Positions 1 through 64,000 of a stretch of 64,000 nucleotides of DNA are shown here, piece by piece. Numbering within the stretch: position 1 is the first letter of the stretch; every line of letters begins with the position of its first letter. Both the position numbers and the translations under genes were made by a program. This DNA comes from Naegleria gruberi (lineage: Eukaryota): assembly GCA_000004985.1 (NCBI GenBank), contig GG738875.1. One strand, 5' to 3'. The notes under the pieces are model-generated. The model ran no database searches, had not been told where the DNA came from, and worked only from the letters and a program-made list of their open reading frames with translations.

Positions 1-3000
1 AAGTTGATAATATTTATCAAATTTTCAACAATGAAAAATCTAATCCACCAAGAACAAAGAATATGCCACCAGTATCTGGAGCTATTTATTGGTCTCATTC
101 ACTCTTTGAAAGAATTAGAAAACCAATGATTTTGTTCAAGGAGGCTCCAGATATGTTGGATACAGATGAAGGAAAGAAGATTCAAAATAAGAGTTTTACA
201 GTAGCTAAAGAAATTCTAGAATTTGAAGAAACTAAATTTAAGGAATGGAAATCAACAGTGACGGAAGATACTATTAAATACTTGAAAGGCAATATTTTAA
301 TGAAAGATGGTAATAAGATTGTTGTGAACTTCCATGCTAAACTTTTATTATTAATTCAAGAAACCAGATATCTTGATAAACTAGGTAAAAAAGTCCCAGA
401 AATTGCTTTGAATGTAACTTTGCAAGAAGAAAAGTACCACAAGTACATTGAAAATCTCAGAGGAATGATAGAAAATTTCACTCAATCAAAGGATTCATTA
501 GATAAGGCTGAAGAAAAGGTTCTTGCTCCTTTGATTAATAGATTGAAGAAAATATTAGAACCTGGATTTTCTGTTCTGAATTGGAACTCATTAGGTATTG
601 ATGAGTTTATCAAAAGATGTAACACGGAAATCTCAGATTTTCAATCAATTGTGCAGAAAATGCAAAGAAACGCATCTGTAATCCGATCCTTAATCCAACA
701 ACTCAAGAGTCCTTTTGCTACAAAACTGGACTTGAATGGAGAAATGATCACTTTACCAGAATTGGTTGAAACTATCGAAAGAAATGTTCAACAAAAAAGT
801 GTCAGTCTTGCCAAGAAATACAAAACTATTGGTCAAACTTTATTGAAGATGGAAGGAGACCTCATCAATAGTAATGTTATAGAGAGTGAAAGTAAATCAG
901 CAACAGGAAGAGAAAAGCTTTTACAGGGCTATTATGCCTATTGGGAAAAGAGAATTTTTAAAGCTCTTGTAAAGAATGTATCCTCAAGTATTGATGAATT
1001 GATGGATTTCCTGTACTTGAGTAAAAAGAAGAAGAATATCCCAATTAAGAAGAATCCTCTTCTCAAAGTTAACGTTTCATTGTATCACAAAGCTATTGCA
1101 ACATCACCAGATTTGGATGATATTTCAGATATGTTGGATAAGATTGTTAATAGCCCTATCAATGCTACTAAACATTTCGTGAGATGGTACAGTGGTACCT
1201 GCCATGAAATTACAAACATTGAAGTCAAAACAGAGAGGGATGACCAAATTGATATTCCTTCGATTATTGCTAATCACTTCTCTTTCTTCAATGAAATTCT
1301 TCAAATTCCTTTAATTACCAAGAAAGTTTTACTTTTAAATAATGGTATCCAGAAAACTTTAACTAATGTACAAAGATTTGTAAATACCTACACCAAATAC
1401 CAAGAGTATTGGAAGACACCAAAAGAAATGGCTATGGAAAAGTTTGGTAGTAAAGACCCTTCATGGGATGCCTATTACAGAAAATTGGAAGACTATCATA
1501 GATTGTTAGAAGATATTAATTCTCATACAAAACCAATCAAGGATTTAGAATTTATTAGAATAGATTCAACATCATTTATAAAATCCTTCACAGATGAATT
1601 GAGAAAATGGATTGAAGCAATGTCCAAATTATTAAATAGCAATATTGAACCTAAAGCCAAGGAATTAAATGCTAAAATTGATAGCTTCAAGGAGGGGTTA
1701 ACAATTGAAATCAAGGAACTTGATGATTTGAGAAAGGTACTTTCAGTAATTGATGAAGGTAGATCTAGCTCTGCTGATATAGAACGAGAATATAGAGAAG
1801 TTGAGGATGTTTACCATACTATGATTTCTTATGGTGTTAAAATTCCAACTGAAGAAATGGAACTTGTTAATGGACTGAGATCAAAATGGGAAAATTTAAT
1901 GGTAGCCTCAAAGGAAATGGAAATTGAATTGATTCCACAAAAAGAAAGATTCACTTCTGAGACACAAAAGAGAGTTTCTCAATTCCAAATTGAAGTTACT
2001 AAATTGAAGGACGAATTTGATAAAGGTCCAGGTAATCCATCAGTACAATTGGAAGAAGGTCTCGAACAAATGGAGTCACTTAAAGGTGCTATGGAAGAAA
2101 AGAAAAAGACCAGAGATTACCTTGTTCAATCAGAAAAATTATTCGACCTACCAATTACTCCTTATCCAGATTTTGTGCAACTCGAAAAGAAGATGGCCAA
2201 GTTTGGTAAGATTTTCGAAATATTTGGAGATTGGCAAAAGAAGCTTACCAAATGGTCTAGAACTCTTTGGGTTGAAGCTCCTATTGAAGAAATGACCAAA
2301 GAAACCTCACGATTCTCCCAAATGTTGATTAGTAAGAAGGAATTCCCTCAAGAGCTTCAAGAATTACCTGCTCACAAGACATTTAAGAGTAAGGTTAAAC
2401 ATTTCCAAAAGACCATTGAATTACTTTCATGTCTTAAGAGTGAAGCATTGAGAGAGAGACATTGGGAGCAATTGATGAAAGCTACAGGTAAAAACTTTGA
2501 TATCAATCCATCAACATTCACATTGAAAAATTTGATTGATATGAACTTGTATGAACACGAAAATAGTATTAATGAAATCACAGAATCTGCCAATAAGGAA
2601 CTTGATGTTGAAAATACAATTAAGAAGGTTGCTGAGGTTTGGAGAAATAGAAAATTCGATCTCAAGAAGCACATTAGAGATGGTGAAGATAGAGGTTTTG
2701 TTTTGACCGGTATTGATAGTGTAAAAGAACAATTGGAAGAAGATACTGCCAACTTGGCTGCCATTTCTGGTACTCAACATTCTGTACCTTTTGCTGCTGA
2801 ACTTAGCAAATGGGAAGGATATCTTTCTAAGATTGATGAAGTTACTACTCTTTGGGTAGATGTTCAAAGAACCTGGATGTACCTTGAAATCATTTTTATT
2901 GGTTCAGAAGATATTAAGGATCAATTACCAGAACAAGCAAAAGCCTTTAAGAAGATCGATACTGATTGGGCTAAAACTATGGCTGAAACAGCCAAGAATA

Positions 3001-6000
3001 GAAATGTGTTGGAGAATTGTTGCCAAGGAGGTGACAAACTTTCCCTCATGTCTAGTCTACAAATAAGACTCAACGAATGCCAAAAGGGTTTAAACAATTA
3101 TTTGCAATCAAAGAGAAACGCCTTCCCAAGATTCTTCTTCATTTCAGACAATGAGTTGCTAAGTATTCTTGGTTCTTCTGATTTGAATACTATCCAAAAG
3201 AGTATTGGTAACTTATTTGAAAACTGTGGTAGTCTTATTATCAAACCAAACACTAATTTAGTTTTAGGTATGGTTTCCAAAGAAGGAGAAGAATACACAT
3301 TCGATAAACCTGTAAGAGCTGAAGGATTTATTGAAAAATGGTTAACTGCTGTTCAAAGTGAAATGAGAAAGACACTCAAAATTATTATGAAAAAATCCGT
3401 CTACGCTTATCCATCTGTTCCTAGAATTGATTGGATCAAAGAGAATCTAGGAATGGTCACTTTGTGTGGCTCTCAAATTTGGTGGACTTGGGAAGTTGAG
3501 GATTCCTTTAGAAGAGTTAAAAATGGTGAAAAGATGGCTGTTAAAAATTTGGCTGTTTTACTCACTCAAAGATTGAACGCTTTGGTTGATGAAGTTAGAA
3601 CACCTCTTAATTCTCAAGTTAGAAAAAAGATTACCACCATGATTATTATCGATGTTCATGCCAGAGATATTGTAGACAGATTGGTAAGAGACAGTATTTT
3701 GGACGAAAGAGAATTCGATTGGGAAAGTCAATTGAGATTCTATTGGGACAAATCTGCTAACGATGTTAAAATTAGACAATGTACTGGTGAATTTGACTAT
3801 GGTTATGAATATATGGGTCTTAATGGTAGACTTGTTATTACTCCATTGACTGATAGATGTTTCATGACTTTAACTCAAGCTCTTACATTTAATTTGGGTG
3901 GTTCTCCATCTGGTCCTGCAGGTACAGGTAAAACAGAAAGTGTTAAAGATTTGGCCAAGAGTTTGGCTCTTATTTGTATTGTTTTTAACTGTGGTGAAGG
4001 TCTTGACTACAAGGCTATGTATATGAATTTTTCAGGTTTGTGTCAAACTGGTGCTTGGGGATGTTTTGATGAGTTCAACAGAATTGAATTACCTGTCCTT
4101 TCTGTCGTTTCTACTCAAATCAGAGAAATTCAAAGCGCTCTTAAGGCAGCAAAGGATGAATTTAGATTTGAAGAAGAAGATATCAAACTCGATAGAAAGC
4201 TTGGTATCTTTATTACTATGAATCCAGGTTATGCTGGAAGAGTAGAATTACCTGACAATCTCAAAGCATTGTTCAGACCATGTGTCATGGTAGTGCCTGA
4301 TTTGGAAATTATTTGTGAAATCATGTTGTTCTCTGAAGGTTTCAACTCTGCCAGAGTTTTGGCTAGAAAGATGACAAAACTTTATCACTTAGCCTCTGGA
4401 CAACTTTCAAAACAACACCACTACGATTGGGGTCTCAGACCACTCAAATCAGTCTTAGTTTTTGCCGGTAGATTAAAGAGAGAAAATCCAGAAAAGAGAG
4501 AGGATGAACTTTTAATGAGAGCTTTGCATGACATGAATGCTCCAAAGTTTGTTTATGAAGATACGCCACTCTTCCACGATTTATTGAATGATCTTTTCGT
4601 AAATATTTCATATGAAAGACTCACTTATCCAAAACTTTACAAGGCTGTAGAAGAATCATTACAAGAAAAAGAAATGAAGTTACTTGAAGATGGTAGTCAA
4701 GTCGATAAGGTTATTCAAGTTTATGAAACCCTTGAAACTCGTCACTCTGTCATGATTGTTGGTGAAACTCAAGGAGGAAAAACAGTTGTTTTCAATGCTC
4801 TATGCTCAGCATTGAAGAAGGCTTTCAACTTTAACGTTAAACAATTGGTAATGAATCCAAAAGCTCAAGGTTTGGCAGAATTGCATGGCGTGCTTAATAA
4901 GGATACCAGAGATTGGACTTATGGTTTACTTTCATACTACTTTAAGGAACTTAACCAACCTTGTGAAAAGGGTAATGAAAGAAGATATCTTGTTTTTGAT
5001 GGTGATGTAGATGCTGAATGGATAGAAAATATGAACTCTGTCATGGATGATAACAAGATTTTGACTTTACCAAATGGTGAAAGAATTACTCTTCTCAACC
5101 CTCTCTGTTCATTAATGTTTGAAGTTGGTAACTTGAAACAAGCTTCTCCTGCCACTGTCAGTAGATGTGGTATGGTCTATGTAGATCCTAAGAATCTTGG
5201 TTTTGAACCATTTATTTGGACTTGGTTAAATCACAAGCTCAAGAAGGATCACCCAGAGAAAGTTGAAGTAATGCAACGTTTATTCGAAAAATATGAAAAG
5301 TCTTGTGTTGACTATGTATTGAAAGGTATTGATCTTGATGGTTCATTTGTTGAGAGACTCAAATTGAACGTTGTTATGAATTCTGTCAGTTTGGTATCAC
5401 AACATTGTAATATGCTTGACGTAATATTTGCTGATCCAGAACAAAATACTGAAGATGAAAGAGAATTAGAGTGCCTCTTTGTTTTCTCTCTTATTTGGTC
5501 TGTTGGCGCTGTTGTTGTGGATAACGATAGAAAACGTTTTGATGACTTTATTAAGAAACTCACAAAGTGGAAATCTGTAGATAATGGTGAAAGCTTGACT
5601 GACCATTTTGTTGGTGTTGGTTGTTGTCCTTCAAGATTGACACTTTATGAATATTTCTTTGATATTAATAATCACCAATGGAAACCTTGGAAGGTTGCTG
5701 TCCCACTTTACACTCCTCCAGCTAATGGAAGATTCTCTAGTATTATTGTTCCAACTGTTGATACAGTTAGATATACTCATTTATTGAGTTCATTTGTATC
5801 ACTTGGTAAGCCAGTACTCTTTGTAGGCTCTTCAGGTACTGCCAAGTCAGTCATGATCAAGAACTTTGTTAAAGACTTGACAGACAAGAATGAGAAAATG
5901 ACTAATTTATCTATTAACTTTTCTAGTAGAACATCTAGTTTGGATTTGCAAAGAACCATCGAAGACAATATTGAAAAGAGAGTTGGTGATAACTACGGAC

Positions 6001-9000
6001 CTTTACAACAAAAGAAGATGATAGTCTTTATTGATGATATGAACATGCCAAACTTTGACAAATATGGTACCCAACAACCTATTGCTTTATTGAAATTGAT
6101 GTTAGAAAAGCAAGGTTTCTATGAACGTAAAACTACCAATCTGGCCTTTATGAGATTACTTGATATGCAATACGTTGCTGCCATGCAACCAACATTTGGC
6201 AGTAATGCTATGGATCCAAGAATTGTTTCTAAATTCAATGTGCTTAATATTTCTTTCCCATCTGATGATTCTATTGACCATATTTATAGTTCCATTTTAA
6301 GTCATCATCTTACAAACTTCTCTCAAGAAATTCAAGATGTTAGTTCAAAGATAACCAAGTCAACTATTAGATTGTACAAGTATCTTGTAAATTCACTTCC
6401 TCCAACTCCTTCCAAATTCCACTACCTCTTCAACTTGAGAGATTTGAGCAGAATTTATGAAGGTTTATGTTTATCTACTATTGATAAGCAAAACGAGGCT
6501 GCAAAGTTTATTAGATTGTGGAGAAATGAACTTTTGAGAGTTTTCCATGATAGACTTATCTCAGTAGCAGATAAAACTCTCACCATCAATGCTATTGAAG
6601 ATGAAATCAAGACTGTTTTCCATAGTCACTCAGAATATGTTCTCAGAAATCCAATTGTTTATGGCGATTTCCTTGACTTCCAAGATCCAAATAATCCAAG
6701 ATTATACGAAGATTTAACGGATTATGATAGAGTTAAGCCTGTTATTGAAGATGCCATCAATATTTACAATGAAAGACCAGGTATTAAGAAATTAGATCTT
6801 GTAATGTTCGAAGATGCATTGGAGCATTTAACTAGACTTTTGAGAATTGTTAGAATGGATAGAGGTAATGCTCTCCTTATTGGTGTTGGTGGTTCTGGTA
6901 AACAAAGTTTAACTAGACTAGCATCTTTTGTTGCTGGATATGAGTTATACGAAATCAAACTCTCAAGAGGTTATAATGAAAATCAATTCCGTGAAGATTT
7001 GAAGAATTTGTACAGAAAACTTGGTGTAGAAGATAAGAAAGTATTGTTCTTGTTTACTGATGCCCATGTTGTAGAAGAAGGATTTTTGGAATTCATCAAT
7101 AATATGCTTTCATCAGGTGTTGTTCCTGCATTATTCGAAGATAATGAAAAGGATGAACTCTACAACGCAGTATCTAAGGAAATTAAGACGACTAACATTG
7201 TTCCAAATAAGGAAAATATGTGGAACTTCTTTATTAACAAATGTAGAAATAATTTACACATTGTCCTTTCAATGACACCTACAGGTAGTACCCTCAGAGT
7301 TAGATGCAGAAACTTCCCAAGTTTAGTTAGTAGTACTACTATTGACTGGTTCACTTCTTGGCCTTCCCAAGCTCTCAAAGAAGTTGCTAACCAATTCTTG
7401 TCAGATGATTCAGTTCCGCAAGAATTGTTGCAATCTATCAATACTCATATGATTTTCGTACATCAAAGTGTTGAGAAATATAGTAATAGATTTGCTCTCG
7501 AATACAGACGTTATAACTATGTTACACCAAAGAATTATCTTGATTACATCAATACTTACAAGAGATTACTCAATGAAAATAGAAGTAAGATTGATGAAAT
7601 GATCAAGAGACTTGATGGTGGTTTGAAGAAACTAAGAGAAGGTAAAGATGAAGTTGAAGAAAGAAAGAAGGAATTATCTGAAGCCTCTGAAATTCTCCAA
7701 ACAAAGTCTGTTGAAAACCAACAGCTTCTTCAAGTTATTAGTGAAAGACTTACAGAAGCCTCAGAACAAAGTAAACTCCAACAAGAAAGAGAAGAAGAAA
7801 TTAAGAAGGAACTTGAAAACATTCAAAAGCAAAAGATTGAAGAAGAAGAGAAGTTAGCTGTAGCTGAACCCGCTGTTAGAGCTGCAGAAGAATCTTTGAA
7901 GAAACTTGACAGAAATGCTATTACAGAAATGAAGTCATTTGCCAGTCCTTCCCAAGTCATTCAAGATGTTGGTGCTTGTATTTATATCCTCTTAGAAGAT
8001 GATTCTCCATCACAAATTACTTGGTCTAATGTTAAGTCTATCATGACTGAAGCCTTCTTTAACAGATTGGTTACCTATGAAAAGTCAAGACTTACATCTA
8101 ATAAGATTAACAAAATTGAAACTATTTACAGAAAGAACGGTGATGCCATGAAACCTGAAGAAATTGCTAAAGTTTCAAGTACATTGGCTGAAATTATTAA
8201 GTGGGTTAACTCAATGAGAGAATACTTTAATGCTATGAGGGTCGTCAAACCAATCAGAAAGAAGAAGGAAGAAGCCGAAAGAAAGCTTGCCTCATTCACA
8301 GAACAATTAGCAACCATCAAATCAAAGCTCATTAAGTTAAAAGAGGATATTGCTGAATACAAGGTAAAATATCAAAGAGGTCAAGAAGAAGAAAAGAGTT
8401 TGATTGAAAAGAAATTAAGTATGGAAGCTAAACTTACAGCTGCCAACAAACTTATTGAAGGTTTAGGCTCGGAAAGAGAAAGATGGGCTCAACAAATTCA
8501 AGAACTTGCAGAAAAGAAGAATAGATTAATTGGTGATTGTTTAATTTGTTCAGCATTTTTGAGTTACACTGGTGCCTTCACTGTTGACTTTAGAAAGGAA
8601 ATGATTCAAGAATGGATCAATGAAATGAAGGAAACAGAAATTCCACTTACATTCCCATTCGATATTGAAGATATTCTTACTGACGATGTTCAAAAGAGTC
8701 AATGGGCATATGAAGGATTACCTTCTGATAAGATTTCTACTCAAAATGGTGTTCTCACAACCCACGCTTCAAGATTCCCTCTTTGTATTGACCCTCAACT
8801 TCAAGCTGTTAAATGGATCAAGAACAAGGAAAAGAACATTAGAGTTTGCTCTTTTAGTGATTCTGACTTTATGAGAAAGATTGAAAATGCTATGAAATAT
8901 GGAGAAACTGTACTTTTTGAAAATGTTGATGAAGTTATTGATCCAATGATAGATCCTGTTTTGGATATGGAAATTAAGGGAAAGAAGAGAATTGTTAGAA

Positions 9001-11921
9001 TGGGTGGTGATGAAATTGATGTTGATCCGAAATTCAAACTCTACATGTGTACCAGAATTTCCAATCCTCATTACACTCCTGAAATTGCCAGTAAGACAAT
9101 TATTATCAACTACAGTGTTACTGAAGAAGGTTTAGAAGAACAATTATTGAATATTGTAGTCAATCATGAAAGACCAGAACTTGAAGAAGCAAGAAGAGAA
9201 TTGGTTCAAACAATGTCTGAAAGCAAGACTTTACTTCAACAATTGGAAGCAAAAATTTTGAAGGAATTGAACTCTACAGGAGGTGGTTCCCTTATTGATA
9301 ATGTTGAATTGATTCATACTTTAGAAGAAACTAGAAACAAAGTACGTGAAATCAACACAAAGATCATTCAGACAAAGCAAAACGAGAAAGAAAACTTTAA
9401 GGCTAGACAAGGCTATAGACCTGCTGCAAAGAGAGGTACTATTCTCTACTTTGTCATGTCCAGTTTATCAAATATTAACTCTATGTATGAATATTCATTA
9501 TCTTCATTCTCACAAGACGTCTTTGAAACTTCATTGTCAAGAAGTCAACCTTCAAGAATGTTAGAAGGTAGATTGGATAATATTGTTGACTACTTGACCA
9601 AGTCAGCATATAGTTATACATGTGCTGGTTTGTTTGGTGTGCACAAACTTTCATTCTCTCTCCAAATTGTTCTCAAGATTATGGATAGTGAAACTAGACT
9701 TAATCAAGCTGAACTTGATTTCTTCCTCAAGGGTGATCTAACAATTGGTCTTGAAACTCCAAATCCATGTGAATGGTTATCTGAAAGCAGTTGGAAAGAT
9801 TTGTTAGCCCTTTCAAAGATTTGCGAAAACTTAAAGGGATTATCTGAAGACGTTACCAATAATTCTTTATGGAAAGAATGGTATGACCATGCTGAGCCAG
9901 AAGCTTTACCTCTTCCAAACGAAAAATATCAAAGTGTTGTTACTCCATTCCAACAAATGTGTATTCTTCGTTGTTTGAGACCTGACAGAATTGTAGTTTC
10001 TGCAACCAAGTTTATTGCAGATGAGATGAAGAATGAATATTTTGTCAAACCACCTGTTCTCACTTTTGAAAATATCTTTAGTCAAAGTTCCAAGCTTTCA
10101 CCAATTGTTTGCATGATCAGTCCTGGTTATGACCCAGCAAATGACATTATCAAACTTTCAAATGAACTTGATAAGAGAGTCAAGTATATTTCTCTTGGTG
10201 AAGGTCAAGGTGAAAAAGCCCTTGCTTTGCTTGAAAAAGGTATTTCTAAAGGCATGTGGGTTCTTCTTCAAAATTGTCATTTGTTGGTTGATTGGATGAA
10301 GAATGTTGAACACATTTTAGAAAAACTTGAAAAGGATAAGGTTCATGATGAATTTAGACTCTGGTTAACAACTGAAGTTACTCCAAAATTCCCTATTGGT
10401 ATTCTTCAACGTTCTCTTAAGGTTGTCACAGAGCCTCCAAACTCTTTGCAACTTAACATGAAATCAACATTTTCTAATATTTCTGATCCAGAGTTAGATG
10501 AATGTCACCACAAATCTTTCAGACCATTAGTTTATGTTCTGTCTTATTTCCATGCTGTTATCCAAGAAAGAAGAAAGTATGGTAAAATTGGTTGGAATAT
10601 TCCATATGATTTCAACAAGTCTGATTTTGATGTCAGCTTCAGTCTTATTAGAACATATTTGAATAAGGCATCAATGTATAATGATCCAATTCCATGGGAC
10701 AGTCTCAAGTACCTTGTTGGTGAAGCTATGTATGGTGGTAGAGTTACAGACAAGTTTGACAGAAGAGTTCTTACTACATATCTCAATGAATTTATGGGTG
10801 ACTTCTTGTTTGATACCTTCCAACCTTTCCGTTTCTACGAAGATGAAAGTGTTTGTTATGAGTTACCACCAATGGAAAGAGAAAAGCTTATCGGAAAACA
10901 AAATATGATTGTTCCACTTGCTGTAGAAGATTTCTCTGAATTTATTGAGAGGAACGTTAAGCTTACAAACTCTCCAAGCGTTTTTGGTTTGCATCCTAAT
11001 GCAGAAATTGGTTACTTGACCAATTCTACATCTAATTTGTGGAGTGATCTCATATCTTTACAAATTGGTGTATCTTCTCATGGTGGTAAAGGAACTGGTG
11101 ATGAATATATCAAATCAGCCCTCAGCATTATCCCAGAACCATTTGATAAGGAAGAAATTCAATCAAAGATTCTTCAAAAGTCAAGCAAGCTCACTCCAAT
11201 TAATGTAGTCTTACTTCAAGAAATTGATAGATGGAATGCTCTAGTAGCAGTTATGAAGAGATCATTAATTGATTTGCAAAAGGCTTTGGCTGGTGAAATT
11301 GGTATGAGTGAAGAACTTGAAAATTTGAGTAATTCCATTAATATTGGTATAGTTCCTCAACTCTGGAAGCAAATGGCACCACCAACAAGATTGAATTTAT
11401 CTTCATGGTTAGAACATTTCAAGGAAAGATATAGTCAATATGTTGATTGGATTAAGTATGGTGAAGATCCTGTTGTTATTTGGTTGAGTGGTTTGCATGA
11501 ACCAGTTTCCTACATCACTGCTCTTATTCAAATGACATGTAAGAAATACAAATGGCCTCTCGATCGTACAACTATTACAACTAGAGTTACAGAGTACAGA
11601 GCCTCACATCAAGTCAAAGAAAAGCCTCAAGATGGTTGTTATGTGCGAGGTTTATTCTTGGAAGGAGCTGCTTGGGACTTGAAGAATAGATGTCTTAAAA
11701 CACAAAATCCAAAACAATTGAGAGAAGAACTTCCTATTCTTGAAATTATTCCAACAGAAAACTCCAAAGTCAAATTACAAAATACTTTCAATGCACCTGT
11801 TTATTATACTCCAGATAGAAATGATGGTGGTAATAAGGGATTGGTATTTGAAGCTAATCTCCAAACTGATGAACACGAAAGTATTTGGACCTTACAAGGT
11901 GTTGCAGTAACAATGACTTAA
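1..11921 (+). CDS. Dynein heavy chain, probably an axonemal inner-arm type. The gene is truncated at its 5' end: the frame is already open at nt 3, and the first in-window Met is at 63.
   Basis: A single uninterrupted exon of more than 3,950 codons. The AAA1 P-loop reads GPAGTGKTE. It also has [40 protein letters not shown], further P-loops ([24 protein letters not shown]) and a coiled-coil stalk. The [10 protein letters not shown] motif and the length of about 2,660 aa after P-loop 1 favour an axonemal single-headed dynein over a cytoplasmic one. The stop is TAA at 11919-11921. Confidence 0.9.
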   Translation, partial: [3972 protein letters not shown]

Positions 11922-11969
11922 ATAAACAAATAATTTCATTAATTCATACTCCTATTAAAAATCATATTA

Positions 11970-12149
11970 TTACACTCTATACCAATAGTTTTCACAAAAT
12001 TGTTTCGAATAGTGTAGATATATCCTGTGGGCAACAATCTTTTCGGCAAGTGCTGATTTCTTTCCTTTAGACTTGATTCTCAAACTTTTGCAAATTTCGA
12101 CCAATTCCTCTTTCCTCTTCTTGATCAATTCTACTGTTTCTTCTGACAT
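11970..12149 (-). CDS. Small ORF of 59 aa with a SAP-like motif (ELVEICKSLRIKSKGKKSALAEKI).
   Basis: The ATG at 12149-12147 is preceded by an A-run. The ORF matches the SAP helix-G-x-K-helix spacing (G15/K17/L20). It converges on the dynein stop 49 nt away. It is short, so it could be chance. Confidence 0.3.
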   Translation of the reverse strand: MSEETVELIKKRKEELVEICKSLRIKSKGKKSALAEKIVAHRIYLHYSKQFCENYWYRV

Positions 12150-12265
12150 TCGTTTTTTTTATTGTTAAAAATTTTTTTAATAGTTTTGCTTCAAATAGAA
12201 ATTGGGAACTTGTAAAGTTATTTTTAAAGAATTAAGGCATTGACAACGTAAAATTTGAAAAAAAA

Positions 12266-14437
12266 ATGTGGAAGGCCCCGACGCAAACGTTTGTTAAATC
12301 AAACTCTTACGGCCTTTTCTTTTTGCCAACAAAAGTCAGATTTAACCAAGTTAATCTTAGGGTTGTTAAACAAACAAATAACGTTAACTATCCCCAACCT
12401 CTAAGCTTTACGAACAATATGACATTTCCCAACAAACAATATTTTGAAGGCGAGGATTTGATGAATATGATGGATCAGGTTGCAAGGAAGATGAAGGATG
12501 TTACTGAAAAGCCTAAATGTAAACAAGTGTTGAATACCTATCGCACAGAGAGCCACGTACAAATATACAGATTTCTAGCCTCTGTTATGAATCAACTCCA
12601 ACACAATGAGTACAAAGATTGTAGAGGTCTAAATTCCCACACACTCATTGGACGAAGAGGAATTGGAAAAACAGCAACTCTCACCAATATATCTTTAGCC
12701 GGTCAATTATTGTTTCCAAAAATTATTCCTATTTACATTTCGTATTTGGGTATTCAGAATGATCCGTTCCTTCAACAACACACAGTCATGGAAGTTGTGG
12801 AAATGGTTCTAAATGAGCAGGGTATTCCAGTAGACACACTTGGAGGAAGATTTGTGAACATTATGGAAGCACTTTTTGAAGTAGATAAGCACGTTTTACT
12901 TATTGTGGATGAAATTGATCAATTGTATCAAGTTTGCCCAAATGGCTGGAGTGACACTTTGATTAAATCTTTGGGAGAACTTGCATCTATTGGTGATAAT
13001 GATAGTGGAAGGTTTTCAGCAATTCTTTGTGGCTCCTCTTCAAGAATTTCTTTACTTGTCAATGCCAATGGTAAGAAGGATGAAGTTACAGTGAAAGAGT
13101 TTCCTCTTGTTGCCAGCTCACCAAATTTGAATGGAAACAAGTTTAGAATAAGACGAATCCTTACGAATCCCCCAACTGACATTACAGTTGCTGCTCATAT
13201 CTTAGAATCTGGACTGGTCAATACAAAAAACAAGGCTATGTGTAAAGCTGTTACCTTTATTACTGGAGGTGTTACAAGAGAAATTCAGAGATTACAGTTT
13301 GAAAGAAGAGATGAGACATTCTTCACCTCTCTCCATGTAGAATCTAATCCTAAAGCTTTGGCTACATTATCCTCACCTGCAGGAGAAATTTGGAACAACA
13401 TTTTAGCTTTGCTATTCGAAAAAAACAAAGAATTACTTGAACAATTAGTAGATAAGGATGGGCTTACTGATATGGAAAAAGTAAAGAGTGTAAATTGGGA
13501 ATACCTGTTCAAGCCTTTAAGTTATACTGAACTCAAAGAAAAGATGGGTTCTGTAACCAATTTAGACCATTGGATTTTCCATTTGTTTGACAGAGATTAT
13601 ATTACTGTTTGTGAGATCAATAATGGAAGACCAGATGAAATTTACCCATACTCACTATATATGCTTTTGAGAAGTGGAATGACAGCAAGTACCAAAAGAG
13701 ATGATGCTAAACAAATATCTGCTTTTTTTAGAGGCATTATTTGTGAAATTTCTTCAAGCATCAAGGATCCTAAAAAGATGGGGGGTGTTGTTTTTAATTG
13801 GAGCTTTCGTGGGATAATTGGTTCGGCAGTAAATTCGTTATGAGCATTCTATTTCCAAATATTTTTAATCACCAACCCTAAAGAGAGATTCTAATTCCAA
13901 TAAGAAATCTAGCTCACAAGTTGATGAAATTTCTGCAAGACCTCCAATTAGAAGATCTAAAGTACCAATTCATTACAGTAATAAGGAAAGAACAACAAAA
14001 CATCCATCTTCACATACCTTGAAAAAGATTGAGATTGAAGATCATTGTAAGTTTTACAACATATATCGAATTTGTTGTGAACTTTATTGAAAGGTCCAAA
14101 ATGTGAAAAGAAGATTGAAAAATCTGCATTTGAGTATCATGTAAGAAGATGTAATTCCTCTAAAAATCAACCTAGAAAGTCATCTCTTGATTCAAACTGG
14201 AAATCTAAACATGGATTTTGTTTATCAAGAATAAGAAACAAAAGATTTCTAGTAAAGATAGTGAAATTCCAAAAGATGAATCCATTTAATAAACTCAAAC
14301 CTTGTTCTTATAAAGTACCTAAAATTATTAGAATAAACATGTTGGATCCACTCATCACTCATCTATTCAGCTCATTACTAAATGTATGTTGTTGGAATAA
14401 TGAAAAGGGTTCAAGAACTGTATCCTCCAACACTTAA
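12266..14437 (+). CDS. P-loop NTPase (AAA+-like) with a predicted C-terminal C2HC zinc finger. Proposed model: join(12266..13828, 13884..14046, 14094..14437).
   Basis: Walker A is HTLIGRRGIGKTATL and Walker B is HVLLIVDEIDQLYQ in the 525-aa ORF. A GTAAAT donor at 13829 pairs with an AG acceptor at 13882-13883 (55-nt intron). A GTAAGT donor at 14047 pairs with an AG acceptor at 14092-14093 (47-nt intron). The spliced junction builds the motif C-P-K-C-x3-I-x5-F-E-Y-H-x3-C. The middle exon has no in-frame ATG. Exon 1 coding is secure. The splice model is an inference. Confidence 0.5.
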
Positions 14438-14536
14438 TCAATCAAAAAAAATTACTTAATTTTACAAAATGAGTTTCCATTCGTATTACTGTACATCAAT
14501 ATTTATTTAGAAATTTAAATACAATCGAAAGAGGAA

Positions 14537-15347
14537 TTAATCCTTCTTTAATTCCAAAATTTCAGTTTTGATACCTTCCTTTGTAATAATTAAGATTTCA
14601 ACAGAGTCACCAGTGTAGATATCTCTTTCACCTGCGCTCGTAAAGGCATCCTTAACAATACTTAAACTTTGTTCAAGAGTAAGGTCAGTATTTGGAACCA
14701 AAAGGTGATTCTTGAAAGCAACTTGGTTATCAAGGAGAGGTTGAATAAGAGTTTGACCAGAACCTTGACTTCCTACTTCTACAGATTGATAGGATCCGAT
14801 AGCATCATAACTGAAAACAATTCCTTTTCCATCAGTATCCAAACCAGCAACAAGATTAAATGTATAGTATGGGAAAAATCTACGATTGTACAACATGTTA
14901 GAAAGCATTTGTCCAACAGCAACAACACTCATTGGTTTTCCATGTTGATGTTCATATTCTACAAGTCTCATCTTTAACACTTTGTGTAATGTGGCAGCAT
15001 CAGATTGCATACCAGCGGAAGCAATAACACACTTATCAGTCAATTTACATAATTTAGTTGATTTACGGGTTTGAATTGAATATCCTAAACTCATTCTTGT
15101 GTCAGCAGCTACGATTACATAGTCTGGACCAGGAATAGCAAGTGTAGTACTAAGATCAATTGTATTATCAAAAAAATATTATTGTTGTATAATCATCATC
15201 AGGAGCATTATTAATTTGTACATATTATTCAAGATTACATCAATTTAAATATTCTCAATAGATCATTGAATCAAATAATCGTACTTACCCTCCGTTGTCT
15301 TCGTATGGAGAGAATTTAGGTCTTTCAAATGTATTGGCGTGGAACAT
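14537..15347 (-). CDS. Proteasome beta-type subunit (PSMB1/beta6-like): join(complement(14537..15149, 15289..15347)).
   Basis: Exon 1 encodes MFHANTFERPKFSPYEDNGG. A GTAAGT donor and a 139-nt intron follow. Exon 2 continues TTLAIPGPDYVIVAADTRMS...RRFFPYYTFNLVAGLD...LQPLLDNQVAFKN. The sequence aligns along its whole length with PSMB1. Confidence 0.85.
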
Positions 15348-15667
15348 TTTTTTATAAGTTTTATTTACATTCTCTCTATTAATAGATTACTTTTGCGAAG
15401 CAAGAAAATTTTTCATCACACCATCACAGAATATTTATTTTTTATTTTTAATTTTCTCCTTCCCTTCAACGAATTTCAAGTTAGCTTTTACAATCCGAAT
15501 TGAACTAGATTGCTTCGTCATCAAAAAGTTTACAAAACCCAATGTTGAACACAATGCCATTTCCTAATTGCACACCTTTCCGATAATATAAATTAGATTT
15601 TCCTGATTTTCATGAGATAATTTAAAAAAAACTAATTCAAAAACTGTTTGCACTTGTAAATTAAAAA

Positions 15668-16816
15668 ATGTCTCAAAACACAACAACTGGTGATATTGGT
15701 CAACAAGCTGTCTTTATCAAGACTGATCCATATGAATGCGGTTTATTACAAAAGGAAGTTCGTGGTTATGATTTTAACAATGATTTGAAGGATTTGAACA
15801 AACCAATTGACTATAATGCTCTTCTTGAATCATATTATACTACCGGATTCCAAGCCCACAATTTTGGTGAAGCTGTTAATATTTTGAATGCCATGTTACG
15901 TTGGAGATTGAGTGATGAACCAATGATGGAAAATGAACAAGAACCATATGATGATCCTGAAGTTAGAAAGAATACCAAATGTAAAGTTTTTCTCGGATAT
16001 ACTTCAAATATGGTTTCATGTGGTGTTAGAGAAGTGATTAGATTCTTGGTTCAACATAAATTAGTTGATGCCATTGTTACAACTTGTGGTGCTATTGAAG
16101 AAGATATTATGAAGACAATGCAACCAACTTATTTGGGTGCTTTTGATTTGGATGGTAAAATGTTGAGACTTAATGGTATCAATAGAATTGGTAATTTGTT
16201 GATTGCTAATCAAAACTATTGTAAATTTGAAGATTGGATTACCCCAGTTTTGGATGCCATGTTAGAAGAACAATATAAGGGTAAATTGTGGTCTCCTTCA
16301 CTTATGATTGATAGATTCGGAAAGGAATTGAATAACGAAGATTCTATTTTATATTGGGCTCACAAGAATGAAATTCCAATTTATTGCCCATCCCTTACTG
16401 ATGGTTCAATTGGTGATATGCTCTATTTCCACTCTTATTCTGATAAGAAGGGTGACGGTCTTGTTTGTGACATTGTTAGTGATATTAGAAGATTGAACGG
16501 TCAAGCTGTTCGTGCCAAGAAGACTGGTATGGTTATTTTAGGAGGTGGTGTTATTAAGCATCACATTTGTAATGCCAATTTAATGAGAAATGGTGCTGAT
16601 TTCACTGTTTATATTAATACTGGTCAAGAATTCGATGGTTCTGATGCTGGTGCTAGATGTGATGAAGCTGTCAGTTGGGGTAAGATTCGTCTTGGATCAA
16701 GACATACCAAGATTTATGCTGAAGCTTCTCTTATTTTCCCACTTCTTGTTGCTCAAACATTCGTCAAATATCAACGTGAACAAGAAGAAAAGAAATTGAA
16801 AGAACAACAGCAATAA
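15668..16816 (+). CDS. Deoxyhypusine synthase.
   Basis: Intronless protein of 382 aa. Conserved deoxyhypusine synthase blocks are present: [56 protein letters not shown] and [26 protein letters not shown]. The ATG is in an AAAAAATG context. Confidence 0.9.
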
Positions 16817-16940
16817 AATTAAATTTTTATATTTTAAAAGGAATGAGGTTGGATTGGGTAATTAGCTATTATTTCCATTAAAAGCTATAAATTAAATCTA
16901 GAATGAAATTAAGCTGAATCTCATGCCAAAATTATATAAA

Positions 16941-17491
16941 TTAATGGCTTTCAAAATCAATGACAGCTCTAATAAAGCTATACAAATAGAATCCAAAGAG
17001 AACAACATAGTAAACAATGTGAGCAATTGCTTCCTTCTTTCTCTTTCCGATTTCACGGTACAAATCAGTTGGATCTAATTCAAAACTACGATCGAAATAA
17101 CACTTCAAGTGATAAATAATAACTGGAGCATTAAGAAGAAGGGCCACATAGGTGTTGTTGTAGAAGATGGCCAAAACAAAGCACAAAACAACATGAGTAA
17201 TGTACTCAATCTTCACCATAATATTGACATTCTTACAAAGTGACATACTACTAATTTGGTTTTGTTCATATTCCAAGAAGGTAATTAACTGTATTAATCC
17301 AAATTTTGTTCAAATTTTAAATTCAACAACATTCCGTTCCATACAACAAAAAAATCAATGTTTAGAAAGTTTTCAAACAAGCCAATTTGTATCAATCTTA
17401 TTCTCTTCTCCTCTATACTTACATAGATGCCATTCAAGAATGGGTGGACAATACTGAACAACCACACTAACAACCACAAGATGAAAATCAT
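16941..17491 (-). CDS. Cornichon/Erv14 family cargo receptor: join(complement(16941..17288, 17423..17491)).
   Basis: Exon 1 is MIFILWLLVWLFSIVHPFLNGIY. A GTAAGT donor and a 134-nt intron ending AATACAG follow. Exon 2 contains ...SLCKNVN...LLLNAPVIIYHLKCYFDRSFELDPTDLYREIGKRKKEAIAHIVYYVVLFGFYLY. This matches Erv14/CNIH (LLNLPVLAYN...LDATEIFRTLGKHKRE...FFFYLY). Confidence 0.75.
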
Positions 17492-18004
17492 TTTTTTTTA
17501 AAATTAAATTTCCTATTCTTTTGATGATGTAATCATGTTGGAGCCCACAACTCAATAATACATTAAAATTAGTGTCTATGATGATGATGGCATGTGGCAT
17601 CACGTTGTATTATGAACAAAACATGTAAATTTATTCATCACTCCTCACAATTAAGAAGCCATACATTTTATCTTGTTGATGACATTTGGAATTCAGCTCT
17701 CTCTTTGCCTCTGTTGAGAGATTCAACCTTGTTGAATGAAAGAATACTATTAGGAGATGAGGAGCTTGAAAGTAAACAACTACCTCACTGTAAATTGAAA
17801 TGGTTATTACAGTGGTGATTAGCAAACTAGCAACTCCTGATATTAAAATAATGAACGCTGAATTAATAGATAGATCTAACTGAAAAAAATCAAAATAACA
17901 ACAGTTTCGTTTTGGATTTGAAGCCTGCATACAAGACGAAGAAGAGAAAATGAAATTAATTGTATTATCTTTCCGAAGAGATGTTATTGCTTTGGTCATA
18001 ATTG

Positions 18005-18958
18005 ATGATCTGTTCCATCATGATGAATGGTGTTATGGCATTCAAAAACAAGGACAGCAGCTTTCCATCATTGGGAGAATTTGCTGGTAAAGTTGTCTAT
18101 GTTTCTGGAGGTTCTGCTGGTATCGGCTATCAAACTTCTCTTCAATTTGCTAGAGAGGGAGCTCGTGTTGTTTTCACTGCTAGAAATGCTCATCCAGATT
18201 GGTATACAGGAGAGGAGGCTGAGATTAAGATTAATAGAGATGATAGAGTTGTTGCGAGTGGTGGAAAGGCAACTTTTATCAAGTGTGATATTTCAAATTA
18301 TACTCAAGTGAGAGATTTGTTCTTTAACAAGATTGATCGTTTATTTGGTAAATTGGATATTGCTGTGAATAATGCTGGAATAGGAGGACCTGGAGGTAAT
18401 TTGGTTGATCTTGATCCTGAATACTTTTTGGGAACTAAGCATAATCCTATGCATAATAATGCTTATGGTGTTGTTTATCAAATGCATGTTCAACTTCAAT
18501 ATTGGGCCTCTAAGAAAGATAACTCAACTGTAAAGTCAATTGTGAACTTGTCAAGCTATAATGGATTGAGAGCTTGCCCAGGTTGTTCTCTTTATTCAGC
18601 TTCAAAGCATGCAATTATTGGATTAACTCAATCTGTTGCTATTGAGCATGCAAAGGCAACTCCAAAGATGCCAAGAGTTAGAGTAAACGCTGTAGCACCA
18701 GGTTTAATAGATACACCTCTTACAAGAAACCAAGCTAAATCTATTTTTGAAGGAATTCCAACATGGCAAGGTCCTCTCATTACTGAAACTGATCCACTTT
18801 GGTTAAAGATGAAACCAGAGGCAGAAAACTCCTTGGTTGGTGGAGTACTTGGTAAACCAGAGGAAATGGCTAATGTTATCATGTTCTTGTCCAGTGATAG
18901 AGCTAGTTACGTTTCTGGTACAGTCATTAGTGCTGACAATGCAGAGACAGCAAAATAA
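18005..18958 (+). CDS. Short-chain dehydrogenase/reductase (SDR).
   Basis: Has GKVVYVSGGSAGIGYQTSLQFAREGARVVFTARN (the TGxxxGIG Rossmann motif), NNAGI and the catalytic YSASKHAIIGLTQS (YxxxK). Which of several clustered Met codons is the true start is uncertain. Confidence 0.85.
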   Translation: MICSIMMNGVMAFKNKDSSFPSLGEFAGKVVYVSGGSAGIGYQTSLQFAREGARVVFTARNAHPDWYTGEEAEIKINRDDRVVASGGKATFIKCDISNYTQVRDLFFNKIDRLFGKLDIAVNNAGIGGPGGNLVDLDPEYFLGTKHNPMHNNAYGVVYQMHVQLQYWASKKDNSTVKSIVNLSSYNGLRACPGCSLYSASKHAIIGLTQSVAIEHAKATPKMPRVRVNAVAPGLIDTPLTRNQAKSIFEGIPTWQGPLITETDPLWLKMKPEAENSLVGGVLGKPEEMANVIMFLSSDRASYVSGTVISADNAETAK

Positions 18959-19016
18959 GTGTTAATAAATTTATTCCTAGTAAATTGTTTAAATCAAAAT
19001 TGTTGGTGAAAACTGG

Positions 19017-21033
19017 TTAAACACTTTTAGTTTCTTCCTCTTCTGTTTCATATCTTCTCTTCAAAATTGATTTAGGTACAGTTAGGGAAAGAATAAAGGT
19101 GAATATACACACTCCAGCACACACCCAAAAACTAATCTTGTCGACGAGTGGAACTTTTCCAATCCAAGAGTTTGGATTTGATTCAGTGATACTTTCAGCC
19201 CAATTCAATCCAACACTAAGCAATACTCCTCCAATGAATGGACCTGAAGCCCAACCTATTGAAGCAGTAATATGTGCTAATCCAGTTGTGCTTCCAATGT
19301 GTTCCGAAGATGGGGCTGAATTGTTGACAAGTAAGAATTGAGAGGTATAGGCCATTTCTTGTGCGCATGATTTGATAAAGATACAAAAAGTGGCAAAAAT
19401 AAAAACAACCCAAGGATTCCACTCATATTGGACTAGTTCAGTACTGAATGGAAAAACTATTACGTCAATGATGTAAACTATCAAGCCAATTCTGAAGAGC
19501 CATAAGAATCCAAGCTTATCAGATAATTTTGGATAAATAATTAACATTATTAGTGAAGTAACGCCACCAATAGAAAGCATTAATCCAATTTGTGACGAAT
19601 CCAAAGCTAGACCTCTCTTTTGAATTGAATTACTGGCAAAAACTAACAAATATTAATATCATTATAACAAAAAACTTACTTGGAACCATTTCGTCCATAA
19701 TATTAGTAGCAAGACCAAGGAAGAGATACAACAAAGCAACCTTAACAACTATAGAATCTTTCAACAGATAAAAAAGACTCAAGTTTGGTTTTTCCTTATT
19801 AGCAGCTACCTTTGTCTCAATTGAAGATGTTTCCTCGACAGAATTTGAGTCCTCTTCCAATAAATTATCCTTAGTACTGTAGGCGTCTAAGTTTGTCGTG
19901 GAAGCACTTATCATTTCAATAGATGCTTCTTTTTCCTCTTCCACAATTTTCTTTTTTCTTATTCCAACCTTTACAAGAAACCAATTTACAATATCAAATC
20001 TATTCTTTAAAGATTCTTTCATGAAAAATATTGTGCAAATAATTGAAATAATATTCATAATGACTGGAATGGAGAGCGGTAGCACGTACGGATTAGTGTT
20101 AAAGAAATTATAGAGCCATGTTTCTTTACCTCCAAAAAGGAAAGGCCATTTTTCGGCAGGTTTAGACAACCAACCTCCCATTCCAGGAGAAACGATGTTA
20201 CTCACAGCCCAAATACAACTAATAAGCACAAAGGCTTTTTCCTGATTGCTCGAATTGGTAATATCAATAGTGAATGACTTGTAAATTGGAACGTTAGCAT
20301 TCAAAGCTCCGTGAATTGTTCTAACAACTAGGGCAAACCAAAAATTCTTTGAAAATGCAAATAATGACAAAAAGATTACATTCACAACTAAGCCCGATAA
20401 CAATAAGGGTTTTCTTCCTAAATGATCACTCGATCTTGAAATGAACCAATTGGAAATTAATTGAGCAACTGAATAGGCAGATGCCAAAATACCAACCAGT
20501 AATCCAACTCTTTCCTCTGGTATTTCCAATTCATCATGATTGATAATTGTACCATTTCCAATCAATGAACTATTTACACTAAATAATTTCGAATCAAATT
20601 GTTTCGAATATAAATAACTTTTTGGCAAAATTGCAAAACTATTAAATCCCAAGTTGTAACTTGTTGTAGTAGTATTATAACTCAGTGTTCCATTATTTAG
20701 ACGTGCTTCTTGTTGTTCAAACAACAGAAAATCTCTCACCATAAATGGCACAACAGGATAGAGAATTGAATAACCAACAGCCTCAGCAATGATAATTATC
20801 GATATCATTATCATGGCCATTTTAGGCAATGGTGTCACTTCTGGTTTCACTTCCTCTTGATTACTTTCCAAATTTTGTTCCTGTTGCTCTTCTACTTGTT
20901 GATTGTTATCATCAATAATTCCTTCATTATCATCATCATCTGCCAATCGGATGATATTCACCGAAGAAGATAACGAGTGAGTATTGTCATCATCCATTTC
21001 TGGTGGTGAGTCTTGTTGTGGGTGATGACTCAT
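19017..21033 (-). CDS. Major facilitator superfamily transporter: join(complement(19017..19642, 19680..21033)).
   Basis: The N-terminal region is acidic and Q-rich. The protein has 12 hydrophobic spans and an MFS loop GRKPLLLSGLVVNVIF. A 37-nt intron (GTAAGT...TGTTAG) joins ...IMDEMVP to IFASNSIQKRGL... in frame. Confidence 0.8.
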
Positions 21034-21303
21034 TTTTTTTCAGTGCGCCTAGTTTTCTAGAAGGATTGAAATATGCTGTTTGTTTCAAATATTCGTTGAA
21101 GATTATAAAGAATAATAAATGGTAATTACAATAAATGGTGAAGAGGTTGCGGCAACGTGCTACGAAAGATATTTTGTTGGTGTGTTGTTTTTTTGTTATC
21201 GGAGGATTTTTGATTTACAGTAGTAATTGGTTTGTGTTGCTTAATAAAAACGTGGGGAAAAAAAGACTGAATAATTGGCTTTCTTGCCTGTATAAGAGTA
21301 AAA

Positions 21304-21421
21304 GACTACAGCACCACAGGTTCCCAAGTTGTCTCCAACCTCAGTACTGATGTGGCTCTACGATGCTTAACTTCTCAAATCGGACGGGATGAGGTGCATT
21401 CATCGTGATATGGCCGTAGCC
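21304..21421 (-). rRNA. 5S rRNA gene, copy 1.
   Basis: 118 nt. The reverse complement reads GGCTACGGCCATATCACGATGAATGCACCTCATCCCGTCCGATTTGAGAAGTTAAGCATCGTAGAGCCACATCAGTACTGAGGTTGGAGACAACTTGGGAACCTGTGGTGCTGTAGTC, followed by TTTT. Helix I pairs 5' GGCTAC with 3' GTAGTC. Confidence 0.9.
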
Positions 21422-21741
21422 ATTCATTATATGAAAATTATGATATTGAACGAGTACAGAAATTATGTTTATATTTTATTTCAGTCATCGTTGGATGAAA
21501 TATTTGAATGATACGAAAGGTGAAAGTGTTAATGAAAATCCACCTTAATCCTCATTCAAGTTTCATTCAAATCCAACATTGTAAACTGGCAAACTAGCTT
21601 CCACTTTTCCAATCACCTTCCAATAACACTCCATTTTTAATTTGAGCCACTAAATGATTTAAATTGCCTCCGGAGCTCAAGAATACTCCACACAAAAAAA
21701 CAGCAACAATATTCAACATTCTTCATACAAAAGAATACAAA

Positions 21742-22530
21742 ATGCTTTTCCAACAACCTGTACATACTGGCAGCAATTTTACCATTCCATTTGATGGAAC
21801 CATTGAAAAATTCACCTCTACCTTTCCAATATCTTTAGTGAATAGAGTACACCCCGATCAATTTCAATCTACATTAGAAAAATGTAATTTAGTGATGAAG
21901 AAGCATATGGACAAGATTAAAGAGAGTGATAAGAAAGTGTTGTGGGTTATGTTGGCATTCATTGGCTTGATGATATTGTTAATTTTATTTCCAACTCTTT
22001 TCGTTACTGTCATTATTCCTGTTGGTGATTCTGATGCTTGGATTCCTGCAGTTTTCATTCCAATATTTGCATGTATTCCAATGATTGGAATTATTATTTA
22101 TTCATCTCGTAGAATGCAACAAATCAAAGCCATGCATGTAGAATGTAAGAAGGAAGTTGAAGAGCTATTGGCACAAGAGAATTCAATGTACTTCCAATTT
22201 GGTGTTCAATGGATCTTGAGATATGACGGTATTGAAGCTATTGGCAAGGTCAGATATGGTGTCTATAGGCATTTAAATACCATGCCAAGCTTGGAGATTT
22301 TGACCAATCAAGCAATGTATATGGTGCAACAACCTAATGTTATGGTGCAAGGTAGTTCTGACATGATGCCAATGTATCAACAACAACAAGCTATTTATGT
22401 AGTGCCACCAACTAGTCAACCACAACAACCAACAGTTTATGAACAAGAACCACACAGTGTAACTTATCAACAAGTGAATCAATACCAAAAGGAAAATGAT
22501 AATCAACCACTGTTAGGTAATAGAGTGTAA
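21742..22530 (+). CDS. Hypothetical membrane protein with a Q-rich C-terminus.
   Basis: ORF with two or three hydrophobic spans (LWVMLAFIGLMILLILFPTLFVTVIIPV, AVFIPIFACIPMIGIIIY) and a Q/P-rich tail. The first ATG is at 21742 and the upstream frame is open back to 21664. Confidence 0.5.
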   Translation: MLFQQPVHTGSNFTIPFDGTIEKFTSTFPISLVNRVHPDQFQSTLEKCNLVMKKHMDKIKESDKKVLWVMLAFIGLMILLILFPTLFVTVIIPVGDSDAWIPAVFIPIFACIPMIGIIIYSSRRMQQIKAMHVECKKEVEELLAQENSMYFQFGVQWILRYDGIEAIGKVRYGVYRHLNTMPSLEILTNQAMYMVQQPNVMVQGSSDMMPMYQQQQAIYVVPPTSQPQQPTVYEQEPHSVTYQQVNQYQKENDNQPLLGNRV

Positions 22531-22729
22531 ATTATTTTTGTAAATAAAAATTGTAAATATTAAAAATAATACAATTTTAATATTCCATAAACTCAGAAAG
22601 GGCAAGAAAGGCTCAGAAAGTTCATCATGCTAAACCTTGCTATGTTTTTAATTAAGGTGGCTGGATACAAAATTATTTAAGTGGTAATAATTGTTATTGT
22701 GGTTGTTAGGAAGAATTCCTCAACAAAAA

Positions 22730-23098
22730 ATGCAACAACTTGTGGAGGGGCAGATTTGGACATATCATCATCGTTCTAAAGATGATTCTACATCCCGATT
22801 CACAATTTATAAAATTGACCAGATGGGTGATCATGATGTAGTGCATATCAAAATTTCTGGTGTTCGATTTGCTGGAAAAAAGATGCAAATACAACACATG
22901 CCTTTTACGAGAGAATCTATAGAGCAGAGTGTTATAGAATTGGTTGGAAATATTGATGACTTGAAGGATGAACATTTTACAGATGGATATGAAAATTGGA
23001 AGAAGGAAAGTTTGGAAGGAAGAGCAGGTGCTTGGACTATGAATGTGGATAAAGCAATTGATTTATTGGAGAAGGCTACTACGGGAGCTGATGAATAA
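22730..23098 (+). CDS. Hypothetical small protein of 122 aa.
   Basis: The ATG is in an AAAAAATG context and the ORF is clean. I recognise no domain. Confidence 0.4.
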   Translation: MQQLVEGQIWTYHHRSKDDSTSRFTIYKIDQMGDHDVVHIKISGVRFAGKKMQIQHMPFTRESIEQSVIELVGNIDDLKDEHFTDGYENWKKESLEGRAGAWTMNVDKAIDLLEKATTGADE

Positions 23099-23177
23099 TT
23101 AGATTAGCCTTTGTCAAGCCTCTATTGTAAATATAATTAAAAAATTAAATTATTATTAAATTTGGAAAAATTGGAAT

Positions 23178-24983
23178 TTATTTTACAACCAAGTATTTAA
23201 TCTCTTTTGGAAGAGTAAAGTTTGAAACACCAGTATTAATTGCTCGGATAGATGTGATTTTTGGACAATTTTTGGAAATGCTTAATATGCTATTATTTGT
23301 GATTGGATTTTCACTTAAATCAATCGTCTCCAATAGTGGTAGCTCTTTAGAAATTGCTTCAACAAATTTGTCATTAATATCTTGATTGATAAGTGTGAGA
23401 GTTTTCAAATTTTTGAGTTGGGATAAACGTTCAACACTGAAAATTGGAGTTCTGAAAATATTCAAATCCACCAAATCACACATGACATCTGTGGACACTT
23501 CATGAACTGCTTCATAAGTCCCAAGTTTAAGCTTTTTCAAGGAGGCTATAGTGAGAAGCTCACTAAAACTGTCACCTATTCCGCATGAGGTGATTTCTGC
23601 TGTTTTAATAGGCATTCCTGCAAGATATTTAAGCATTCCTGGCTTGATTTTTTCATGATCCAAGCTAATTGTACTCAACTTTGAACAGGAACTCAAATTT
23701 TCAAAGAATTCTCTTTGAGTATCGTCTGGAGGGCTATCGTAAAGTGTTGTATATCCATGAAGGGAGCCACCATTTTCTCCTTTAAGTATTGATTTGACAG
23801 TTCTAATATTTGGCCAATTTTTAAGAGCTTTTGAAAAGCGGAAAATTGAGGTGACACTTGTTTGAATATCTAAAGTGGTTAATAAAGAAGAATTAGCAGA
23901 AAATTCTGTAAAGTCTTCATCTTTTCCTGCACTGTGACCTCTCCATCTGAATATTCTCAACTTTGGAAATTTAAGTTTACAGAATCTGTTCATTTCACAC
24001 ATATCACTTGAAGGAACTTGAAGGATTGTAACATCTTCCAAATAAGGTGCCATCACTTCCAAGGTTGAAACCAAAACTTCTGAAGGTAATTGTCTTACAT
24101 TAAGACTTGTGATGTTTTGTACAGGTAATAGTTTAAGAGTTTTCTTTGTTTGGGTCAATGCTTGTTGGGAATCTGTGACAGTGGTATCATGTAATAATTT
24201 AACATATGGGACCTTCATTGCAATCTTTGCACCATTGGCTGCCAAGCATTGAGTCATCCTCAAAAGTTCAGATCTATGATACATTTTAGAACCATCCAAC
24301 TCCAATCTTCTAAAGAGAAACTTTGGAGAGTCTCCCTGTCCAGATCTTGTAAATTTACCAAAATACAATTGATTAAACTTTCTAACATTGGAACCACATG
24401 ATTGATCGAATAATCCTCCATAATAGTCCAAAATAATGAGCAACACTTCACTAGGAAGTTTACAAACAAGTCTGTTCAATTCATCTTCCAATTGTTGAGC
24501 TTTAGGAAGTGGTGTTTTTGGTTTCACTGGAACATTGGCAGGTTGTTGCTTACTAACAGGTGGAGCCTTTGTTGTTGATGAGGATGTGGTTGTACTACCA
24601 GTTTTGGTCCTTAATGCTGAAGATGTTTTTGATATGAATGTTGCCTTTGGTGATGAAGATAGACTTGATGGTTTGGAACTTGATGAAACCTTACTAGTAG
24701 TAGTTGTCGCCACAGGTTTGGTTGCACTTGGTAAAGATGATGATGTCTTGCCGGCATTACTTGTTATCTTTGTTACATTACAGCTTGAAGTTGTTGTTGT
24801 TGTGGTTACTGCCTTTGGAGTAGGACTGTTTGACAATGATCTATTATTACTCGTTCCCGAAGAGAATGTCTTTGTACTTGAAGTGGTTGTTGTTGTGCTG
24901 CTGCTAGAAGTTTTGCTTGTTGTTGTTTTTGAGGGAATCTTTGAGGGGGTAGTTGTTGAGGGAGTGGATTTGGTGAGGGCCAT
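23178..24983 (-). CDS. F-box-like / leucine-rich-repeat protein with a mucin-like Ser/Thr-rich N-terminus.
   Basis: The first 190 aa or so are almost pure S/T/P. An F-box-like LVCKLPSEVLLIILDYYGG follows. The C-terminal half has a leucine-rich periodicity (LxxLxL...N). The ATG follows an A8 run. Confidence 0.6.
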   Translation of the reverse strand: MALTKSTPSTTTPSKIPSKTTTSKTSSSSTTTTTSSTKTFSSGTSNNRSLSNSPTPKAVTTTTTTSSCNVTKITSNAGKTSSSLPSATKPVATTTTSKVSSSSKPSSLSSSPKATFISKTSSALRTKTGSTTTSSSTTKAPPVSKQQPANVPVKPKTPLPKAQQLEDELNRLVCKLPSEVLLIILDYYGGLFDQSCGSNVRKFNQLYFGKFTRSGQGDSPKFLFRRLELDGSKMYHRSELLRMTQCLAANGAKIAMKVPYVKLLHDTTVTDSQQALTQTKKTLKLLPVQNITSLNVRQLPSEVLVSTLEVMAPYLEDVTILQVPSSDMCEMNRFCKLKFPKLRIFRWRGHSAGKDEDFTEFSANSSLLTTLDIQTSVTSIFRFSKALKNWPNIRTVKSILKGENGGSLHGYTTLYDSPPDDTQREFFENLSSCSKLSTISLDHEKIKPGMLKYLAGMPIKTAEITSCGIGDSFSELLTIASLKKLKLGTYEAVHEVSTDVMCDLVDLNIFRTPIFSVERLSQLKNLKTLTLINQDINDKFVEAISKELPLLETIDLSENPITNNSILSISKNCPKITSIRAINTGVSNFTLPKEIKYLVVK

Positions 24984-25113
24984 TTTTTTTAAAGTTTCAC
25001 CTCTCTGACCCCACCAAAAGAAATCTTATAGAGTTAGAAGTTGACCCGCCTTAATAATTACTATTGATGTTTCACAGTGCGAGCTTTTCTATAAAAATGG
25101 TAAAGAGTTAATT

Positions 25114-26097
25114 TCAATTATTCCATTCGAAATGTCCAAAGAGTACTCTTTCGCCATTGATTGAGTCCACGATTTGTTGCCAAACTGGTTTGGAATTGTG
25201 AGGGCTGGTCTGAGGATGAAAGTGAGTATCTAATTGGAAAATGTAATAGTAAATACAAATGAAATGAAGTAAAATTCCACCAACTGAAAACAAGTGCCAA
25301 ATGGCATGTGAGAAGGGAATTATTCCATCACCATTCAAGAAGTAAATTCCACCTGAGAAGAAAAATCCTCCACCAAATAATGCAAAATAAGCTTCCAAAG
25401 GGATATGAATAAACATTGAAGAGGGAATGGCTACTAGAGCTACCCAACCCATAATATTAAAAAGAGTACCATTCGAAACGAATGTAATCATTCTTCCTTC
25501 AGAAAATGATTTAGTAAGCCCACAAAATGCCAAACACCAAACAAAAATTGTTAAAAACTTTCCATACATATTCTCATTTCCCAATTCCAAAATCATCAAG
25601 AATGGTGTGTAAGTGGCTGCTATAAAGATATAAATTGTTGCATAATCTACAATTCTGAACCAGTATGTTTTGTGTGAAAACTTTCCAAACACCAAACACA
25701 TGACATGATACAAAGTTGACACGAAAAACAATGTAAACAGTGTCATGCAGTAGAGTATGGATGAAATTCGTTCCTCAATACTATTCACCACATGTTCATT
25801 TGTTAAGAATAAATAAACAAAAATGAATAATGGAATACCATGAGTGAGAATGTTTGCCGTTTCCTCAATTTTTGATGGTTCATAATCTTCCACATTCAAA
25901 CTATCAGGAAATTCATTCATGAATATTTTACACATCGGGCAACAAGTCACTGGTTTTTGTTTGTAAATAATTTCATCCACCAATTTGAACTGTTTCTTTT
26001 CTGATGCTGTTTCATGATTATTTTCTGTATTTTCGTCATGATGACAACCACTGTGATGATGACAAGGGGAAGGGTCACCCTTTTTTCGTTCTCTCAT
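25114..26097 (-). CDS. PAQR / hemolysin-III family membrane protein (adiponectin-receptor-like).
   Basis: Seven hydrophobic spans. The three PAQR motif regions are present: ANILTHGIP (NxxTH), DYATIYIFIAATYTPF and SHAIWHLFSVGGILLHF (HxxxH). The N-terminus is His/Cys-rich (CHHHSGCHHDEN...CCPMC). Confidence 0.7.
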   Translation of the reverse strand: MRERKKGDPSPCHHHSGCHHDENTENNHETASEKKQFKLVDEIIYKQKPVTCCPMCKIFMNEFPDSLNVEDYEPSKIEETANILTHGIPLFIFVYLFLTNEHVVNSIEERISSILYCMTLFTLFFVSTLYHVMCLVFGKFSHKTYWFRIVDYATIYIFIAATYTPFLMILELGNENMYGKFLTIFVWCLAFCGLTKSFSEGRMITFVSNGTLFNIMGWVALVAIPSSMFIHIPLEAYFALFGGGFFFSGGIYFLNGDGIIPFSHAIWHLFSVGGILLHFICIYYYIFQLDTHFHPQTSPHNSKPVWQQIVDSINGERVLFGHFEWNN

Positions 26098-26184
26098 TTT
26101 TTTATTAGATTATAATTAATAAATTAAATATATTGAATTTATTTGAATATTACATAATTTTTCAAAGAATACCTAGAGTCAACC

Positions 26185-26703
26185 CTATTTTCTCTTTGGT
26201 GGTTGAGATGCTAAAATCTTTTCAACAGTAAAATCAATTTCCCATCTTTCTAACATTCTTTCAATAGCAACGAGTGGTACACCATGCTTATTTCTCTTTG
26301 CTAATTCTTGTGCATTCTTAGCCCAAGGAGTAGTTGGTTCTGTAATTTCTACCACATAAGAATTGGCCTTTGCAGCTACAACATATGGTTTAGCTTCCCA
26401 CTTTTGTGTATTGGTATTATCGATTATTATAGGAGTGGTTCCATTCTTCATGGCATCGGAAGCTCTTTTCTGATTCCATTGATGGGCCTTTCCAAGTTGT
26501 GTAGCATCAAAATTATAATTTCCAGTCTGTGGATCCACAAAATAATCATCAGTGGAAAAGATATGATCTTTATATCCTGTTGTATAATCAATTCCGTGAT
26601 TTTTCATAATTTCTGATGCAAGAGTACTCTTTCCACTTCCAGAAATTCCTCTCAACAAGATCATTGTTTTACCATTAGATGATGATGAATTAGTTGCTGA
26701 CAT
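26185..26703 (-). CDS. P-loop kinase of the AAA_33 / N4BP2L-like family.
   Basis: The sequence MILLRGISGSGKSTLASEI resembles N4BP2L1 (LLRGLPGSGKST). The protein is small, about 172 aa, starting from the Met preceded by an A-run. Confidence 0.6.
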   Translation of the reverse strand: MSATNSSSSNGKTMILLRGISGSGKSTLASEIMKNHGIDYTTGYKDHIFSTDDYFVDPQTGNYNFDATQLGKAHQWNQKRASDAMKNGTTPIIIDNTNTQKWEAKPYVVAAKANSYVVEITEPTTPWAKNAQELAKRNKHGVPLVAIERMLERWEIDFTVEKILASQPPKRK

Positions 26704-27072
26704 TTTTTTTGATTTTGTTTGATGTTGAAATTTGTGTAAAAATAGATTTTTATAAATTTTGTTGAATTGCATACTTCAATATTGTAAACTGGTTCAACAA
26801 TTTATTTCAGTTTATTTTGAAGATGAAGCATTAATGATTTTGGTGGAAGTGAATCATACTGTACCCTTGATTATTGGATTGATTATGATATGGTTCAAAC
26901 GACTTGTTTGAAGAATGAAGATAAATCAAAATGTGAAAAACAAGTTAATTGGCGATTTGGTTGGTGGTATTTTCAATACCTGATCAACTCTCCGAATGAG
27001 CAGGTAGGTTCATATTAAATTTTTGTTACTTTACTTATTTTACAAAATACTAATTTTATCAATTTCACAAAC

Positions 27073-27726
27073 ATGGAAAGAGTTCATCGAACGAAATTAG
27101 CGTTAAAAATCCTTCAGAAAAAAATGGCTCAATACCACCAACCGACCTTGAAGAGTTTCAATAAGAAAATTTCTTTCGAAAATATTGATAATATTAAATT
27201 ACATATTGCTAGTAGTCCATTCACAGTTTCACCTGGCGATGAGGAGAAACACAACTTGGTTCCAATCTTTCAGTCAGTAATTTCATCCTTCCTATTTTCC
27301 ATTTGTTGCTTATTTGCTCATCTTTCCCCTGGTAATTTCTTTGATGAAACTGAAACTCTAATGAATGCTCTTTGTTCAGTGTTTGTGTTGAGTTTCGGAT
27401 TCTGTATGTACGTTATGATCAATGCATCGTGTCTTCAGATGGTAAGGGATGGATTTGTTAGTCTTCCACTAGTTAGCATTCATCCAAAGGCTAATCAATT
27501 ACTCATTTGGTTATCTAGAATTTTCAAAGTGTTTTTGGGATTGATTGTTTTGTTCAATGAGATTAAGAAGGTGTTCAACATTGAGGGAATAGTGCTTGAG
27601 ATGGAGTTACTCTCCTATATCATTCTATTGAGTCACATGTTTTGTGCCTTATTATTATTGAATATATATTTTTGTTTCTCTATTCAATCAAGAGAAAGAA
27701 ACTACTCTTCCGAAAGTTGTGTTTAA
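27073..27726 (+). CDS. Hypothetical membrane protein, first of a tandem paralog pair.
   Basis: Begins MAQYHQ... and has four hydrophobic spans. It shares the block LIVLFNEIKKVFNIEGIVLEMELL with the neighbouring gene. Confidence 0.5.
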   Translation: MERVHRTKLALKILQKKMAQYHQPTLKSFNKKISFENIDNIKLHIASSPFTVSPGDEEKHNLVPIFQSVISSFLFSICCLFAHLSPGNFFDETETLMNALCSVFVLSFGFCMYVMINASCLQMVRDGFVSLPLVSIHPKANQLLIWLSRIFKVFLGLIVLFNEIKKVFNIEGIVLEMELLSYIILLSHMFCALLLLNIYFCFSIQSRERNYSSESCV

Positions 27727-27839
27727 TAATAATAAAGAAAATTTGATCCTTATTATCGATAATTATTATTCATTCCTTTCATTATATGAATCAATAACAT
27801 ATTGAGAAGAGTTTCATTGAGCCTTGCAAATAGTAAAAA

Positions 27840-28409
27840 ATGGCTCAATACTACTACAAGTCTAAGGATGGTAATGATCACAACGAATTACTTGTTTCAT
27901 TAGAGGAGAAACAGAAAGTTAATCCATTCTTTGAAATCATTCGTGAGAGTTTATTATACTTTATATTCTCAGTGAGTTGCATGTTTGTTCTACTTTCCTC
28001 AAGTGAATTCTTCAGTGGCTCAAAGTATTTTTATGCTCCTTATTCTAATTTATTATTCTCTTTAATAATGATGATTATCGGGCTTGGCATATATGAAACT
28101 CTCAAATTTAGTTGTTTGTTCATCCTTTCGCAAGAGTACATCTTCTTCTCCAATAATTCAGTTGATTTTCCATCCTCCTGCTTTGCAATATTTTCCATCT
28201 CAAGCTATTTCAAAGTAATCGTTGGTTTTGCTGTTCTATTTGGAGAAATCAAGAAGGCTTTCGAAATTAATGAACTTGCATTATTCTTTAAGATTTGTGA
28301 CAATATCGTTCTGTGGAATCATGTAGCATGTACACTTGTTCTATTGGAATTATTTCTAATTTTCAAATTCAAAAAGTCAAAATTCCTCCCATCACATGAT
28401 TTAGTTTGA
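27840..28409 (+). CDS. Hypothetical membrane protein, second of the tandem paralog pair.
   Basis: Begins MAQYYY.... Its conserved block AVLFGEIKKAFEINELALFFKI has the same topology as 27073..27726. Confidence 0.5.
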   Translation: MAQYYYKSKDGNDHNELLVSLEEKQKVNPFFEIIRESLLYFIFSVSCMFVLLSSSEFFSGSKYFYAPYSNLLFSLIMMIIGLGIYETLKFSCLFILSQEYIFFSNNSVDFPSSCFAIFSISSYFKVIVGFAVLFGEIKKAFEINELALFFKICDNIVLWNHVACTLVLLELFLIFKFKKSKFLPSHDLV

Positions 28410-28479
28410 GTAAGATTCATAGTTGCTTGCATTATCAAATGGCAATAAATCCTCTATAGGTATGAAGTTAAGAACTTCT

Positions 28480-29313
28480 TTATTTTCTCAAAGTTACAAC
28501 ATTTCCAGTGCAAACGAATTGAATTTGACCATTTTGTGGTTGATATTCTGTTTCAATTCTGGCATGGATCTTACTCAACCATTCCTTCTCCAAAATGGGA
28601 TCTATTTGTGGTCCGAATTTTCTCTTCACCATTTCTGAGAATTGAGTGCTTGATTTCACTATTTCCATCATAACTTCGAGTGGACACTCAAATTCTTTGG
28701 TTACCTGTTCAATATCTATGTGAGAAAAACCAGCTTCCTTGCACAAGGTTTCGAAATGTTGTGGATCCTTGAGTGAAAACATGGCTCCTTGTGGTCCTCT
28801 TTCTAAATCAAGAGTATCATATGCAGCATTTAATGGAATTCTCAAGGGGAATGCCTCTGTCCATGAGTTTACCAAGGCAATACCTTGTTGTTGCATTACT
28901 CTGTGAATTTCCTTCAACCCTCTTAATATATCCTTGTATAACATAATTCCCATATTGGAATAGACAACGTCAAATGAATTGTCTTCATATTTCAAATCTT
29001 GTCCATCCATGATATGAAATTTCAAGGAAGAAACATTTGAAGATGTGTTAGAAATCTTGGAATTTGCTCCTTGAATGTAATCTTCTGAAATATCAATACC
29101 ATCAATACTCAACTTGAAATCCGTTCCGTTTAAAATAGTCTCATTCTCAAACTTGAAAGGCAACAATCCAGTTCCAGTTCCAATATCCAAAATCCTAACA
29201 TTTCTGTCCTTTGTTGAGTTGAAATAAAGAGTGGTGGATCGTTGAATAAGATCATCTGCAAAGAATTCTTGCACAACTCTGGTGAGTTCCATAAACTTGA
29301 TTTTTTGATTCAT
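28480..29313 (-). CDS. Class I SAM-dependent methyltransferase.
   Basis: Motif I is VRILDIGTGTGLLP. The post-I acidic region and motif II (FDVVYSNMGIM) are present. Confidence 0.75.
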   Translation of the reverse strand: MNQKIKFMELTRVVQEFFADDLIQRSTTLYFNSTKDRNVRILDIGTGTGLLPFKFENETILNGTDFKLSIDGIDISEDYIQGANSKISNTSSNVSSLKFHIMDGQDLKYEDNSFDVVYSNMGIMLYKDILRGLKEIHRVMQQQGIALVNSWTEAFPLRIPLNAAYDTLDLERGPQGAMFSLKDPQHFETLCKEAGFSHIDIEQVTKEFECPLEVMMEIVKSSTQFSEMVKRKFGPQIDPILEKEWLSKIHARIETEYQPQNGQIQFVCTGNVVTLRK

Positions 29314-29863
29314 ATCTAATAGCTTGTTTTTTATGAGTGTGTGATTCAGTTAACTGGTGAATTTATTTTCTTCTCAAATGAGGACATGCTCTTAAATATT
29401 GCCCTGTCCTTTGTTGCGTGTGGACTTTTTCAAGATTATATTGAGCTTTACCGCTTTTCATAACCAACATGAATGCATGTTAAGGGTCAGTATAATAAAT
29501 ATTCATCCAAATTCATGTATTGAGAACGGGCTTATTAAATGCATTATTTTTTACAATAAATAATCTCAATAATTCAATCAAAATTAATTGTAAGTGCCAA
29601 ATTTGGTAATTATTTTAAAGCCTGTTAAATTTCAATTCCCCTCCTTGAAGCTCCACTCGAATAATTCTCCAACGACACAAAACTTACTCAAAAAACATTG
29701 CAAAAAACATCTACCCCATTCCTCTATTAATTACATCCAATATCTTTCCACTTTTTCAAACAATTATCTATTGGTTGTTGTTTTTTCTCCTTTTAAAGAC
29801 TCACTATTTCCTTGTTGTGTTCGGACGAATTAGCCCGATTGTTTTTTCTCAAACTCTAAAAAA

Positions 29864-31291
29864 ATGCTCAAACAAAACCTGAGACATGTATTATCGCCAT
29901 CATCGAGGAAGACATTGATTCAAAAGATCAATTGTTCTTCTTCAAGTAGTAGACCATCGGCTATGATGGTTGTTTTCAACAGCAAGAATCAAGAAATTGT
30001 CTCTACAAGAAATTTCTCATCATCTAGTATTCAAAATTTGCTCAATGTTAGCAAGAGTAGAAAGGATGAAGTTTTTCCAGTATTGAATATGAATAGTAAT
30101 ACCATCAATGTTTATCCATCATCATTAAAGCCTAGCATAACCTCTTCATCATCATATAATTACTCGACCACAGTTTTTAATCATCCAGAAGAACAACAAA
30201 AATTTGAAGAAGAAATTCCAGGACGTAAAGCTGTTTTAATATGGCTCGGAACATTGAGTTTCCTTGTTTTTACAATTGTTATTGTTGGTGGTTTAACTAG
30301 ACTGGAAGAAGGTGGTCTTTCAATGGTTGATTGGTCATTCATGGGTTCACTTCCTCCAATCACACAAAAGGAATGGGAAGAAGAATTTGAAAAGTACAAA
30401 CAATTCCCTGAATATAAGAAGAAGAATGAAGGAATGACTGTTGAGGAATTTAAATACATCTTTTACTATGAATATTACCATCGTATGCTGGGAAGATTGA
30501 TTGGTGCTGTTTACACAATTCCAGCTATTGCATTTGCTGCTAAGGGATTTTTCTCTGGTAAGAGAAGAGTCATGTCACCTTGGACAGTTCTTGCTATAGG
30601 AAGTGTCATTGGTTTCCAAGGTCTTTTGGGTTGGTATATGGTTAAGAGTGGTCTCGATGAAAATCATGAACTCATGAAGAAGTATAATAGCATTCCTCGT
30701 GTATCTCAATATCGTTTGGCTTCTCACTTGTGTACTGCCTTTGTAATTTATGCCATGACTTTGTGGAAGAGTTTCGATTTGGCTACCAAGAATAAGACTG
30801 TTGAAACCTTTGCTGGTAGCTCAATTTTCAAGATGGTTGCCCCAATTTTCTTCTCCCTTGTTTTCTTGACTGCTGCTTCTGGTGCTTTTGTTGCTGGTAT
30901 GGATGCTGGTTTGGTTTACAATGAATTCCCACTCATGGGTGGTGCTGTTGTTCCAAGTGACATCATGGCTATTGAACCATGGTATAAGAATTTCTTTGAA
31001 AATGCCACTACTGTCCAATTCCAACACAGATGGTTGGCAACCTTTGTAGCAACAGCTATTGCTGCTTTCTGCTTCTATTTCAAGAAGGGTGACAAGGGTA
31101 AACAATTGCCTGCTACTGTTAAGAAGTCACTCAATTATTTGCTTGCTGTTGTTACTGCCCAATACACTCTTGGTATCACTACTTTATTGACCTATGTTCC
31201 AACATCAGTTGCCTCAGCTCACCAAGCTGGTTCATTGACTTTGTTCACATTTGCTTTATGGATGGCTCACGTTGCTAAGAGAATTAGATAA
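29864..31291 (+). CDS. COX15: COX15 (heme A synthase), a cytochrome c oxidase assembly protein.
   Basis: N-terminal presequence-like region. Has MVDWSFMGSLPP, YYHRMLGRLIG and QFQHRWLATFVA (the paired His ligands), with about 8 TM spans. This implies an aerobic mitochondrion. Confidence 0.85.
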   Translation: MLKQNLRHVLSPSSRKTLIQKINCSSSSSRPSAMMVVFNSKNQEIVSTRNFSSSSIQNLLNVSKSRKDEVFPVLNMNSNTINVYPSSLKPSITSSSSYNYSTTVFNHPEEQQKFEEEIPGRKAVLIWLGTLSFLVFTIVIVGGLTRLEEGGLSMVDWSFMGSLPPITQKEWEEEFEKYKQFPEYKKKNEGMTVEEFKYIFYYEYYHRMLGRLIGAVYTIPAIAFAAKGFFSGKRRVMSPWTVLAIGSVIGFQGLLGWYMVKSGLDENHELMKKYNSIPRVSQYRLASHLCTAFVIYAMTLWKSFDLATKNKTVETFAGSSIFKMVAPIFFSLVFLTAASGAFVAGMDAGLVYNEFPLMGGAVVPSDIMAIEPWYKNFFENATTVQFQHRWLATFVATAIAAFCFYFKKGDKGKQLPATVKKSLNYLLAVVTAQYTLGITTLLTYVPTSVASAHQAGSLTLFTFALWMAHVAKRIR

Positions 31292-31582
31292 ATTTTTGAA
31301 GACACCACTAATTTTGGAATTTGAATGTTAAATATAGGGTATAGATATTAAATAAACACTAAAACAGATAAATTTTGATACGTTTATGAATGGTGTTCTA
31401 ATGACAACGATACTATATTTGCAGATATTGTTATCTTAATAAAGATGAATAATATACTAAGATTTAAAAAAACTTGGTGTTGTTTGTTTACAATATTGAT
31501 AGATTGATAACAATTTGAAATCAACTAAAAAACTCATTCCTATCCTGATTCTCAATATCTTTTGATTGCAGACAGAAAAAAA

Positions 31583-32071
31583 ATGCAAGAAAATACTTTC
31601 ACTGAATACACTTGTAGAAGAGCCGTCATTGGTGATGCACCATCAATTACCGATTTTAACATTAGAATGGCACTTGAAACGGAAGGAATTAACTTAACAC
31701 CATCAATTGTAAAACGTGGAGTGGAAACAGTTTTTGAAAGGGAAGAAAAAGGAAGATATTATGTTGCAACCATTTCGGAAGGAGATAATGAAAAAGTTAT
31801 TGGATCATGTTTGATAACTATGGAATGGAGTGACTGGAGATGTTGTGATTATTTTTATTTACAAAGTGTTTTTATTGAACCAGAACATAGAAGAAAAGGT
31901 GTCTTTAGTCTATTGTATAAATTTGTGGAAAGTGAATGCATCAAGGCAGGCACTGCTTCTCTGAGACTCTACGTTGATAAAGGAAATGAAAAGGCAAAGC
32001 AATCCTATCTCAAATTGGGAATGGAAGTGTCACATTATGAAATGTTTGAGAAAAACTTTTATGAAAAGTAG
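31583..32071 (+). CDS. GNAT-family N-acetyltransferase.
   Basis: The acetyl-CoA-binding region reads QSVFIEPEHRRKGVFSLLYKFVE. The ATG is in an AAAAAAAATG context. Confidence 0.7.
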   Translation: MQENTFTEYTCRRAVIGDAPSITDFNIRMALETEGINLTPSIVKRGVETVFEREEKGRYYVATISEGDNEKVIGSCLITMEWSDWRCCDYFYLQSVFIEPEHRRKGVFSLLYKFVESECIKAGTASLRLYVDKGNEKAKQSYLKLGMEVSHYEMFEKNFYEK

Positions 32072-32108
32072 ATCCACACTTTGAATACAACTAGTTTTTA
32101 ATAATAAT

Positions 32109-32984
32109 TTAGAATTTAGGACCTCTGCTTCTGGCTGTATATTTTGAAGGTGGTCTAACTTCCTTACCTAATTTTCTATCACGTTCCTTCTTTTTAATAA
32201 TGAATTCCTTCAAATTCTTTCTCTTCTTTCCACTTGAAGATGATGCATTCCTCGAATTTTCGTTTTTAACATGTTGTGATACTGGATCTTCTCTTCCTTT
32301 TGGAATTTCACTCTTTGGAATATTTGGCATACCGGCAAATAAGACCAAATAGTACTTTCTAATTTTTCTACTATGAGGATAGTCAATAACCAAACCACCA
32401 CCAAAACCTGCCTTCATGGCCATATTCGTTATCAATTCAGTTTGCTCAGGTGTTTCAGGATAGAATTGGAATACAGCACGAGCTCCCTTCCTCAAACATT
32501 TATAAAGTGTTCCAAAGAATTTTTGTAATCTCTTGAGTGGTTCATGTGACTTTCTGTCAGCATTGCAAAGCCACTGTACAGCTGAAATTGAAATGGCACC
32601 ATCAAAACTACCAAGTCTAAATGGTAAACCATTACCCATATCAGCATGAAGTAAATCCGAACCATTTGCTGATGTAGGATCCTCCACCATGGATTCATTT
32701 GCAATATCCAACATATCTCTCGAAATATCAACACCAACCCAAACATTTCCTGCTTCCGATAAACAATTACCGGAAATACCAGAACCACAACCAATATCCA
32801 ACAAATATTTAGGACATGCATCTTCTGGTAAAGCTAATAATTCAATGGCTCTGTTGGCCATTTCTGTTTGAATTTCCAAAACACGAGTGTTGGTAGCATA
32901 CTTTTTAGCAGCTACACCACCATAGAACAATTCTGGTGGAGCAGCATGTTCCGGTCTTGTTGATGATGATACGTAAATACTCAT
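32109..32984 (-). CDS. BUD23: BUD23/WBSCR22-type 18S rRNA (guanine-N7)-methyltransferase.
   Basis: Aligns along its whole length with Bud23 in PPELFYGGVAAKKYATNTRVLEIQ...LLDIGCGSGISGNCL...WVGVDISRDML...GLPFRLGSFDGAISISAVQWLCNADRKSHEPLKRLQKFFGTLY. The C-terminal tail is basic. Confidence 0.85.
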   Translation of the reverse strand: MSIYVSSSTRPEHAAPPELFYGGVAAKKYATNTRVLEIQTEMANRAIELLALPEDACPKYLLDIGCGSGISGNCLSEAGNVWVGVDISRDMLDIANESMVEDPTSANGSDLLHADMGNGLPFRLGSFDGAISISAVQWLCNADRKSHEPLKRLQKFFGTLYKCLRKGARAVFQFYPETPEQTELITNMAMKAGFGGGLVIDYPHSRKIRKYYLVLFAGMPNIPKSEIPKGREDPVSQHVKNENSRNASSSSGKKRKNLKEFIIKKKERDRKLGKEVRPPSKYTARSRGPKF

Positions 32985-33216
32985 TTTTTTCTTTTCAGAA
33001 AATATTTGAAGTTTTCAAAGCCTTCGGAGCTGATTGTTTTTATTCAAAGTCGTTGTTATCAACGGTGATGTGATGGCATAGCTTCTATTGATTTTATAAT
33101 ACTATTATTTCTTGTTTGATGAAGTCTTAAATTTTATTAGCAGATTATGTTGCGGTTTAGCCTTCAGCTCTCATTCATCTCAAAGACCAGCTTGAACAGG
33201 AAGACAAATAAAAAAA

Positions 33217-34992
33217 ATGAGTTCCCCTAGCGAGATGGATTCATCAATGAATGATGATAAGCCTTCCGAAGCGTAAGTATAAAAAATCAGGATGTATTCA
33301 TCTAAATAATAATATCTAGTTATGATGAATTGGAGGAAATGAATGATAGGAAGAGATCCTATGACGATAATCAGGAGGGGTACTATCAAGATGAAGGTGA
33401 GGAAGAAGACAGTAGTGCTCTCAAGAAGAGAAAAACCTCAGCCTCTAGCGCCTTTTTGTGTGGAAGTAAAACACTTGTCTTGTCAGGATCAACATCTAGC
33501 GTTACGGAAAAGTTCCTTGCATCAAAGATGCCTTTCCCTGATGGAGTTTTAAAGTACATCTTTTTGAAGGATGCTGTAGTTATTGAATTTTTGGATACGC
33601 ACTATGCTCTAATGTTTTTATACCTCTATTATGACACTGGTATCCAATGTGATGATGGATCGGTGCTTTCAGTAGAGTTTAATGATAATCTAGTTGAAGG
33701 CATTACCGTATCAATGCCAGGTAATCAATCTAAGAGTTTAGGACAGGTAATTATTTATTATATTTCAAACAACTACAACTATTTATACAATCTGAACATT
33801 TCATAATTGTTGTTGAACTCTACAGAGTGGTAAAGTTTTGTTCTGTCTTATCTATGACACTTTCCCAGTCGAAAATTTTGAAAAGCATGGCAAGATTATC
33901 AAATTTATCAAACTCCCAGAATTGGACAGAGCAAAGAGAGTTATTATGGAATACGAAACTTTAACTGATTCTAACAATGCCTATGAAAAGTTGAAAAACC
34001 ATCAATCACTCAAGTTATACAAGTCTAAAATTACCTATCTAGTTAATAATGAAGAGGATGAACGTGCTGTTCAAAAAGTTCCAGATATGTCAAGCAGTGC
34101 ATCCAATGAGAAGCTTAGCTACGTGATTCAAATCACAGGCTTTACTTCCAACAAGGTAAACTGTGATGTCATGTTCATTCTATTCGGTGTTTATGGAGAT
34201 GTTATTAGAACTAAGATTGTATTCTCATCACCAAAACATGTTGCATATGTGCAATTTAAGGACATTGATGGTGCCCAAAGAGCTATTAAGTTTTTGGGTA
34301 AGAATGGAACACCTTGTCCACTTTACAATGACTTTATTGATATTTGCTATGCTCCATTCCAGGAGATTGATGAATCTGAACCTCTTGAAGAAGGTGATGA
34401 AATTAAATCCTACTTGAATTCTCCTCTTCACAGATTTACAAGAGGAAGTGCTACTGGTAGACTTAAGAATATTGAACATGTCTATCCACCAAATAAGGTT
34501 CTATGTATCAGTAATATCAACATTAACTCTCAAAACACTACATTGGAATCAGAGTTTTCTAGATATAACCTCAAACCTGAAAATATTAAATTCTTTGGAC
34601 ACAAGCAAAAGTTGAACACCAAGATGGGATTGATTACTTTCCCAACTGTTAATGATGCTGTAACAGCACTTGTGGAATGTCACGATATTAAGATTGATAA
34701 TTTCCACATTAACATCAACTTTGCTGATCAAAACAATGGAGTTAGAACATTCAATAATAATCAAGGAAATGGTGACATGACTCATCAATTTATGCACAAA
34801 CCTATGGGTAACTTTGCTTTTAACAACTCTCCTCATATGATGAAGTTCAATCCAACACCTTTCTTTGTTCAAAGAGGAAGAGGTGGAATTAGAGGAGGCT
34901 TTAGAGGTAGAGGTAGAGGAAATTATAACAACTATAATAATAGTAGTAACTATCCAAAACAAGTACCTGACAATAACAATACCAGACAATAG
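33217..34992 (+). CDS. Polypyrimidine-tract-binding protein / hnRNP-L family (four RRMs plus an RGG tail): join(33217..33272, 33320..33746, 33826..34992).
   Basis: Introns of 47 nt (GTAAGT..ATCTAG) and 79 nt (GTAATT..CTACAG). The RRM2-4 blocks resemble PTB: VLFCLIYDTFPVENFEKHGKIIKF, CDVMFILFGVYGDVIRTKIVF and NSPLHRFTRGSATGRLKN. The C-terminus is RGRGGIRGGFRGRGRGNYNNYNN. Confidence 0.8.
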
Positions 34993-35173
34993 TTTAAAAT
35001 TATACTAAATATCAAGAAAACCTAAAATTATTTATTAAGTTTGAAATAATTTTTTATTCATATTTCTAAATATGCACTAATCAATATTTCTATTTTCGGA
35101 AATAAGTTCTTCTCGTAAAAAACTAAATAGTATTGAAATATTATAGCGTTCATGTCTAATTCGATTATCATTT

Positions 35174-35529
35174 CTATTGTTTTTTATTCTTGTAGTGATA
35201 GTACAGAAAATACGAGTCTTCCATAATATCCGTTATTCTTCTCATTAAACCTCTACATGGAGCTTTTGGCTGTTCTAATTCAGTTAAACCAAATGATGGC
35301 AAATTTTGAAAATTACACAGAGAGAATTGTTCCCACAGTTCAAAGGCCTTTGGTCTTTTATAATTAGGGTCTATGAATTGATATTTATTCTTATCAGCTG
35401 CATATATTTTAAATTTAGTATAACTTTCGGAATCTGTTAAGTCGTGAAGAAGAGTATCCTGTTGTTGCGGTGATGATGAATTATTTGGACTAGTTTTTTC
35501 CGTGTTATTGTTGTTGCTGTTTGGTTCCA
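35174..35529 (-). CDS. Hypothetical small protein.
   Basis: The ATG follows AAAAAAA. The N-terminus is N/S/Q-rich. No domain recognised. Confidence 0.35.
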
Positions 35530-35719
35530 TTTTTTTGATTGAAGCAAACACAGTGTTTGCTCTAGGCAAATTGATTGTCAGAAAGCAATCAATATAATAA
35601 ATTCGAGTTTTTACATTTGTTTTAAAAGAACAACAAATGATATTACATTTATTCATAATATGTAGAAGTAATGTTCTACCATCTTTTTAAAAACAAAACC
35701 GTGCTTACAGTTTAAAAAA

Positions 35720-38290
35720 ATGCATCAACACCTGGGTGATTCAAATGATATTCATATTAAGGGAGTTTTATCTTTTGAGGAAGTTAAAAGGATGAGAAAT
35801 TCCATCAAAAGCACCCTTCTCACAAAGAATACATCCTTTTATTATGGAGAACCTGATACGACATCTTCATCTTTTAATGAAAAGAAGGAGGTTGAATCAC
35901 CCTTTCAAGCCTCTGAACGACTTCAACAACACATTCCAAATTGGATAAAGGAATCAAAGGAGAAAATAACAAAAGCAGGATTGTGGACTGATTTAAAGGA
36001 AGATATCCGAACAAGAGTACAATTAGCAACACAAGAACAAATTGAAATCAGAAGAGAGATCTCCGATAAGATGTTAACAAATGGAGGTGTTGTTCAAATG
36101 ACTTATAGTCAGAGAAGAAGAGTGAAAGATCTAATGGGAAAATGTATAACAGGTGATCAAAAGTATGATAGACTTGTTGAGGAAGCAGAAGAAATGATGA
36201 AGGATAACACTGCCATTCCCTTACAAGAGGTTGAGAGGAAAGATGAAAATGTAAAGAAAGAACCAGAGGAAGTGATTTCTAAAATGTTATCGAATTATCC
36301 TTGGTCTTTTATGCGAAATAATTTATCAGGATGTTTGTTGCACTCCTTTCCAAGACTTGTAAGAAGACAATTGTGGCACTCGGCTTTCAGAGATGAAGCA
36401 ATAGGATCAGAGATTGAAAGATACAAACAAAAAAAGAAGGAAAAGGAACCTCTACCAAAGGATTACTATCCTATCATTGATAAGGTCATCCAAAACAAAA
36501 TTGAGCAACAACCATTTATTAAGGATTATTCTAACGGAAAATTATGTAAAGAGGTTTTCAAACCAGTGTTGGAATTATTGCTTTTTAGAACGGAAGCTCC
36601 TGTAATGGATAACTTGTCTCAAGTTTCAGATCTTATTAATGTAAATGGACCTTTGAATGATAGCACAATCAAACAATTTGTGCTGAAAACTGTTGAAAGA
36701 TATTCTAATTATTTAGCTTCCATTTTCTGCTTAATGGCTACTCTGTATGGATGGGAAAATGTTGTTGAAAAATATAAGGCCGTAGATGAATTCCATTTCT
36801 ATTCAGAGAAAATCAGTGGGTTTTTAATATTCCACATTCAGACCTTCCACCAAATCGATCCATTCAAGGATCGTAAATTGTACTATAATATGAACTTGAT
36901 ACCTGAGTCTATTGTAAAGTCATTCGTCCATGCAACAGAACAAAAGGACACAGTTCTACTCAATCATATCAGTTCCATTGAGGATGGTGTAAGATCTTTC
37001 CTCAAACCAATCACTAGGTTGTTTGTTTCATTCGTTGAAAACAATGTATCTCTATTCATTATTGAACAATTTTTATTTACAAACTTTAAGCCTGCAGTCA
37101 TAGGTTCTATGACGTCTGCTATTGCCTTGATTCTCAGACAGCAAATACTTAAATGTGACACTCCACTCGGTTTGCAAATGCTATTAAAACAAAATGTCGC
37201 AAGTATAACAGAACCTGACTTGTTGGAAGTATTAGACAATAATTTCAGAAAGTACTTTACTGAAACTCACGGAATAGATATATATCCAAAGGAGTTTGTG
37301 GAAATTTCAGGCCTAAAAGGAGAGAAGGCAACTCTTCTGTTCACGCAAGATACCTCATCTCTGGCTCCTCCTGACAAATTGTCAATAATCAAGGCAGCTC
37401 TTCAATTGGAAACAGATCAAAGGGATGAGAAAGAAATGCTATTTATTTGGAATTCAATTTGGGAGAAAATTGATGCAGAAACAACATTTTTATTTCCATA
37501 CAAGGATGTGAATTTTACTCTTGTATTACCTTCCAAAAAATCCAAAATACTTAAGGAAATATCTTTTTATGATGTGCCAGATATGGTAGTACAATACTCC
37601 TCTAACAAGTTAATTTATATTGACATGGTAAGGAGAGGATTAGCGGAGGAGTATAAACAAAGATTGGCTCAGTATATTAAGGATTCTTTGGTTTACAAAC
37701 AGACAGACTTTTCTAAGGAGATGGACGAAAATCCAACTGTTGAAATTGAATACAATTACCTTGACATGCCATTCAAAACAAAGTTTTTGGAAGAAAAGTT
37801 AATGACAACAGATAAGGAAGAACTGTATGAAATATTGGATGAGAGATTTAAACAATTAGACTCATTTGTTTGCGGTTTGGAGATCCAAGAAATAGCATCC
37901 CAATTGTCAAAGACTTGCGAAGCAAAAATTAGAGCAAAGAGGGAGCACGAATTGAAAGCAAAGGAGCAATTGCTTCAAAAGATTACAACTGATTTGGAAA
38001 AGGAAAGTTTTGCAGAGCTGTCGAAGGTGTTGAAAGAAGTCATGTCAGGAGTTAACATTTTCTTCAAAGGAACTGAACAAGAACAAAGCAAAATTGATAA
38101 GATTACTGCTGATGAACGAGAAGAGAGATCCTACATTAGAGAAGCTACAGGTAGAATTATTAGCACATACGATTATAATAGGATTCCAAAGAAGAGCAGA
38201 CAAAAGTATGACAAGATTATTGAAAAGAAGAAGCTAAGCAATCAGAAAAACAAAAAGACAGGCATGTTTTCAAGAACCAACAAGAAATAA
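35720..38290 (+). CDS. Hypothetical 856-aa protein, possibly a degenerate TBC-like domain.
   Basis: The exon is clean and intronless, and the ATG follows AAAAAAA. The block RLVRRQLWHSAFRDE resembles the TBC RxxxW start, but the catalytic IxxDxxR and YxQ fingers are not evident. The C-terminus is a K/E-rich coiled coil. Confidence 0.55.
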   Translation: MHQHLGDSNDIHIKGVLSFEEVKRMRNSIKSTLLTKNTSFYYGEPDTTSSSFNEKKEVESPFQASERLQQHIPNWIKESKEKITKAGLWTDLKEDIRTRVQLATQEQIEIRREISDKMLTNGGVVQMTYSQRRRVKDLMGKCITGDQKYDRLVEEAEEMMKDNTAIPLQEVERKDENVKKEPEEVISKMLSNYPWSFMRNNLSGCLLHSFPRLVRRQLWHSAFRDEAIGSEIERYKQKKKEKEPLPKDYYPIIDKVIQNKIEQQPFIKDYSNGKLCKEVFKPVLELLLFRTEAPVMDNLSQVSDLINVNGPLNDSTIKQFVLKTVERYSNYLASIFCLMATLYGWENVVEKYKAVDEFHFYSEKISGFLIFHIQTFHQIDPFKDRKLYYNMNLIPESIVKSFVHATEQKDTVLLNHISSIEDGVRSFLKPITRLFVSFVENNVSLFIIEQFLFTNFKPAVIGSMTSAIALILRQQILKCDTPLGLQMLLKQNVASITEPDLLEVLDNNFRKYFTETHGIDIYPKEFVEISGLKGEKATLLFTQDTSSLAPPDKLSIIKAALQLETDQRDEKEMLFIWNSIWEKIDAETTFLFPYKDVNFTLVLPSKKSKILKEISFYDVPDMVVQYSSNKLIYIDMVRRGLAEEYKQRLAQYIKDSLVYKQTDFSKEMDENPTVEIEYNYLDMPFKTKFLEEKLMTTDKEELYEILDERFKQLDSFVCGLEIQEIASQLSKTCEAKIRAKREHELKAKEQLLQKITTDLEKESFAELSKVLKEVMSGVNIFFKGTEQEQSKIDKITADEREERSYIREATGRIISTYDYNRIPKKSRQKYDKIIEKKKLSNQKNKKTGMFSRTNKK

Positions 38291-38416
38291 ACATTCTATT
38301 TCAAGATGATGATTATCATAAAATATTATCGTTGATACCTTAGAAACTGTAGCAATTAAAGAAAGTTTACTGACACGGAGGAATTTGTGGAAATAAGCAA
38401 TCTATTTCGAGAATCA

Positions 38417-40375
38417 TTAAGCAATTCTAGTTGTATTGGCCCAACTTGGAAGAACACCAAGTTCTACGCCCATGGCTGGACTTCCTAATCCCATCATTCC
38501 CAAAGTACATGCACAAACGCCAATAATTGACAAAACAGCACCCGATATTACCATATCAATGAAAGTGAAATGTCCATACCCAAAAGCTAAAGAGTTGGCC
38601 AATGTTCCAATTGGTGTCATAAAAGCCAATGAAGAGGCAATGGTGGCTGGAGCCATATATAAAAGTGGATTCTCACCAATTCTTACTGACATTGTGGCAA
38701 GAAGAGGCATCAAAATTGAAGCTGTTCCTACATTGCTAGAAAATTCTGTCAAAATATTCACAACAAAACAAATCAAAAATACCATTAAATAAGGGTGAAT
38801 CTTACTGGCCAAATCAAACTTGACTACTACTAGGTCAACAATAAAATCTGAGAATTTACATTGATTGTAAGCTGCTGCCAATGCAAAACCACAACCCAAT
38901 AGTAAGATAATATCCCATGGCATTTCATTCTTCATTAATTTCCAATCCAAAATTCTTCCAGTAGTTAATTGATTTTCCTTCTTCTTTTTATCATCCACTT
39001 CAGAGTTCATTGAAGGCTTATTAAAAGATGGAATAAAGAAGAGCAAAATACCAATCAAAACCGCAACTGTACCATCTGATGGATACTTCATCAGTGCTGA
39101 TTTTTCCTTCTCATCTCTTCCACTAATCAAATAAATCAAGTTATTCCAACCAACATGATGTGTTCCAAATTGTAAATCTCTAAAAATCCACAACAAACAC
39201 AAAATCACAAACACAATACATAATACTACTTCCTCAAATTTGATTCTTCCTAACTTTTTGTATTCCTCCCTAAACATGTTTGAATTCTTTGGTTTGATAT
39301 TGGAGGTGATTTGTTGTGTAATTTGAGTTTCCTCTTCATTGTGTTCCAGTAAATTAGCATCGCTTTGATAGTTGGAAAGAGAGGCCATACTTGGGTTCTC
39401 AGCAAGTGAAATCTCCATTGAAGAGTCCTGAATAACTTCCAAATCACTCTTCTGATATATTTTAATTGGTCTCACAAATACAATGGAAAAGTAAACATAG
39501 GCCAAAATTAGGAAAATAATTGAAACTGGGAATGCATAAAGGAACCAAGTAAGGAAAGTAACTGGAGATTCTTCAGATGTTTGTAAAAGTGGGAATTTAT
39601 CATTCAAAACGTGAACCAAAATCAAATTGGTTGGAGTACCAATCAGAGTTGAACATCCCATAATTGATGAAGCATAAGCAATGCAGAGGAAAAGAGATTT
39701 GGCAAGTCTCTTGATCTTTTTTGATTCCTTTTCTCGTTCTTCGAGATTTGGATTTTCTTCATTTCTTGCCTTAATTGAAGTTATGACAGCACTGTTATTT
39801 AAATCAATCGTTCAAAATGTGTATTTCAATAATTTATACATACCTTGCCATTGGTAATAACATGGCAGTAGTACATGTATTTGAGAGCCACATACTCAAA
39901 AATCCAGAAATTAACATGAATCCAAGTAAAATCAAATGACTTCTCATTCCAATAAAACTCAAAATTGCAAGGGAAAATCTTCTATGTAAATTCCACTTCT
40001 CCAATGAAATTGTCACCATAAATGATCCAATAAATAAAAATGATAAATCCGAAAAGTATGCCTCAGCAATTATCTTACCAGATGTGACTCCCAATAAAGG
40101 AAATAACACAACAGGTAATAAACTAGTAATTGAAATAGGAATTGGCTCAAATAACCAATAAGTTGCCTATTCAATCATTCAATATAAATTCAGGTCAACT
40201 AACTTACAATCCAAACAGTAATTGCAGCACATCTATTGATCTGTACAGTAGCTCCCAATGGTGTTAACACATTACACAGGAATGGCAATGCCACAAGTGG
40301 ACCACTCAATAATTTTATCAGATACCATACAATTACCTTGAGCTTTCTCCACCTCTCGGAATGAAAGAATTTCAT
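38417..40375 (-). CDS. SLC13/DASS-family Na+-coupled anion (sulfate/dicarboxylate) transporter: join(complement(38417..39791, 39844..40166, 40208..40375)).
   Basis: Exon 1 is MKFFHSERWRKL...AAITVWI. A 41-nt intron (GTAAGT..GAATAG) follows. Exon 2 is ATYWLFEPIPISITSLLPVVLFPLLGV...EKWNLHRRFSLAILSFIG...LSMWLSNTCTTAMLLPMA. A 52-nt intron (GTATGT..TAACAG) follows, then exon 3 with ...SSLAFMTPIGTLANSLAF. This matches SLC13 (YWCTEAIPLAVTSLxP...ERWNLHKRIAL...SMWISNTATTAMM). Confidence 0.85.
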
Positions 40376-40386
40376 ATTCGAATGTT

Positions 40387-40752
40387 TTACCTCTCCTCCT
40401 CCTCGACTTCTAACTGATCATCAGCAAACCTCAGAGTAGCAGCCTCCACTTGTTCACTACTATGATTATTCACTTCTAACTCTTCCTCTCTCAAATGTTG
40501 ATGATGTCCATCATCATCATCATCATGATTATCGGAATGATGAGAACGATGTAGAGACATTTTTTTCGATAATAGAGAATCCTCATCATTCACTTGTTGT
40601 TGATATGGGTTTTGAGGTTGTCGATGTTGGGTTGTGGTTGGGTTCATAATTATAGATGAGGAGATGGGATGACTCTGAATAATTCTCGATGTAATGTTGA
40701 TGTTAATCAATAAAATTGTTGTTCTTGAATTTTTCAAGTTGTGTTGATGCAT
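40387..40752 (-). CDS. Low-complexity His/Asp/Glu-rich ORF upstream of the SLC13 gene. It may not be coding.
   Basis: 121 codons ending 8 nt before the SLC13 ATG. It is in a different frame and no splice links the two. The composition is HHSDNHDDDDDGHHQH...EVEEEER. Confidence 0.2.
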   Translation of the reverse strand: MHQHNLKNSRTTILLININITSRIIQSHPISSSIIMNPTTTQHRQPQNPYQQQVNDEDSLLSKKMSLHRSHHSDNHDDDDDGHHQHLREEELEVNNHSSEQVEAATLRFADDQLEVEEEER

Positions 40753-40910
40753 AATTGAATGCTAAAGATTTTTCTGAGGGCATGGTTACCAATGGCGCCT
40801 ACTATTAAGGTTGATTAGCAGAACTGAAATATGAACTATTGAAATCAAAGAATGATGGATGATGGTTATGGAATACTTGTTGTGGAATTTTTTTATGTAC
40901 AATTTTGTTG

Positions 40911-42194
40911 TTAGAGGTGTTTTTCAAAGGTAAGGTGAGCTGTTGGTAGGAATCGACTATATCTTCTCATTTTCACAACAGAAAAGCCATTCTTTTTGTA
41001 AAAGTCAACTGCTGCTGCTTGTAGAGAACTAGTGGAGAGAACAATTGTTTTGTATCCCTTTTCTTTGCTCCATTTCACAAGGTGGTTGAGCATTAGAGAG
41101 GCAACACCTTTTCGTTTCATTGAACTGGATACGCTCATTCTTTTCAATTCTACTGTCTCTTCCTGATTGGCTCTCTTTCGAACACCAATGGTTCCAACTA
41201 TTTCTCCTGTTGATTTTAGTTGAGCCACCCAAAAGTGATTATCTTCATCCCAAATGTAGAACTTTTGAATATTAGACATGTCACTATATTTAAATTGTTG
41301 ATAAATATAAGATCTGGCAGAATAATCGACATATTTAGACAAGCCACAAAGCAGTAATACAACCATACTTGTGCAGGTAATAAAGGTAGAAATTATAGCA
41401 TAAATTGTAGAAGACGCTGATAAATTAGTGAATGAGAGAATGATGGAAAGGAGGGATGTTGTATTGCTATTGGTCGTGGAGGATGAATCATCTGGATTAA
41501 ATAATAATTTAATAATTCCAAATTGAAATATAAACGATGAAATATAGAATAGGGATAGTATTGAAAATACTTGTATAATTCCGAAATGATGAATGAATAA
41601 ATAGAATGTTTGTAAATAAGTTGGTACTATAGACTTGATTCCTTCCACAAAGATCTTGTTCACTTGCTTTTCGTCAGTCTCGTAATTGTATGATCTTATA
41701 ATGATTGAATCGTTAGAATTGTGTAATAATATTTCTTCATTACATGTTTTCCTTAAAGAAGGTGTATTTTGATAAACTTGTTTTTCATACTCGCAAGCCT
41801 GCTGTTCGTATTGTTGTTGTTGATGATCAACAAGGCTTTGAGCATTATTCTCTATATTTGATCTTTCATTCATTCCTAATATTTCTTCTTGTTTTCTATT
41901 GTCATTATTTTGTGGTTCTTGTTGTTGCTGATGATGGTAATTACTAATAGTAGTAGTATTAATATTATTATTATTTGCTGTTGAAGAAGATGTTAATATT
42001 ATGCCCTCTTTTTCTTGTGCAGGGAGAATCCTTCGAATTGTGTTGTTGTTTTTTCGAGCCTTGTCGAGTATTATTGCTGTTGATGAACCTTCACATGATG
42101 ATGATCCGAGAAATAAAGGATCAACATCATCATCTGTTGGCTTGTGATGGACTTCTTCTAATTCGCGACTGTGGTAGGAGAGTACGATCACCAT
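40911..42194 (-). CDS. Membrane-associated GNAT acetyltransferase (NAT8/camello-like).
   Basis: The N-terminal region is Q/N-rich. Hydrophobic spans follow. The C-terminal GNAT fold reads IVGTIGVRKRANQEETVELKRMSVSSSMKRKGVASLMLNHLVKWSKEKGYKTIVLSTSS. Confidence 0.7.
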   Translation of the reverse strand: MVIVLSYHSRELEEVHHKPTDDDVDPLFLGSSSCEGSSTAIILDKARKNNNTIRRILPAQEKEGIILTSSSTANNNNINTTTISNYHHQQQQEPQNNDNRKQEEILGMNERSNIENNAQSLVDHQQQQYEQQACEYEKQVYQNTPSLRKTCNEEILLHNSNDSIIIRSYNYETDEKQVNKIFVEGIKSIVPTYLQTFYLFIHHFGIIQVFSILSLFYISSFIFQFGIIKLLFNPDDSSSTTNSNTTSLLSIILSFTNLSASSTIYAIISTFITCTSMVVLLLCGLSKYVDYSARSYIYQQFKYSDMSNIQKFYIWDEDNHFWVAQLKSTGEIVGTIGVRKRANQEETVELKRMSVSSSMKRKGVASLMLNHLVKWSKEKGYKTIVLSTSSLQAAAVDFYKKNGFSVVKMRRYSRFLPTAHLTFEKHL

Positions 42195-42508
42195 TCTTTA
42201 TTATTATTATCAGTAGTGGTCAATGGAAACTCTTGATGTCCTTCATCTTGTACAATGGCTTCATCAATAACATTTTCATGATGATGATGAGAATAAGTCA
42301 CTCCCTCCTGATCAAAAGCAGTAGAGCTCGTGGAAAGAACGTGATTATCTCTTGATATTTTGCCAATCATCATGAAGAGGTTTTCTTCTTGATCCAAGTT
42401 TAAACTGTCGGAATTGTTCTTCTTCTTACTACTACTAATACTACTACTATTATCACAATCCAATAACATCATAAGAGAAGATAATGGTTGTAACACAACA
42501 GATCCCAT
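42188..42508 (-). CDS. Upstream ORF overlapping the start of 40911..42194 in the +1 frame. It could be a separate small ORF or an N-terminal extension interrupted by a frameshift.
   Basis: 106 codons of S/N/H-rich sequence. They terminate at a TGA that overlaps the downstream ATG (AATGGTGA). Confidence 0.25.
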   Translation of the reverse strand: MGSVVLQPLSSLMMLLDCDNSSSISSSKKKNNSDSLNLDQEENLFMMIGKISRDNHVLSTSSTAFDQEGVTYSHHHHENVIDEAIVQDEGHQEFPLTTTDNNNKEW

Positions 42509-42992
42509 ATTGATTCTATTCTTTTGTTTAAAGAATCAAAATTGAATTCTTATGTGTGTTTTTGAAATGCACAGAGAGAATAGAGAATCAATAGAGATGA
42601 GACTTTTCTCGATATTGAGAAGTTGAATTGAGAAATTCCAGATTTTTAGTAAAGACAATATCTATTTTCTCTTCTTCTACTACTATTCTTTCTGAGGTTC
42701 TTACTTTTGTGAGAGGATAACAGAGAGGCGTTGTTTTTTCTTTGGAAATGTTATTGCAACTTCAGGAATGATTCTTTTGAAGTTTCGAATAATTTGTTAT
42801 CACCATGAAATTCGGTTTACAATGTGGATGAGAGTACGTTTATGGTTATTGTCAAAATAGAGTACATCAATGCATAGTAATGGACAGAAAAGAACTCTTT
42901 ACCAAACTCAAATCAAACAAATCGAAAAAATTCCATAACACAAATTTGTTTTTTAAGAAATCAAAAGAATAAAATTAACAATATAAAATGGA

Positions 42993-43066
42993 TACAGCGA
43001 GCGGGGCTTGAACCCGCGACCTTAAGCGTGTTAGGCTTACGATCTAACCAACTGATCTATCGCTGC
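42993..43066 (-). tRNA. tRNA-Val (anticodon AAC).
   Basis: The reverse complement is GCAGCGATAGATCAGTTGGTTAGATCGTAAGCCTAACACGCTTAAGGTCGCGGGTTCAAGCCCCGCTCGCTGTA. It has a 7-bp acceptor stem, a GTTCAAG T-loop, the anticodon loop CTAACAC, discriminator A, and a T-run two nt after the 3' end. Confidence 0.9.
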
Positions 43067-43289
43067 TTACATTCAACATGAAATTTTTCTTAATATCTAT
43101 TTACCAAAATTTACACAGCTGCTTTTCCTCGAGCCGTCTTACTGTTTCCATTTAGTGCTCAAGCCATTCACATTAATCCACCCGAGCTTTTTTTCTATGA
43201 GCATGTACCAATTCAGTTTCTCCTTTTCACGTTTGATTTAAAACGCACGCAAAGTCCAAAACATGAATTTCAAAACTCAATCATAAAAA

Positions 43290-44597
43290 ATGTCTTCAAC
43301 TCAAAACACTAAAATTCCAACCTATCGTTTGCTTGGTAACTCTGGTCTCAGAGTATTCCCACTCTGTTTAGGAGCCATGCACTTTGGCTATAATGAAACA
43401 TTCTCCAATGCATTTGTAAGTTTCAAAACTTTCATTTATATTGGGTTGATCACCATATATTATTAGGGTATTGGCAGTTCCGATGAAGAAAGTGAGAAGA
43501 TTTTCTTAAAGTACATTCAATTGGGAGGTAATTTCATTGATACGTAAGTAGTAGTTGACCAAAACTATATCTCTAAATGAATTTCAAAGTGCCAATATTT
43601 ACTCATTAGGTAGCAGTGAAATCTTGATCGGTGAATTGATCAAGAAGCACAACATTGATCGTGATACCTTGGTAATTGCTACAAAATACTCTGGACCAAC
43701 TCCAGGTGTTACTGGTCCAAATGCTGCAGGAAATAATAAGAAAAATCTGTTCAAAGCTGTTGATGATTCATTGAAGAGATTGCAAACTCATTATATTGAT
43801 TTATTATATGTCCACTTTTGGGATTTCACTCTTGATGTTACTCAATTGGTTCGTTGGTAAGTAATTTGAGTTTATTCCAATTTCGAATACAATTTCATTA
43901 AGGTTGGACGAATTGGTTAAGAGTGGTAAAGTTCTTCATGTTGCCATCAGTGACACCCCAGCATGGATTGTCTCTAGAGCCAATACCTATGCTGAACAAA
44001 ACGCCCTCACTCCATTCACAGCCTATCAAGGAAGATATTCACTCGTTGATCGTGGCCAAGATCAAGATGTAATTCCAATGAGCAAGGCATTGAATATTGC
44101 AACTGTGCCATGGTAAGTGTGTGTGCATTTTCTATATATATATATATATATGGAAATTAATATGTTAATATCATGATGAATATTATGATGAATATAGGGG
44201 AATTGTTGGACAAGGTAAATTGACTGGTGTTAGAACTCGTGAATCAGATCAAGATGCCAAGAGAAAATTTGTGGAAATTAGTGAACAAGACGCCAAAGTT
44301 CAACAAGTTGTATTTGATATTGCTAAAGAAATTGGTCGTTCTCCAACTCAAGTAGCTATTAATTGGGTTTTGGGAAGAACCACTAGTCCAATTCTTGGTA
44401 CTAGAACTTTGGAACAATTTGAAGATGCTGTCAAAAGTCTTGAATTTGAATTGAGTCAAGAACAACTTGAAAGATTGAACAAGGCAAGTGAAAATTCACC
44501 AGCTGTCATTTTCCCTCACAGTTTTATTGGAAATAGTTTTGATACTAATCGGTGGTTGTTCCTTGGAGGTGATAAGACTTACAATATTACAAATTAA
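43290..44597 (+). CDS. Aldo-keto reductase (Kv-beta / aryl-alcohol dehydrogenase-like): join(43290..43415, 43467..43543, 43590..43856, 43903..44112, 44198..44597).
   Basis: Four introns of 51, 46, 46 and 85 nt, all GTAAGT...AG. Spliced, the product reads ...LGNSGLRVFPLCLGAMHFG...GGNFIDTANIYSLGSSEILIGELIKKHNIDRDTLVIATKY...HYIDLLYVHFWD...LVKSGKVLHVAISDTPAWIV...VPWGIVGQGKLTG...VAINWVLGRTTSPILGTRTLEQFEDAV. Confidence 0.85.
44133..44151. repeat. (TA)9 microsatellite, preceded by a (GT)4-5 run, inside AKR intron 4.
   Basis: Direct reading of ctatatatatatatatatatatg. Confidence 0.8.
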
Positions 44598-45151
44598 AGT
44601 TGAATCTTTGTAAATAAAATATATTGATGAGGAAGAGCCTTCGCCAATATATGATTTGATTTATTTAACAAGTCTATTTATCATGTCAAGTTAAAGATTA
44701 AAATATTGATATGCTTGTATTTCTTTATCAATTTGAATTAATTTCAAATCAAATTTCATATTATATTGAAAAACAACATGGAAATATTTGCTTATCAAAG
44801 TATGCGGCAGATGCCTTTTTAAACAGTGGTGACGGTTTAATAGATTTTATTAAGGATCATGATGAAGAGTATATAAATGGAAGGGCAAATAGTGACCTCT
44901 ATTTAATTCAAAAAAAATGGAGCCAGATGATACTCGAACAGAGCAACCAACTAACAAGTTTTTCTATAATGGCGATCCAAATGATGCAGTGACAGACAGG
45001 AAAATAATAGACTTTTTGAATAAATTGGTGCTAGACAACAAATGTGTAAACATTACACCATCCGAACTGGATGCTGATTCTATTATTACAGATTTTGATA
45101 TCGAGTGAATAAACATCATCAATGCTGTTTCACAATATCACACTTTTTTGA

Positions 45152-45262
45152 CCTCGTCTGGATCTTGACATTGAATTATTGGCTTCATTGTCCATACAGA
45201 ATCAAAGACTGATAGTAGAGATTGTCGCCATATTCGTGGCAGGCTTCTAGTCTAAATTATAA
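45152..45262 (+). repeat. Left copy of an inverted repeat pair of about 100 bp. Its partner is at 48972..49066.
   Basis: The core GATTGTCGCCATATTCGTGGCAGGCTTC is nearly identical to the reverse complement of 48983..49010 (GAAGCCTGCCAGGAATATGGCGACAATC). Homology extends both ways: CATTGTCCATACAGAATCAAAGACTG versus CACTGTTCATACAGTCAAAGACTG. Confidence 0.7.
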
Positions 45263-45488
45263 TGTTTCAATACAGTGAATAAACAACTTATTCCCTTCTT
45301 AATAAAGTTTCAACCTGTAATGAAAGAAATCTTCATCAATTTACTACCTTTATTACTGAGAAGAAAGTTTTCAGCAAAATTCTTCAATATTCACTCTTGG
45401 GAGATTTCAGAGAAATTATTGAATGATGGTTGTACCCACAGGTCCACGTTGTTTTCTTATTCAATATTAAGATTTTAAGATAGGAAAT

Positions 45489-45606
45489 GACTACGGCCAT
45501 ATCACGATCCATGCACCTCATCCCGTCCGATTTGAGAAGTTAAGCATCGTCGAGCCACATCAGTACTGAGGTTGGAGACAACTTGGGAACCTGTGGTGCT
45601 GTAGTC
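45489..45606 (+). rRNA. 5S rRNA gene, copy 2.
   Basis: GACTACGGCCATATCACGATCCATGCACC...GGTGCTGTAGTC followed by TTTT. Confidence 0.9.
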
Positions 45607-46290
45607 TTTTACTCTTTTTGTACAGTATCAAGATTAAGTGTTAACTTTGTCAGTTAAATTCCATTAACAATTAATATGTGTGTGATGAATTCACCAATTT
45701 ATAAACAAATAAATGTTGATTGTTAAAAATTGTCGTGTGTTAAAAGGCATGGGTGGAGTTGCGCCACCAACACTTCAGAGAAATGAGCTGATCGTGATGT
45801 TAGAATTACACTACATGCCTCAAATGCAGTGTAATTTTACAAGCATTCTAACCTTCAGATTGTTTTAAATGTTCACTTCATTATGGTATAATTCTTTTTT
45901 TAAAAACAGAATTCAGCCAACTCTGAAATGGAAGCTTCAATTAATCGATGCTTTAATTCTCGTTAGTTATGTAACATATGATATTTCATCGTAAATGAAC
46001 TGTTTAACACTGTTAATATGGATCATTTTAGCACAATGTGGACATTATACTAAGGCCAACTAAGGAATCATTTTATTACGAATGAAATTGGGTGAAAGGG
46101 ATCTGTGAGAAGAATCTTATTCGAAAGTGATTACTTGGTTTGTATCAATAGAAAATTGCAAATATTTATACAACCAATGACAACAAGAATATTAATTACT
46201 TTTCCAGTTGATGATCATAAAAAGGAACAACAAACGTCACTCATCAATTAATAAAATAAATCAAAAAAATTAAAAAAATATTAAAAAAAA

Positions 46291-47712
46291 ATGACAACAA
46301 GAATCAACATTCTCCCTGACGAATTACAACTCGCTGCAGGTGTCTTGTCTTTACCAAACATTTTCGAAATCAAGTATTCTGCACCAGTTCGTCTCTACAA
46401 AGCAGCCAATAATAATCAATGGTCATATGCCAATTCTTATGGAATTTTGACAGTTACATTGGTTGAAAAACAATCAGTAGTAATGATTCGGTTGGTAGAT
46501 TTGAAGAGTAAATCAGTTACTATGGAACAAGAATGTTATGAAGGTTTCGACTATCAAACACTTTCTTCCAATTTTCATGCATTCGAATCTGATGATGGTT
46601 TTGTTGGATTGTTATTTGCTGAAAGATTTGATGCTGATCAATTTGCCAAGCAAGTTTGTCAACTCATTCGTTTGAAAGCAACTGGTTCTATCAATGGTGG
46701 TTCAACTCCAAGTTTGCCTTCAACTAAACCTTCTGTTAATGTGAGAAGTGACAGTTCTGATTCTTCTTCACCAACTGGTAATGCTGGTTCCAGTACTGCA
46801 CCACCTACTCCAGTGAAGAAGACTAGTCCTCCTCCATCTACTCCTCCACCAGTTGCTAACAAGCCAACTGCTGTCAATACTTCAATTGCTGCCAGTAGCT
46901 CAGTACATACTACTAGCACTTCCCATAAGGAACCTGAAAAGAAACACACTTCTAGCAATAGTGGTGGAGGTAGTAGCAGTAGTGGAGGTGGTGGTGGTTT
47001 ATTCTCCAAGATTTTCGGAACAAAGAATAAGGACCAAATTCCTGACCGTTCACAAATCAAAATTTCTGGACCAAAGGTTGACAAGTTTAAACACGTTTCA
47101 CACATTGGTTTTGATCCAAAAAGTGGATTTACAGACATCCCTCCGGAGTTAAAAACTATATTTGCGAAGGCGGGCATTTCTGAAGATGAATTGAAAGATA
47201 AGAAAACTGCCAAATTTTTAATGAAGACACTTGTCACTGTCACATCAGATGCTCCTCCACCTCCTTCTTTGGATGTTCCAAGTGGAAGACCACAACCTCC
47301 ACCAACCCCAGGAACTAGATCAACCCCTCCTCCACCTCCTTTCAAGGGAGCTAGCTCAAATGCTCCTTCTAACTCAAGTGCCATTGGAGTTGGTGGTTTT
47401 GTTCCTCCTCCACCAACCAATGTTCCTCCTCCACCAGTTGTCGATCTCTCTGTTAAGCCTAGAGTATCTGTTGCAAGTCCAGCAACTGATTCTGATGGTG
47501 GTGCCTCAGGTGGAGTTGACATGCTTTCTGAAATTAAAAATAAGAAATTGAGAAATGTAAAGCAAGAAGATTTACCAGAATTCAAGAATATGGCTGAAAG
47601 TGATCAAAACAATTTGGCAGCCAAGATTGCAGGTATTATGGAACTTCGTCGTGGTAATATTGAATATTCCAGTGAAGATGAGGAAAGTGATGATGATGAT
47701 TGGGAATTGTAA
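46291..47712 (+). CDS. WASP-family actin nucleation-promoting factor (WH1-CRIB-polyPro-WH2-acidic).
   Basis: N-terminal WH1/EVH1 domain. CRIB motif IKISGPKVDKFKHVSHIGFDPKSGF. Long PPPP tracts. WH2 reads DMLSEIKNKKLRNVK. The acidic tail is SEDEESDDDDWEL, with the conserved Trp. Confidence 0.8.
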   Translation: MTTRINILPDELQLAAGVLSLPNIFEIKYSAPVRLYKAANNNQWSYANSYGILTVTLVEKQSVVMIRLVDLKSKSVTMEQECYEGFDYQTLSSNFHAFESDDGFVGLLFAERFDADQFAKQVCQLIRLKATGSINGGSTPSLPSTKPSVNVRSDSSDSSSPTGNAGSSTAPPTPVKKTSPPPSTPPPVANKPTAVNTSIAASSSVHTTSTSHKEPEKKHTSSNSGGGSSSSGGGGGLFSKIFGTKNKDQIPDRSQIKISGPKVDKFKHVSHIGFDPKSGFTDIPPELKTIFAKAGISEDELKDKKTAKFLMKTLVTVTSDAPPPPSLDVPSGRPQPPPTPGTRSTPPPPPFKGASSNAPSNSSAIGVGGFVPPPPTNVPPPPVVDLSVKPRVSVASPATDSDGGASGGVDMLSEIKNKKLRNVKQEDLPEFKNMAESDQNNLAAKIAGIMELRRGNIEYSSEDEESDDDDWEL

Positions 47713-48095
47713 ATATTTCAAAAACATATATTAATTGCAATAATACAAATCGGTTTATCGTATTTGTGAGCTACATTGTAATTTGTAATAAAATATCACA
47801 AAATGGAATTCAAGAAAAGTTTTAATGATTGATTGGCTAACAAATCAGTTAGTTGACAACACAACTTATTTCCCTCAAGTATTTTCGATTAATTTCAAAT
47901 TGAAAATATTTGGAAATATTTAATGCTTTATGAATATCACCATCTGTTCCATTATAATAGTGTCTCCATAAGGTTCTAATCTTATCCTTACTGAATTATC
48001 AAACACTGAATTGAACTCTCTTATATTGAATCACTTCGGCATTGAATCCAATAGTGGGTATCTACTTTCTCATCTAATTGAATCTTGACAGACTT

Positions 48096-48616
48096 GATGT
48101 TTTACCAGCATCCAAACCTAATGAACATGGATTGACCCATTCCCACAAGTTTGGTCAATTCGATCCAATTAGAACCTTCAACACCAATATTATTATTGCT
48201 AATATCAAGAATGGTCAACTTCTTCCCAATCCAAGTGTTAATTCATTCAATTATTTTATGAATACTGATCCTTTCTCTACAATATCATTATGACCAATAC
48301 CAAGTTTAATTAACTGTTTCAGTTTGCTAATATATTTAGCTCCTTCACCACTAACGCGATTGTAATACATCAAGTTTGGTTAATTGTTTCATTTCACTAA
48401 TGGATTTAGCTCCTCCATCTCCAATGTTATTAATGCTAATATCAAGATTAGCTCTTTCATTCCCCCAATGAATTTAGCACCTCTTTCTCCAAAATTATTT
48501 TGATTAATAGAAAGATTAGTTAATTGATTCATTTCGCTAATATCCATTTCTGTTAATCCATTCATCAAATTAAATATTTTACAATTAAATATTTTAGAAA
48601 CATTTCTAAGTTCCAC
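48096..48616 (-). pseudogene. Decayed ribonuclease-inhibitor-type leucine-rich-repeat gene fragment.
   Basis: RI-LRR units (LTxLxIxxNxIGxxGAKxI) are readable in three different frames. They are ...MNQLTNLSINQNNFGERGAKFIGGMKEL..., then ...YYNRVSGEGAKYISKLKQLIKLGIGHND..., then ...KLTILDISNNNIGVEGSNWIELTKL.... At least two 1-nt frame breaks and one stop separate them, and there is no room for introns. Confidence 0.5.
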
Positions 48617-48971
48617 TTTTAAAGTTCAACATTTTGCAAAAATCGACCTTCCATTACTTTCGAATCCTTTTCCAATTTTTAATTAAAGAAAGTTTCATTT
48701 CCGAAAAATTGACATTCTGTCACTGTGTTGAAACCAATGCACAATTCATCACCAGAAATTTAAAATCATGATTGTGATGAGATAGAATTTCATCAGGAAA
48801 GAGAATGTGTTTGCTCATTTTTTTGGGTTTTGTAAATTTCAAAGTTGCGCCAACAATAGGCTCTAAGAATGTGGGTTTGATAAGCACACGATTTAAAAGA
48901 ATGAGGATCAGGATTGGATCTTACTAAATCAATGCAAAAGGAATATATGTTGAAAACGATTTCAATTGTTA

Positions 48972-49066
48972 ATTTGGACGGGAAGCCTGCCAGGAATATG
49001 GCGACAATCCCGCTACAGTCTTTGACTGTATGAACAGTGAATTCAAGAGTTCTTGGACGAATCTTG
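48972..49066 (-). repeat. Right copy (inverted) of the repeat at 45152..45262.
   Basis: See the feature at 45152..45262. Confidence 0.7.
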
Positions 49067-49226
49067 TTTGTTCAGGTTATTGAAGAAAGTAAAAAGGTCG
49101 ATCACTCTTCTATTTATTGATCATTAGATATGTTGAATTGCTCGATGAAAATTTTGGTTTCCTATTTTCTTATCATTTCGAAATTGAAACTTCACCTTAC
49201 TTAAGAATTAAAAAAGACTGGTTCTC

Positions 49227-49472
49227 TTATTTTCTCTTTTCAATCTTTCGAATTTCCACTTGTTTTGCCTTCTCTTCAAACTTTTTAATTTCACTTTTAT
49301 ATAACTTCAGCCATCTATCTTCAATTACTCTATTTCTTTCCTCTCCAGTTAATCCTCTTCTAAAATGAATCCTCTTCCAACAATCTTCCTGAAAAATCCT
49401 AAATGCATTACTCATCTTGATGATCTTCTTTGTTATTTTCTGTTTGTTGGGTTTTAATTCATCAATTGACAT
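49227..49472 (-). CDS. Hypothetical small basic protein (81 aa).
   Basis: The ATG follows GTAAAAATG. The ORF is K/R/E-rich. No domain recognised. Confidence 0.3.
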   Translation of the reverse strand: MSIDELKPNKQKITKKIIKMSNAFRIFQEDCWKRIHFRRGLTGEERNRVIEDRWLKLYKSEIKKFEEKAKQVEIRKIEKRK

Positions 49473-49655
49473 TTTTACTTTCTTTTGGATTGGGTGTTGT
49501 AATGGAAGAGGACGATTTACTGGTGGAACTCTTTTTCTCTTAAGAATGTTTTCATTTTTTTTGTTAAATTATTTGATTGGTTTTGTAACAGACCCAACAT
49601 TTGGACGGTTTCAACTTTACAAAAATTGGTAAATATTAAAATCTCTATCAATGTT

Positions 49656-51089
49656 TTACTCATAGCATCTGTCATAATATTCATTGATTGATGAATGTGA
49701 AATACAAGCCACAAATTTTTCTCTACTCATATCATAATACTCCTTAATGGTATCAAAATTGGCGTCAGGATTACACCTCACAATGTTTGCATAGAGAACC
49801 AATTGATGAATCAATGAGTCCTTTTTCTCAATAAATTGACGATTAACAAAATTGTGAACTCTTCGTTCAGACCAGTTATGAATTTTCTCATAATCTTGGT
49901 TCCTTCTCGTATTAATAATTTCCACATACATCAATTCAGACAATATTTCATAATTTACAAGGTCATCCAAAGAGTTACATCCTTGAATGGAAATTCTCAA
50001 AAGTTTGGGAAATCTCTTCCTTGTTATTGCAGATAGAATATTCCTCTCCAATTTTCCAGTATCTATCTGTAAATAATAATTATTCTCTGTTGAAGGAAAT
50101 CTGATTGTTAAATCACGAACATTTGAAAATTCTTCGTGTCCTTCCAGGAAATTGTCATACTCCTCTCCAGTTTCATAAGATGTTACGAAAGAAAAGCATA
50201 GAAACTGAGCATGTTTCGGAATTGTAAACTGTTGATAATTCTTGTTGAAATTGATTGAAATGGCCACATAAATTGGCTGCAATGTTTCAAATATGATAGA
50301 GTCTTCTTCAAAATTATACTCCAAATCAATTAATAAACCAAGTGAGCTTGAATCCATAAAATTATCGGTAAATAAACCTTTCGAAAATAGATAACATCTT
50401 TCTAAAGTTTCATAACAGCTTTCCCCACTATGCCTTTCACTATCGAAATATGAAACCATATCAAGAGATAATATCAATGCCTTATGTAGAAACAAATCAT
50501 ACGGATCCAGTTGAGTAATTTGTTTGATTTTCTCAAATTTTGACTCTGAAACCATTAATTTCTGAACTCTTTCTTCGAATAATTTGTTCACATCCTCATC
50601 AATAAACTCATTTTCTATTTCATTCAAATCCACATCCTCAAAGGAATAACCAATACATTTCGACTTATCAATAATATCCTTATACTCTCGATTGGAATTC
50701 ATCTCAACTGCCTCTATCAATTTCTGCATTTTGACAAAAGGAATTGATTCGTAAACAGAAATGTCACCTCTTGCCAACGAAAATCCCTCAAAAGATTGAT
50801 ATCGTTTCCAATAAACAACCATCTCCAAAATATTCGAAACCTCCTTCCAGAAATCACCCATTTCAACCAGAAACAAATAGGTAGCCTTTCTTGAAATTGT
50901 TTTACACCATTTATGCACAGCTCTCACATTTTCCACATCCAAACCATTCAAAATTCTTGGATAAATCAAATTCTTAAATTTCATAATTTCATTATTATTT
51001 TGCAATAAAGAAAGATGAATCGGACCAAGCCAATATTCAAAAATACAATAACGCCAAATATCCAGTGGAAGGGAGAGAAGATGAGTCAT
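49656..51089 (-). CDS. Hypothetical protein with an N-terminal F-box-like motif.
   Basis: The N-terminus is LSLPLDIWRYCIFEYW. The 477-aa ORF is clean. The rest is unrecognised. Confidence 0.5.
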   Translation of the reverse strand: MTHLLSLPLDIWRYCIFEYWLGPIHLSLLQNNNEIMKFKNLIYPRILNGLDVENVRAVHKWCKTISRKATYLFLVEMGDFWKEVSNILEMVVYWKRYQSFEGFSLARGDISVYESIPFVKMQKLIEAVEMNSNREYKDIIDKSKCIGYSFEDVDLNEIENEFIDEDVNKLFEERVQKLMVSESKFEKIKQITQLDPYDLFLHKALILSLDMVSYFDSERHSGESCYETLERCYLFSKGLFTDNFMDSSSLGLLIDLEYNFEEDSIIFETLQPIYVAISINFNKNYQQFTIPKHAQFLCFSFVTSYETGEEYDNFLEGHEEFSNVRDLTIRFPSTENNYYLQIDTGKLERNILSAITRKRFPKLLRISIQGCNSLDDLVNYEILSELMYVEIINTRRNQDYEKIHNWSERRVHNFVNRQFIEKKDSLIHQLVLYANIVRCNPDANFDTIKEYYDMSREKFVACISHSSINEYYDRCYE

Positions 51090-51354
51090 TGATGGTAGTC
51101 GTGGTGAGAATTTTTTTGGTTTGGAAAATAAACTTTTAATGCTCGATAAAACCTTTTGTGAACTTTGTGCAATTCCGTAATTGCAAGACGAATCTAAAGA
51201 ATAATTTCCTTTAGCTTTTTTACGAGGATGAGAATCTAAATATCTTCCTTACAACATTTCATTTTGAAATAGTAAATAGACACTTAGGTTTTTAATTTAG
51301 GTTTTAACTGTACAATGTTTTTAACTTAGGGTTACAAATATTACAACCGATTGA

Positions 51355-52002
51355 TTACTCGCTTTCAGAGTCTTCATCAGAATCATCTTCAGATTCCTCC
51401 TTCTTAGTCTTCTTCTTTGGTGGAGGTGGTTGAGTAGCATCATACTTGCTCTTTTCGATATTGTAGGCAGCCTTAAGTTCAGCAGCCTTGTTGACGTATG
51501 GAGCCTTTTCAGCATCGTTCATCTTTCCCCACTTTTCACCGACGAGTTTGGCAACTTCAGTAACCTTCAAGGTTGGATTTTCAGCAACAAGACTCTTTCT
51601 GTATGTTTGAGAGAAGAGCATATAGGATGAGAGAGGTCTCTTTGGAGCATTTTCGTCCTTCTTGGCCTTTCTCTTCTTTTTCTTCTTCTTGGCACCTTCA
51701 TCATCAGATGATTCGGATTCATCAGAGGATTCTGGCTTATTCTTCTTGTATTCTTCGAATTGCTTCTTGTAGACTTCCATATTCTTCTTAGATACAGAAT
51801 TATACTTGTCCTTTTCACTGTCGGTCAACTTGCCCCATTCTTCACCCAAGAGTTTTGAAACTTCACTAGCACTCTTCTTTTCACCTTCACCCAAGGTGGC
51901 CTTTACTTTTTCTCTACGTTCGTCACAGAACAAGAAGAAACCAGTCTTTGGCCTCTTTGGGGCATTTGGATCCTTTTTCTTTGATGATTTCTTTCCGGCC
52001 AT
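51355..52002 (-). CDS. HMGB-type chromatin protein with two HMG boxes and an acidic tail.
   Basis: Box A is PKRPKTGFFLFCDERREKVK...WGKLTDSEKDKY. Box B is PKRPLSSYMLFSQTYRKSLVAENP...WGKMNDAEKAPY. There are acidic linkers and the tail is EESEDDSDEDSESE. Confidence 0.8.
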   Translation of the reverse strand: MAGKKSSKKKDPNAPKRPKTGFFLFCDERREKVKATLGEGEKKSASEVSKLLGEEWGKLTDSEKDKYNSVSKKNMEVYKKQFEEYKKNKPESSDESESSDDEGAKKKKKKRKAKKDENAPKRPLSSYMLFSQTYRKSLVAENPTLKVTEVAKLVGEKWGKMNDAEKAPYVNKAAELKAAYNIEKSKYDATQPPPPKKKTKKEESEDDSDEDSESE

Positions 52003-52249
52003 TTGTTATTAGTCGTTAATATCTAGGTTAATGTTGTGAATTTTTATTTGATGGAATTTTTTAGGCTTTTAAATTAAAAATAGTACCGTTGCAGCCAATA
52101 ACCGTTATGATTAAAATTTCGATCCACTTTGAAAGTTATTGTAAAGTTTTCAAACGATGTTTAGCGGTAGTAAAAGTGGTGACATTTTGCAATTGGATCA
52201 GATGATGGAAATAAATAATACAATTTGTTTTGTACACGGTTAATTTAAT

Positions 52250-53678
52250 TTATTTGAACAACTTCTTCAAGCTCATGTTGTGTTCGTCTCCTCTCTTTGT
52301 TACCTTAGCGACAGCCATTTCCAAATCTTCTTGAGTAACGTGGACACGTCTTTCACGCAAAGCAAACATACCACCTTCTGTACAGGTAGCCTTGATTTCA
52401 GCACCAGAAGCACCTCCAAGCATTGATGCAATCTTTCTGAGATTGATACCACGAGTCAAATTCATCTTTCTGGAGTGAATCTTAAGAATATCTAATCTGG
52501 CCAATTCGTTTGGATTTGGGAATTCAATTTTACGATCAATTCTACCTGGTCTTAACAAGGCAGGATCAAGAATATCAATACGATTTGTAGCCATGATAAT
52601 TTTGATGTTTTGTGTAGATTCGAAACCGTCCAATTGGTTAAGTAATTCCAACATGGTTCTTTGTACTTCACTATCACCACCTCCTTTACCACCTTCTGTT
52701 CTCGTACTACCAATACTGTCAATTTCGTCCATGAAAATAATAGATGGGGCATGTTCACGAGCCATGACGAACAATTCTCTGACCATTCTACTACCTTCAC
52801 CAATGTATTTCTGTACCAACTCTGAACCAGAAACACGAATAAAAGTACAATCTGTGTGGTGAGCAACAGCTCTAGCCAATAAAGTCTATTCCAATCATAC
52901 AATTATAATGTTGTTACACAATTTGTAGAGTGATCACAAGTATTCCGAATCATTAATGATGATGATGAAATACAATTATTATACAATAATAAAAAGATCC
53001 AAAGTCAATATAAATACAATCAAATAAAACAAACTCACCTTACCAGTACCTGGTGGACCATACATGATAACTATAGATTTAAAATGTTAAATAAATATTA
53101 AATACTAATGATGATCACTTACCTCCTTTTGGTTGAGCAATACCCAAGCTTTCAAAAAGTTCAGGGTGTTTGATTGGAAGTTCGATCACTTCCTTAACTT
53201 CTTTAATTTGTTCATCAAGACCTCCGACCATTTCATATGTAGCATCAGGAACCTTTTCTACTTTCATCAAACTGACCAAAGGATCAATCTTATTAGGGAG
53301 AATTTTATGGAGAGCATAGGAATCATTTCTGAGAGCAACTCTTACACCTGGTGATAAATCCTTCAATTCAATAGATTTGTCAATATCCACAATATATTTT
53401 CCTTCTTGGCTGATCTTGATAAGAACCTTCTTTTTTCCCATAACTTTAACAACTTCACCAACATGGCTTCCTGGTTCTTGGAGTTGTTGTAATTCTTCCT
53501 TCAAGCTCCTCACACGTCCGTTCAATTCATTTCTTTGTGCTTGTAAACGTCTAAGATTTTCGATTTTATCCTTTAATACAATTTCCTTCTCTTGAATCTT
53601 GGCAATGTAATAATTTTTCAATCCATTGGCTGATGGTGGTTTTGATACCAGTGTATTTCCAGAAGATGATGAGAGCAT
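52250..53678 (-). CDS. 26S proteasome regulatory AAA-ATPase (closest to Rpt1/PSMC2): join(complement(52250..52885, 53039..53070, 53123..53678)).
   Basis: Exon 1 ends ...[26 protein letters not shown]...[59 protein letters not shown] 52-nt intron follows. The 32-nt exon 2 encodes [11 protein letters not shown] (Walker A). A 153-nt intron follows. Exon 3 contains [31 protein letters not shown]...[11 protein letters not shown]...[13 protein letters not shown]...[23 protein letters not shown]. Confidence 0.85.
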
Positions 53679-54083
53679 TATTTTTTTTGTTTGATGTTTC
53701 TTCATACAATGGCATTCCGTAAAAATAGAATCTATTTTTATTTTATATTTCCAAGACAAAGGTGTACACCTTGTTTGATTTACAGAATAATCCTTATTGA
53801 TGTTAATTGTTTCATTTCACTGATGAATTTGAGTTGTTCTAAAGAGTCAAACAAATGTTCAGAAAATTCAACATTAACAATACTATTCATAAATTGACTT
53901 TTCATTCCGCGTCAGACATTTCTCTTCCATATTTCCTCCGAATTCATTAATTGATGATTTTCAAAATCATGTCTGTTTCGTTTACTCATTTTTTAAATTG
54001 GAATACTCAACATTAACCTCTGTGAAAGAAGTTGATATCTCTTTATTACCAATCATATTCAATTGTCTGACATCTTCAACTAT

Positions 54084-54108
54084 GACCATATCACGATGAA
54101 CGCATCTC
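54084..54108 (+). pseudogene. Truncated 5S rRNA fragment (positions about 8-31) 70 nt upstream of 5S copy 3.
   Basis: GACCATATCACGATGAACGCATCTC versus the 5S sequence GGCCATATCACGATGAATGCACCTC. It is followed by ATCAGTA (5S positions about 75-81) and then by the conserved 5S upstream flank. Confidence 0.55.
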
Positions 54109-54177
54109 AAAGTATCAGTATTCCCCATACGTTCACATTGTTTTCTTATTCAAAATTAAGATTTTAACAGAGTGAAT

Positions 54178-54295
54178 GACTACGGCCATATCACGATGAA
54201 TGCACCTCATCCCGTCCGATTTGAGAAGTTAAGCATCGTCGAGCCACATCAGTACTGAGGTTGGAGACAACTTGGGAACCTGTGGTGCTGTAGTC
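54178..54295 (+). rRNA. 5S rRNA gene, copy 3.
   Basis: Identical to copy 2 except CGATGAATGC. Followed by TTTTT. Confidence 0.9.
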
Positions 54296-54545
54296 TTTTT
54301 ATTTTCACTTAAGGTTCCTTTAATGGAAGACCTTCTTATTTTACATAATAATAGATCACCCCAAAATTCTGTAAAAGTGAAAGTGTTTAAATGTGCCTTT
54401 TATGGCCAGTGGAACCAACATGCAAAAATTTCGTGCGTACAATCTCATCAGTTTGAGCGCTTTGAATTTCCTTTATCTTTCCCGCTCAAAACCATTTTTA
54501 CTTTTTTCAAAATCAAAACAAAAAAGCAAAACTCAAACAATAACA

Positions 54546-55430
54546 ATGAAATTCGAAAAGAGACCATCAAAAGAAAGAGGACATTATGATGCAGGTTGGC
54601 TCGATACCTATCACACATTTTCCTTCTCCACTTATAGAGATTCAAAATTTAATCAATTCGGTCCATTGAGAGTATTGAATGAGGATTGTGTGGAGCCATC
54701 GAGTGGATTCCCAATGCATCCTCATCAGAATTATGAAATATTTTCGTATGTCTTGTCAGGAAATTTGACTCATTCAGATTCTATGGGAAATACAGAAATT
54801 TGTAAGAAAGGTTCAGTTCAGTTTACTTCTGCTGGAAGTGGTATTTATCATAGTGAGTTCAATAGGGACAAGAATGAATATGTTAAATTCTTACAAATTT
54901 GGGTGAAGCCAAGAAGCCTTGATGCGAAACCAAATTATCAAAAGATGAGTTTCTCACCAGACCAAAAACTGAATCAATTGTGTTTAATGATTGCTCCAAA
55001 GGAAAGTGCCAAATTGAAGGAAGAAGAATTAATTGGAATTGATCAGGATTTCTATGTACTTTCTAGCTTATTAGAATCTGGAAAGAAGGTCAATCATACT
55101 TTATATTCTGGTCGTCAGATTTATGTTCATGTTCCAATTATGAGTAGAACTGGATCAGTATCCAATTCTAAATCAAATGGTTTGTTATCTTCTTTACTTC
55201 GTAAGACAACCAACCCTTTTATTACCAATTATTTAAAAACTAAATTTTCAAAAACAAAAGAACAAGTTTCCATCAAACTTTCCAATAATAGTAATGGAAA
55301 TGGTGAACTTATTACATTGAATGAAGGTGATGGCTGTTCCATTCAATCAGATTCACTGTCCGAAGAGGAATTAATCATTGAGGGTGTTAATTCCATGACT
55401 GAATTTGTCGTGATGGATATGAAAAAGTAA
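54546..55430 (+). CDS. Pirin (cupin superfamily).
   Basis: The N-terminal cupin has its metal-binding histidines in context: GFPMHPHQNYEIFSYVLSG and ...GSGIYHSEFN. The first ATG is in a CAATAACAATG context at 54546. Confidence 0.8.
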   Translation: MKFEKRPSKERGHYDAGWLDTYHTFSFSTYRDSKFNQFGPLRVLNEDCVEPSSGFPMHPHQNYEIFSYVLSGNLTHSDSMGNTEICKKGSVQFTSAGSGIYHSEFNRDKNEYVKFLQIWVKPRSLDAKPNYQKMSFSPDQKLNQLCLMIAPKESAKLKEEELIGIDQDFYVLSSLLESGKKVNHTLYSGRQIYVHVPIMSRTGSVSNSKSNGLLSSLLRKTTNPFITNYLKTKFSKTKEQVSIKLSNNSNGNGELITLNEGDGCSIQSDSLSEEELIIEGVNSMTEFVVMDMKK

Positions 55431-55717
55431 TTTCTATTGTGGAACTTTGTAAATAAAACAATTCTGTGTAAATTTCTTTCAGGAAGGTTGACTGTTTTAC
55501 CAATCGAAACCCGCATCTATTTCATGTTTATGCTAATACTCATACAGAACTATTCGCAATCTATAAATCATCTTGCCACCATGGTTTTAATCTGATTTAA
55601 TTTCCACTTTAAGATTAGGATTATGAATTAGTTTGAAGTTTCTTTATCAAAGTTCAATACTTTCCACCGGGTTTGCTAACGAAGTACGGGTTCAATGAAA
55701 CTTTAAACACGAGTTTA

Positions 55718-58700
55718 TTAAGCATTAATCTTGAGTCTTCTACCGGCTTGGGCTGGTTTTTTCTTCTTGTCTTCTACCTTTTTGAAACTTAGGGTTGGTT
55801 GTGCTGAATATTCTTCTAGCTTTACAAAACTCTCTGCTTCTCTAACCTTACGATCTTGTTCTGCTAAATGTTTGATGAGTGATATACATAGACTTTTGGT
55901 ATGACATAAACAAACAGAATCAGGGATAATATCTCCATCTTCTATGGCAACAATTTCATTTTGAGAAGTAATAGGCCACAGACTATCCATAATAATATAG
56001 AAATTCAACCCAATATTTGTTTGTTGGTAGAAAGCAGGAATCAAGAACCTTATAATAAATCTTTTGAGAACTGTTGTAAGGTTATTGATATTGACATTGT
56101 TTTCTTGGCATGATCTAATAATTCTTTGCACAATATTTTCTTCCAACTCTATAGTATACAAGTCACTGAGATAATTAACTTCAAAATCAAAGATAACTTC
56201 TTCTACATATTCAAACAAGTTGACAATCTTGTTGAGAGTAAAATTAGCGAAAAACTGTTCCTTGTCATTCAAGTTGATTTTCCAATCATAGCAAAATGTA
56301 GAGACTGTAACATCAGGATTAAAGTTCACCAAATTCATGACTTCCAATAGTTTTTGTAAGGAACCTTGGATTTTTTTCAATCTTGGCAAGTCGTTGATTA
56401 GTATATTCACTTTGGTTCTTTCAGAGTCGTCCAGAGGTATTGGATTTGGAATTTTCTTTCTGGCGGCCATATCTGCATTGCTACCAAAAGATTCACCAAT
56501 GTACTTGATTTTTCTCAAGTTTTCAAAATCCAATCGCTTTTTTCCTAATAAATACTTTGAGGCCAAAGCAAATTCAATCTTATCAAAAAGGTATCCAACT
56601 GTTGTACCTTTTCCATATTCATAATTTTTGTATGAAAAAGTAATGGTTAAATCTTCCAAGTATTCTGGGTTAATAATTACCAGATCTTTCTTTTGAGCTT
56701 TTTGTACTGGAATAGTAGGTAACCCTATGATACCATTAATAGATTTCAAAAAGGCAAGATTTGCTGATTTCTCAGCATTTTGTTCTGCAATATCTATAAA
56801 ATTATTTTGTACTTCAGCATAGCCTTGCAAGGCAGCACAAATATACAACCCAAATGGCTCTTGCTGATCTTCTATCAAGAAGAATGATAGCATTTCTGTG
56901 TCAATCTTTTTCTTTGATTTAGGTTGTTTACATCCATAATTTACAGCTTTTTCTGCTTTCCATTCTGTAACTACCTTTCCATAGAGTTCTTTCAAGCCAT
57001 TAGTTTCTGCATAATACTTCATTTCTGTTTTTTCAGCAGTTGCTCGTTCAATAGTGTTATCACATTTATCCATCAATAAATTGGAAAAAGTGATAAGGTC
57101 GAAAAGGCTTTCGATGTGATGTAGCTCTTTTTCATTAGTCAAGTAGGCTTTCAGGAAAGGATACAATTGTGCATTCTCTGGATTAGACATGAATAATGCC
57201 TTCATGCCTTGGACAGAAGGAGATGATGTAATTCTAAATTCTGTAAATTTGTTAATTTGGGAATTATTTGGCGTACATGTTTCTTCAATGATTGCTTGGA
57301 GACTACTGTTTTCTTCGGACCTGGTAGAATTCATTTTTATATCTCTGATTGAGAGGTTAATGTCTCCCAGAACTCTGGAGGTATATTCTATCAATCCATT
57401 TTCGAAAATGGCTCTCTTGTCCTCTGTATCTAACCTTTCATTATTTCCAAATAAATAATCCAAATTTGAAATAATACATTGCTGCAATAGGAAGCACAAA
57501 TTTTCACCTTGTTGATCTAAAATTTGGGCCAATATATTCCAATCCTTAGCAGCTTTTTCATTAAAGTAATCAATAGGGTTATTAAGTTGATTCTGGATGA
57601 AGAAACCTCTAATTTCATCTATGCTAACTAAATTGATATCTAAGCCATTGAGGATAATTGAATTAATAAAGAATTGCCAAACTCTGAACATTGCTGGAGG
57701 GAATTGTCTTACGGTATGATAATCATCATTAATTGCAGACATTGTACATCCTTTTTCGTTGGATGAATCGGTTCCGTCTCTTTTAGCTTCATCAATTCTA
57801 CTTCCTTGAATAAGTTTGTGACCTTCTCCTCCAAGTGTTGCTCCACATGTTGGGCATCTAGCAGTACCATTAGGTTGTCCACAATTTCCAATCAAATATA
57901 CATAACCACAATTACATCTGTATCTACTGTGACCTCCATCTTTGGTGTTGATAGCCTTCAAAATACCACCTAAAATATCGTGTTCTGCTGTAACTACGTA
58001 TGTGGAACGGACTGTATTTGGATTTTTGATGAAGATGGAAATAGGGTTTTCTGGTATGCATACAGCAAGACACATAACACTAATTCTAATAACATAACTG
58101 CAATCCCTTACAGTTGCTGATCTAAGTAAGCGTGTCACAAGGTTTTTTACAGATTTTGAAAAGCTTTGGAAGCTGCTTGCAAAGAATTCCACACAGAGAC
58201 GTAATGTTGAATCGGTAATTTGTGAAAAGTGAATATTGTTAGTAATCAATCCCATCAATGTGTACAACAACTTTGGATTGGACTTTGCCTCTTGAATAAG
58301 TTCCAACATATCTCTTGTATTATTCAAGTAGTACATTTCATCAAAAGCTTTTTCTGCTTCTTTGTATCTAGGTAGTGACCTAAATATGTTATAACCAAGT
58401 GTGTCGAACGATTTGTTTGTTAAATCAACATCTAATGATCCAGAGATATCAGACTCCACAAATTCTTTAAAATCTAACCAATTATCGAAAGATTGTTTCA
58501 CACATTTGAGAAGATAATTTTTTGCGTCTTCGTCTTGAGATAAATAATTGGAAATTATTGATCCAGAAATAGTGGTTTGAAGGTCTTCTTGACTTGAAAT
58601 ATTTTTCAAATGGTGTCTAATTGATGCAACGTAGTAGGCTCTTTCAATATCTGGAACTGACTCACTATTAGGAGAATTGATTTTGTTACCTAATATTCTT

Positions 58701-61700
58701 AATTCTTCTTCATTGGTCAATTCTTGGTCTGAAACCAGTTCTTCAAGTACATCTATAAACACATAGTAAAGAGGGCAATATGGGTTATTCACAAGAAGAT
58801 TGTTTAGAACCCTCAGGTTCTCAAAATTTCCCTCCTCTAACTCTTCTATATGATCAACACAAATCTTATAGACAATTTGCGTCAAATATTTAACATCTTG
58901 GATTTCAACAAGTTCTCTACATACTACCTCCAATAACTCTTCTGTAAGCTCTAGTCTTGAAATAAATACCATCTTGGATTGGAATAGGTTTTGGGACTTT
59001 GATAAAATTTGCAATATGTTTTCTATTAATTTTGGATCTTCAAGATTGCAATCATAGCAGAGAATCTCTGTACATATTTGTTGGATTTCATATGGGTATT
59101 CCAGTAAATAGTGAGAGAAATCTTTCAAAATTTTTAACAAAGTAGCTGAAACATTCTCTTCCAACAATATTGGCAAAACTGTTGCTATTTTGTCTTTCCA
59201 TTCATTGTTAGGGGTTCTAGTTCCGTCTTGAAGCAGAGATAAGGTGATTATATCAAGTAAATCATCCAAGCATTCAATATCCTCAGGTATCTCAATAGAA
59301 TTTCCACAACAATACTTGATTAATTCTACAACAGCAAGTAATGTTTTTTGGTTATTCCAAACCATTAGTATTAATCTTTCTTTTGGAGAGAGTACTAAGT
59401 TGATCTCGAATAAACCAAGTATGATATTTTCGAATATTTGAGCGAATTCTGAGTTCAGCCCCAGTTCTTGAGCAGTGATTGTCAAAAAATCTCTTTTAAG
59501 AAGTTCTTCTGAGTAATCTTGCAGGCCAAAAACGCATTCAGATGACTCTATCAAAGAAAGAAGTAGAGGCTCTAACTGTTGTTCTTGATTATCACCTTTT
59601 TCAATACTGGAATTTTGTTTTAACATTTCCAACTTGTCTTTGAGTTCCTTATAGATTTCACATTGCCACTTACTATATGGAAGTCTCAAGCCCTTTATCA
59701 ACATAATTTTAGAATTATTAGCTCCATTATTGTGGTATTTAGCAGTGATATTCTTCCATAAAGCTCTCAACTTCGGATCTGCAATGAAAAAGGTCTCAAG
59801 AGCTGAATGTTGTTCAATGAATTTCAAAATATTGAGCAATTTTCGTTGAACAAGGTCTTGCATTTCGTTTTTGATAGCATCTATCAGACAACCAGATTCT
59901 GCAAGCTTTTTCTTGTCAAGGGCAACATGTTTCCTCCAATCAAACTGAACCTTTTGCAATTCTTCATTAAGAATTTCTCCAATAAATTGTAAAAATTCGG
60001 CATCTTCAATTATCTTGGAAGATAATGTACTTATGTATTCAATATTTACGGCAAAGTAGTCTATCTTCATTAATGTTGCCTGAATGATATCTTTCAAGAT
60101 ACTTTCAACATTGTAAAATTCACTCGAGAACATATCATGGATATCTAATAAGTTGGTCTGGTCAAAATTAGGGGACAACTCGTCAATAGTCACTTGTTTC
60201 CACCCATTCATGAAATTTAATTTCCAATCTTCATTTGCATTCTCATAAATATCTCTGGAGATGTGTAAAATGAGGAATACCTTCTTGTCAGTCCTGTCAG
60301 AGTTTTGAATATGATGATCTACAATAAATTTTACCATCGGTACAAATTTACCATCCAAATGAGATTCAAAGTGTATGGTCAACAGCCCATTTTCTTCATC
60401 ATTAAAGAAATCTTCGACTTTTTTAGCAAATTCCCTCTCTGTATTAAACTCTCTTACCCTAATGGAGGATAACCAGGTAAAGTTTAATTCTGTCAAAATA
60501 TGTGAAAAGGTCATAATCATGTGAGCAAAACCATCACAATTGTTGTAGTAGTCTAATAGATTATTATGTTTGTCTAATTGGTATCTATTCAACCAGTTGT
60601 CACATTCTTCCTTAGATACGCTGGAATATGCCAATCTGACTATACCATCAAAGGTTGAAGTTGCGATCAGTGCTTCTTTGCAAATTTCTACACAGTGTTC
60701 TACTGAGGTAGTTGAATTAGTATTTGCAAGAACCAGTGATGATAGTGTATCTGAAGAATAGGATGGAAACATGTCGTTAACAGTAAAAACGTTACTATCT
60801 AAATTAGTAATATTTTCTACCCATTCATTTAAACGCATCACACATTCATTCACTTTAGATTCACTAATATTCTCAAAGTTAAGAATTTGTTTTTCGAATC
60901 GGTTCAAAAAAGGAGGATCACAGGTTGCCAGACGCTTTTGGTCAACTAAAACTATGCATCTAAAATTCTCGTTAACGTGGCACATAGGGTTACTATGTGG
61001 GCCAATAGCAATTCTACAATTTCTTCTTTTAGCGACATAAGTATAGTTTTGATTCAGCATATCGTATAAGCTGCCATAGACACTATCTAAATCTTTCAAA
61101 ATCAATGTGTACCCTTCTTCCATACAATAAATAATCTTATTCAAAACCACATAGCTGTATTCTTCTGTCTTGTCCAAATTGAACTGACTTCCATAAATAA
61201 TTTCAGGACTTCTATTAAGGAACTCTTTGTAATAGTACGTAATGATATCTAATGCAGAATCACTATTAGTAATTAACATTAGATGTCTGGCATTCTTATC
61301 TTCAATATTTTCTTTGATTAGTTCCAATATTGGCAAGTCTGATGGTACAGATTCAGTAATTGATGCTTTTTCAAATAATATTTTCTTGAAATTCATAGCC
61401 GAAGCTGAAAGACCTCCAAAATTTCTATCTATAGCTCTACAAAGACTAACAGCAAAATTTTCTTCTTCTTCAATGATAACACTTTTGACAAGTGAGTAGT
61501 AATCTCTCAAACCATGGAAATTGTTATATTTTTTGTTTGAAATAAATTCGTAGTAGGACTTAGAAAGATAATCTAATAGAAGTTCTATTGTATCTGTCTT
61601 TTCAATATGATTATTTTCAAATAAAATTGTTTTTGCAATTTCCTTTAGCTCATTTTCATCAGCTTCAGGTCTAGAAACATGGACTGCTCTGTTCATTTTT

Positions 61701-63943
61701 GCTGCGTCCAACCTCCAGTTTGAGATACCAACCACGGCAACATCCCTTTTCTTTGGTTCTAACAATGCGTGTAGAGCTTTTAGAGGGTTGTGTGCTGAAA
61801 TTTCAGCTAAACCAATTTCATCCAAAATTACTACTGGTATAACTTTTTCTTCTTTTTCATTAATTTTCAAATATCCTCTTGCCTTATCAAATACCTTGAG
61901 AATACCCTCTGATGTAGAAGACTCTGAACCTTGGAATGCAATGAAGATGAGTTGTGGGAGAGTTTTGAAGTATTTATCTATTGAATCTTCTCCTCTTAAA
62001 TTACTAGTCAAAAGTTGAATAGCTAAACTTTTGCTACAACCTGGCTTACCAACAACAAAAACAGGAAGCTTGTTCAAAATGCACACCAATATTACGAAAA
62101 TATTTTCTTTCAAAGACCTATTCCAGGCAATATTTGGTGGAATTTCCATTCTTCTTAGATAACTTGTCTGCTCTTCATCAACTATCCTTACAAAGTCTTC
62201 TTTTGAAATTCTTGGTAAATGTTTACAAACAGTAGTTAGATAATTTTCTCTATATTCTAACTTTGCTAATCTAGAGTAATAACAAACAGAAAGTGCTAAT
62301 ACAACGCTAGAAATATCATATTTGTCATCACGTTGGTTTTCTTGTATCCACATGATTTGGTTTGCTTTTTTCAATGGTTCTGATCTTTTTTTAAGGGTTT
62401 CTAAGAAATACTGACACAAAACAATAAATCTATTGACGTCTCGCAAACTAACGCTAGAAGCATCTTCCAAATCTCTTACAAAAGCTTGGGATTCACAAAT
62501 TATTGTGCAGAGAATATGTTTTGGAAATTGTATGGTTAATCTTCCAAGCATTGTTTGGATATAACTCATTTCGTCAGTTTGAGATAAAAAGCCATAATCC
62601 CAAATATAATCAATTAAACAATCAGGTAAAGGATTGACTCTATAAGCAAGGTCTGATGCTTTATCTTTTTCTAGAGCAGATGTATAAATATGCTTCCTTG
62701 TTCTATATGGATTGCATGCAGCAATAACTGAGATATTAATTGGTAGGCTGATTCCACGTATTGACTTTAAAGTTACAATTTCTGAGACCAAACCTAAATA
62801 GTCACATGTGTTAATTTCATCCAAGAATACCAAATGCTTTGTATTAGGATTGTTATAAGCTTGTTCTATAACTGCTTCCATAAAGCTGATAATTATGTCA
62901 GGTGTTGTTCCAGCATGGAAATTAAGTAAATTAAAGGAGGCACCTGTTTTTTTAGCTAAAAACTCTACCAGACTTGTTTTTCCACAACCTGTTTCACCTG
63001 ATATCACAACTGGTATACAGGCTTCTACTCTTAATAGTATTAACATCATTTTCAACAAATTGTCTGCAGTCATGGCATATTGACCATCATACTCTGTAAT
63101 AGATCCGGCCATCTTTCCCAACTCAAATAACAAGGCTTCTTGATTGAGAGAGGAGTAATCTGGAAGAGAAACTTTTTGGCTTTGCAAAGTGTCAAAAATA
63201 TCGGAATGGGTTTGTTGAAGGAAAGACAAGTCTCTATATAGAGCTGTGATAGTGGAATCGTACTTATGGAAAGCAACAATAAGGTGATTACTTTCCTCCC
63301 ATCTAACCATTCCAGATTCTTTAAACAACACCACATCTGATTTTGATCCCATCACATGATGTTGTTGTTGTTTTCTATTTCCATGCACAGATCTGGTTGA
63401 AAATTCAGAATACACATCCATTAGTACTTTAACTAGTTTGCTTCTAATTTTTTGGGATTCTGTAACATGTGTAATTTGTTGGGTTTTTAAGAAAACTGAC
63501 TGAGAAAATTTGATAAATTGTTCAGCAAGAACATTAATGAATACGTGCATTAAAGAGTAATTGATCTCCTTCTTATTTTTAAAAAAGTACTTTTGAATCA
63601 AGAGTCTACATTCTTCATCAGATACAACGGTTGCATTTGCATTTGGGCCACTGAATATAATATCTTCCGTATCTATTGTGTCATTATCCAACGCTTTCAG
63701 GTAATTAAATGTGACTTGACTTCTAGATAATAATGATTTGTTGAAAACTAAATTTTCTAAACGAAATTCAATATCTTTCTTATTAATCAAATATGTTTCT
63801 CGAATGGTCAAGAAGTTCCAAAATCTGGATTGGCTCTCTAATTCAATAAATATATCAAGGTTATTAACAGGAATTTTGAACATAACACGGTCATCTATCA
63901 CCATACCAAAAGTTATAATCTCGAACAAAAGATTATTCAGCAA
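55718..63943 (-). CDS. Giant RNF213 (mysterin)-like protein with dynein-type AAA+ modules and an RZ-type zinc finger. A 2,741-aa ORF whose start lies near the window edge.
   Basis: Two AAA Walker A sites, VVISGETGCGKTSLVEFLAKKTG and VFVVGKPGCSKSLAIQLL, with hhhhDE Walker B sites FLDEINT and VILDEIGLAE. Far downstream lies YRCNCGYVYLIGNCGQPNGTARCPTCGATLGGEGHKL. This matches the RZ-finger pattern (C-x-CG-x-Y-x-IG-x-CG-x-P...C-x2-CG-x3-GG-x2-H) that, as far as I know, is shared only by RNF213 and ZNFX1. The AAA type points to RNF213. Confidence 0.7.
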   Translation of the reverse strand: MLNNLLFEIITFGMVIDDRVMFKIPVNNLDIFIELESQSRFWNFLTIRETYLINKKDIEFRLENLVFNKSLLSRSQVTFNYLKALDNDTIDTEDIIFSGPNANATVVSDEECRLLIQKYFFKNKKEINYSLMHVFINVLAEQFIKFSQSVFLKTQQITHVTESQKIRSKLVKVLMDVYSEFSTRSVHGNRKQQQHHVMGSKSDVVLFKESGMVRWEESNHLIVAFHKYDSTITALYRDLSFLQQTHSDIFDTLQSQKVSLPDYSSLNQEALLFELGKMAGSITEYDGQYAMTADNLLKMMLILLRVEACIPVVISGETGCGKTSLVEFLAKKTGASFNLLNFHAGTTPDIIISFMEAVIEQAYNNPNTKHLVFLDEINTCDYLGLVSEIVTLKSIRGISLPINISVIAACNPYRTRKHIYTSALEKDKASDLAYRVNPLPDCLIDYIWDYGFLSQTDEMSYIQTMLGRLTIQFPKHILCTIICESQAFVRDLEDASSVSLRDVNRFIVLCQYFLETLKKRSEPLKKANQIMWIQENQRDDKYDISSVVLALSVCYYSRLAKLEYRENYLTTVCKHLPRISKEDFVRIVDEEQTSYLRRMEIPPNIAWNRSLKENIFVILVCILNKLPVFVVGKPGCSKSLAIQLLTSNLRGEDSIDKYFKTLPQLIFIAFQGSESSTSEGILKVFDKARGYLKINEKEEKVIPVVILDEIGLAEISAHNPLKALHALLEPKKRDVAVVGISNWRLDAAKMNRAVHVSRPEADENELKEIAKTILFENNHIEKTDTIELLLDYLSKSYYEFISNKKYNNFHGLRDYYSLVKSVIIEEEENFAVSLCRAIDRNFGGLSASAMNFKKILFEKASITESVPSDLPILELIKENIEDKNARHLMLITNSDSALDIITYYYKEFLNRSPEIIYGSQFNLDKTEEYSYVVLNKIIYCMEEGYTLILKDLDSVYGSLYDMLNQNYTYVAKRRNCRIAIGPHSNPMCHVNENFRCIVLVDQKRLATCDPPFLNRFEKQILNFENISESKVNECVMRLNEWVENITNLDSNVFTVNDMFPSYSSDTLSSLVLANTNSTTSVEHCVEICKEALIATSTFDGIVRLAYSSVSKEECDNWLNRYQLDKHNNLLDYYNNCDGFAHMIMTFSHILTELNFTWLSSIRVREFNTEREFAKKVEDFFNDEENGLLTIHFESHLDGKFVPMVKFIVDHHIQNSDRTDKKVFLILHISRDIYENANEDWKLNFMNGWKQVTIDELSPNFDQTNLLDIHDMFSSEFYNVESILKDIIQATLMKIDYFAVNIEYISTLSSKIIEDAEFLQFIGEILNEELQKVQFDWRKHVALDKKKLAESGCLIDAIKNEMQDLVQRKLLNILKFIEQHSALETFFIADPKLRALWKNITAKYHNNGANNSKIMLIKGLRLPYSKWQCEIYKELKDKLEMLKQNSSIEKGDNQEQQLEPLLLSLIESSECVFGLQDYSEELLKRDFLTITAQELGLNSEFAQIFENIILGLFEINLVLSPKERLILMVWNNQKTLLAVVELIKYCCGNSIEIPEDIECLDDLLDIITLSLLQDGTRTPNNEWKDKIATVLPILLEENVSATLLKILKDFSHYLLEYPYEIQQICTEILCYDCNLEDPKLIENILQILSKSQNLFQSKMVFISRLELTEELLEVVCRELVEIQDVKYLTQIVYKICVDHIEELEEGNFENLRVLNNLLVNNPYCPLYYVFIDVLEELVSDQELTNEEELRILGNKINSPNSESVPDIERAYYVASIRHHLKNISSQEDLQTTISGSIISNYLSQDEDAKNYLLKCVKQSFDNWLDFKEFVESDISGSLDVDLTNKSFDTLGYNIFRSLPRYKEAEKAFDEMYYLNNTRDMLELIQEAKSNPKLLYTLMGLITNNIHFSQITDSTLRLCVEFFASSFQSFSKSVKNLVTRLLRSATVRDCSYVIRISVMCLAVCIPENPISIFIKNPNTVRSTYVVTAEHDILGGILKAINTKDGGHSRYRCNCGYVYLIGNCGQPNGTARCPTCGATLGGEGHKLIQGSRIDEAKRDGTDSSNEKGCTMSAINDDYHTVRQFPPAMFRVWQFFINSIILNGLDINLVSIDEIRGFFIQNQLNNPIDYFNEKAAKDWNILAQILDQQGENLCFLLQQCIISNLDYLFGNNERLDTEDKRAIFENGLIEYTSRVLGDINLSIRDIKMNSTRSEENSSLQAIIEETCTPNNSQINKFTEFRITSSPSVQGMKALFMSNPENAQLYPFLKAYLTNEKELHHIESLFDLITFSNLLMDKCDNTIERATAEKTEMKYYAETNGLKELYGKVVTEWKAEKAVNYGCKQPKSKKKIDTEMLSFFLIEDQQEPFGLYICAALQGYAEVQNNFIDIAEQNAEKSANLAFLKSINGIIGLPTIPVQKAQKKDLVIINPEYLEDLTITFSYKNYEYGKGTTVGYLFDKIEFALASKYLLGKKRLDFENLRKIKYIGESFGSNADMAARKKIPNPIPLDDSERTKVNILINDLPRLKKIQGSLQKLLEVMNLVNFNPDVTVSTFCYDWKINLNDKEQFFANFTLNKIVNLFEYVEEVIFDFEVNYLSDLYTIELEENIVQRIIRSCQENNVNINNLTTVLKRFIIRFLIPAFYQQTNIGLNFYIIMDSLWPITSQNEIVAIEDGDIIPDSVCLCHTKSLCISLIKHLAEQDRKVREAESFVKLEEYSAQPTLSFKKVEDKKKKPAQAGRRLKINA

Positions 63944-64000
63944 GCAAGCATTTGATTGGGATAAATTTCTTATATCAATGTGTAAACAGTCTATATGTGA

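Follow-up and report, generated by a model that had tools for sequence, protein, structure and literature searches.

The open reading frame at 12266–13843 (+), 525 codons from ATG to TGA, encodes a complete protein of a large AAA+ family, as yet unnamed, whose members have about 500 residues, and the exons that encode a zinc finger downstream of it are, judging from the sequence, plausibly fused to it. We give somewhat better than even credence to the explanation that this locus codes for an Orc/Cdc6-like AAA+ family ATPase with a predicted, lineage-specific finger tail, and that the coding sequence ends at 14287–14289. The locus is part of a 64-kb stretch of Naegleria gruberi DNA (the window) and corresponds to the public gene NAEGRDRAFT_68862 (XP_002675861.1, "predicted protein", 597 aa). 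The translation of the open reading frame agrees with XP_002675861.1 (P0007) at every position as far as residue 508 (...KKMGGV), the point at which the public model splices. By our own reading of the translations, the neighboring genes encode a dynein heavy chain, a proteasome subunit and deoxyhypusine synthase. Within the window, neither the extension nor the NTPase occurs a second time, and a literature search by accession returned no paper mentioning NAEGRDRAFT_68862, XP_002675861, EFC43117 or D2VJ05. A preliminary description of this DNA had proposed an NTPase joined through two mini-introns to a C2HC finger; the observation was partly confirmed, and its interpretation as a new kind of nucleic-acid-directed ATPase was partly supported.

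Exon 1 (12266–13828, +) contributes 521 codons of NAEGRDRAFT_68862, as given by the open reading frame listing and by the match to the public model. Should intron 1 stay in the transcript, translation would run on to the TGA at 13841–13843 (+), and the product is then a complete protein of the AAA+ plus winged-helix type usual for the family. In the AlphaFold model of this 525-residue product (pLDDT 85, pTM 0.85), a low-complexity N-terminus leads into a P-loop core, which is followed by a helical lid and then by a winged helix. Both nucleotide-binding motifs named in the preliminary description are where it placed them, namely Walker A (GRRGIGKT, residues 129–136; 12650–12673, +) and Walker B (LLIVDEID, residues 211–218; 12896–12919, +). 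Their occurrence as GxxxxGK[ST] and hhhhDE on a P-loop α/β core identifies the protein as AAA+. Residues G129, G132, G134 and K135 of Walker A are invariant across 109 family members, and D215 and E216 of Walker B are nearly so. Also conserved are CGSS (255–258) at the end of strand 4 and a basic NLNGxKFRxRR segment near strand 5 (N289 and K292, with R294 and R297 in closer relatives). The helical lid (residues about 306–368) contains the nearly invariant residues G334 and R338. Judging from position, these lid and strand residues may have sensor or arginine-finger roles, and R338 may be a sensor-2-type arginine. Because the two Walker motifs, CGSS, NLNGxKFRxRR and R338 are conserved, the protein would be expected to hydrolyze ATP. 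Three helices of the model (167–171, 174–184 and 195–205) between strand 2 and strand 3 are compatible with the initiator-specific insertion. A winged-helix-like domain follows the lid (residues about 371–470; 13376–13675, +), as is characteristic of the initiator clade, and winged-helix proteins were among the matches in our searches.

The first 60 residues (12266–12445, +) include no acidic residue, the first D or E being residue 61, and six of the first 40 are lysine or arginine. The pLDDT values of the AlphaFold model stay below 50 over residues 1–29, and averages of 64–70 apply to the 10-residue blocks that span 30–60. This segment may be an organelle-targeting presequence. N-termini of this kind occur in 28 of the 109 family members, compared to 5.3 in an internal-segment control, according to a crude composition test.

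A HMMER profile search of 1.84 billion representatives retrieved 761 cluster representatives at E ≤ 1e-3 and 242 at E ≤ 1e-30. In contrast, a word-indexed homology search with the open reading frame found six clusters only, and the same six with the 109-sequence alignment as query; the true size of the family becomes visible only by exhaustive HMMER search. The members come from diverse protists and include complete MMETSP transcripts, several of them paralogs from a single transcriptome, as well as one eukaryote-like contig and giant-virus-like contigs. They measure ~450–550 residues and end about 60 residues past the winged helix. Among the six word-indexed clusters there is no named protein from N. 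fowleri or N. lovaniensis. Viral contigs, scanned with the family alignments and P0021 as queries, yielded no relatives, and PHROGs gave no match. Within the matches from Pfam and NCBIfam, the family has no model of its own. The patchy distribution among protists had also led us to consider a Gcp protein associated with the miT2SS, an assignment that we rejected: the accessible parts of Horvathova et al. (2021) describe no P-loop family among the 23 co-occurring Gcp families, and its main text and supplements, to the same extent, do not mention the accession.

The family lies between archaeal and eukaryotic Orc/Cdc6 proteins, the archaeal "ATPase_2" proteins (PAB2304, SSO1545) and the STAND NTPases. 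Its best matches in sequence and structure are Cdc6/Orc and PAB2304, and the family profile matches Cdc6 with E 3e-7. Identity to archaeal Orc1/Cdc6 and eukaryotic Cdc6/ORC is only 12–16%, however, and the curated Orc1/Cdc6 models stay below their cut-offs (TIGR02928, E 0.032, 13.1 bits vs 181; PRK00411, E 0.071), while Pfam ORC-CDC6-like matches occur in relatives and at the level of the P-loop only. The N-terminus is often presequence-like, which sets the family further apart from Orc1/Cdc6, and we know of no link between this family and replication origins. Against Pfam ATPase_2 (PF01637), which covers PAB2304 and SSO1545, the family scores at most 23 bits (cut-off 33.2). These archaeal proteins are themselves without an assigned function, and the present family has eukaryotic and probably giant-virus members but none from archaea. 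The open reading frame protein matches Pfam AAA_22 (PF13401) with 22.2 bits (E 1.8e-4), below the gathering threshold of 27, and several relatives exceed this threshold with 32–45 bits. Unlike the AAA_22/TniB-like transposition ATPases TnsC and MuB, the present family contains an additional winged-helix domain, and the locus has no transposon context. A full-length structural match (E 1.2e-32, TM 0.76/0.78, 25% identity) was found in Sylvanvirus protein A0A3G5AH84 (509 aa), a viral protein without described function. In view of this match the viral protein probably belongs to the same family, and since its length agrees with that of unextended members, it is unlikely to have the finger extension.

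We then turned to the question as to how the finger exons may be connected to the ATPase. The proposed intron 1 (13829–13883, +; 55 nt, GTAAAT...AAAG, phase 0) contains the stop codon of the open reading frame, and intron 2 (14047–14093, +; 47 nt, GTAAGT...AAAG, phase 1) splits the first cysteine codon of the finger. The four splice motifs of the preliminary description (GTAAAT at 13829, AG at 13882–13883, GTAAGT at 14047 and AG at 14092–14093) were all read directly from the sequence, with the correction that the first donor precedes the stop codon by 12 nt (4 codons) and not by eleven codons. Its statement that these lengths match a local size class also stands, as genuine short introns occur in an MFS transporter gene (37 nt, 19643–19679, −) and in an aldo-keto-reductase-like gene (46 nt, 43857–43902; 85 nt, 44113–44197) of the window. 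All three have GTAAGT donors, and their removal restores continuous proteins. We recognize N. gruberi mini-introns as GT...AG elements of about 37–85 nt that are AT-rich, have a GTAAGT or GTATGT donor and restore the frame. Intron 2 shows all of these sequence features, with donor hexamer, size and GC content as in the verified introns of the window, and its boundaries are identical in the public model. Intron 1 is less typical: its GTAAAT donor has one mismatch to GTAAGT and departs from the GTAAGT/GTATGT of identified introns, which counts against the fusion, and its GC content is 0.29 compared to 0.16–0.27. The public model uses a GTTTTT donor instead. GTAAAT is the better choice, since it keeps 13 codons that by visual comparison correspond to the C-terminal tail of the relatives, and the public model is probably wrong at this position. 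So implausible a donor suggests that the public model is an ab initio prediction. Ab initio predictors often splice around frameshifts.

Exon 2 (13884–14046, +; 54 codons plus 1 nt) is likewise part of the public model and encodes a basic, Ser/Lys-rich linker that, as previously described, contains no in-frame ATG. Its codon score of 0.27 per codon equals the mean of true coding sequence and exceeds that of every one of the 153 control stretches, all of them stop-free, in a wrong frame and at least 50 codons long. The terminal segment of the public model (14230–14289, +; NKKQKISSKDSEIPKDESI followed by TAA at 14287–14289), with 19 codons and a score of 0.498, similarly exceeds all 530 stop-free wrong-frame controls, and coding-like usage above every control in both segments favors the spliced fusion. 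The fusion is plausible because exon 2 is coding-like without a start of its own and no GT lies between the stop codon of the open reading frame and exon 2. We rejected the possibility that the finger exons form a separate gene, since exon 2 has no in-frame ATG, no GT is available within 13840–13883 for an ATG at 13840, and the minus strand offers only a 43-residue open reading frame.

Joining exon 2 to the next exon creates the finger C-P-K-C-x11-H-V-R-R-C (14094–14153, +), with a first cysteine codon composed of T14046, G14094 and T14095. As had been claimed, the T|GT codon yields ...EDH-CPKCEKKIEKSAFEYHVRRC and thereby a C-x2-C-x11-H-x3-C arrangement. None of the six frames of the window contains a contiguous C2HC pattern, and in random sequence of the same composition the pattern is expected 0.275 times per window. 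The assignment to the ZC2HC1A type did not hold. Although ligand order C-C-H-C and the C-P-x-C start are shared with this type (zf-C2HC_2, PF13913), only the ligand spacing fits, and hmmscan reported no PF13913 match at E ≤ 10, in a search that, through its filters, loses the majority of matches weaker than about E 0.1. More generally, the finger has no significant match among curated profiles of Pfam and NCBIfam or among PDB sequences; the best finger match in Pfam is Sgf11 (E 0.08–0.45, below cut-off). UBZ4 fingers, the ubiquitin-binding CCHC type of Rad18 and WRNIP1, have ligands with the spacing C-x2-C-x11-H-x3-C, equal to that of the present finger, and contain an acidic residue in H-x-D-x-C. 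This residue is absent from the present finger (HVRRC).

The finger also appears to be confined to this lineage. None of 156 family proteins contains it, and the check for orthologs with the same fusion that had been suggested identified no homolog with a finger. It was not detected downstream of four homologous loci with a contiguous-frame pattern, which is blind to an intron-split finger. The extension peptide has no match at E ≤ 10 among 5.8 billion proteins. Nothing was retrieved when metagenome contigs were scanned for exact matches to the finger exon, and a protein-pattern scan of such contigs retrieved five loci, none of them informative on the finger. The tail after the last conserved motif has a median length of 57 residues in the family (IQR 50–60) and measures 63 residues in the unspliced open reading frame. 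Since no relative has the finger and the usual C-terminus of the family coincides with the stop codon of the open reading frame, we consider the extension lineage-specific. The architecture is not without precedent, contrary to what had been proposed, as the exons are already joined in XP_002675861.1 and a combination of an AAA+ domain with a CCHC finger is known from WRNIP1/Mgs1 (PMC13558859). In the parts of the literature available to us, WRNIP1/Mgs1 is described as an AAA+ ATPase with one CCHC-type zinc finger, the UBZ (PMC13558859; PMC5384577). That finger is N-terminal whereas the present one is C-terminal, we detected no homology between the two, and the ATPase of WRNIP1/Mgs1 represents a different AAA+ family that is absent from the sequence and structure matches of the present one.

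The 3′ end of the gene is more difficult to define. There are two readings of the segment at 14141–14229 (+). It may be what the public model takes as its third intron (GTAAGA...CAAG, 89 nt), the removal of which eliminates VRRC, or it may be coding sequence that is read through and completes the finger. Its codon score is −0.015, a non-coding-like value that 31% of controls match or exceed, and this is a point against the fusion. In the reference strain, the TAA at 14287–14289 is reached in frame only by way of the public third intron, with loss of the last cysteine, and plain read-through keeps the finger and continues into a frameshifted tail. An intron that would keep VRRC and still enter the terminal frame in the reference strain was rejected upon inspection, as the GTs after 14153 give introns of only 51 nt (wrong phase) or 10 nt. 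The extended coding sequence most likely ends at the TAA at 14287–14289, and not at 14437 as previously claimed. The remainder of the formerly proposed third exon (14290–14437, +) is probably non-coding (3′ UTR or intergenic): the codon score of 14228–14434 is −0.005, matched or exceeded by 27% of controls, and in the sister strain this region has a 5-nt deletion and lies beyond a 7-nt insertion. The earlier estimate of a product of ~630 residues also needs revision, as the claimed boundaries would give 689.

Comparison with the sister strain shows exon 1 to be free of indels, where 13.3 would be expected from the flanking non-coding rate. The same exon has a nonsense codon at position 389 in the sister strain, and pN/pS between the two strains is 0.96. 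Between the two strains the gene is under little amino-acid constraint, and decay of the whole gene, or of the tail at the least, may be under way. Within intron 1 of the sister strain a 1-nt deletion removes the TGA, and at the acceptor a net gain of 5 nt has given rise to a new in-frame AG (CTAG|AATTCT). Apart from the 5′ edge, which differs by this acceptor rearrangement, exon 2 differs between the strains by a single synonymous substitution and is free of indels. The 7-nt insertion (ATCTCTT), located after 14214, extends the disputed segment to 96 nt, in frame and stop-free, so that read-through of 14141–14229 in the sister strain keeps VRRC and reaches the same TAA. The 5-nt deletion (14420–14424) falls where this insertion has already shifted the frame. 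All five inter-strain indels downstream of the open reading frame lie outside the exons of the public model, a weak argument for the fusion given that none would fall in exons with P = 0.10.

These observations have to be weighed against two other accounts of the 3′ end. The fusion may not exist at all, with a product of 525 residues that ends at the TGA at 13841–13843 and downstream "exons" that are 3′ UTR or a decaying remnant, joined by the author of the preliminary description and by an ab initio predictor. We regard this as a serious but minority possibility. It agrees with relatives that end near this stop codon and lack the finger, with an extension devoid of database matches, with an intron 1 donor that is weak in both versions (GTAAAT and GTTTTT), and with the pN/pS of about 1, the premature stop in the sister strain and the frameshifting indels in the tail. 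On the other hand, it leaves unexplained why exon 2 and the terminal 19 codons outscore every control, why a complete C-x2-C-x11-H-x3-C pattern arises that chance would provide only 0.275 times per 64 kb, why the acceptor indel of the sister strain preserves the frame, and why intron 2 resembles a genuine local intron. Alternatively, the public model may be right at the 3′ end, such that 14141–14229 is spliced out, the protein continues as ...SAFEYH-NKKQKISSKDSEIPKDESI and, lacking a fourth zinc ligand, has no functional C2HC finger. This seems to us unlikely, and slightly more so than an unfused gene. The annotation itself, the non-coding-like codon usage of the segment, the 7-nt inter-strain indel it carries and its position as the only route in the reference strain into the strongly coding-like terminal frame speak for a third intron. 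Yet its removal leaves C-x2-C-x11-H without a fourth ligand, and a cysteine codon stands exactly at +4 after the histidine in the read-through frame, for which we estimate a chance probability of about 3%. Furthermore, the segment of the sister strain is in frame and stop-free at 96 nt, the verified introns have stronger donors than GTAAGA, and the same public model contains the implausible GTTTTT donor of intron 1.

A separate question concerns the ATPase itself, which may be a STAND-like conflict or immunity switch that senses a trigger, oligomerizes and signals, and that evolves rapidly in an arms race, instead of an initiator-type protein that handles DNA. Relative P0115 passes the Pfam nSTAND1 cut-off (30.7 vs 27.1) and several others show weak NACHT matches; for the open reading frame protein the NACHT match (E 0.06) is below cut-off. 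A pN/pS of about 1 in a frame that stays indel-free, multiple paralogs in one MMETSP transcriptome, the lack of named N. fowleri or N. lovaniensis proteins in the six hit clusters and the full-length structural match in a giant virus would also suit such a role. However, STAND proteins are recognized by a match to curated models and by an NBD-helical-winged-helix module with a C-terminal sensor repeat domain, a combination that the open reading frame protein does not show; the repeat domain is absent, and proteins of the family are only about 450–550 residues long. The best matches in sequence and structure being Cdc6/Orc and PAB2304, the near-invariance of the putative sensor-2-type R338 and the many members with presequence-like N-termini also argue against this function, which we consider rather improbable.

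If the Orc/Cdc6-like reading is correct, the protein would hydrolyze ATP, as its motifs predict, and by analogy to its nearest structural relatives would serve as an ATP-controlled switch that oligomerizes on nucleic acid, probably DNA, by means of the winged helix. With presequence-like N-termini in about a quarter of its members, the family may act inside an organelle in many lineages. A basic tail, about 120 residues long and bearing one C-x2-C-x11-H-x3-C finger, was probably added in the N. gruberi lineage only, and would be made by removing the 55-nt intron with the stop codon of the open reading frame and the 47-nt intron that splits the first cysteine codon. Such a tail may, in the manner of UBZ-type fingers, provide a second handle that binds nucleic acid or ubiquitin. 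A much bolder proposal, to which we give little credence, would make this widespread family an ATP-dependent DNA loader or initiator of protists that is imported into mitochondria or a different organelle, with the giant virus protein as full-length structural match, to which N. gruberi added a UBZ-like C2HC finger when the stop codon moved into an intron. The novelty in that proposal would be the family, not the finger.

The fusion as originally claimed matters little, as it is a predicted lineage-specific add-on that is essentially contained in the public model, and the combination of an ATPase with a CCHC finger is known. A sizeable unnamed family with a confidently modeled Orc/Cdc6-like AAA+ plus winged-helix fold would be the more useful result, and should these proteins act on organelle DNA or in virus–host conflict, the family would deserve a name and further study. 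As to XP_002675861.1, the donor of intron 1 is probably wrong, and the third intron may be spurious and destroy the finger. The spliced product is predicted to contain the junction peptides ...GIIGSARDSNSNK (the GIIGSA|RDSNSNK join) and IEIEDHCPK.

The ORF at 12266-13843 (+), 525 codons long, is identical to XP_002675861.1 (gene NAEGRDRAFT_68862) up to residue 508, the first splice site of this 597-aa public model, which is labelled "predicted protein". A word-indexed homology search with the ORF returned six clusters only. An exhaustive profile search (HMMER) across 1.84 billion representatives returned 761 proteins at E ≤ 1e-3, 242 of them at E ≤ 1e-30, and most family members are 450–550 aa long. 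In a 109-sequence alignment, G129, G132, G134, K135 and N387 are invariant, and D215, E216, C255-G256-S257-S258, N289, K292, G334, R338, W411, D442 and P461 are nearly so. The Walker A (GRRGIGKT, 12650-12673) and Walker B (LLIVDEID, 12896-12919) motifs, like every other motif cited in the preliminary description, lie at the positions given there. An AlphaFold model built with this alignment is confident (pLDDT 85.3, pTM 0.85; first 29 residues below pLDDT 50). In order, its P-loop core spans residues about 95-300, its helical lid about 306-368 and its winged-helix module about 371-470; a long helix (474-499) then leads into a tail of low confidence.

Matches to the family profile include Drosophila Cdc6 (E 3e-7) and TnsC (E 1.7e-3). 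No curated model claims the protein from the window (AAA_22, 22.2 bits against a cut-off of 27; TIGR02928, 13 against 181); among relatives, some exceed the AAA_22 cut-off and one that of nSTAND1. Based on the curated models, the profile matches and the fold, we conclude that the NTPase belongs to an unnamed family in the neighbourhood of Orc/Cdc6, ATPase_2 and STAND. The initial label "ORC-Cdc6-style" was right. We regard this family as a more interesting object than the finger fusion discussed below.

The family is represented among complete MMETSP transcripts, one transcriptome having several paralogs, and by one EukProt protein. One member contig has eukaryotic neighbours coding for a mitochondrial carrier, adaptin and peptidase M1, and another for ribosomal S5 and WD40 proteins. 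Two further members (P0021, P0065) are encoded on dense contigs with mostly unknown ORFs, L007 (ENA scaffold_25512_c1), which also carries thymidylate kinase and RNase III, and L015 (Logan SRR26937427 contig). Both look like giant-virus DNA, consistent with a structural match to a Sylvanvirus protein over the whole model (E 1e-32, TM 0.76–0.78, 25% identity). By a crude test (residues 2-26 without D/E and with at least three K/R), 28 of the 109 members have presequence-like N-termini, versus 5.3 for internal control windows, and the Naegleria protein contains no acidic residue ahead of position 61. We infer that family members may be targeted to an organelle. In a 55%-identical homolog (L002, about 1300-1460) the segment matching residues about 446-480 (CEINNGRPDEIYPYSLYML...) is absent and the frame shifts ahead of the conserved C-terminal tail, which may reflect damage to this copy or a misassembly. 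Assembly GCA_016850925.1 contains two copies of a 41-44% homolog, L010 (JAESGV010000926.1) and L003/L009 (JAESGV010002651.1), one of which is called as only 267–279 aa, which suggests a truncated paralog.

How might such a protein work? ATPase motifs are conserved in the NTPase, and its fold combines AAA+, lid and winged-helix parts. If it resembles Orc/Cdc6, PAB2304 and TnsC in action, it may be an oligomeric switch that is controlled by ATP and acts on DNA, perhaps within an organelle, and a C-terminal basic linker and finger would be an added handle that binds nucleic acid or ubiquitin. A STAND-like conflict switch is the rival explanation. It draws on matches to Avs3 and NLRs, fast evolution, paralogy and the giant-virus structural match, but the family is without a sensor domain.

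The finger was proposed to join the NTPase through two introns: intron 1 (GTAAAT from 13829, AG at 13882-13883; 55 nt, phase 0), then exon 2 (13884-14046; 54 codons plus 1 nt), then intron 2 (GTAAGT from 14047, AG at 14092-14093; 47 nt). The junction codon T/GT across intron 2 starts CPKCEKKIEKSAFEYHVRRC, which reads C-x2-C-x11-H-x3-C. The intron 1 donor is 4 codons ahead of the stop rather than eleven, and the boundaries of the preliminary description yield 689 aa rather than about 630 aa; its observation is largely right, its interpretation partly so. A complete C2HC pattern is expected by chance 0.275 times per 64 kb, and no other occurs in the 64-kb window. Real genes read in wrong frames supplied stop-free stretches as controls for codon usage: exon 2 has a codon score of 0.27 per codon, higher than all 153 controls, and the last 19 codons of the public model reach 0.498, higher than all 530 controls. 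Exon 2 contains no ATG. A separate first exon cannot be spliced to it, since no GT occurs in the 44 nt that separate it from the last codon of the ORF. The opposite strand holds a 43-aa ORF only.

A sister strain (L001 and L004, from metagenome run ERR1078381) is 97.8% identical across the aligned 1.2 kb. Its five indels downstream of the ORF all lie outside exons of the public model, a weak argument (P = 0.10 for exons without an indel). At the intron 1 acceptor, a net gain of 5 nt gives rise to a new AG, with which exon 2 stays in frame. No such finger occurs in 156 family proteins checked, nor in the DNA downstream of four homologous loci in a scan blind to an intron-split finger, and the extension past intron 1 has no match among 5.8 billion proteins. 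The C-terminal tail past the last conserved motif has a family median of 57 aa (IQR 50–60) and measures 63 in the unspliced ORF. Given this tail length and the lack of a finger in relatives, the 525-aa ORF by itself encodes a full, family-typical protein, and the extension is an addition specific to this lineage. We therefore consider the predicted NTPase-finger fusion, which the public model already contains, plausible and somewhat favoured, if unproven and lineage-specific.

The finger matches no curated model (Pfam Sgf11, E 0.08; zf-C2HC_2, none) and has no significant hit in NCBIfam or among PDB sequences, so its assignment to the ZC2HC1A type reflects spacing only. The combination of NTPase and C2HC finger, of which the preliminary description knew no earlier account, is analogous rather than new: Mgs1/WRNIP1 is an established AAA+ ATPase with a CCHC-type finger, an N-terminal UBZ ahead of the AAA+ domain (PMC13558859). 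The N. gruberi protein differs in its ATPase family and in having the finger C-terminal instead of N-terminal.

The public model, too, continues from the ORF into this exon 2, and its intron 2 is identical, so that both models agree there. Its intron 1 donor is GTTTTT at 13790, which drops 13 codons. The GTAAAT donor proposed earlier is preferable; it also retains ...VVFNWSFRGIIGSA, by visual comparison the counterpart of relatives' C-terminal tails (L002, ...KFGSTFLEMIKSFFK and stop; relative P0006, ...SVKQMIEFVMSSLGYGKK and stop). The proposed 3' end at 14437 fails, since 14228-14434 has non-coding-like codon usage (score -0.005, a value that 27% of controls reach or surpass) and contains a 5-nt deletion in the sister strain. 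The public model ends in NKKQKISSKDSEIPKDESI with TAA at 14287-14289, after a third intron (14141-14229, GTAAGA...CAAG, 89 nt) that removes VRRC and with it the fourth zinc ligand.

Whether 14141-14229 is intron or coding is ambiguous: its codon score is non-coding-like (-0.015), and its read-through provides a Cys at exactly H+4. In the reference strain, read-through leads to a 73-aa frameshifted tail, and the terminal frame is reachable only via the finger-destroying third intron. The sister strain has a 7-nt insertion here, with which the segment measures 96 nt, stays in frame and contains no stop; read-through yields ...EYHVRRCNSSKNQPRKSSLDSNWKSKHGSLILFIKNKKQKISSKDREIPKDESI with an intact finger and a stop identical to that of the public model. 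The sister-type arrangement is probably the functional or ancestral one, in which case the reference would have lost 7 nt and the gene predictor would have spanned the defect with a spurious intron. An in-frame intron, retained or removed, is also possible.

Codons 1-521 differ between the strains by 5 synonymous and 18 non-synonymous changes (pN/pS 0.96; omega of 0.2 or less rejected, P = 6e-4). At the rate of the flanking non-coding DNA, 13.3 indels would be expected in the ORF; it has 0 (P about 2e-6). The reading frame has been protected, and the amino-acid changes look neutral. One of the differences is at codon 389 (window 13430), where GAA is TAA in the sister strain, in agreement between two independent assemblies (L001, L004); this stop leaves the protein without most of its winged-helix domain. 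Recent relaxation, with a pseudogene in the sister strain, and diversifying selection both fit this pattern.

The window is nuclear DNA of Naegleria gruberi with uniform GC (about 0.31–0.36), and the neighbours of the ORF, identified from translations, are ordinary cellular genes coding for dynein heavy chain, a proteasome beta subunit and deoxyhypusine synthase. The two proposed introns were correctly said to fit the local size class. An MFS-transporter-like gene (659 aa) has a 37-nt intron at 19643-19679 (-) (GTAAGT...TTAG, GC 0.16), the shortest seen in the window, and an aldo-keto-reductase-like gene, identified by translation, has two at 43857-43902 (46 nt) and 44113-44197 (85 nt) (+); removal restores a continuous protein in both genes. 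Around 39.8-40.2 kb there are two further likely introns (41 and 52 nt). Donors of these introns are all GTAAGT or GTATGT, and GC is 0.16–0.27. The 85-nt intron contains a (TA)n microsatellite. The dynein heavy chain ORF (63-11921, +; identity from translation only) has 3,952 codons and zero introns beside genes with mini-introns; its N-terminus is probably upstream of the window. Divergent from the NTPase gene, with 116 nt between both start codons, a 59-aa ORF at 11970-12149 (-) encodes a SAP-domain mini-protein (Pfam SAP_new25, E 2.3e-7, above cut-off; SAP, E 5.6e-4) and has an in-frame 3-nt insertion in the sister strain. Near the right end of the window, an uninterrupted 2,741-codon ORF spans 55718-63943 (-).

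Follow-up and report, generated by a model that had tools for sequence, protein, structure and literature searches.

Inverted duplications flank inversion breakpoints under the staggered-break model described for Drosophila inversions, and a two-sided staggered-break inversion predicts a second pair of inverted duplicates. Template switching of the MMBIR/FoSTeS type leaves templated 'filler' insertions at junctions of double-strand-break repair or segmental duplication. In a 64-kb stretch of the Naegleria gruberi NEG-M genome (the window, i.e. the whole stretch of DNA that was analysed), two inverted copies of a short repeat, IR-L and IR-R, bracket a segment that includes a WASP gene. The pair resembles inversion-breakpoint duplications in the presence of short inverted copies of an otherwise single-copy sequence at the segment ends, the sharp boundaries and the lack of transposon hallmarks, but differs from them in that the bracketed segment was seen in the opposite orientation in no outgroup or allele, and in that there is one duplicate pair here, which is old (~15–18% diverged). 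The likeness to filler insertions lies in the position of IR-L within a patchwork of ~1 kb that separates the left context from the duplicated WASP block, which starts at 46172, in the presence of another copied piece (a 5S unit) in that patchwork, and in the presumed template being a few kilobases away and inverted; unlike in typical fillers, no diagnostic microhomology was established at the IR-L junctions.

Two classes of mobile elements also invite comparison. Like Stowaway- or Tourist-like MITEs, the copies are ~85–100 bp long, non-coding and intergenic, with discrete boundaries; unlike MITEs, they show neither terminal inverted repeats nor a target-site duplication, be it TA/TAA or another sequence, and two copies are seen in 64 kb. 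With 5S- and tRNA-derived SINEs the pair shares the short length, one structured copy and an adjoining 5S gene, whereas the resemblance to 5S is not significant, no covariance model matches and there is no tail.

Extent and surroundings of the inverted pair

The inverted pair that the initial annotation had proposed exists, and its similarity is far beyond chance. The two copies (45173–45259 vs. 49052–48970) align at 81.6% identity over 87 nt (blastn, E = 5.6 × 10−16) with two 2-nt indels, and the gap-free identity is 85.5%. The local alignment score is 89, compared with 17.5 on average and at most 29 for shuffled sequences, and a profile built from the two copies scores IR-L at 91 bits (nhmmer). 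An ungapped 40-nt core (45220–45259 vs. 48970–49009) is 90% complementary. Within it, the 28-nt core with one difference that had been noted before, GATTGTCGCCATATTC[G/C]TGGCAGGCTTC, has exactly two occurrences in the window, one perfect and one with a single mismatch, and none in 100 shuffles.

Table 1 Features of the inverted repeat pair, the bracketed interval and its neighbours (window positions).
Feature	Position	Strand	Details
Outer left neighbour, two overlapping ORFs	44711–45108	+	Different frames, apparent frameshift at an A-run; from the ORF list
Left copy of the repeat (IR-L)	45173–45259	+	blastn vs. right copy
28-nt core	45220–45247	+	Partner 48982–49009 (−); one mismatch
Dispersed 5S unit, copy 2	45435–45616	+	Gene 45489–45607; Rfam 5S, 97.8 bits
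Non-coding spacer, 555 bp	45617–46171		Palindrome at 45890–45913; missing from related haplotype
Start of homology with N. gruberi-like ENA haplotype (structural breakpoint)	46172–46290	+	ENA contig L004, 264–295, aligns with 46172–46204
Intact WASP gene (WH1 + PBD), 473 aa	46291–47712	+	100% identical to XP_002675872.1, N. gruberi NEG-M
Decayed F-box-like/RI-type LRR pseudogene	47950–48818	−	3' limit approximate
Right copy of the repeat (IR-R), 83 nt	48970–49052	−	blastn vs. left copy
Outer right neighbour, small HMG-box-like ORF, 81 aa	49227–49472	−	Weak HMG_box_2 match, E = 0.0086

The homology ends sharply at these limits, and the pair is therefore slightly shorter than first reported: of the original extent of ~100 bp, the outer 14–21 nt (45152–45172 and 49053–49066) belong to flanks that are at shuffle level, whereas the remainder holds. 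The flanks of both copies gave alignment scores no better than those of shuffled sequences, 17 of the 75 positions matched in register (null mean, 20.5), and no flank homology was found in any orientation on any of the four sides. Homology reaching the AATAAA motifs located ~60 nt upstream of both copies was considered as well and was rejected by the fixed-register comparison. A second inverted-duplicate pair, sought in all combinations of flanks, was not found, the sole signal being a weak AT-rich match around IR-R. Both copies are intergenic and non-coding (83–87 nt in length, with indels that are not multiples of three and stop codons in the IR-L frames), and a protein query merging all ORFs around both copies with the frames of the element itself gave no match at E ≤ 1.

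The contents ascribed earlier to the bracketed interval, namely a 5S gene, a spacer with a palindrome, an intact WASP gene and a decayed LRR gene, were recovered by Rfam, ORF and frame analysis. The 5S unit includes ~54 bp of shared sequence upstream of the gene and is 92–94% identical to 54124–54299 and 21450–21294. A 15-mer of the WASP start is duplicated at 46176–46190. In the LRR pseudogene, the motifs are spread across three reading frames, stops are numerous and direct repeats of LRR period are present; IR-R lies ~150 nt upstream of its ATG. Outside the interval, the stop of the left ORF lies 65 nt before IR-L and the stop of the HMG-box-like ORF 175 nt before IR-R, and both copies are downstream of, and in sense with, these outer ORFs. 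The left ORFs matched no Pfam family and no database protein, and a JGI scan with a 477-aa neighbour found no relative.

A rearranged locus and a proposed local origin of the pair

A ~95%-identical N. gruberi-like strain or haplotype in ENA has the WASP gene and the pseudogene tail in common with it; the shared segment corresponds to 46172–48129, and the WASP coding sequences are 96.8% identical. To the left of 46172, all homology is lost, and the ENA haplotype carries tRNA-Glu(CTC) and the end of another ORF instead. No counterpart of the spacer, the 5S gene or IR-L is present at the corresponding left side of ENA contig L004, which, like the second ENA contig (L001), spans neither repeat copy; an aldo-keto-reductase query for this left flank returned nothing above 57% identity. 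Between the two haplotypes, non-coding DNA is 78.6–94% identical and indels of 30–90 bp are abundant, and the HMG-box-like ORF is longer in the ENA haplotype, with an upstream ATG. In the N. lovaniensis locus and in the locus of a second Naegleria (Logan), only WASP is common with the window, and the 87-nt element was not found within 10 kb of WASP in N. lovaniensis or in another Naegleria species. N. gruberi NEG-M has three WASP copies, one of them chimeric, being fused to a copine after residue ~334, compared with one copy in the N. lovaniensis locus. The two NEG-M copies outside the window are EFC42532.1/NAEGRDRAFT_69609, on a scaffold of 384 kb, and NAEGRDRAFT_82342, on one of 11.5 kb. The divergence of the haplotypes at 46172, together with the three WASP copies, one of which is chimeric, indicates that the locus is structurally unstable. 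The surroundings of the pair are a rearrangement-prone patchwork of a dispersed 5S unit, an orphan spacer, one of three WASP copies and pseudogenes.

The reading that we prefer, with a probability of roughly 0.4, is that a rearrangement left the pair behind as a local inverted duplication without function. Under this scenario, DNA repair or a rearrangement would have placed a reverse-oriented copy of ~85 bp of intergenic DNA ~3.7 kb from its source; candidate mechanisms are a staggered-break inversion and the insertion of templated 'filler' at the junction of a segmental duplication. We infer that IR-L and IR-R arose from each other locally and that both are without function. Several observations are consistent with this origin. 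Neither the window nor 36 kb of related Naegleria loci yielded another copy of the 87-nt repeat, a search of the same sequences with the two-copy nhmmer profile recovered no diverged copies, and the pair is the sole non-genic dispersed repeat in the window, in a genome that is repeat-poor overall (5.1% repeats; PMC6125883). The sharp boundaries without flank homology, the lack of transposon termini and of any RNA family match (see below), the structural instability of the region and the decay of the flanking genes point the same way. IR-L lies in the junction region that the haplotypes do not share, beside another copied piece, the 5S unit; IR-R lies between stretches common to both haplotypes; and the gap-free identity of the two copies falls inside the range seen for non-coding DNA between the haplotypes.

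Other observations argue against a local duplication. A dispersed family present at ~1 copy per 30 kb would look identical in a 64-kb window, and two copies in 64 kb have, by our own calculation, a ~12% chance of lying ≤3.9 kb apart, so that proximity alone is weak evidence. The sole mapped breakpoint, 46172, is ~900 bp away from IR-L, and the unusually good folding of IR-R (z = −4.6) is not predicted for a neutral scar. An inversion or recombination scar was one of three readings offered by the initial annotation, and it is the most compatible of them because the locus is demonstrably rearranged; the distance of the breakpoint from IR-L and the lack of an outgroup with the interval in the opposite orientation, the two outgroup loci having only WASP in common with the window, weigh against it.

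Possible alternatives: dispersed element, structured RNA or composite unit

The main rival reading, only slightly less probable, is that the copies belong to a low-copy family of short interspersed non-coding sequences, i.e. a non-autonomous element or fragment without MITE termini that inserted independently at two sites 3.7 kb apart in opposite orientation. A discrete unit of ~85 bp that ends sharply, amid flanks unrelated on all four sides, is what such a family would present, as are the intergenic location of both copies, a divergence of ~15–18% with small indels, typical of old repeat copies, and the strong structure of one copy, which is frequent in RNA-derived elements. However, the hallmarks of insertion were not observed. 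Terminal inverted repeats are missing: when the first 30 nt of each copy were set against its last 30 nt in reverse complement, the longest exact run was 4 nt and at best 10 of the 30 positions matched. No target-site duplication was found at either copy, the longest junction words being AATTA, partly within the element, and ACAA, both at the level expected by chance in AT-rich DNA, and neither copy has an A-rich tail. The earlier suggestion of two MITE-like insertions, for which target-site duplications had been named as a check, thus finds no support in the anatomy of the copies or in their number in the window and the related loci. A tRNA or 5S head is missing as well: ARAGORN and Rfam found nothing on the copies, and the 5S and tRNA covariance models matched neither copy. 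A 5S-derived origin was rejected, given that the local alignment to 5S was matched by 52 of 1000 shuffles for IR-R (p ~0.05) and by 440 of 1000 for IR-L. IR-R weakly resembles 5S positions 7–45, a resemblance that is not significant. Also against a dispersed family, a third copy is missing from the 64 kb and the 36 kb of Naegleria loci, and a scan of JGI metagenomes, viral contigs and prokaryote genomes, which are poor proxies for the N. gruberi genome, with a 23-nt core pattern gave no match. The literature on Naegleria MITEs or repeats yielded only general repeat statistics, and a literature string search with the core sequence yielded only unrelated primer matches.

That the element is functional, as a small structured RNA gene or as a cis-acting RNA or DNA element in two copies, appears improbable. 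In the cis-acting case, it might serve the converging outer ORFs as a 3'-flank or terminator element, both copies being located in sense and 3' of these ORFs, or might act close to the promoter of the LRR gene. IR-R is predicted to fold into three hairpins (−27.7 kcal/mol, z = −4.58 vs. shuffles), 20 of the 25 predicted pairs are kept in IR-L, including two double (compensatory) changes, and the single difference in the 28-nt core falls in the loop of a predicted hairpin. Conversely, the folding of IR-L is no better than that of shuffled sequences (z = +0.13), five pairs are broken, and the controls for pair conservation are not significant with two sequences; the match at 27 of the 28 core positions is not unusual by chance within an alignment of 82% identity (~0.2 by our own estimate). 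A search with the covariance models of Rfam 15 gave no match on either copy, at the gathering threshold or, for each copy alone, even at E ≤ 10; inspection by eye revealed neither Pol III A/B boxes nor box C/D or H/ACA snoRNA features in the copies, and no T-run terminator follows either copy. The lack of the element near WASP in N. lovaniensis and the other Naegleria species, and the unannotated or decayed state of the outer ORFs, also argue against function. More specifically, and with slightly lower probability still, the 85-nt unit might represent an undescribed three-hairpin RNA element of Naegleria, either a small ncRNA gene or a master-like copy of an RNA-derived mobile element, in which case IR-R would be the near-intact copy and IR-L a decayed one.

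Finally, the initial annotation had also considered the copies as terminal inverted repeats of a large composite element. A mobile unit of 3.9 kb that includes 5S, WASP and the LRR gene would account for the multi-copy WASP of N. gruberi. This reading accords with the inverted copies bracketing the segment exactly and with the excess of WASP copies in NEG-M over the N. lovaniensis locus, but is very hard to sustain, given that no target-site duplication surrounds the bracketed unit (its flanks have a single word in common, the 6-mer ATCTTG, at distances of 5 and 9 nt from the ends), ORF and Pfam analysis found no transposase inside, only 5S, WASP and the LRR pseudogene, termini that are just 82% identical would be poor substrates, the related haplotype, which has WASP and the tail of the pseudogene, departs from the window at 46172, far within the supposed unit and not at its left terminus, and the third WASP copy is broken within the gene.

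Significance for the N. gruberi genome

Taken alone, the pair carries little weight, since genome rearrangement ordinarily leaves behind isolated inverted duplicates such as this old one of 87 bp between genes. WASP is a motility gene that has been studied in N. gruberi, and the pair is a modest marker of a region of this genome in which WASP has been duplicated and rearranged and the junctions are occupied by dispersed 5S and tRNA genes. Should such units prove to form a family across the genome, they would make up a minor additional class of repeats in a genome that has few.

The inverted pair and the interval it encloses

An inverted-repeat search of the window recovered arms at 45220–45259 and 48970–49009 (40 nt, 90% complementary, 3710 nt apart), and blastn aligned the left and right copies over 87 columns (81.6% identity, two 2-nt indels, E = 5.6 × 10−16). 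Local alignment of the two copies scores 89, compared to a shuffle maximum of 29, and the 28-nt core occurs twice in the window, with 0 and 1 mismatch (0 occurrences in 100 shuffles). The inverted pair and the one-base difference within its core, as described in the initial annotation, are therefore both borne out. The flanks of the pair, whether outer or inner, do not align locally above shuffles, and setting the four flanks against one another in both orientations gave no better result, except for a weak AT-rich match surrounding the right copy; in a fixed register, 17 positions match in the 75 nt outside the pair (null mean 20.5). Thus, homology stops abruptly at both ends and the repeat unit spans 83–87 nt, slightly less than the 95–111 nt originally assigned. 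Both the right copy and the beginning of the LRR pseudogene lie between the arms of this AT-rich inverted match (48667–48706 and 49176–49216; 41 nt, 78%), which exceeds all 200 shuffles locally but reaches only E = 0.03 in a window-wide blast.

Comparison of the window with itself recovered only three 5S units, the inverted pair and LRR-internal repeats. A profile of the two copies detected no further copy in the window or in four related contigs and loci (L001–L004), and the core is not present in JGI metagenomes, viral contigs or prokaryote genomes. The repeat content of N. gruberi is 5.1% (PMC6125883).

The interval contains what was initially described, namely 5S copy 2, a spacer with a palindrome, an intact WASP gene and a decayed RI-type LRR gene with many stops. 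The protein identical to the WASP product, from a 396-kb scaffold of strain NEG-M, is annotated 'wiscott-aldrich syndrome protein [Naegleria gruberi]'.

Features of the inverted pair and the enclosed interval (window positions)
Feature	Position	Strand	Remarks
Left copy	45173–45259	+	
Core, left copy	45220–45247	+	28 nt
5S copy 2	45489–45607		inside pair
Palindrome	45890–45913		within spacer inside pair
WASP	46291–47712		intact, 473-aa ORF; 100% identical to XP_002675872.1
F-box/RI-type LRR gene		−	inside pair; motifs over three frames, many stops
Right copy	48970–49052	−	
Core, right copy	48982–49009	−	

The GC content is about 34% across the whole window, which contains three dispersed 5S genes and one tRNA-Val. 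Each 5S gene belongs to a copy of an approximately 176-bp unit, at 21294–21450 (−), 45435–45616 (+) and 54124–54299 (+). The copies are 92–94% identical, and their conservation extends beyond the gene by about 54 bp on the upstream side and a few bases on the downstream side. Three adjacent bases set copy 2 apart from the other two (GATCCATG vs. GATGAATG), and it scores lower (97.8 vs. 106 bits). An aldo-keto reductase gene at 43290–44597 is broken up into four ORFs that lie in different frames, which may reflect short introns or decay; its identity to database proteins does not exceed 57%, and the gene is therefore apparently unannotated in the N. gruberi proteome. At 44711–45108 (+), ORFs of 93 and 63 aa overlap, without a match in Pfam or the protein database; they would form a single frame if an A-run near 44910–44920 did not shift it, which could represent a frameshifted pseudogene or a sequencing error.

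Related loci and a structural breakpoint

In the WASP locus of N. lovaniensis (L002) and a Naegleria locus from Logan (L003), the gene order is TFIIE-beta, F-box/LRR gene, WASP. The repeat was looked for and not found in either locus, and tblastn showed only WASP in common with the window. Published work likewise reports low synteny of N. gruberi with the N. fowleri group (PMC6125883).

Two contigs of the ENA metagenome ERZ929261 stem from a strain or haplotype resembling N. gruberi: L001 aligns with window positions 49346–52512 (95.3% identity), and L004 matches 46221–47822 (95.7%), the match going on to 48129. Between this haplotype and the window, identity is 96.8% in the WASP coding sequence and, without gaps, 78.6–94% in non-coding DNA, which has many 30–90-bp indels. 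Homology to L004 starts at position 46172. Left of the WASP homology, L004 (1–263) carries a minus-strand tRNA-Glu(CTC) and the end of another ORF, and none of this sequence recurs anywhere in the window; the window counterpart consists of a 555-bp spacer (45617–46171), the 5S unit and the left repeat. Accordingly, a Pol III gene lies at the junction in both versions, tRNA-Glu 200 bp upstream of WASP in the ENA haplotype, and 5S, with the orphan spacer, in the window. About 900 bp separate the left repeat from the shared WASP block; the right repeat is within the block, in the stretch between the L004 and L001 matches.

The 15-nt sequence that opens the WASP start region, AATGACAACAAGAAT (46290–46304), is also found 114 bp upstream (46176–46190), exactly where inter-haplotype homology starts, and the ENA haplotype has the same duplication. 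The HMG-box-like gene at 49227–49560 (−), compared with L001 2990–3186, has AAG in place of an upstream ATG of the ENA haplotype, followed by an 8-bp deletion, so that the window ORF begins later (81 aa).

In NEG-M, WASP occurs three times, each copy on a scaffold of its own (P0001, encoded in the window, P0048 and P0002), compared to once in the N. lovaniensis locus. P0002 (NAEGRDRAFT_82342) comprises WASP residues 1 to ~334 fused to a copine domain, and the WASP encoded by L004 (P0049) has variant residues in common with P0048, from a 384-kb scaffold. The NEG-M copies, together with the L004 comparison, indicate that WASP lies in a segmentally duplicated, rearranged region, with 46172 as one edge of the shared block.

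Origin of the inverted pair

The 83–87-nt unit lacks terminal inverted repeats (the longest run is 4 nt), and target-site duplications, looked for around the left copy, the right copy and the whole 3.9-kb unit, were not present, which argues against the two MITE-like insertions envisaged in the initial annotation. Of the three origins proposed there, a scar left by recombination or inversion has the strongest support, given the sharp ends, the missing transposon hallmarks and the structural breakpoint demonstrable nearby. We tentatively interpret the pair as a rearrangement by-product (probability about 0.4): the two copies found in the window are near each other and inverted, the left one belongs to a junction patchwork adjoining another copied unit, the 5S gene, and their identity, 85.5% when gaps are excluded, fits the inter-haplotype range for non-coding DNA. 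The pair could be the inverted duplicate that a staggered-break inversion leaves at its ends; alternatively, it could stem from templated insertion during repair, with the template a few kb away.

Quite possibly, however, the pair belongs to a low-copy dispersed repeat without MITE termini, the main rival to a rearrangement by-product and indistinguishable from it within a single 64-kb window; by our own calculation, the chance that two random copies lie no more than 3.9 kb apart is about 12%.

A functional RNA or cis element appears unlikely, and the case for it derives chiefly from the right copy, which, read on the minus strand, is predicted to fold into three consecutive hairpins (−27.7 kcal/mol, z = −4.58), compared to z = +0.13 for the predicted fold of the left copy. 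When pairs were counted in both copies on the right copy's structure, which is thus derived from one of the two sequences, 20 of 25 were kept in the left copy and 5 were broken; two pairs were altered on both sides yet still paired, and one turned into a wobble. The controls for pair conservation were not significant with two sequences. The sole difference inside the core lies in a predicted hairpin loop, and this, together with the conserved pairing, is a weak hint, below the level of evidence. No Rfam family matched at the gathering threshold, at E ≤ 10 over the interval, or with each copy alone, and ARAGORN detected no tRNA-like head. The unit is non-coding, given that the indel lengths are not divisible by three and that a frame which stays open in one copy is interrupted in the other. 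Derivation from 5S was considered and rejected (the likeness of the right copy to 5S positions 7–45 was reached in 52 of 1000 shuffles; no such likeness is seen in the left copy).

Terminal repeats of a composite mobile element are highly improbable, being contradicted by the breakpoint at 46172 and lacking a duplication that flanks the 3.9-kb unit. The inverted pair is, then, a real yet ordinary feature.

Follow-up and report, generated by a model that had tools for sequence, protein, structure and literature searches.

Scattered 5S rRNA genes with conserved upstream boxes are a textbook pattern, known from S. pombe, plants and Neurospora. The 5S genes of S. pombe are dispersed, and Neurospora contains about 100 or more scattered 5S copies, the flanks of which are unrelated but for a short conserved upstream box. 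Truncated 5S pseudogene fragments are also found in Neurospora, and duplication and loss take place there under purifying selection, much as seems to be the case in Naegleria. Dispersed 5S genes have reportedly been described in Neurospora crassa, where a TATA-like box is said to lie near -29, and the 5S genes of filamentous fungi reportedly evolve by birth-and-death, leaving truncated pseudogenes behind. TATA-dependent Pol III genes are likewise reported from S. pombe and plants. In both, a TATA or TATA-like box at -30/-24 is an established feature of Pol III-transcribed tRNA and 5S genes (PMC7279448). Yet another arrangement is found in Yarrowia lipolytica, where 5S genes are scattered and 48 of 108 copies lie 4-7 nt behind a tRNA gene, with which they are co-transcribed (Acker et al. 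2008, PMC2566860).

For Naegleria gruberi, a BLASTn search of the genome by Feng et al. 2012 (PLoS One 7:e36878, PMC3369914) gave 279 putative 5S copies, which are set out in their Table S1. In that table the copies are distributed over numerous scaffolds, where they frequently cluster loosely at intervals of a few kb. The same article reports an internal control region (ICR), an upstream TATA box, no detectable TFIIIA and no linkage to rDNA; its +1 is set one nucleotide farther upstream than ours, at a T. Its Table 1 carries the entry 'tandem: Y', which is at odds with the dispersal seen in its own Table S1 and in the DNA described here. Among the Table S1 entries are scaffold_31:149302-149418, 173492-173608 and 182181-182297. 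Their spacing equals that of the three genes discussed below, so all three had already been catalogued; by gene spacing, the DNA that we analysed corresponds to approximately scaffold_31:128,000-192,000. Thus, it has been known since 2012 that N. gruberi has these genes, that they belong to a dispersed family and that a TATA box occurs upstream. In the parts of the article on which we draw, however, the TATA box is presented on one gene, with no delimitation of elements at -29..-13 and -5..-1 across copies, no comparison with tRNA genes and no duplication units.

The window, i.e., the whole 64,000-nt stretch of contig GG738875.1 that was analysed, contains three 5S rRNA genes recognised by Rfam RF00001. 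These are copy 1 (21303..21421, minus strand, 106.5 bits; the G2, A63 variant), copy 2 (45489..45607, plus strand, 97.8 bits; CC at 21-22) and copy 3 (54178..54296, plus strand, 106.2 bits). All three span model positions 1-120, exceed the gathering score of 38 bits and are 119 nt long in Rfam coordinates, so the original prediction of three full-length 5S genes at these sites holds, with 98-107 bits for each. The copies are separated by 24.2 kb (24,190 nt) and 8.7 kb (8,689 nt), and copy 1 is oriented opposite to copies 2 and 3. Between them lie protein-coding ORFs, including those for an MFS transporter, a GNAT acetyltransferase and a WASP-like protein, as well as one lineage-specific and one pirin-like ORF. 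Five long ORFs of the window agree at every residue with N. gruberi NEG-M proteins, e.g., EFC43118 (deoxyhypusine synthase) and EFC43128 (WASP-like), all of them assigned to a single contig of 396,166 bp. The G+C content of the window is 34% overall and 31-36% along its length. The window is thus part of the nuclear genome of this heterolobosean amoeboflagellate. No SSU, LSU or 5.8S rRNA was matched by Rfam anywhere in the window, the only other RNA family found being tRNA-Val(AAC); the large rRNA genes of N. gruberi reside on an extrachromosomal plasmid. A tandem 5S rDNA array is ruled out by the 24.2 and 8.7 kb gaps, the inverted copy and the intervening ORFs; together with the lack of an SSU or LSU match, these features confirm that the copies are neither tandem nor rDNA-linked, as had been proposed.

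Four further Naegleria-type 5S loci could be set beside those of the window. A 5S-core pattern scan of JGI metagenomes led to one contig (L001), and the same scan of GTDB genomes and IMG/VR gave no match. Three more contigs (L003, L004 and L005) came from a protein database searched with the six-frame 5S translation, a search aimed at spurious ORF calls over 5S genes. L003 is an independent N. gruberi-like locus, in which the 5S gene is placed between a tRNA-Met gene and two tRNA-Glu genes; its contig and another one, which encodes a protein with 99% identity to one from the window, both come from one ENA metagenome. In L001, the neighbouring gene encodes an ABHD11-like protein with only 52-58% identity to its nearest named relatives, from Willaertia magna and N. 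lovaniensis, so this contig belongs to a different vahlkampfiid species. Since the L004 gene abuts the contig end and the L005 gene is cut at its 5' end, neither has an upstream flank, and upstream comparisons cover five flanks (copies 1-3, L001 and L003).

Despite their dispersal, the window 5S genes are mutually 97-98% identical, and copies 2 and 3 differ at 2 of 119 positions. The substitutions named in the original prediction were read correctly: copy 1 has G instead of A at position 2 and A instead of C at position 63, while copy 2 has CC instead of GA at positions 21-22. According to Rfam cmscan, the G21C change of copy 2 breaks one helix II pair at a cost of about 8 bits; the cmscan alignments of copies 1 and 3 have no non-canonical pairs in helices I-V. 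The view that G2 is private to copy 1 could not be maintained, as the 5S genes of L001, L003 and L004 carry G2 too. It follows that A2 is a state common to copies 2 and 3, and, judging from the genes compared, it is the apparent derived state.

The upstream flanks were delimited by comparing each gene, together with its 1-kb flanks, with the window by blastn. Between copies 2 and 3, similarity extends from -54 on the 5' side to +3 on the 3' side, and 45435-45610 and 54124-54299 are 93.75% identical over 176 nt. The limits are -29 and +9 for copies 1 and 2, and -29 and +3 for copies 1 and 3. In the 5' flank common to copies 2 and 3 (45435..45488 and 54124..54177, both -54..-1 on the plus strand), 45 of 54 positions are identical (binomial P ~7e-16 at an empirical background match rate of 0.28-0.30). 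The similarity reported earlier for this pair is therefore real, but it extends over 54 nt rather than at least 60 nt and ends abruptly: positions -55..-100 are at background (11/46), as they are for every pair. Likewise, copy 1 does have the related flank ascribed to it, with 21/29 identical positions against either of the other copies (P ~3e-6), but the relationship is confined to -29..-1 (21422..21450, minus strand), where a promoter-like block is found.

Within the flank, a core block lies at -29..-13. It reads TTCAATATCATAATTTT in copy 1 (21434-21450, minus strand), TTCAATATTAAGATTTT in copy 2 (45460-45476, plus strand, with ATTAAG at 45466-45471) and TTCAAAATTAAGATTTT in copy 3 (54149-54165, plus strand); copy 1 agrees with copies 2 and 3 at 13-14 of the 17 positions. 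The consensus of this block is TTCAAWATTAAGATTTT, and it is followed at -5..-1 by a second box, TGAAT/NRAT, which has the form TGAAT in copy 1 (21422-21426, minus strand) and in copy 3 (54173-54177, plus strand). The upstream sequence of L003, GGTTTCTTATTCAGTATTAAGATTTTGATATTATCAAT followed by G, matches copies 2 and 3 at 15-16/17 positions in -29..-13 and at 8/9 in -38..-30, and then falls to background. In L001, where the gene is preceded by TTGAAATTATAGAATTAACATAAGTAGAT and begins with G, 8-11/17 positions agree with the core block and the frame TT.AA..T..AGA.TT.AA is kept. Only about half of the block is thus matched in L001. Among copies 1, 2, 3 and L003, the identity in -29..-13 amounts to 13-16/17, with P(at least 13/17) ~1e-4 per pair, to be read with the fact that 5S copies share ancestry, so that similarities among the five flanks are not independent observations. 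Some of the similarity might also stem from gene conversion tracts that extend into the flank. Overall, independent copies conserve an AT-rich, TATA-like box that differs from the canonical TATAAA and whose distance from the start is constant. Identity in the flank is 72-83%, compared with 97-98% in the gene, and such lower conservation is what one would expect of a degenerate protein-binding site.

A scan of the window with the 19-nt block consensus, allowing up to 3 mismatches, returned three sites. Two of them are exact and precede copies 2 and 3; the third, at 55233-55251 on the minus strand, has 3 mismatches and is unrelated, so the scan revealed no solo upstream blocks in the window. In the remaining 1-kb flanks, blastn within the window found nothing else in common between the 5S copies. 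There is thus no larger segmental duplication around them, a possibility that the original prediction had itself raised as an objection. A 29-nt blast match between 53802-53830 and 48379-48407 lies, as judged by eye, within leucine-rich-repeat-like tandem repeats, and we rejected it as part of a larger 5S-bearing duplication. With a permissive E-value, the Rfam search near copies 2 and 3 brought up nothing but sub-threshold snoRNA-like noise.

Boxes that seem related to those of the 5S genes also precede tRNA genes. The tRNA-Val(AAC) gene of the window (42993..43066, minus strand; Rfam 66.9 bits, also found by ARAGORN) has ATTAAG at -28..-23 (43089-43094) and TGAAT at -9..-5 (43071-43075), both on the minus strand, within the upstream sequence GATATTAAGAAAAATTTCATGTTGAATGTAA followed by G. 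The two tRNA-Glu genes of L003 are preceded by CCATTAAGGGTACATTTTCGAGTTGAATATA followed by T (at the ARAGORN start; the Rfam gene start is one base later) and by CTATAAAATGAGAATATTTTCATTGTGAATGAGA followed by T, respectively. In total, four tRNA genes were compared, and chance was estimated from random anchors in the window. ATTAAG, found at -23 in 3/5 5S genes, occurs at -28/-29 in 2/4 tRNA genes (P ~1e-3), and TGAAT, found at -5 in 2/5 5S genes, occurs at -9/-8 in 3/4 tRNA genes (P ~5e-5). A third tRNA gene, besides the two with ATTAAG, has TATAAAA at about -34. The spacing from ATTAAG to TGAAT is 18 nt in 5S genes versus 19-21 nt in tRNA genes, and the tRNA boxes lie 4-5 nt farther from the mature 5' end than those of 5S genes. 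Such a shift fits pre-tRNAs with a short leader.

On the 3' side, the T-run is the only flank feature common to all copies. In the window it is represented by TTTT at 21300..21303 (copy 1, minus strand), TTTT at 45607..45610 (copy 2, plus strand) and TTTTT at 54296..54300 (copy 3, plus strand), all read from the sequence and of the Pol III terminator type. At least three T follow the annotated gene end in 7/7 related copies, and at least four if the last T of the gene is counted. L004 and L005 supply 3' flanks alone, and in these the T-run is again the sole likeness. Copies 1 and 2 additionally have ACTCTT in common after the T-run. From the 3' similarity of about 30 nt that had been claimed for these two copies, the anchored stretch TTTACTCTT (the T-run plus 6 nt) stands, but the remainder does not: local alignment of the two 3' flanks beyond the T-run does not rise above shuffles (p=0.25).

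Copies 2 and 3 would be best read as one old local duplication of 176 bp of DNA, followed by selection on the gene and the promoter. The two instances of the duplicated unit, 45435-45610 and 54124-54299, lie 8.7 kb apart in the same orientation, and both carry A2; their flanks have diverged by about 17%, their genes at 2/119 positions. Near copy 3 there is also a truncated 5S pseudogene fragment (54079..54109, plus strand), which corresponds to 5S positions 2-32 with 27/31 identical. Its local alignment score is 42, against a shuffle maximum of 26, and its blastn E is 2e-4. The fragment lies 99 nt upstream of copy 3 and 15 nt beyond the 5' limit of the 176-bp unit, and the sequence upstream of it contains no significant promoter relic. 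This 31-nt fragment is the sole trace of local repetition; a degenerate second 5S gene as a tandem relic upstream of copies 1 and 2 was looked for, and none was found. Taken together, the duplication and the relic seem to fit birth-and-death turnover rather than transposition.

Keeping in mind these observations, we suppose, with a probability of roughly 75%, that the 5S genes of the window are dispersed, individually transcribed units, that selection maintains a Pol III core promoter outside each gene, and that copies 2 and 3 go back to an old local duplication. An upstream Pol III promoter element was one of two alternatives offered by the original prediction, and several observations argue for it: L003 retains both the block and the -5..-1 box and L001 retains them in part, identity elsewhere in the flank stays at background, and seemingly related, similarly spaced boxes stand before tRNA genes (four compared). 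Each 5S copy would then be an autonomous Pol III transcription unit of three parts, namely a gene-external core promoter of about 30 nt, consisting of the AT-rich, TATA-like TTCAAWATTAAGATTTT and of TGAAT/NRAT abutting the start site; the 119-nt gene with its usual internal control region; and a run of at least 4 T as a terminator. The TATA-like box at -29..-13 would probably position TBP/TFIIIB at a fixed distance from +1, and TGAAT/NRAT would mark the start region. In each copy the promoter would be maintained by purifying selection, and the remaining flank would decay. The genes sit singly in short intergenic regions; new copies would arise via small DNA-level duplications and some copies would decay, as the 31-nt fragment suggests, which would produce a birth-and-death pattern.

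Could the same flanks have arisen with no promoter function at all? Under concerted evolution only, conversion or unequal recombination tracts would spill some 30-55 nt into the 5' flank. Dispersed genes that are 97-98% identical do imply some homogenisation or strong selection, and the similarity drops with distance from the gene and has limits that differ between pairs (-54 versus -29), as conversion tracts would. However, conversion predicts a tract as similar as the gene, and the flank is clearly below it, at 72-83% versus 97-98%. Spill into the 3' flank would be expected too, yet only the T-run is common there. Moreover, part of the upstream block survives in a different species (L001), and the related, similarly spaced boxes found before tRNA genes are not convertible by 5S genes. 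We thus regard concerted evolution as an improbable sole cause of the flank similarity. As for chance similarity of AT-rich intergenic DNA, the window has 34% G+C, and short AT-rich matches are common in it (many blastn matches have E>0.1). However, the anchored identities of 45/54 and 21/29 have P of 7e-16 and 3e-6 at a match rate of 0.28, and the 19-mer consensus with up to 3 mismatches is rare, the window holding three instances, of which both exact ones precede 5S genes. Chance is already refuted by these statistics.

The other alternative offered by the original prediction was a mobile cassette of about 200-250 bp, comprising the upstream block, the 5S gene and a short tail, which would transpose or retropose together with its flank. 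The approximately 279 scattered genomic copies (PMC3369914, Table S1) would suit such an element, as would the discrete 176-bp unit with abrupt ends in copies 2 and 3 and the truncated 5S fragment adjoining copy 3. Besides, the 5S gene located beside the ABHD11-like gene in the L001/L010 species is absent from the corresponding loci of N. lovaniensis, Willaertia magna and the L006/L007 organism, which contain neither a 5S nor a tRNA gene. However, the genes around the ABHD11-like locus are not conserved between the species compared; the neighbourhoods are rearranged, so the presence or absence of 5S there is uninformative about insertion and constitutes weak evidence. What the spreading cassette also lacks is constant termini, the limits being -54/+3 for copies 2 and 3, -29/+9 for copies 1 and 2, -29/+3 for copies 1 and 3, and -38 for L003 versus copies 2 and 3. 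The search for target-site duplications, suggested along with the cassette, yielded direct repeats of at least 7 nt in 2/7 copies, inside the conserved block, and 43% of random anchors have one as well; such repeats are thus no commoner at 5S genes than at random anchors. Neither an A-rich tail nor terminal repeats (LTR/TIR) were found around the 5S units in the flanks compared, and the window has no solo blocks. Finally, retroposition could not carry the upstream block, because the Pol III transcript starts at +1. With differing pair limits, no A-tail and no solo blocks, the cassette finds no support in our data, and we hold it to be very unlikely.

If we return to the reading of selection-kept promoters and local duplication, the Naegleria genes appear to resemble those of S. 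pombe and plants in that, besides the internal promoters, an AT-rich gene-external box would stand at a constant distance upstream of 5S genes and tRNA genes alike. Unlike the TATAAA of S. pombe and plants, the Naegleria box is centred on ATTAAG and, at -25..-17 in 5S, is situated a little nearer the gene; a second putative box, TGAAT, appears to be conserved at the start site. With respect to Neurospora, Naegleria belongs to a different eukaryotic supergroup and has a different box sequence. Like those of Yarrowia, the Naegleria 5S genes are scattered outside the rDNA and are sometimes near a tRNA gene, as in L003, where 101 nt separate the 5S gene from a tRNA-Met gene upstream of it. Unlike in Yarrowia, the nearest tRNA gene of the window, tRNA-Val, is 2.4 kb from copy 2. 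The tRNA-Met gene of L003 has its own TTTTTT terminator, and the 5S gene that follows it has its own upstream block. A dicistron of the Yarrowia type, with the 5S gene 4-17 nt behind a terminator-less tRNA gene, was therefore rejected for both the distant tRNA-Val and the terminated tRNA-Met.

It is tempting to go one step further and to suppose that 5S and tRNA genes share a gene-external tripartite promoter (an ATTAAG-type box, ATTTT and, at the start site, TGAAT), and that in the case of 5S genes this promoter, more than the TFIIIA-bound internal region, is the main determinant of transcription, because TFIIIA was reported as undetectable (PMC3369914). The external promoter might then count for more than it does in animals or budding yeast. 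We consider this extended scenario doubtful. Our comparisons show the sequence anatomy and its conservation; protein binding, the dependence of transcription on the block and the respective shares of the internal and external promoters are inferred. If the scenario were true, a free-living discoban would express its 5S genes in a way that does not depend on TFIIIA.

Beyond annotation, our results are of little import, since the three genes, their scattered family and a TATA box upstream had all been published before. Nevertheless, the consensus TTCAAWATTAAGATTTT at -29..-13, together with TGAAT at the start, represents a concrete candidate for a Naegleria Pol III upstream promoter, one that tRNA genes seem to share in outline. 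Such a consensus could help to design Pol III cassettes for Naegleria, e.g., guide-RNA drivers, and the candidate promoter would bear on how 5S rRNA is transcribed in this organism if TFIIIA is truly absent.

The published catalogue of N. gruberi 5S genes (Feng et al. 2012, PMC3369914) is divided on their arrangement: its summary Table 1 gives them as tandem, while the coordinates in its Table S1 place them as single copies across many scaffolds, the closest grouping being a loose one with copies a few kb apart. The 5S genes in the window are scattered single copies, in agreement with Table S1 and contrary to Table 1.

Close to 5S copy 3 (54178-54296, plus strand) lies a truncated 5S pseudogene fragment at 54079-54109 on the same strand, which corresponds to 5S positions 2-32 (27/31 identical). 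The fragment starts 99 nt upstream of copy 3 and sits 15 nt outside the limit of the 176-bp unit duplicated between copies 2 and 3. A search upstream of it found no promoter relic, and the rest of the 5S gene is absent downstream. Approximately 200 nt upstream of copy 3, at 53910-54004, both strands gave C/D-box snoRNA-like matches that were sub-threshold and not significant (DdR1, E=1.2; SNORD111, E=2.3; snoR25, E=9.3), and TGATGA and CTGA boxes are present in the same region.

A further 5S gene was located in a contig (L005) from a heterolobosean-like metagenome organism, at 6297-6411 on the minus strand. Compared with the N. gruberi 5S, it has matching substitutions in the two strands of a single helix (CCACA...TGTGG to CTGCA...TGCAG), a case of natural covariation that supports the fold.

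Sequence comparison also revealed a conserved element of ~50-75 nt with the core GACGGGAAGCCTGCCAGGAATATGGCGAC..TCCCGCTACAGTCTTTGAC, found in the window at 48972-49045 (plus strand), in inverted orientation at 45180-45256 (minus strand), and between tRNA genes at ~1086-1135 (minus strand) of an N. gruberi-like metagenome contig (L003). The two window elements are 82% identical over 87 nt (E 3e-15) and have in common a 24-mer that occurs only at those two sites (expected 0). All three are directed away from a gene start, at a distance of 120-230 nt; none had a match in Rfam, and RNAalifold folded the element into a hairpin of 13 pairs, one of them compensatory. The element may represent a gene for a small RNA, an element associated with a promoter, or a short exon. 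The tRNA/5S cluster of L003 also contains a direct repeat of ~40 nt, CCGGTCAAATTGATTTTGTTGGCTAAGAATCAAATTCGAG, in two copies ~85 nt apart (~1030-1070 and ~945-985, minus-strand view).

As for the neighbouring coding sequence, leucine-rich-repeat-like tandem coding repeats (...TTAATTGTTTCATTTCACTAAT...), identified by eye at 48300-48560 (minus strand) and 53802-53830, account for the short BLAST matches between the surroundings of 5S copies 2 and 3; an F-box-like start, MSKHILFPDEIL, lies near 48825 on the minus strand. An ORF of 477 aa at 49656-51089 (minus strand) contains no Pfam domains. In a search of 5.8 billion proteins its homologues were restricted to N. gruberi, with seven paralogues on other scaffolds (39-70% identity), and a copy with 99% identity is present in an ENA metagenome. 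The ORF belongs to an expanded lineage-specific family.

Follow-up and report, generated by a model that had tools for sequence, protein, structure and literature searches.

Does the long open frame at one end of a 64,000-nucleotide stretch of Naegleria gruberi DNA (the window; contig GG738875.1, assembly GCA_000004985.1) encode a ubiquitin ligase of the RNF213 type and, if so, which parts of that giant AAA+ machine does it have? The original prediction, made from the letters alone, had placed an RNF213-like AAA+ / RZ-finger gene in a single 8.2-kb exon of an AT-rich, protist-like genome. The source organism and its 33% G+C DNA bear out the last point, and bases 55718-64000 (minus strand) are a single unbroken reading frame. 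An open frame of 8.2 kb in DNA of this composition excludes a chance origin. The listed ORF, 55718..63943 on the minus strand, has 2741 residues and its 'start' at 63943 merely reflects the first-start-codon rule of the ORF lister. No stop codon was met up to base 64000, and the encoded residues were 100% identical to residues 541-3300 of the N. gruberi protein NAEGRDRAFT_80150 (3300 residues; hereafter P0001), which extends 540 residues further upstream. As the frame is still open at the window edge and the database protein is longer, the gene is truncated by the window: one uninterrupted exon lies inside it, as predicted, and the first 540 codons are past base 64000. The databases label NAEGRDRAFT_80150 a "hypothetical protein" or, in UniRef, an "RZ-type domain-containing protein". 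A pirin protein is encoded next to it.

We consider it likely that bases 55718-64000 are the 3' five-sixths of an N. gruberi nuclear gene for a 3,300-residue RNF213-family AAA+ / RZ-finger ubiquitin ligase. The features of the gene are the following, in order along the protein.

55718..64000, minus strand: incomplete coding sequence of NAEGRDRAFT_80150, made up of its final 2,760 codons and the stop codon at 55718-55720 (open frame; 100% identity)
63134..64000, minus strand: tail of AAA2 and link to AAA3, P0001 541-829 (family alignment, motif columns)
60275..63133, minus strand: AAA3-AAA6 of a dynein-like ring, window residues 290-1242 (phmmer; Pfam AAA, AAA_5, AAA_7)
62975-62998, minus strand: AAA3 Walker A GETGCGKT, its Lys being P0001 K881 and human K2426
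62816-62830, minus strand: AAA3 Walker B VFLDE, with E935 equivalent to human E2488
62027-62050, minus strand: AAA4 Walker A GKPGCSKS, with K1197 equivalent to human K2775
61817-61831, minus strand: AAA4 Walker B VILDE, with E1268 equivalent to human E2845
57941..60274, minus strand: hinge and all-helical scaffold lacking a RING (position of the RNF213 hinge, E3-back and E3-shell)
57797..57940, minus strand: RZ finger, Pfam envelope (PF20173, E=4e-16)
55721..57796, minus strand: helical region past the RZ finger, equivalent to the remainder of the RNF213 E3 module plus the C-terminal domain (profile; AF2/Foldseek)

The AAA ring gave the strongest single match. When phmmer was run against the solved human and mouse RNF213 proteins in the PDB, window residues 290-1242 matched with E~1e-123 (domain i-E 4e-117) and aligned to human RNF213 ~2377-3413 (native numbering), with a weak second stretch at window residues 1986-2500. 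Matches to Pfam AAA, AAA_5 and AAA_7 were found in the window protein. The AAA motifs and the RZ finger quoted in the original prediction were each present verbatim on the minus strand. Within this RNF213-collinear core the Walker A and B motifs of AAA3 and AAA4 (human residue numbers from PMC11549300) are intact, and they were kept in all 14 aligned family sequences, one of which has the variant GDTGCGKT. The preceding module is of a different kind. P0001 residues 30-835 align with homologs (E~1e-100), and the part of AAA2 inside the window opens at the Walker B position, CLHIDI, which lacks the catalytic Glu; the AAA2 P-loop, SGVGKTE, falls at P0001 ~497-503, outside the window. This pattern of a P-loop followed by CLHIDI with no DE is conserved in the 14-sequence alignment, and mouse RNF213 AAA2 likewise has a P-loop and no Walker B Glu (PMC7311170). 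Hence AAA2 has the make-up of a structural ATP site.

Six concatenated AAA modules and AAA_5/AAA_7 similarity are also properties of dynein heavy chain and of midasin/Rea1 (PMC7311170). The microtubule-binding stalk, DHC_N and Dynein_C domains of dynein heavy chain are, however, absent from the Naegleria RZ protein. A true dynein heavy chain having all three is encoded by an unrelated ORF at the opposite end of the window (63-11921).

The C-terminal part of the protein was assigned independently of the ring. A profile running from the RZ finger to the C terminus (A2) matched human RNF213 in the PDB at native residues ~4479-5122 with E=4e-49. The AF2 model of this part had pLDDT values of 70-90 past the RZ finger, and a Foldseek search with it returned RNF213 chains only (E=3.4e-12 to 2.3e-7), the next match being at E=0.69. 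The protein thus has the C-terminal part of the E3 module as well as the C-terminal domain, which in mouse RNF213 is the E2-docking domain. A profile built from the 14 family sequences matched RNF213 with E=0 in two domains, human ~1072-3460 and ~3580-5196 (i-E 2e-59 for the second), a collinearity of more than 3,000 residues.

An RZ finger is common to the RNF213 and ZNFX1 families, and ZNFX1 uses the same catalytic Cys/His logic, so a ZNFX1-type protein, in which an RZ finger accompanies an SF1 helicase, had to be weighed. ZNFX1 combines an SF1 RNA helicase, NFX1-type zinc fingers and a Miz domain, and the Naegleria protein has none of these. Pfam helicase families gave only P-loop-level matches at Walker A, below the cut-off, and the two CxxC motifs in 3,300 residues leave no NFX1-type fingers upstream of the RZ finger. 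Given also the long collinearity with RNF213, we rejected a ZNFX1-type protein, the likelihood of which we put as next to nil. The original prediction had named two observations that would tell against RNF213 identity, the lack of a match to the RNF213 AAA or RZ regions and the presence of SF1 helicase motifs. Both were looked for and the RNF213 identity stood, on the AAA, RZ, C-terminal profile and Foldseek matches alike.

Over the ~770 residues between the ring and the RZ finger sequence similarity to RNF213 was undetectable, and a profile of the region found no RNF213 match in the PDB at E<=0.01 or even E<=10. The AF2 model was helical throughout, with pLDDT 59.5, and in Foldseek RNF213 ranked first, although weakly (E=2.5e-3). 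The 17 Cys and 10 His residues in 765 residues of this hinge-to-RZ region are unclustered. Pfam detected no RING family at E<=0.1 and the RING pattern was unmatched in the protein, which has one lone, isolated CxxC outside the RZ finger. The C3HC4 RING domain is therefore absent. The RING is dispensable for the activity of vertebrate RNF213 (PMC11549300; PMC7311170).

The RZ finger itself, CNCGYVYLIGNCGQPNGTARCPTCGATLGGEGHKL, was read directly from the DNA at 57812-57916. It scored 58.8 bits against Pfam ZnF_RZ-type (cut-off 27) and aligned residue for residue with human WYTCPNGHPCSVGECG...CIDC...GGIDHK. It follows the first P-loop by 1,694 residues and the second by 1,378, where the original prediction had put it roughly 1,100 residues past the AAA modules. 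Roles were assigned to its residues from PMC11549300 and bioRxiv 10.1101/2021.05.10.443411, as follows.

57914-57916, minus strand: C2569, predicted zinc ligand
57908-57910, minus strand: C2571, predicted zinc ligand
57902-57904, minus strand: Tyr2573, at the position of human His4509
57881-57883, minus strand: C2580, predicted ubiquitin-accepting nucleophile (human C4516)
57854-57856, minus strand: C2589, predicted zinc ligand
57845-57847, minus strand: C2592, predicted zinc ligand
57818-57820, minus strand: H2601, predicted general base (human H4537)

Of the six key human residues the Naegleria finger keeps five, among them the nucleophile and the general base (C2580 and H2601). The exception is a zinc ligand: the human CHCC site (C4505, H4509, C4525, C4528) retains its three Cys residues and has Tyr2573 in place of His4509. 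The finger earlier called 'textbook' thus departs from that form at its zinc site. Two residues upstream of Tyr2573 is C2571, a Cys that is invariant in the family. We compared 78 catalytic RZ fingers and found Cys at +2 in 49, His at +4 in 17 and Cys at +4 in 12; the alternatives were mutually exclusive, with no finger having two of them and no finger having none. Such strict exclusivity is as expected of a conserved ligand role, and the Naegleria site is likely a Cys4 variant in which Cys at +2 stands in for His at +4. As the RZ finger was modelled with low confidence in both AF2 models (pLDDT below ~60), the ligand swap is deduced from covariation only.

The Tyr at an essential zinc-ligand position, together with the missing RING, raises the possibility that the protein is an RNF213-family ATPase with a dead or altered ligase, a 'pseudo-E3' scaffold. 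According to PMC11549300 and bioRxiv 10.1101/2021.05.10.443411, human His4509 and mouse H4455 are essential for metal binding and activity, and the H4509A and H4455A mutations abolish activity. Precedents for decay of the finger are provided by paralogs in cnidarians (Porites, Pocillopora, Nematostella) and amphioxus (the Branchiostoma 'RNF213'), which were the top AAA-core matches at 37-38% identity and are homologous in the N-terminal linker and C-terminal domain as well. In these paralogs, unlike in the Naegleria protein, the CxC...CPxC zinc knuckle is all that survives of the finger. The catalytic Cys loop and the GG..H base are both gone, and judged by these losses the paralogs are probably not RZ ligases. 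Since many coral, Nematostella and amphioxus relatives lack the catalytic Cys and His, not every family member is a ligase; the homolog of N. lovaniensis also lacks the final RZ His, and the low AF2 confidence in the RZ part would fit a degraded finger. Nevertheless, the Naegleria protein keeps the nucleophile, the base and four Cys residues at ligand positions, its match to the Pfam RZ family scores double the cut-off, the ligand alternatives are strictly exclusive across the 78 fingers and vertebrate RNF213 is active without its RING. We therefore regard a pseudo-E3 as unlikely and favor an RZ ligase with an altered zinc site.

Set beside vertebrate RNF213 (mysterin; 6TAX, 8S24, 9G08), the Naegleria protein is laid out alike: a linker leads into the six-AAA ring, which is followed by a helical E3 region, the RZ finger and, last, the C-terminal domain. 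The two share the AAA2 P-loop lacking a Walker B, full Walker A and B motifs in AAA3 and AAA4, the RZ nucleophile and base with three of the four zinc ligands, and a homologous C-terminal 700 residues (E=4e-49). They differ in size (3,300 residues versus 5,207 in human RNF213), in the zinc site (CCCC versus CHCC, with Cys at -2 from the Tyr) and in the hinge-to-RZ stretch, where no similarity in sequence was detectable. Identity in the AAA core is only ~30-35%. The annotated Naegleria model also lacks the RING, N-arm and CBM20, all three of which RNF213 has.

The shortness of the protein had been ascribed either to sequence beyond the window or to a minimal ancestral architecture, on the strength of an 'N-arm' of about 300 residues against about 2,400. 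That length is not a valid measure, as the 334 residues before GETGCGKT are the AAA2 tail and the start of AAA3. Sequence does lie beyond the window (the 540 residues past base 64000), but the full annotated protein still has no N-arm. P0001 could be aligned with homologs only from residue ~30, which corresponds to residues 370-1090 of the homologs and to human ~1,400, in the linker. The N. lovaniensis gene model begins at the equivalent of P0001 residue 52. By jackhmmer, CBM20 was found in fungal and coral homologs and in P0003, but not in Naegleria P0001. Going by the gene models, then, the annotated protein begins within the RNF213 "linker" and has neither the long N-arm nor CBM20. A CBM20-bearing N terminus common to animal and fungal members indicates loss in Naegleria, and a minimal ancestral architecture is not favored. 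A protein with no N-arm or CBM20 cannot recognize targets in the way proposed for human RNF213.

How widely are such proteins distributed, and is the Naegleria gene native? Full-length relatives were found in fungi, a fern, green and golden algae and a jakobid. An exhaustive search of representative sequences gave RING-less CxC-type relatives in Glomeromycota, Endogone, the fern Ceratopteris, Cymbomonas, Epipyxis and Andalucia godoyi, all labeled 'hypothetical' or 'RZ-type domain-containing' in the databases. Both their AAA core and their C-terminal module match P0001 (E from 0 to ~1e-228). They share the finger CxCG[YFE]...C[GT]...CxxC...GG..H and none fits the RING pattern. These proteins have 3,400-4,900 residues, 900-2,000 of which precede AAA3, the Naegleria N terminus being the shortest, and several of the fungal ones carry an N-terminal CBM20-like domain. 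The original prediction had thought a homolog outside animals of interest for the ancestry of cell-autonomous immunity; the non-animal homolog is real, but given relatives in fungi, plants, algae and a jakobid it is not exceptional. A bacterial origin of the many ~4,000-residue 'metagenome' matches was considered and rejected: the contig examined was gene-poor and had a reverse transcriptase, and the largest cluster includes Porites coral proteins.

The patchy spread across eukaryotes and the identity of the best named AAA-core matches in the first search, cnidarians and amphioxus, could be read as signs of contamination or of recent horizontal transfer from an animal or other eukaryote. The gene, however, sits on a 396-kb scaffold among ordinary eukaryotic housekeeping genes, with an even G+C content of ~0.33 that matches its surroundings, and the N. 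lovaniensis homolog (33% identity overall, 45% in the AAA core) shares the short N terminus. The Naegleria AAA core is about equally far from all other groups (42-46% identity). In a neighbor-joining tree built from the AAA core (100 bootstraps) it fell outside the animal and fungal clades, its position having support below 50, and it did not group with the jakobid Andalucia. A foreign origin is thus very improbable, and we treat the gene as native to Naegleria.

In the literature searched, RNF213 is treated as a vertebrate protein (PMC7311170). Our literature searches combining RNF213 with Naegleria, protist or Dictyostelium turned up no description of a non-animal homolog and no text mentioning RNF213 and Naegleria together; in the literature searched the RZ finger was traced only to choanoflagellates, and only via ZNFX1. 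The result is a homology-based annotation of a gene already public as a hypothetical protein, and adds a useful but unsurprising new member to an RNF213-like family that is spread across eukaryotes.

By analogy with mouse and human RNF213, ATP binding at AAA3 and AAA4 would allosterically turn on the E3 module and a cysteine-reactive E2~ubiquitin would dock at the C-terminal domain. Transthiolation could then hand ubiquitin to Cys2580 in the flexible RZ loop, and His2601 would deprotonate the acceptor amine or hydroxyl, which may belong to a non-protein substrate. In PMC11549300 and bioRxiv 10.1101/2021.05.10.443411, ATP-gated transthiolation, a Cys-reactive E2 and non-protein substrates such as lipid A are known for the mouse and human proteins only.

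As to its role, our guess is either defense against microbes inside a bacterivorous amoeba or a lipid- or energy-state function. There is a real possibility, short of an even chance, that the mechanism is as proposed and the role non-immune, the protein being an adenylate-charge sensor or a lipid-droplet regulator. The preprint bioRxiv 10.1101/2021.05.10.443411 reports that mouse RNF213 E3 activity follows the ATP/ADP/AMP ratio and describes a lipid-droplet link. The N-arm/CBM20 region, which in primates is under positive selection and tied to pathogen recognition (PMC11549300), is missing from the Naegleria protein, and the housekeeping neighbors offer no defense context. Against this, the low identity to N. 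lovaniensis, the patchy distribution and lineage-specific expansions are typical of conflict-driven genes, though not proof of one. A bolder immune reading, which we think doubtful, is that the RNF213-type AAA+/RZ ligase module is ancient, perhaps as old as LECA, that the RING and the CHCC site were later animal additions and that Naegleria has a minimal but functional enzyme, pared down to ring, scaffold, Cys4 RZ finger and C-terminal domain, with which this bacterivorous amoeba attaches ubiquitin to the non-protein surfaces of giant viruses or of bacteria inside its cell. If that were true, cell-autonomous 'coat-and-tag' immunity would be older than animals and the 3,300-residue protein would be a model enzyme far easier to handle than the 5,207-residue human RNF213.

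Aside from its role, the locus adds to a picture in which the machine of AAA ring, RZ finger and C-terminal domain is found in Discoba, fungi, plants and stramenopiles, with the RING and N-arm optional and the zinc site interchangeable between CHCC and CCCC. It provides a natural test of which RNF213 parts are essential, offers structural and biochemical work a smaller protein and is an entry point to the question of whether tagging microbial surfaces with ubiquitin is an ancient defense of eukaryotes. Other E3 ligases offer a mechanistic analogy only: in the RBR, HECT and RCR (MYCBP2) enzymes, which have unrelated folds and no sequence similarity to the Naegleria protein, the E2 passes ubiquitin to a Cys, with a nearby His serving as general base.

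The open reading frame was listed at 55718..63943 (minus strand, 2741 aa), but its TTG "start" at 63943 is an artefact of the ORF lister choosing the first start codon. Translation from base 64000 downward gave 2,760 codons without a stop, and as the frame stays open to base 64000 the gene continues past the window edge. Chance is ruled out for an 8.2-kb open frame in DNA of this G+C (0.31-0.36 across the window, 0.33 over the RNF213-like gene). The window portion of the gene is one exon, and its translation has 100% identity to residues 541-3300 of P0001, the Naegleria gruberi protein NAEGRDRAFT_80150 (3,300 aa), encoded on a 396-kb scaffold. Public databases already list the gene under names that say little, "hypothetical protein" at NCBI and "RZ-type domain-containing protein" in UniRef. 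All of the motifs quoted in the original prediction were found in place in the minus-strand frame:

62975-62998, minus strand, GETGCGKT (AAA3 Walker A)
62816-62830, minus strand, VFLDE (AAA3 Walker B)
62027-62050, minus strand, GKPGCSKS (AAA4 Walker A)
61817-61831, minus strand, VILDE (AAA4 Walker B)
57812-57916, minus strand, RZ finger string, also read straight from the DNA

The RZ finger, which had been placed about 1,100 residues further on, actually lies 1,378 residues past the second P-loop. Pfam reported ZnF_RZ-type (E=4e-16; score 58.8 bits, cut-off 27), and AAA, AAA_5 and AAA_7 matched at the first P-loop.

When the window protein was compared with all solved structures by phmmer, only RNF213, human and mouse, matched (E~1e-123). 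The aligned stretch runs from window residue 290 to 1242 and covers human RNF213 ~2377-3413 in native numbering (the PDB chains, of 5,247 residues, are offset by 40, such that C4505 shows at 4545). In the alignment, human K2426/E2488 are the counterparts of the AAA3 Walker A lysine and Walker B glutamate, and K2775/E2845 those of the AAA4 pair (numbering of PMC11549300); these motifs are conserved in every one of the 14 family sequences aligned, save for one GDTGCGKT variant. A third P-loop of P0001, SGVGKTE, lies outside the window on its upstream side and is followed by CLHIDI, which lacks the Walker B glutamate. The first 839 residues of P0001 alone gave no match in the PDB; they align to family members at E~1e-100, and a 14-sequence full-length profile aligned continuously to human RNF213 from ~1072 to ~3460. 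Core identity of P0001 is 42-46% to the mollusc, cnidarian-amphioxus and fungal groups, N. lovaniensis included.

A profile of the segment from the RZ finger to the C-terminus (P0001 2540-3300 plus 13 homologs) matched human RNF213 (E=4e-49) across native residues ~4479-5122, the region in which the CTD, the E2-docking site, falls in mouse RNF213 (bioRxiv 10.1101/2021.05.10.443411). The AF2 model of this segment had a mean pLDDT of 65.8, with values of 70-90 over most of the helical part, and a structure search with it returned nine RNF213 entries (E 3.4e-12 to 2.3e-7) and otherwise nothing below E=0.69. The RNF213-only phmmer matches, the Pfam RZ assignment and the CTD profile support the reading of this protist gene as an RNF213-like one of AAA+/RZ type. 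The predicted gene is real, but it is truncated by the window, and its product as annotated has no RING, no N-arm and a zinc site that reads as Cys4 rather than CHCC.

The P0001 RZ finger was paired residue by residue through direct alignment with human RNF213.

RZ finger residues of human RNF213 and P0001, with roles from human and mouse RNF213 (PMC11549300; bioRxiv 10.1101/2021.05.10.443411)
Human C4505, P0001 C2569, zinc ligand
Human H4509, P0001 Y2573, zinc ligand in human, not conserved in P0001
Human C4516, P0001 C2580, nucleophile
Human C4525, P0001 C2589, zinc ligand
Human C4528, P0001 C2592, zinc ligand
Human H4537, P0001 H2601, general base

P0001 keeps five of these six functional residues. 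The exception is the tyrosine (Y2573) that stands in place of the human zinc-ligand histidine, mutation of which abolishes the activity of human and mouse RNF213 (PMC11549300; bioRxiv 10.1101/2021.05.10.443411). C2571, two residues upstream of Y2573, does not vary across the family alignment. Among the 78 catalytic-type RZ fingers (every such finger in the ~300 collected family proteins, P0001-P0299), 49 have a Cys at +2 as the second zinc ligand, 17 a His at +4 and 12 a Cys at +4; none had two of these and none lacked all three. Mutually exclusive forms are the expectation for a swapped metal ligand, and hence we infer from the alignments that the Naegleria site is a Cys4 variant of CHCC having C2571 as the predicted substitute ligand. 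The RZ finger was of low confidence in both AF2 models.

No RING was found in P0001 by Pfam, and the RING pattern was unmatched. The protein contains only two CxxC motifs, one of them inside the RZ finger, and the 17 Cys and 10 His of its 765-residue middle region are unclustered; the AF2 model of that region is helical end to end. Only two family members matched the RING pattern, both with a CHCC-type finger: the mollusc Lottia protein and an unnamed protein, P0198.

The match between P0001 and its relatives starts only at P0001 residue ~30, the equivalent of their residues 370-1090 and of about residue 1,400 of human RNF213, within the linker that follows the N-arm (in mouse RNF213 the N-arm is 1-1290 and the linker 1291-1774; PMC7311170). 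The independently predicted N. lovaniensis protein begins at the equivalent of P0001 residue 52, which argues for a genuinely short N-terminus. These alignments support the absence of an N-arm from P0001 as the gene is annotated. A CBM20-like starch-binding domain is present at the N-termini of RNF213-like proteins from fungi (Glomeromycota, Endogone), corals and unidentified sources (P0003 residues 179-250; the N-termini of P0138, P0144, P0152, P0293 and P0122), as in human RNF213 (PMC11549300). No such domain was detected in the proteins of Naegleria, the fern, Cymbomonas, Andalucia or Epipyxis. Given the spread of this domain across fungal, coral, P0003 and human proteins, the short Naegleria N-terminus looks derived, contrary to the suggestion of a minimal ancestral architecture.

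An exhaustive HMMER search of 1.84 billion representatives with the RZ plus CTD segment gave 509 clusters at E<=1e-3, of which 114 reached E<=1e-10. Among named members, the complete CxC-type finger together with an RNF213-type core and CTD was found in Glomeromycota (Acaulospora, Racocetra, Cetraspora, Ambispora), the fungus Endogone, the fern Ceratopteris, the green alga Cymbomonas, the chrysophyte Epipyxis and the jakobid Andalucia. A neighbour-joining tree separated the mollusc (CHCC/RING), cnidarian-amphioxus and fungal groups and did not resolve the position of Naegleria. The only other Naegleria relative found was P0095 (N. lovaniensis, 3,202 aa), with 33% identity to P0001 overall and 45% in the AAA core. 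Its finger (CNACGY...GNCG...CPSC...IGSSSNKK) lacks the terminal histidine, and P0095 is an ortholog that evolves fast or else a paralog.

The best 120 matches below P0001 in the first search were ~4,000-aa proteins, mainly from "metagenomes". A bacterial origin was rejected for these on the strength of one 2.5-Mb contig (ENA ERZ25073805) and of the largest cluster, which includes Porites proteins. On that contig the surroundings of a 12.6-kb intronless RNF213-like ORF (10001-22657) are gene-poor, and a reverse-transcriptase ORF lies next to it. Several RNF213-like paralogs occurred together on single large contigs, which indicates a lineage-specific expansion in a eukaryotic genome deposited as metagenome, the host probably being a cnidarian. 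Coral, Nematostella and amphioxus paralogs (P0011, P0012, P0055, P0084, P0093, P0115) keep the CxC...CPxC knuckle without the nucleophile Cys loop and the GG..H base. Such "pseudo-RZ" fingers suggest that ligase activity was lost repeatedly with retention of the AAA ring.

Every residue that the following mechanism requires is present in P0001. On the model of mouse and human RNF213 (PMC11549300; PMC7311170; bioRxiv 10.1101/2021.05.10.443411), ATP binding at AAA3 and AAA4 would allosterically enable the E3 module, the CTD would dock E2~Ub, and ubiquitin would pass to C2580, with the adjacent H2601 activating an amine or hydroxyl acceptor. Without the N-arm and CBM20, P0001 must recognise its targets in another way than human RNF213. 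For a bacterivorous amoeba an immune role is plausible though speculative, and a metabolic or lipid role no less so. RNF213 has been described as a vertebrate protein (PMC7311170); the literature searched traced the RZ finger to choanoflagellates, through ZNFX1, and contained no account of RNF213 homologs from Naegleria, Dictyostelium or other protists. The Naegleria gene bears on how RNF213-type ligases evolved and on their minimal architecture.

The remainder of the window is composed of ordinary eukaryotic genes, and its gene content gave no sign of contamination or of a foreign island. Genes for deoxyhypusine synthase, COX15, a WH1+PBD protein and an HMG-box protein lie within it, together with:

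63-11921, plus strand, dynein heavy chain, 3,952-aa ORF (DHC_N2, AAA_6 to AAA_9, MT stalk, Dynein_C)
52250-52879 and 53115-53759, minus strand, 26S proteasome Rpt-type ATPase, two ORFs
54393-55430, plus strand, pirin-family gene, likely start ATG at 54546

Pfam gave nothing at E<=1e-3 or 1e-4 for the ORFs at 35720-38290 (plus, 856 aa), 23178-24983 (minus, 601 aa) and 49656-51089 (minus, 477 aa). The Rpt-type ATPase has its AAA/lid domains and its OB domain on separate ORFs, which implies a single gene interrupted by an intron. The pirin gene is convergent with the RNF213-like gene, with 288 bp between the stop codons, and an exact look-up of its product from ATG 54546 returned no record. The dynein heavy chain ORF is cut by the window start, its DHC_N1 match beginning only at profile position 377; that a true dynein heavy chain shares the window with a dynein-like RNF213 relative is a coincidence.
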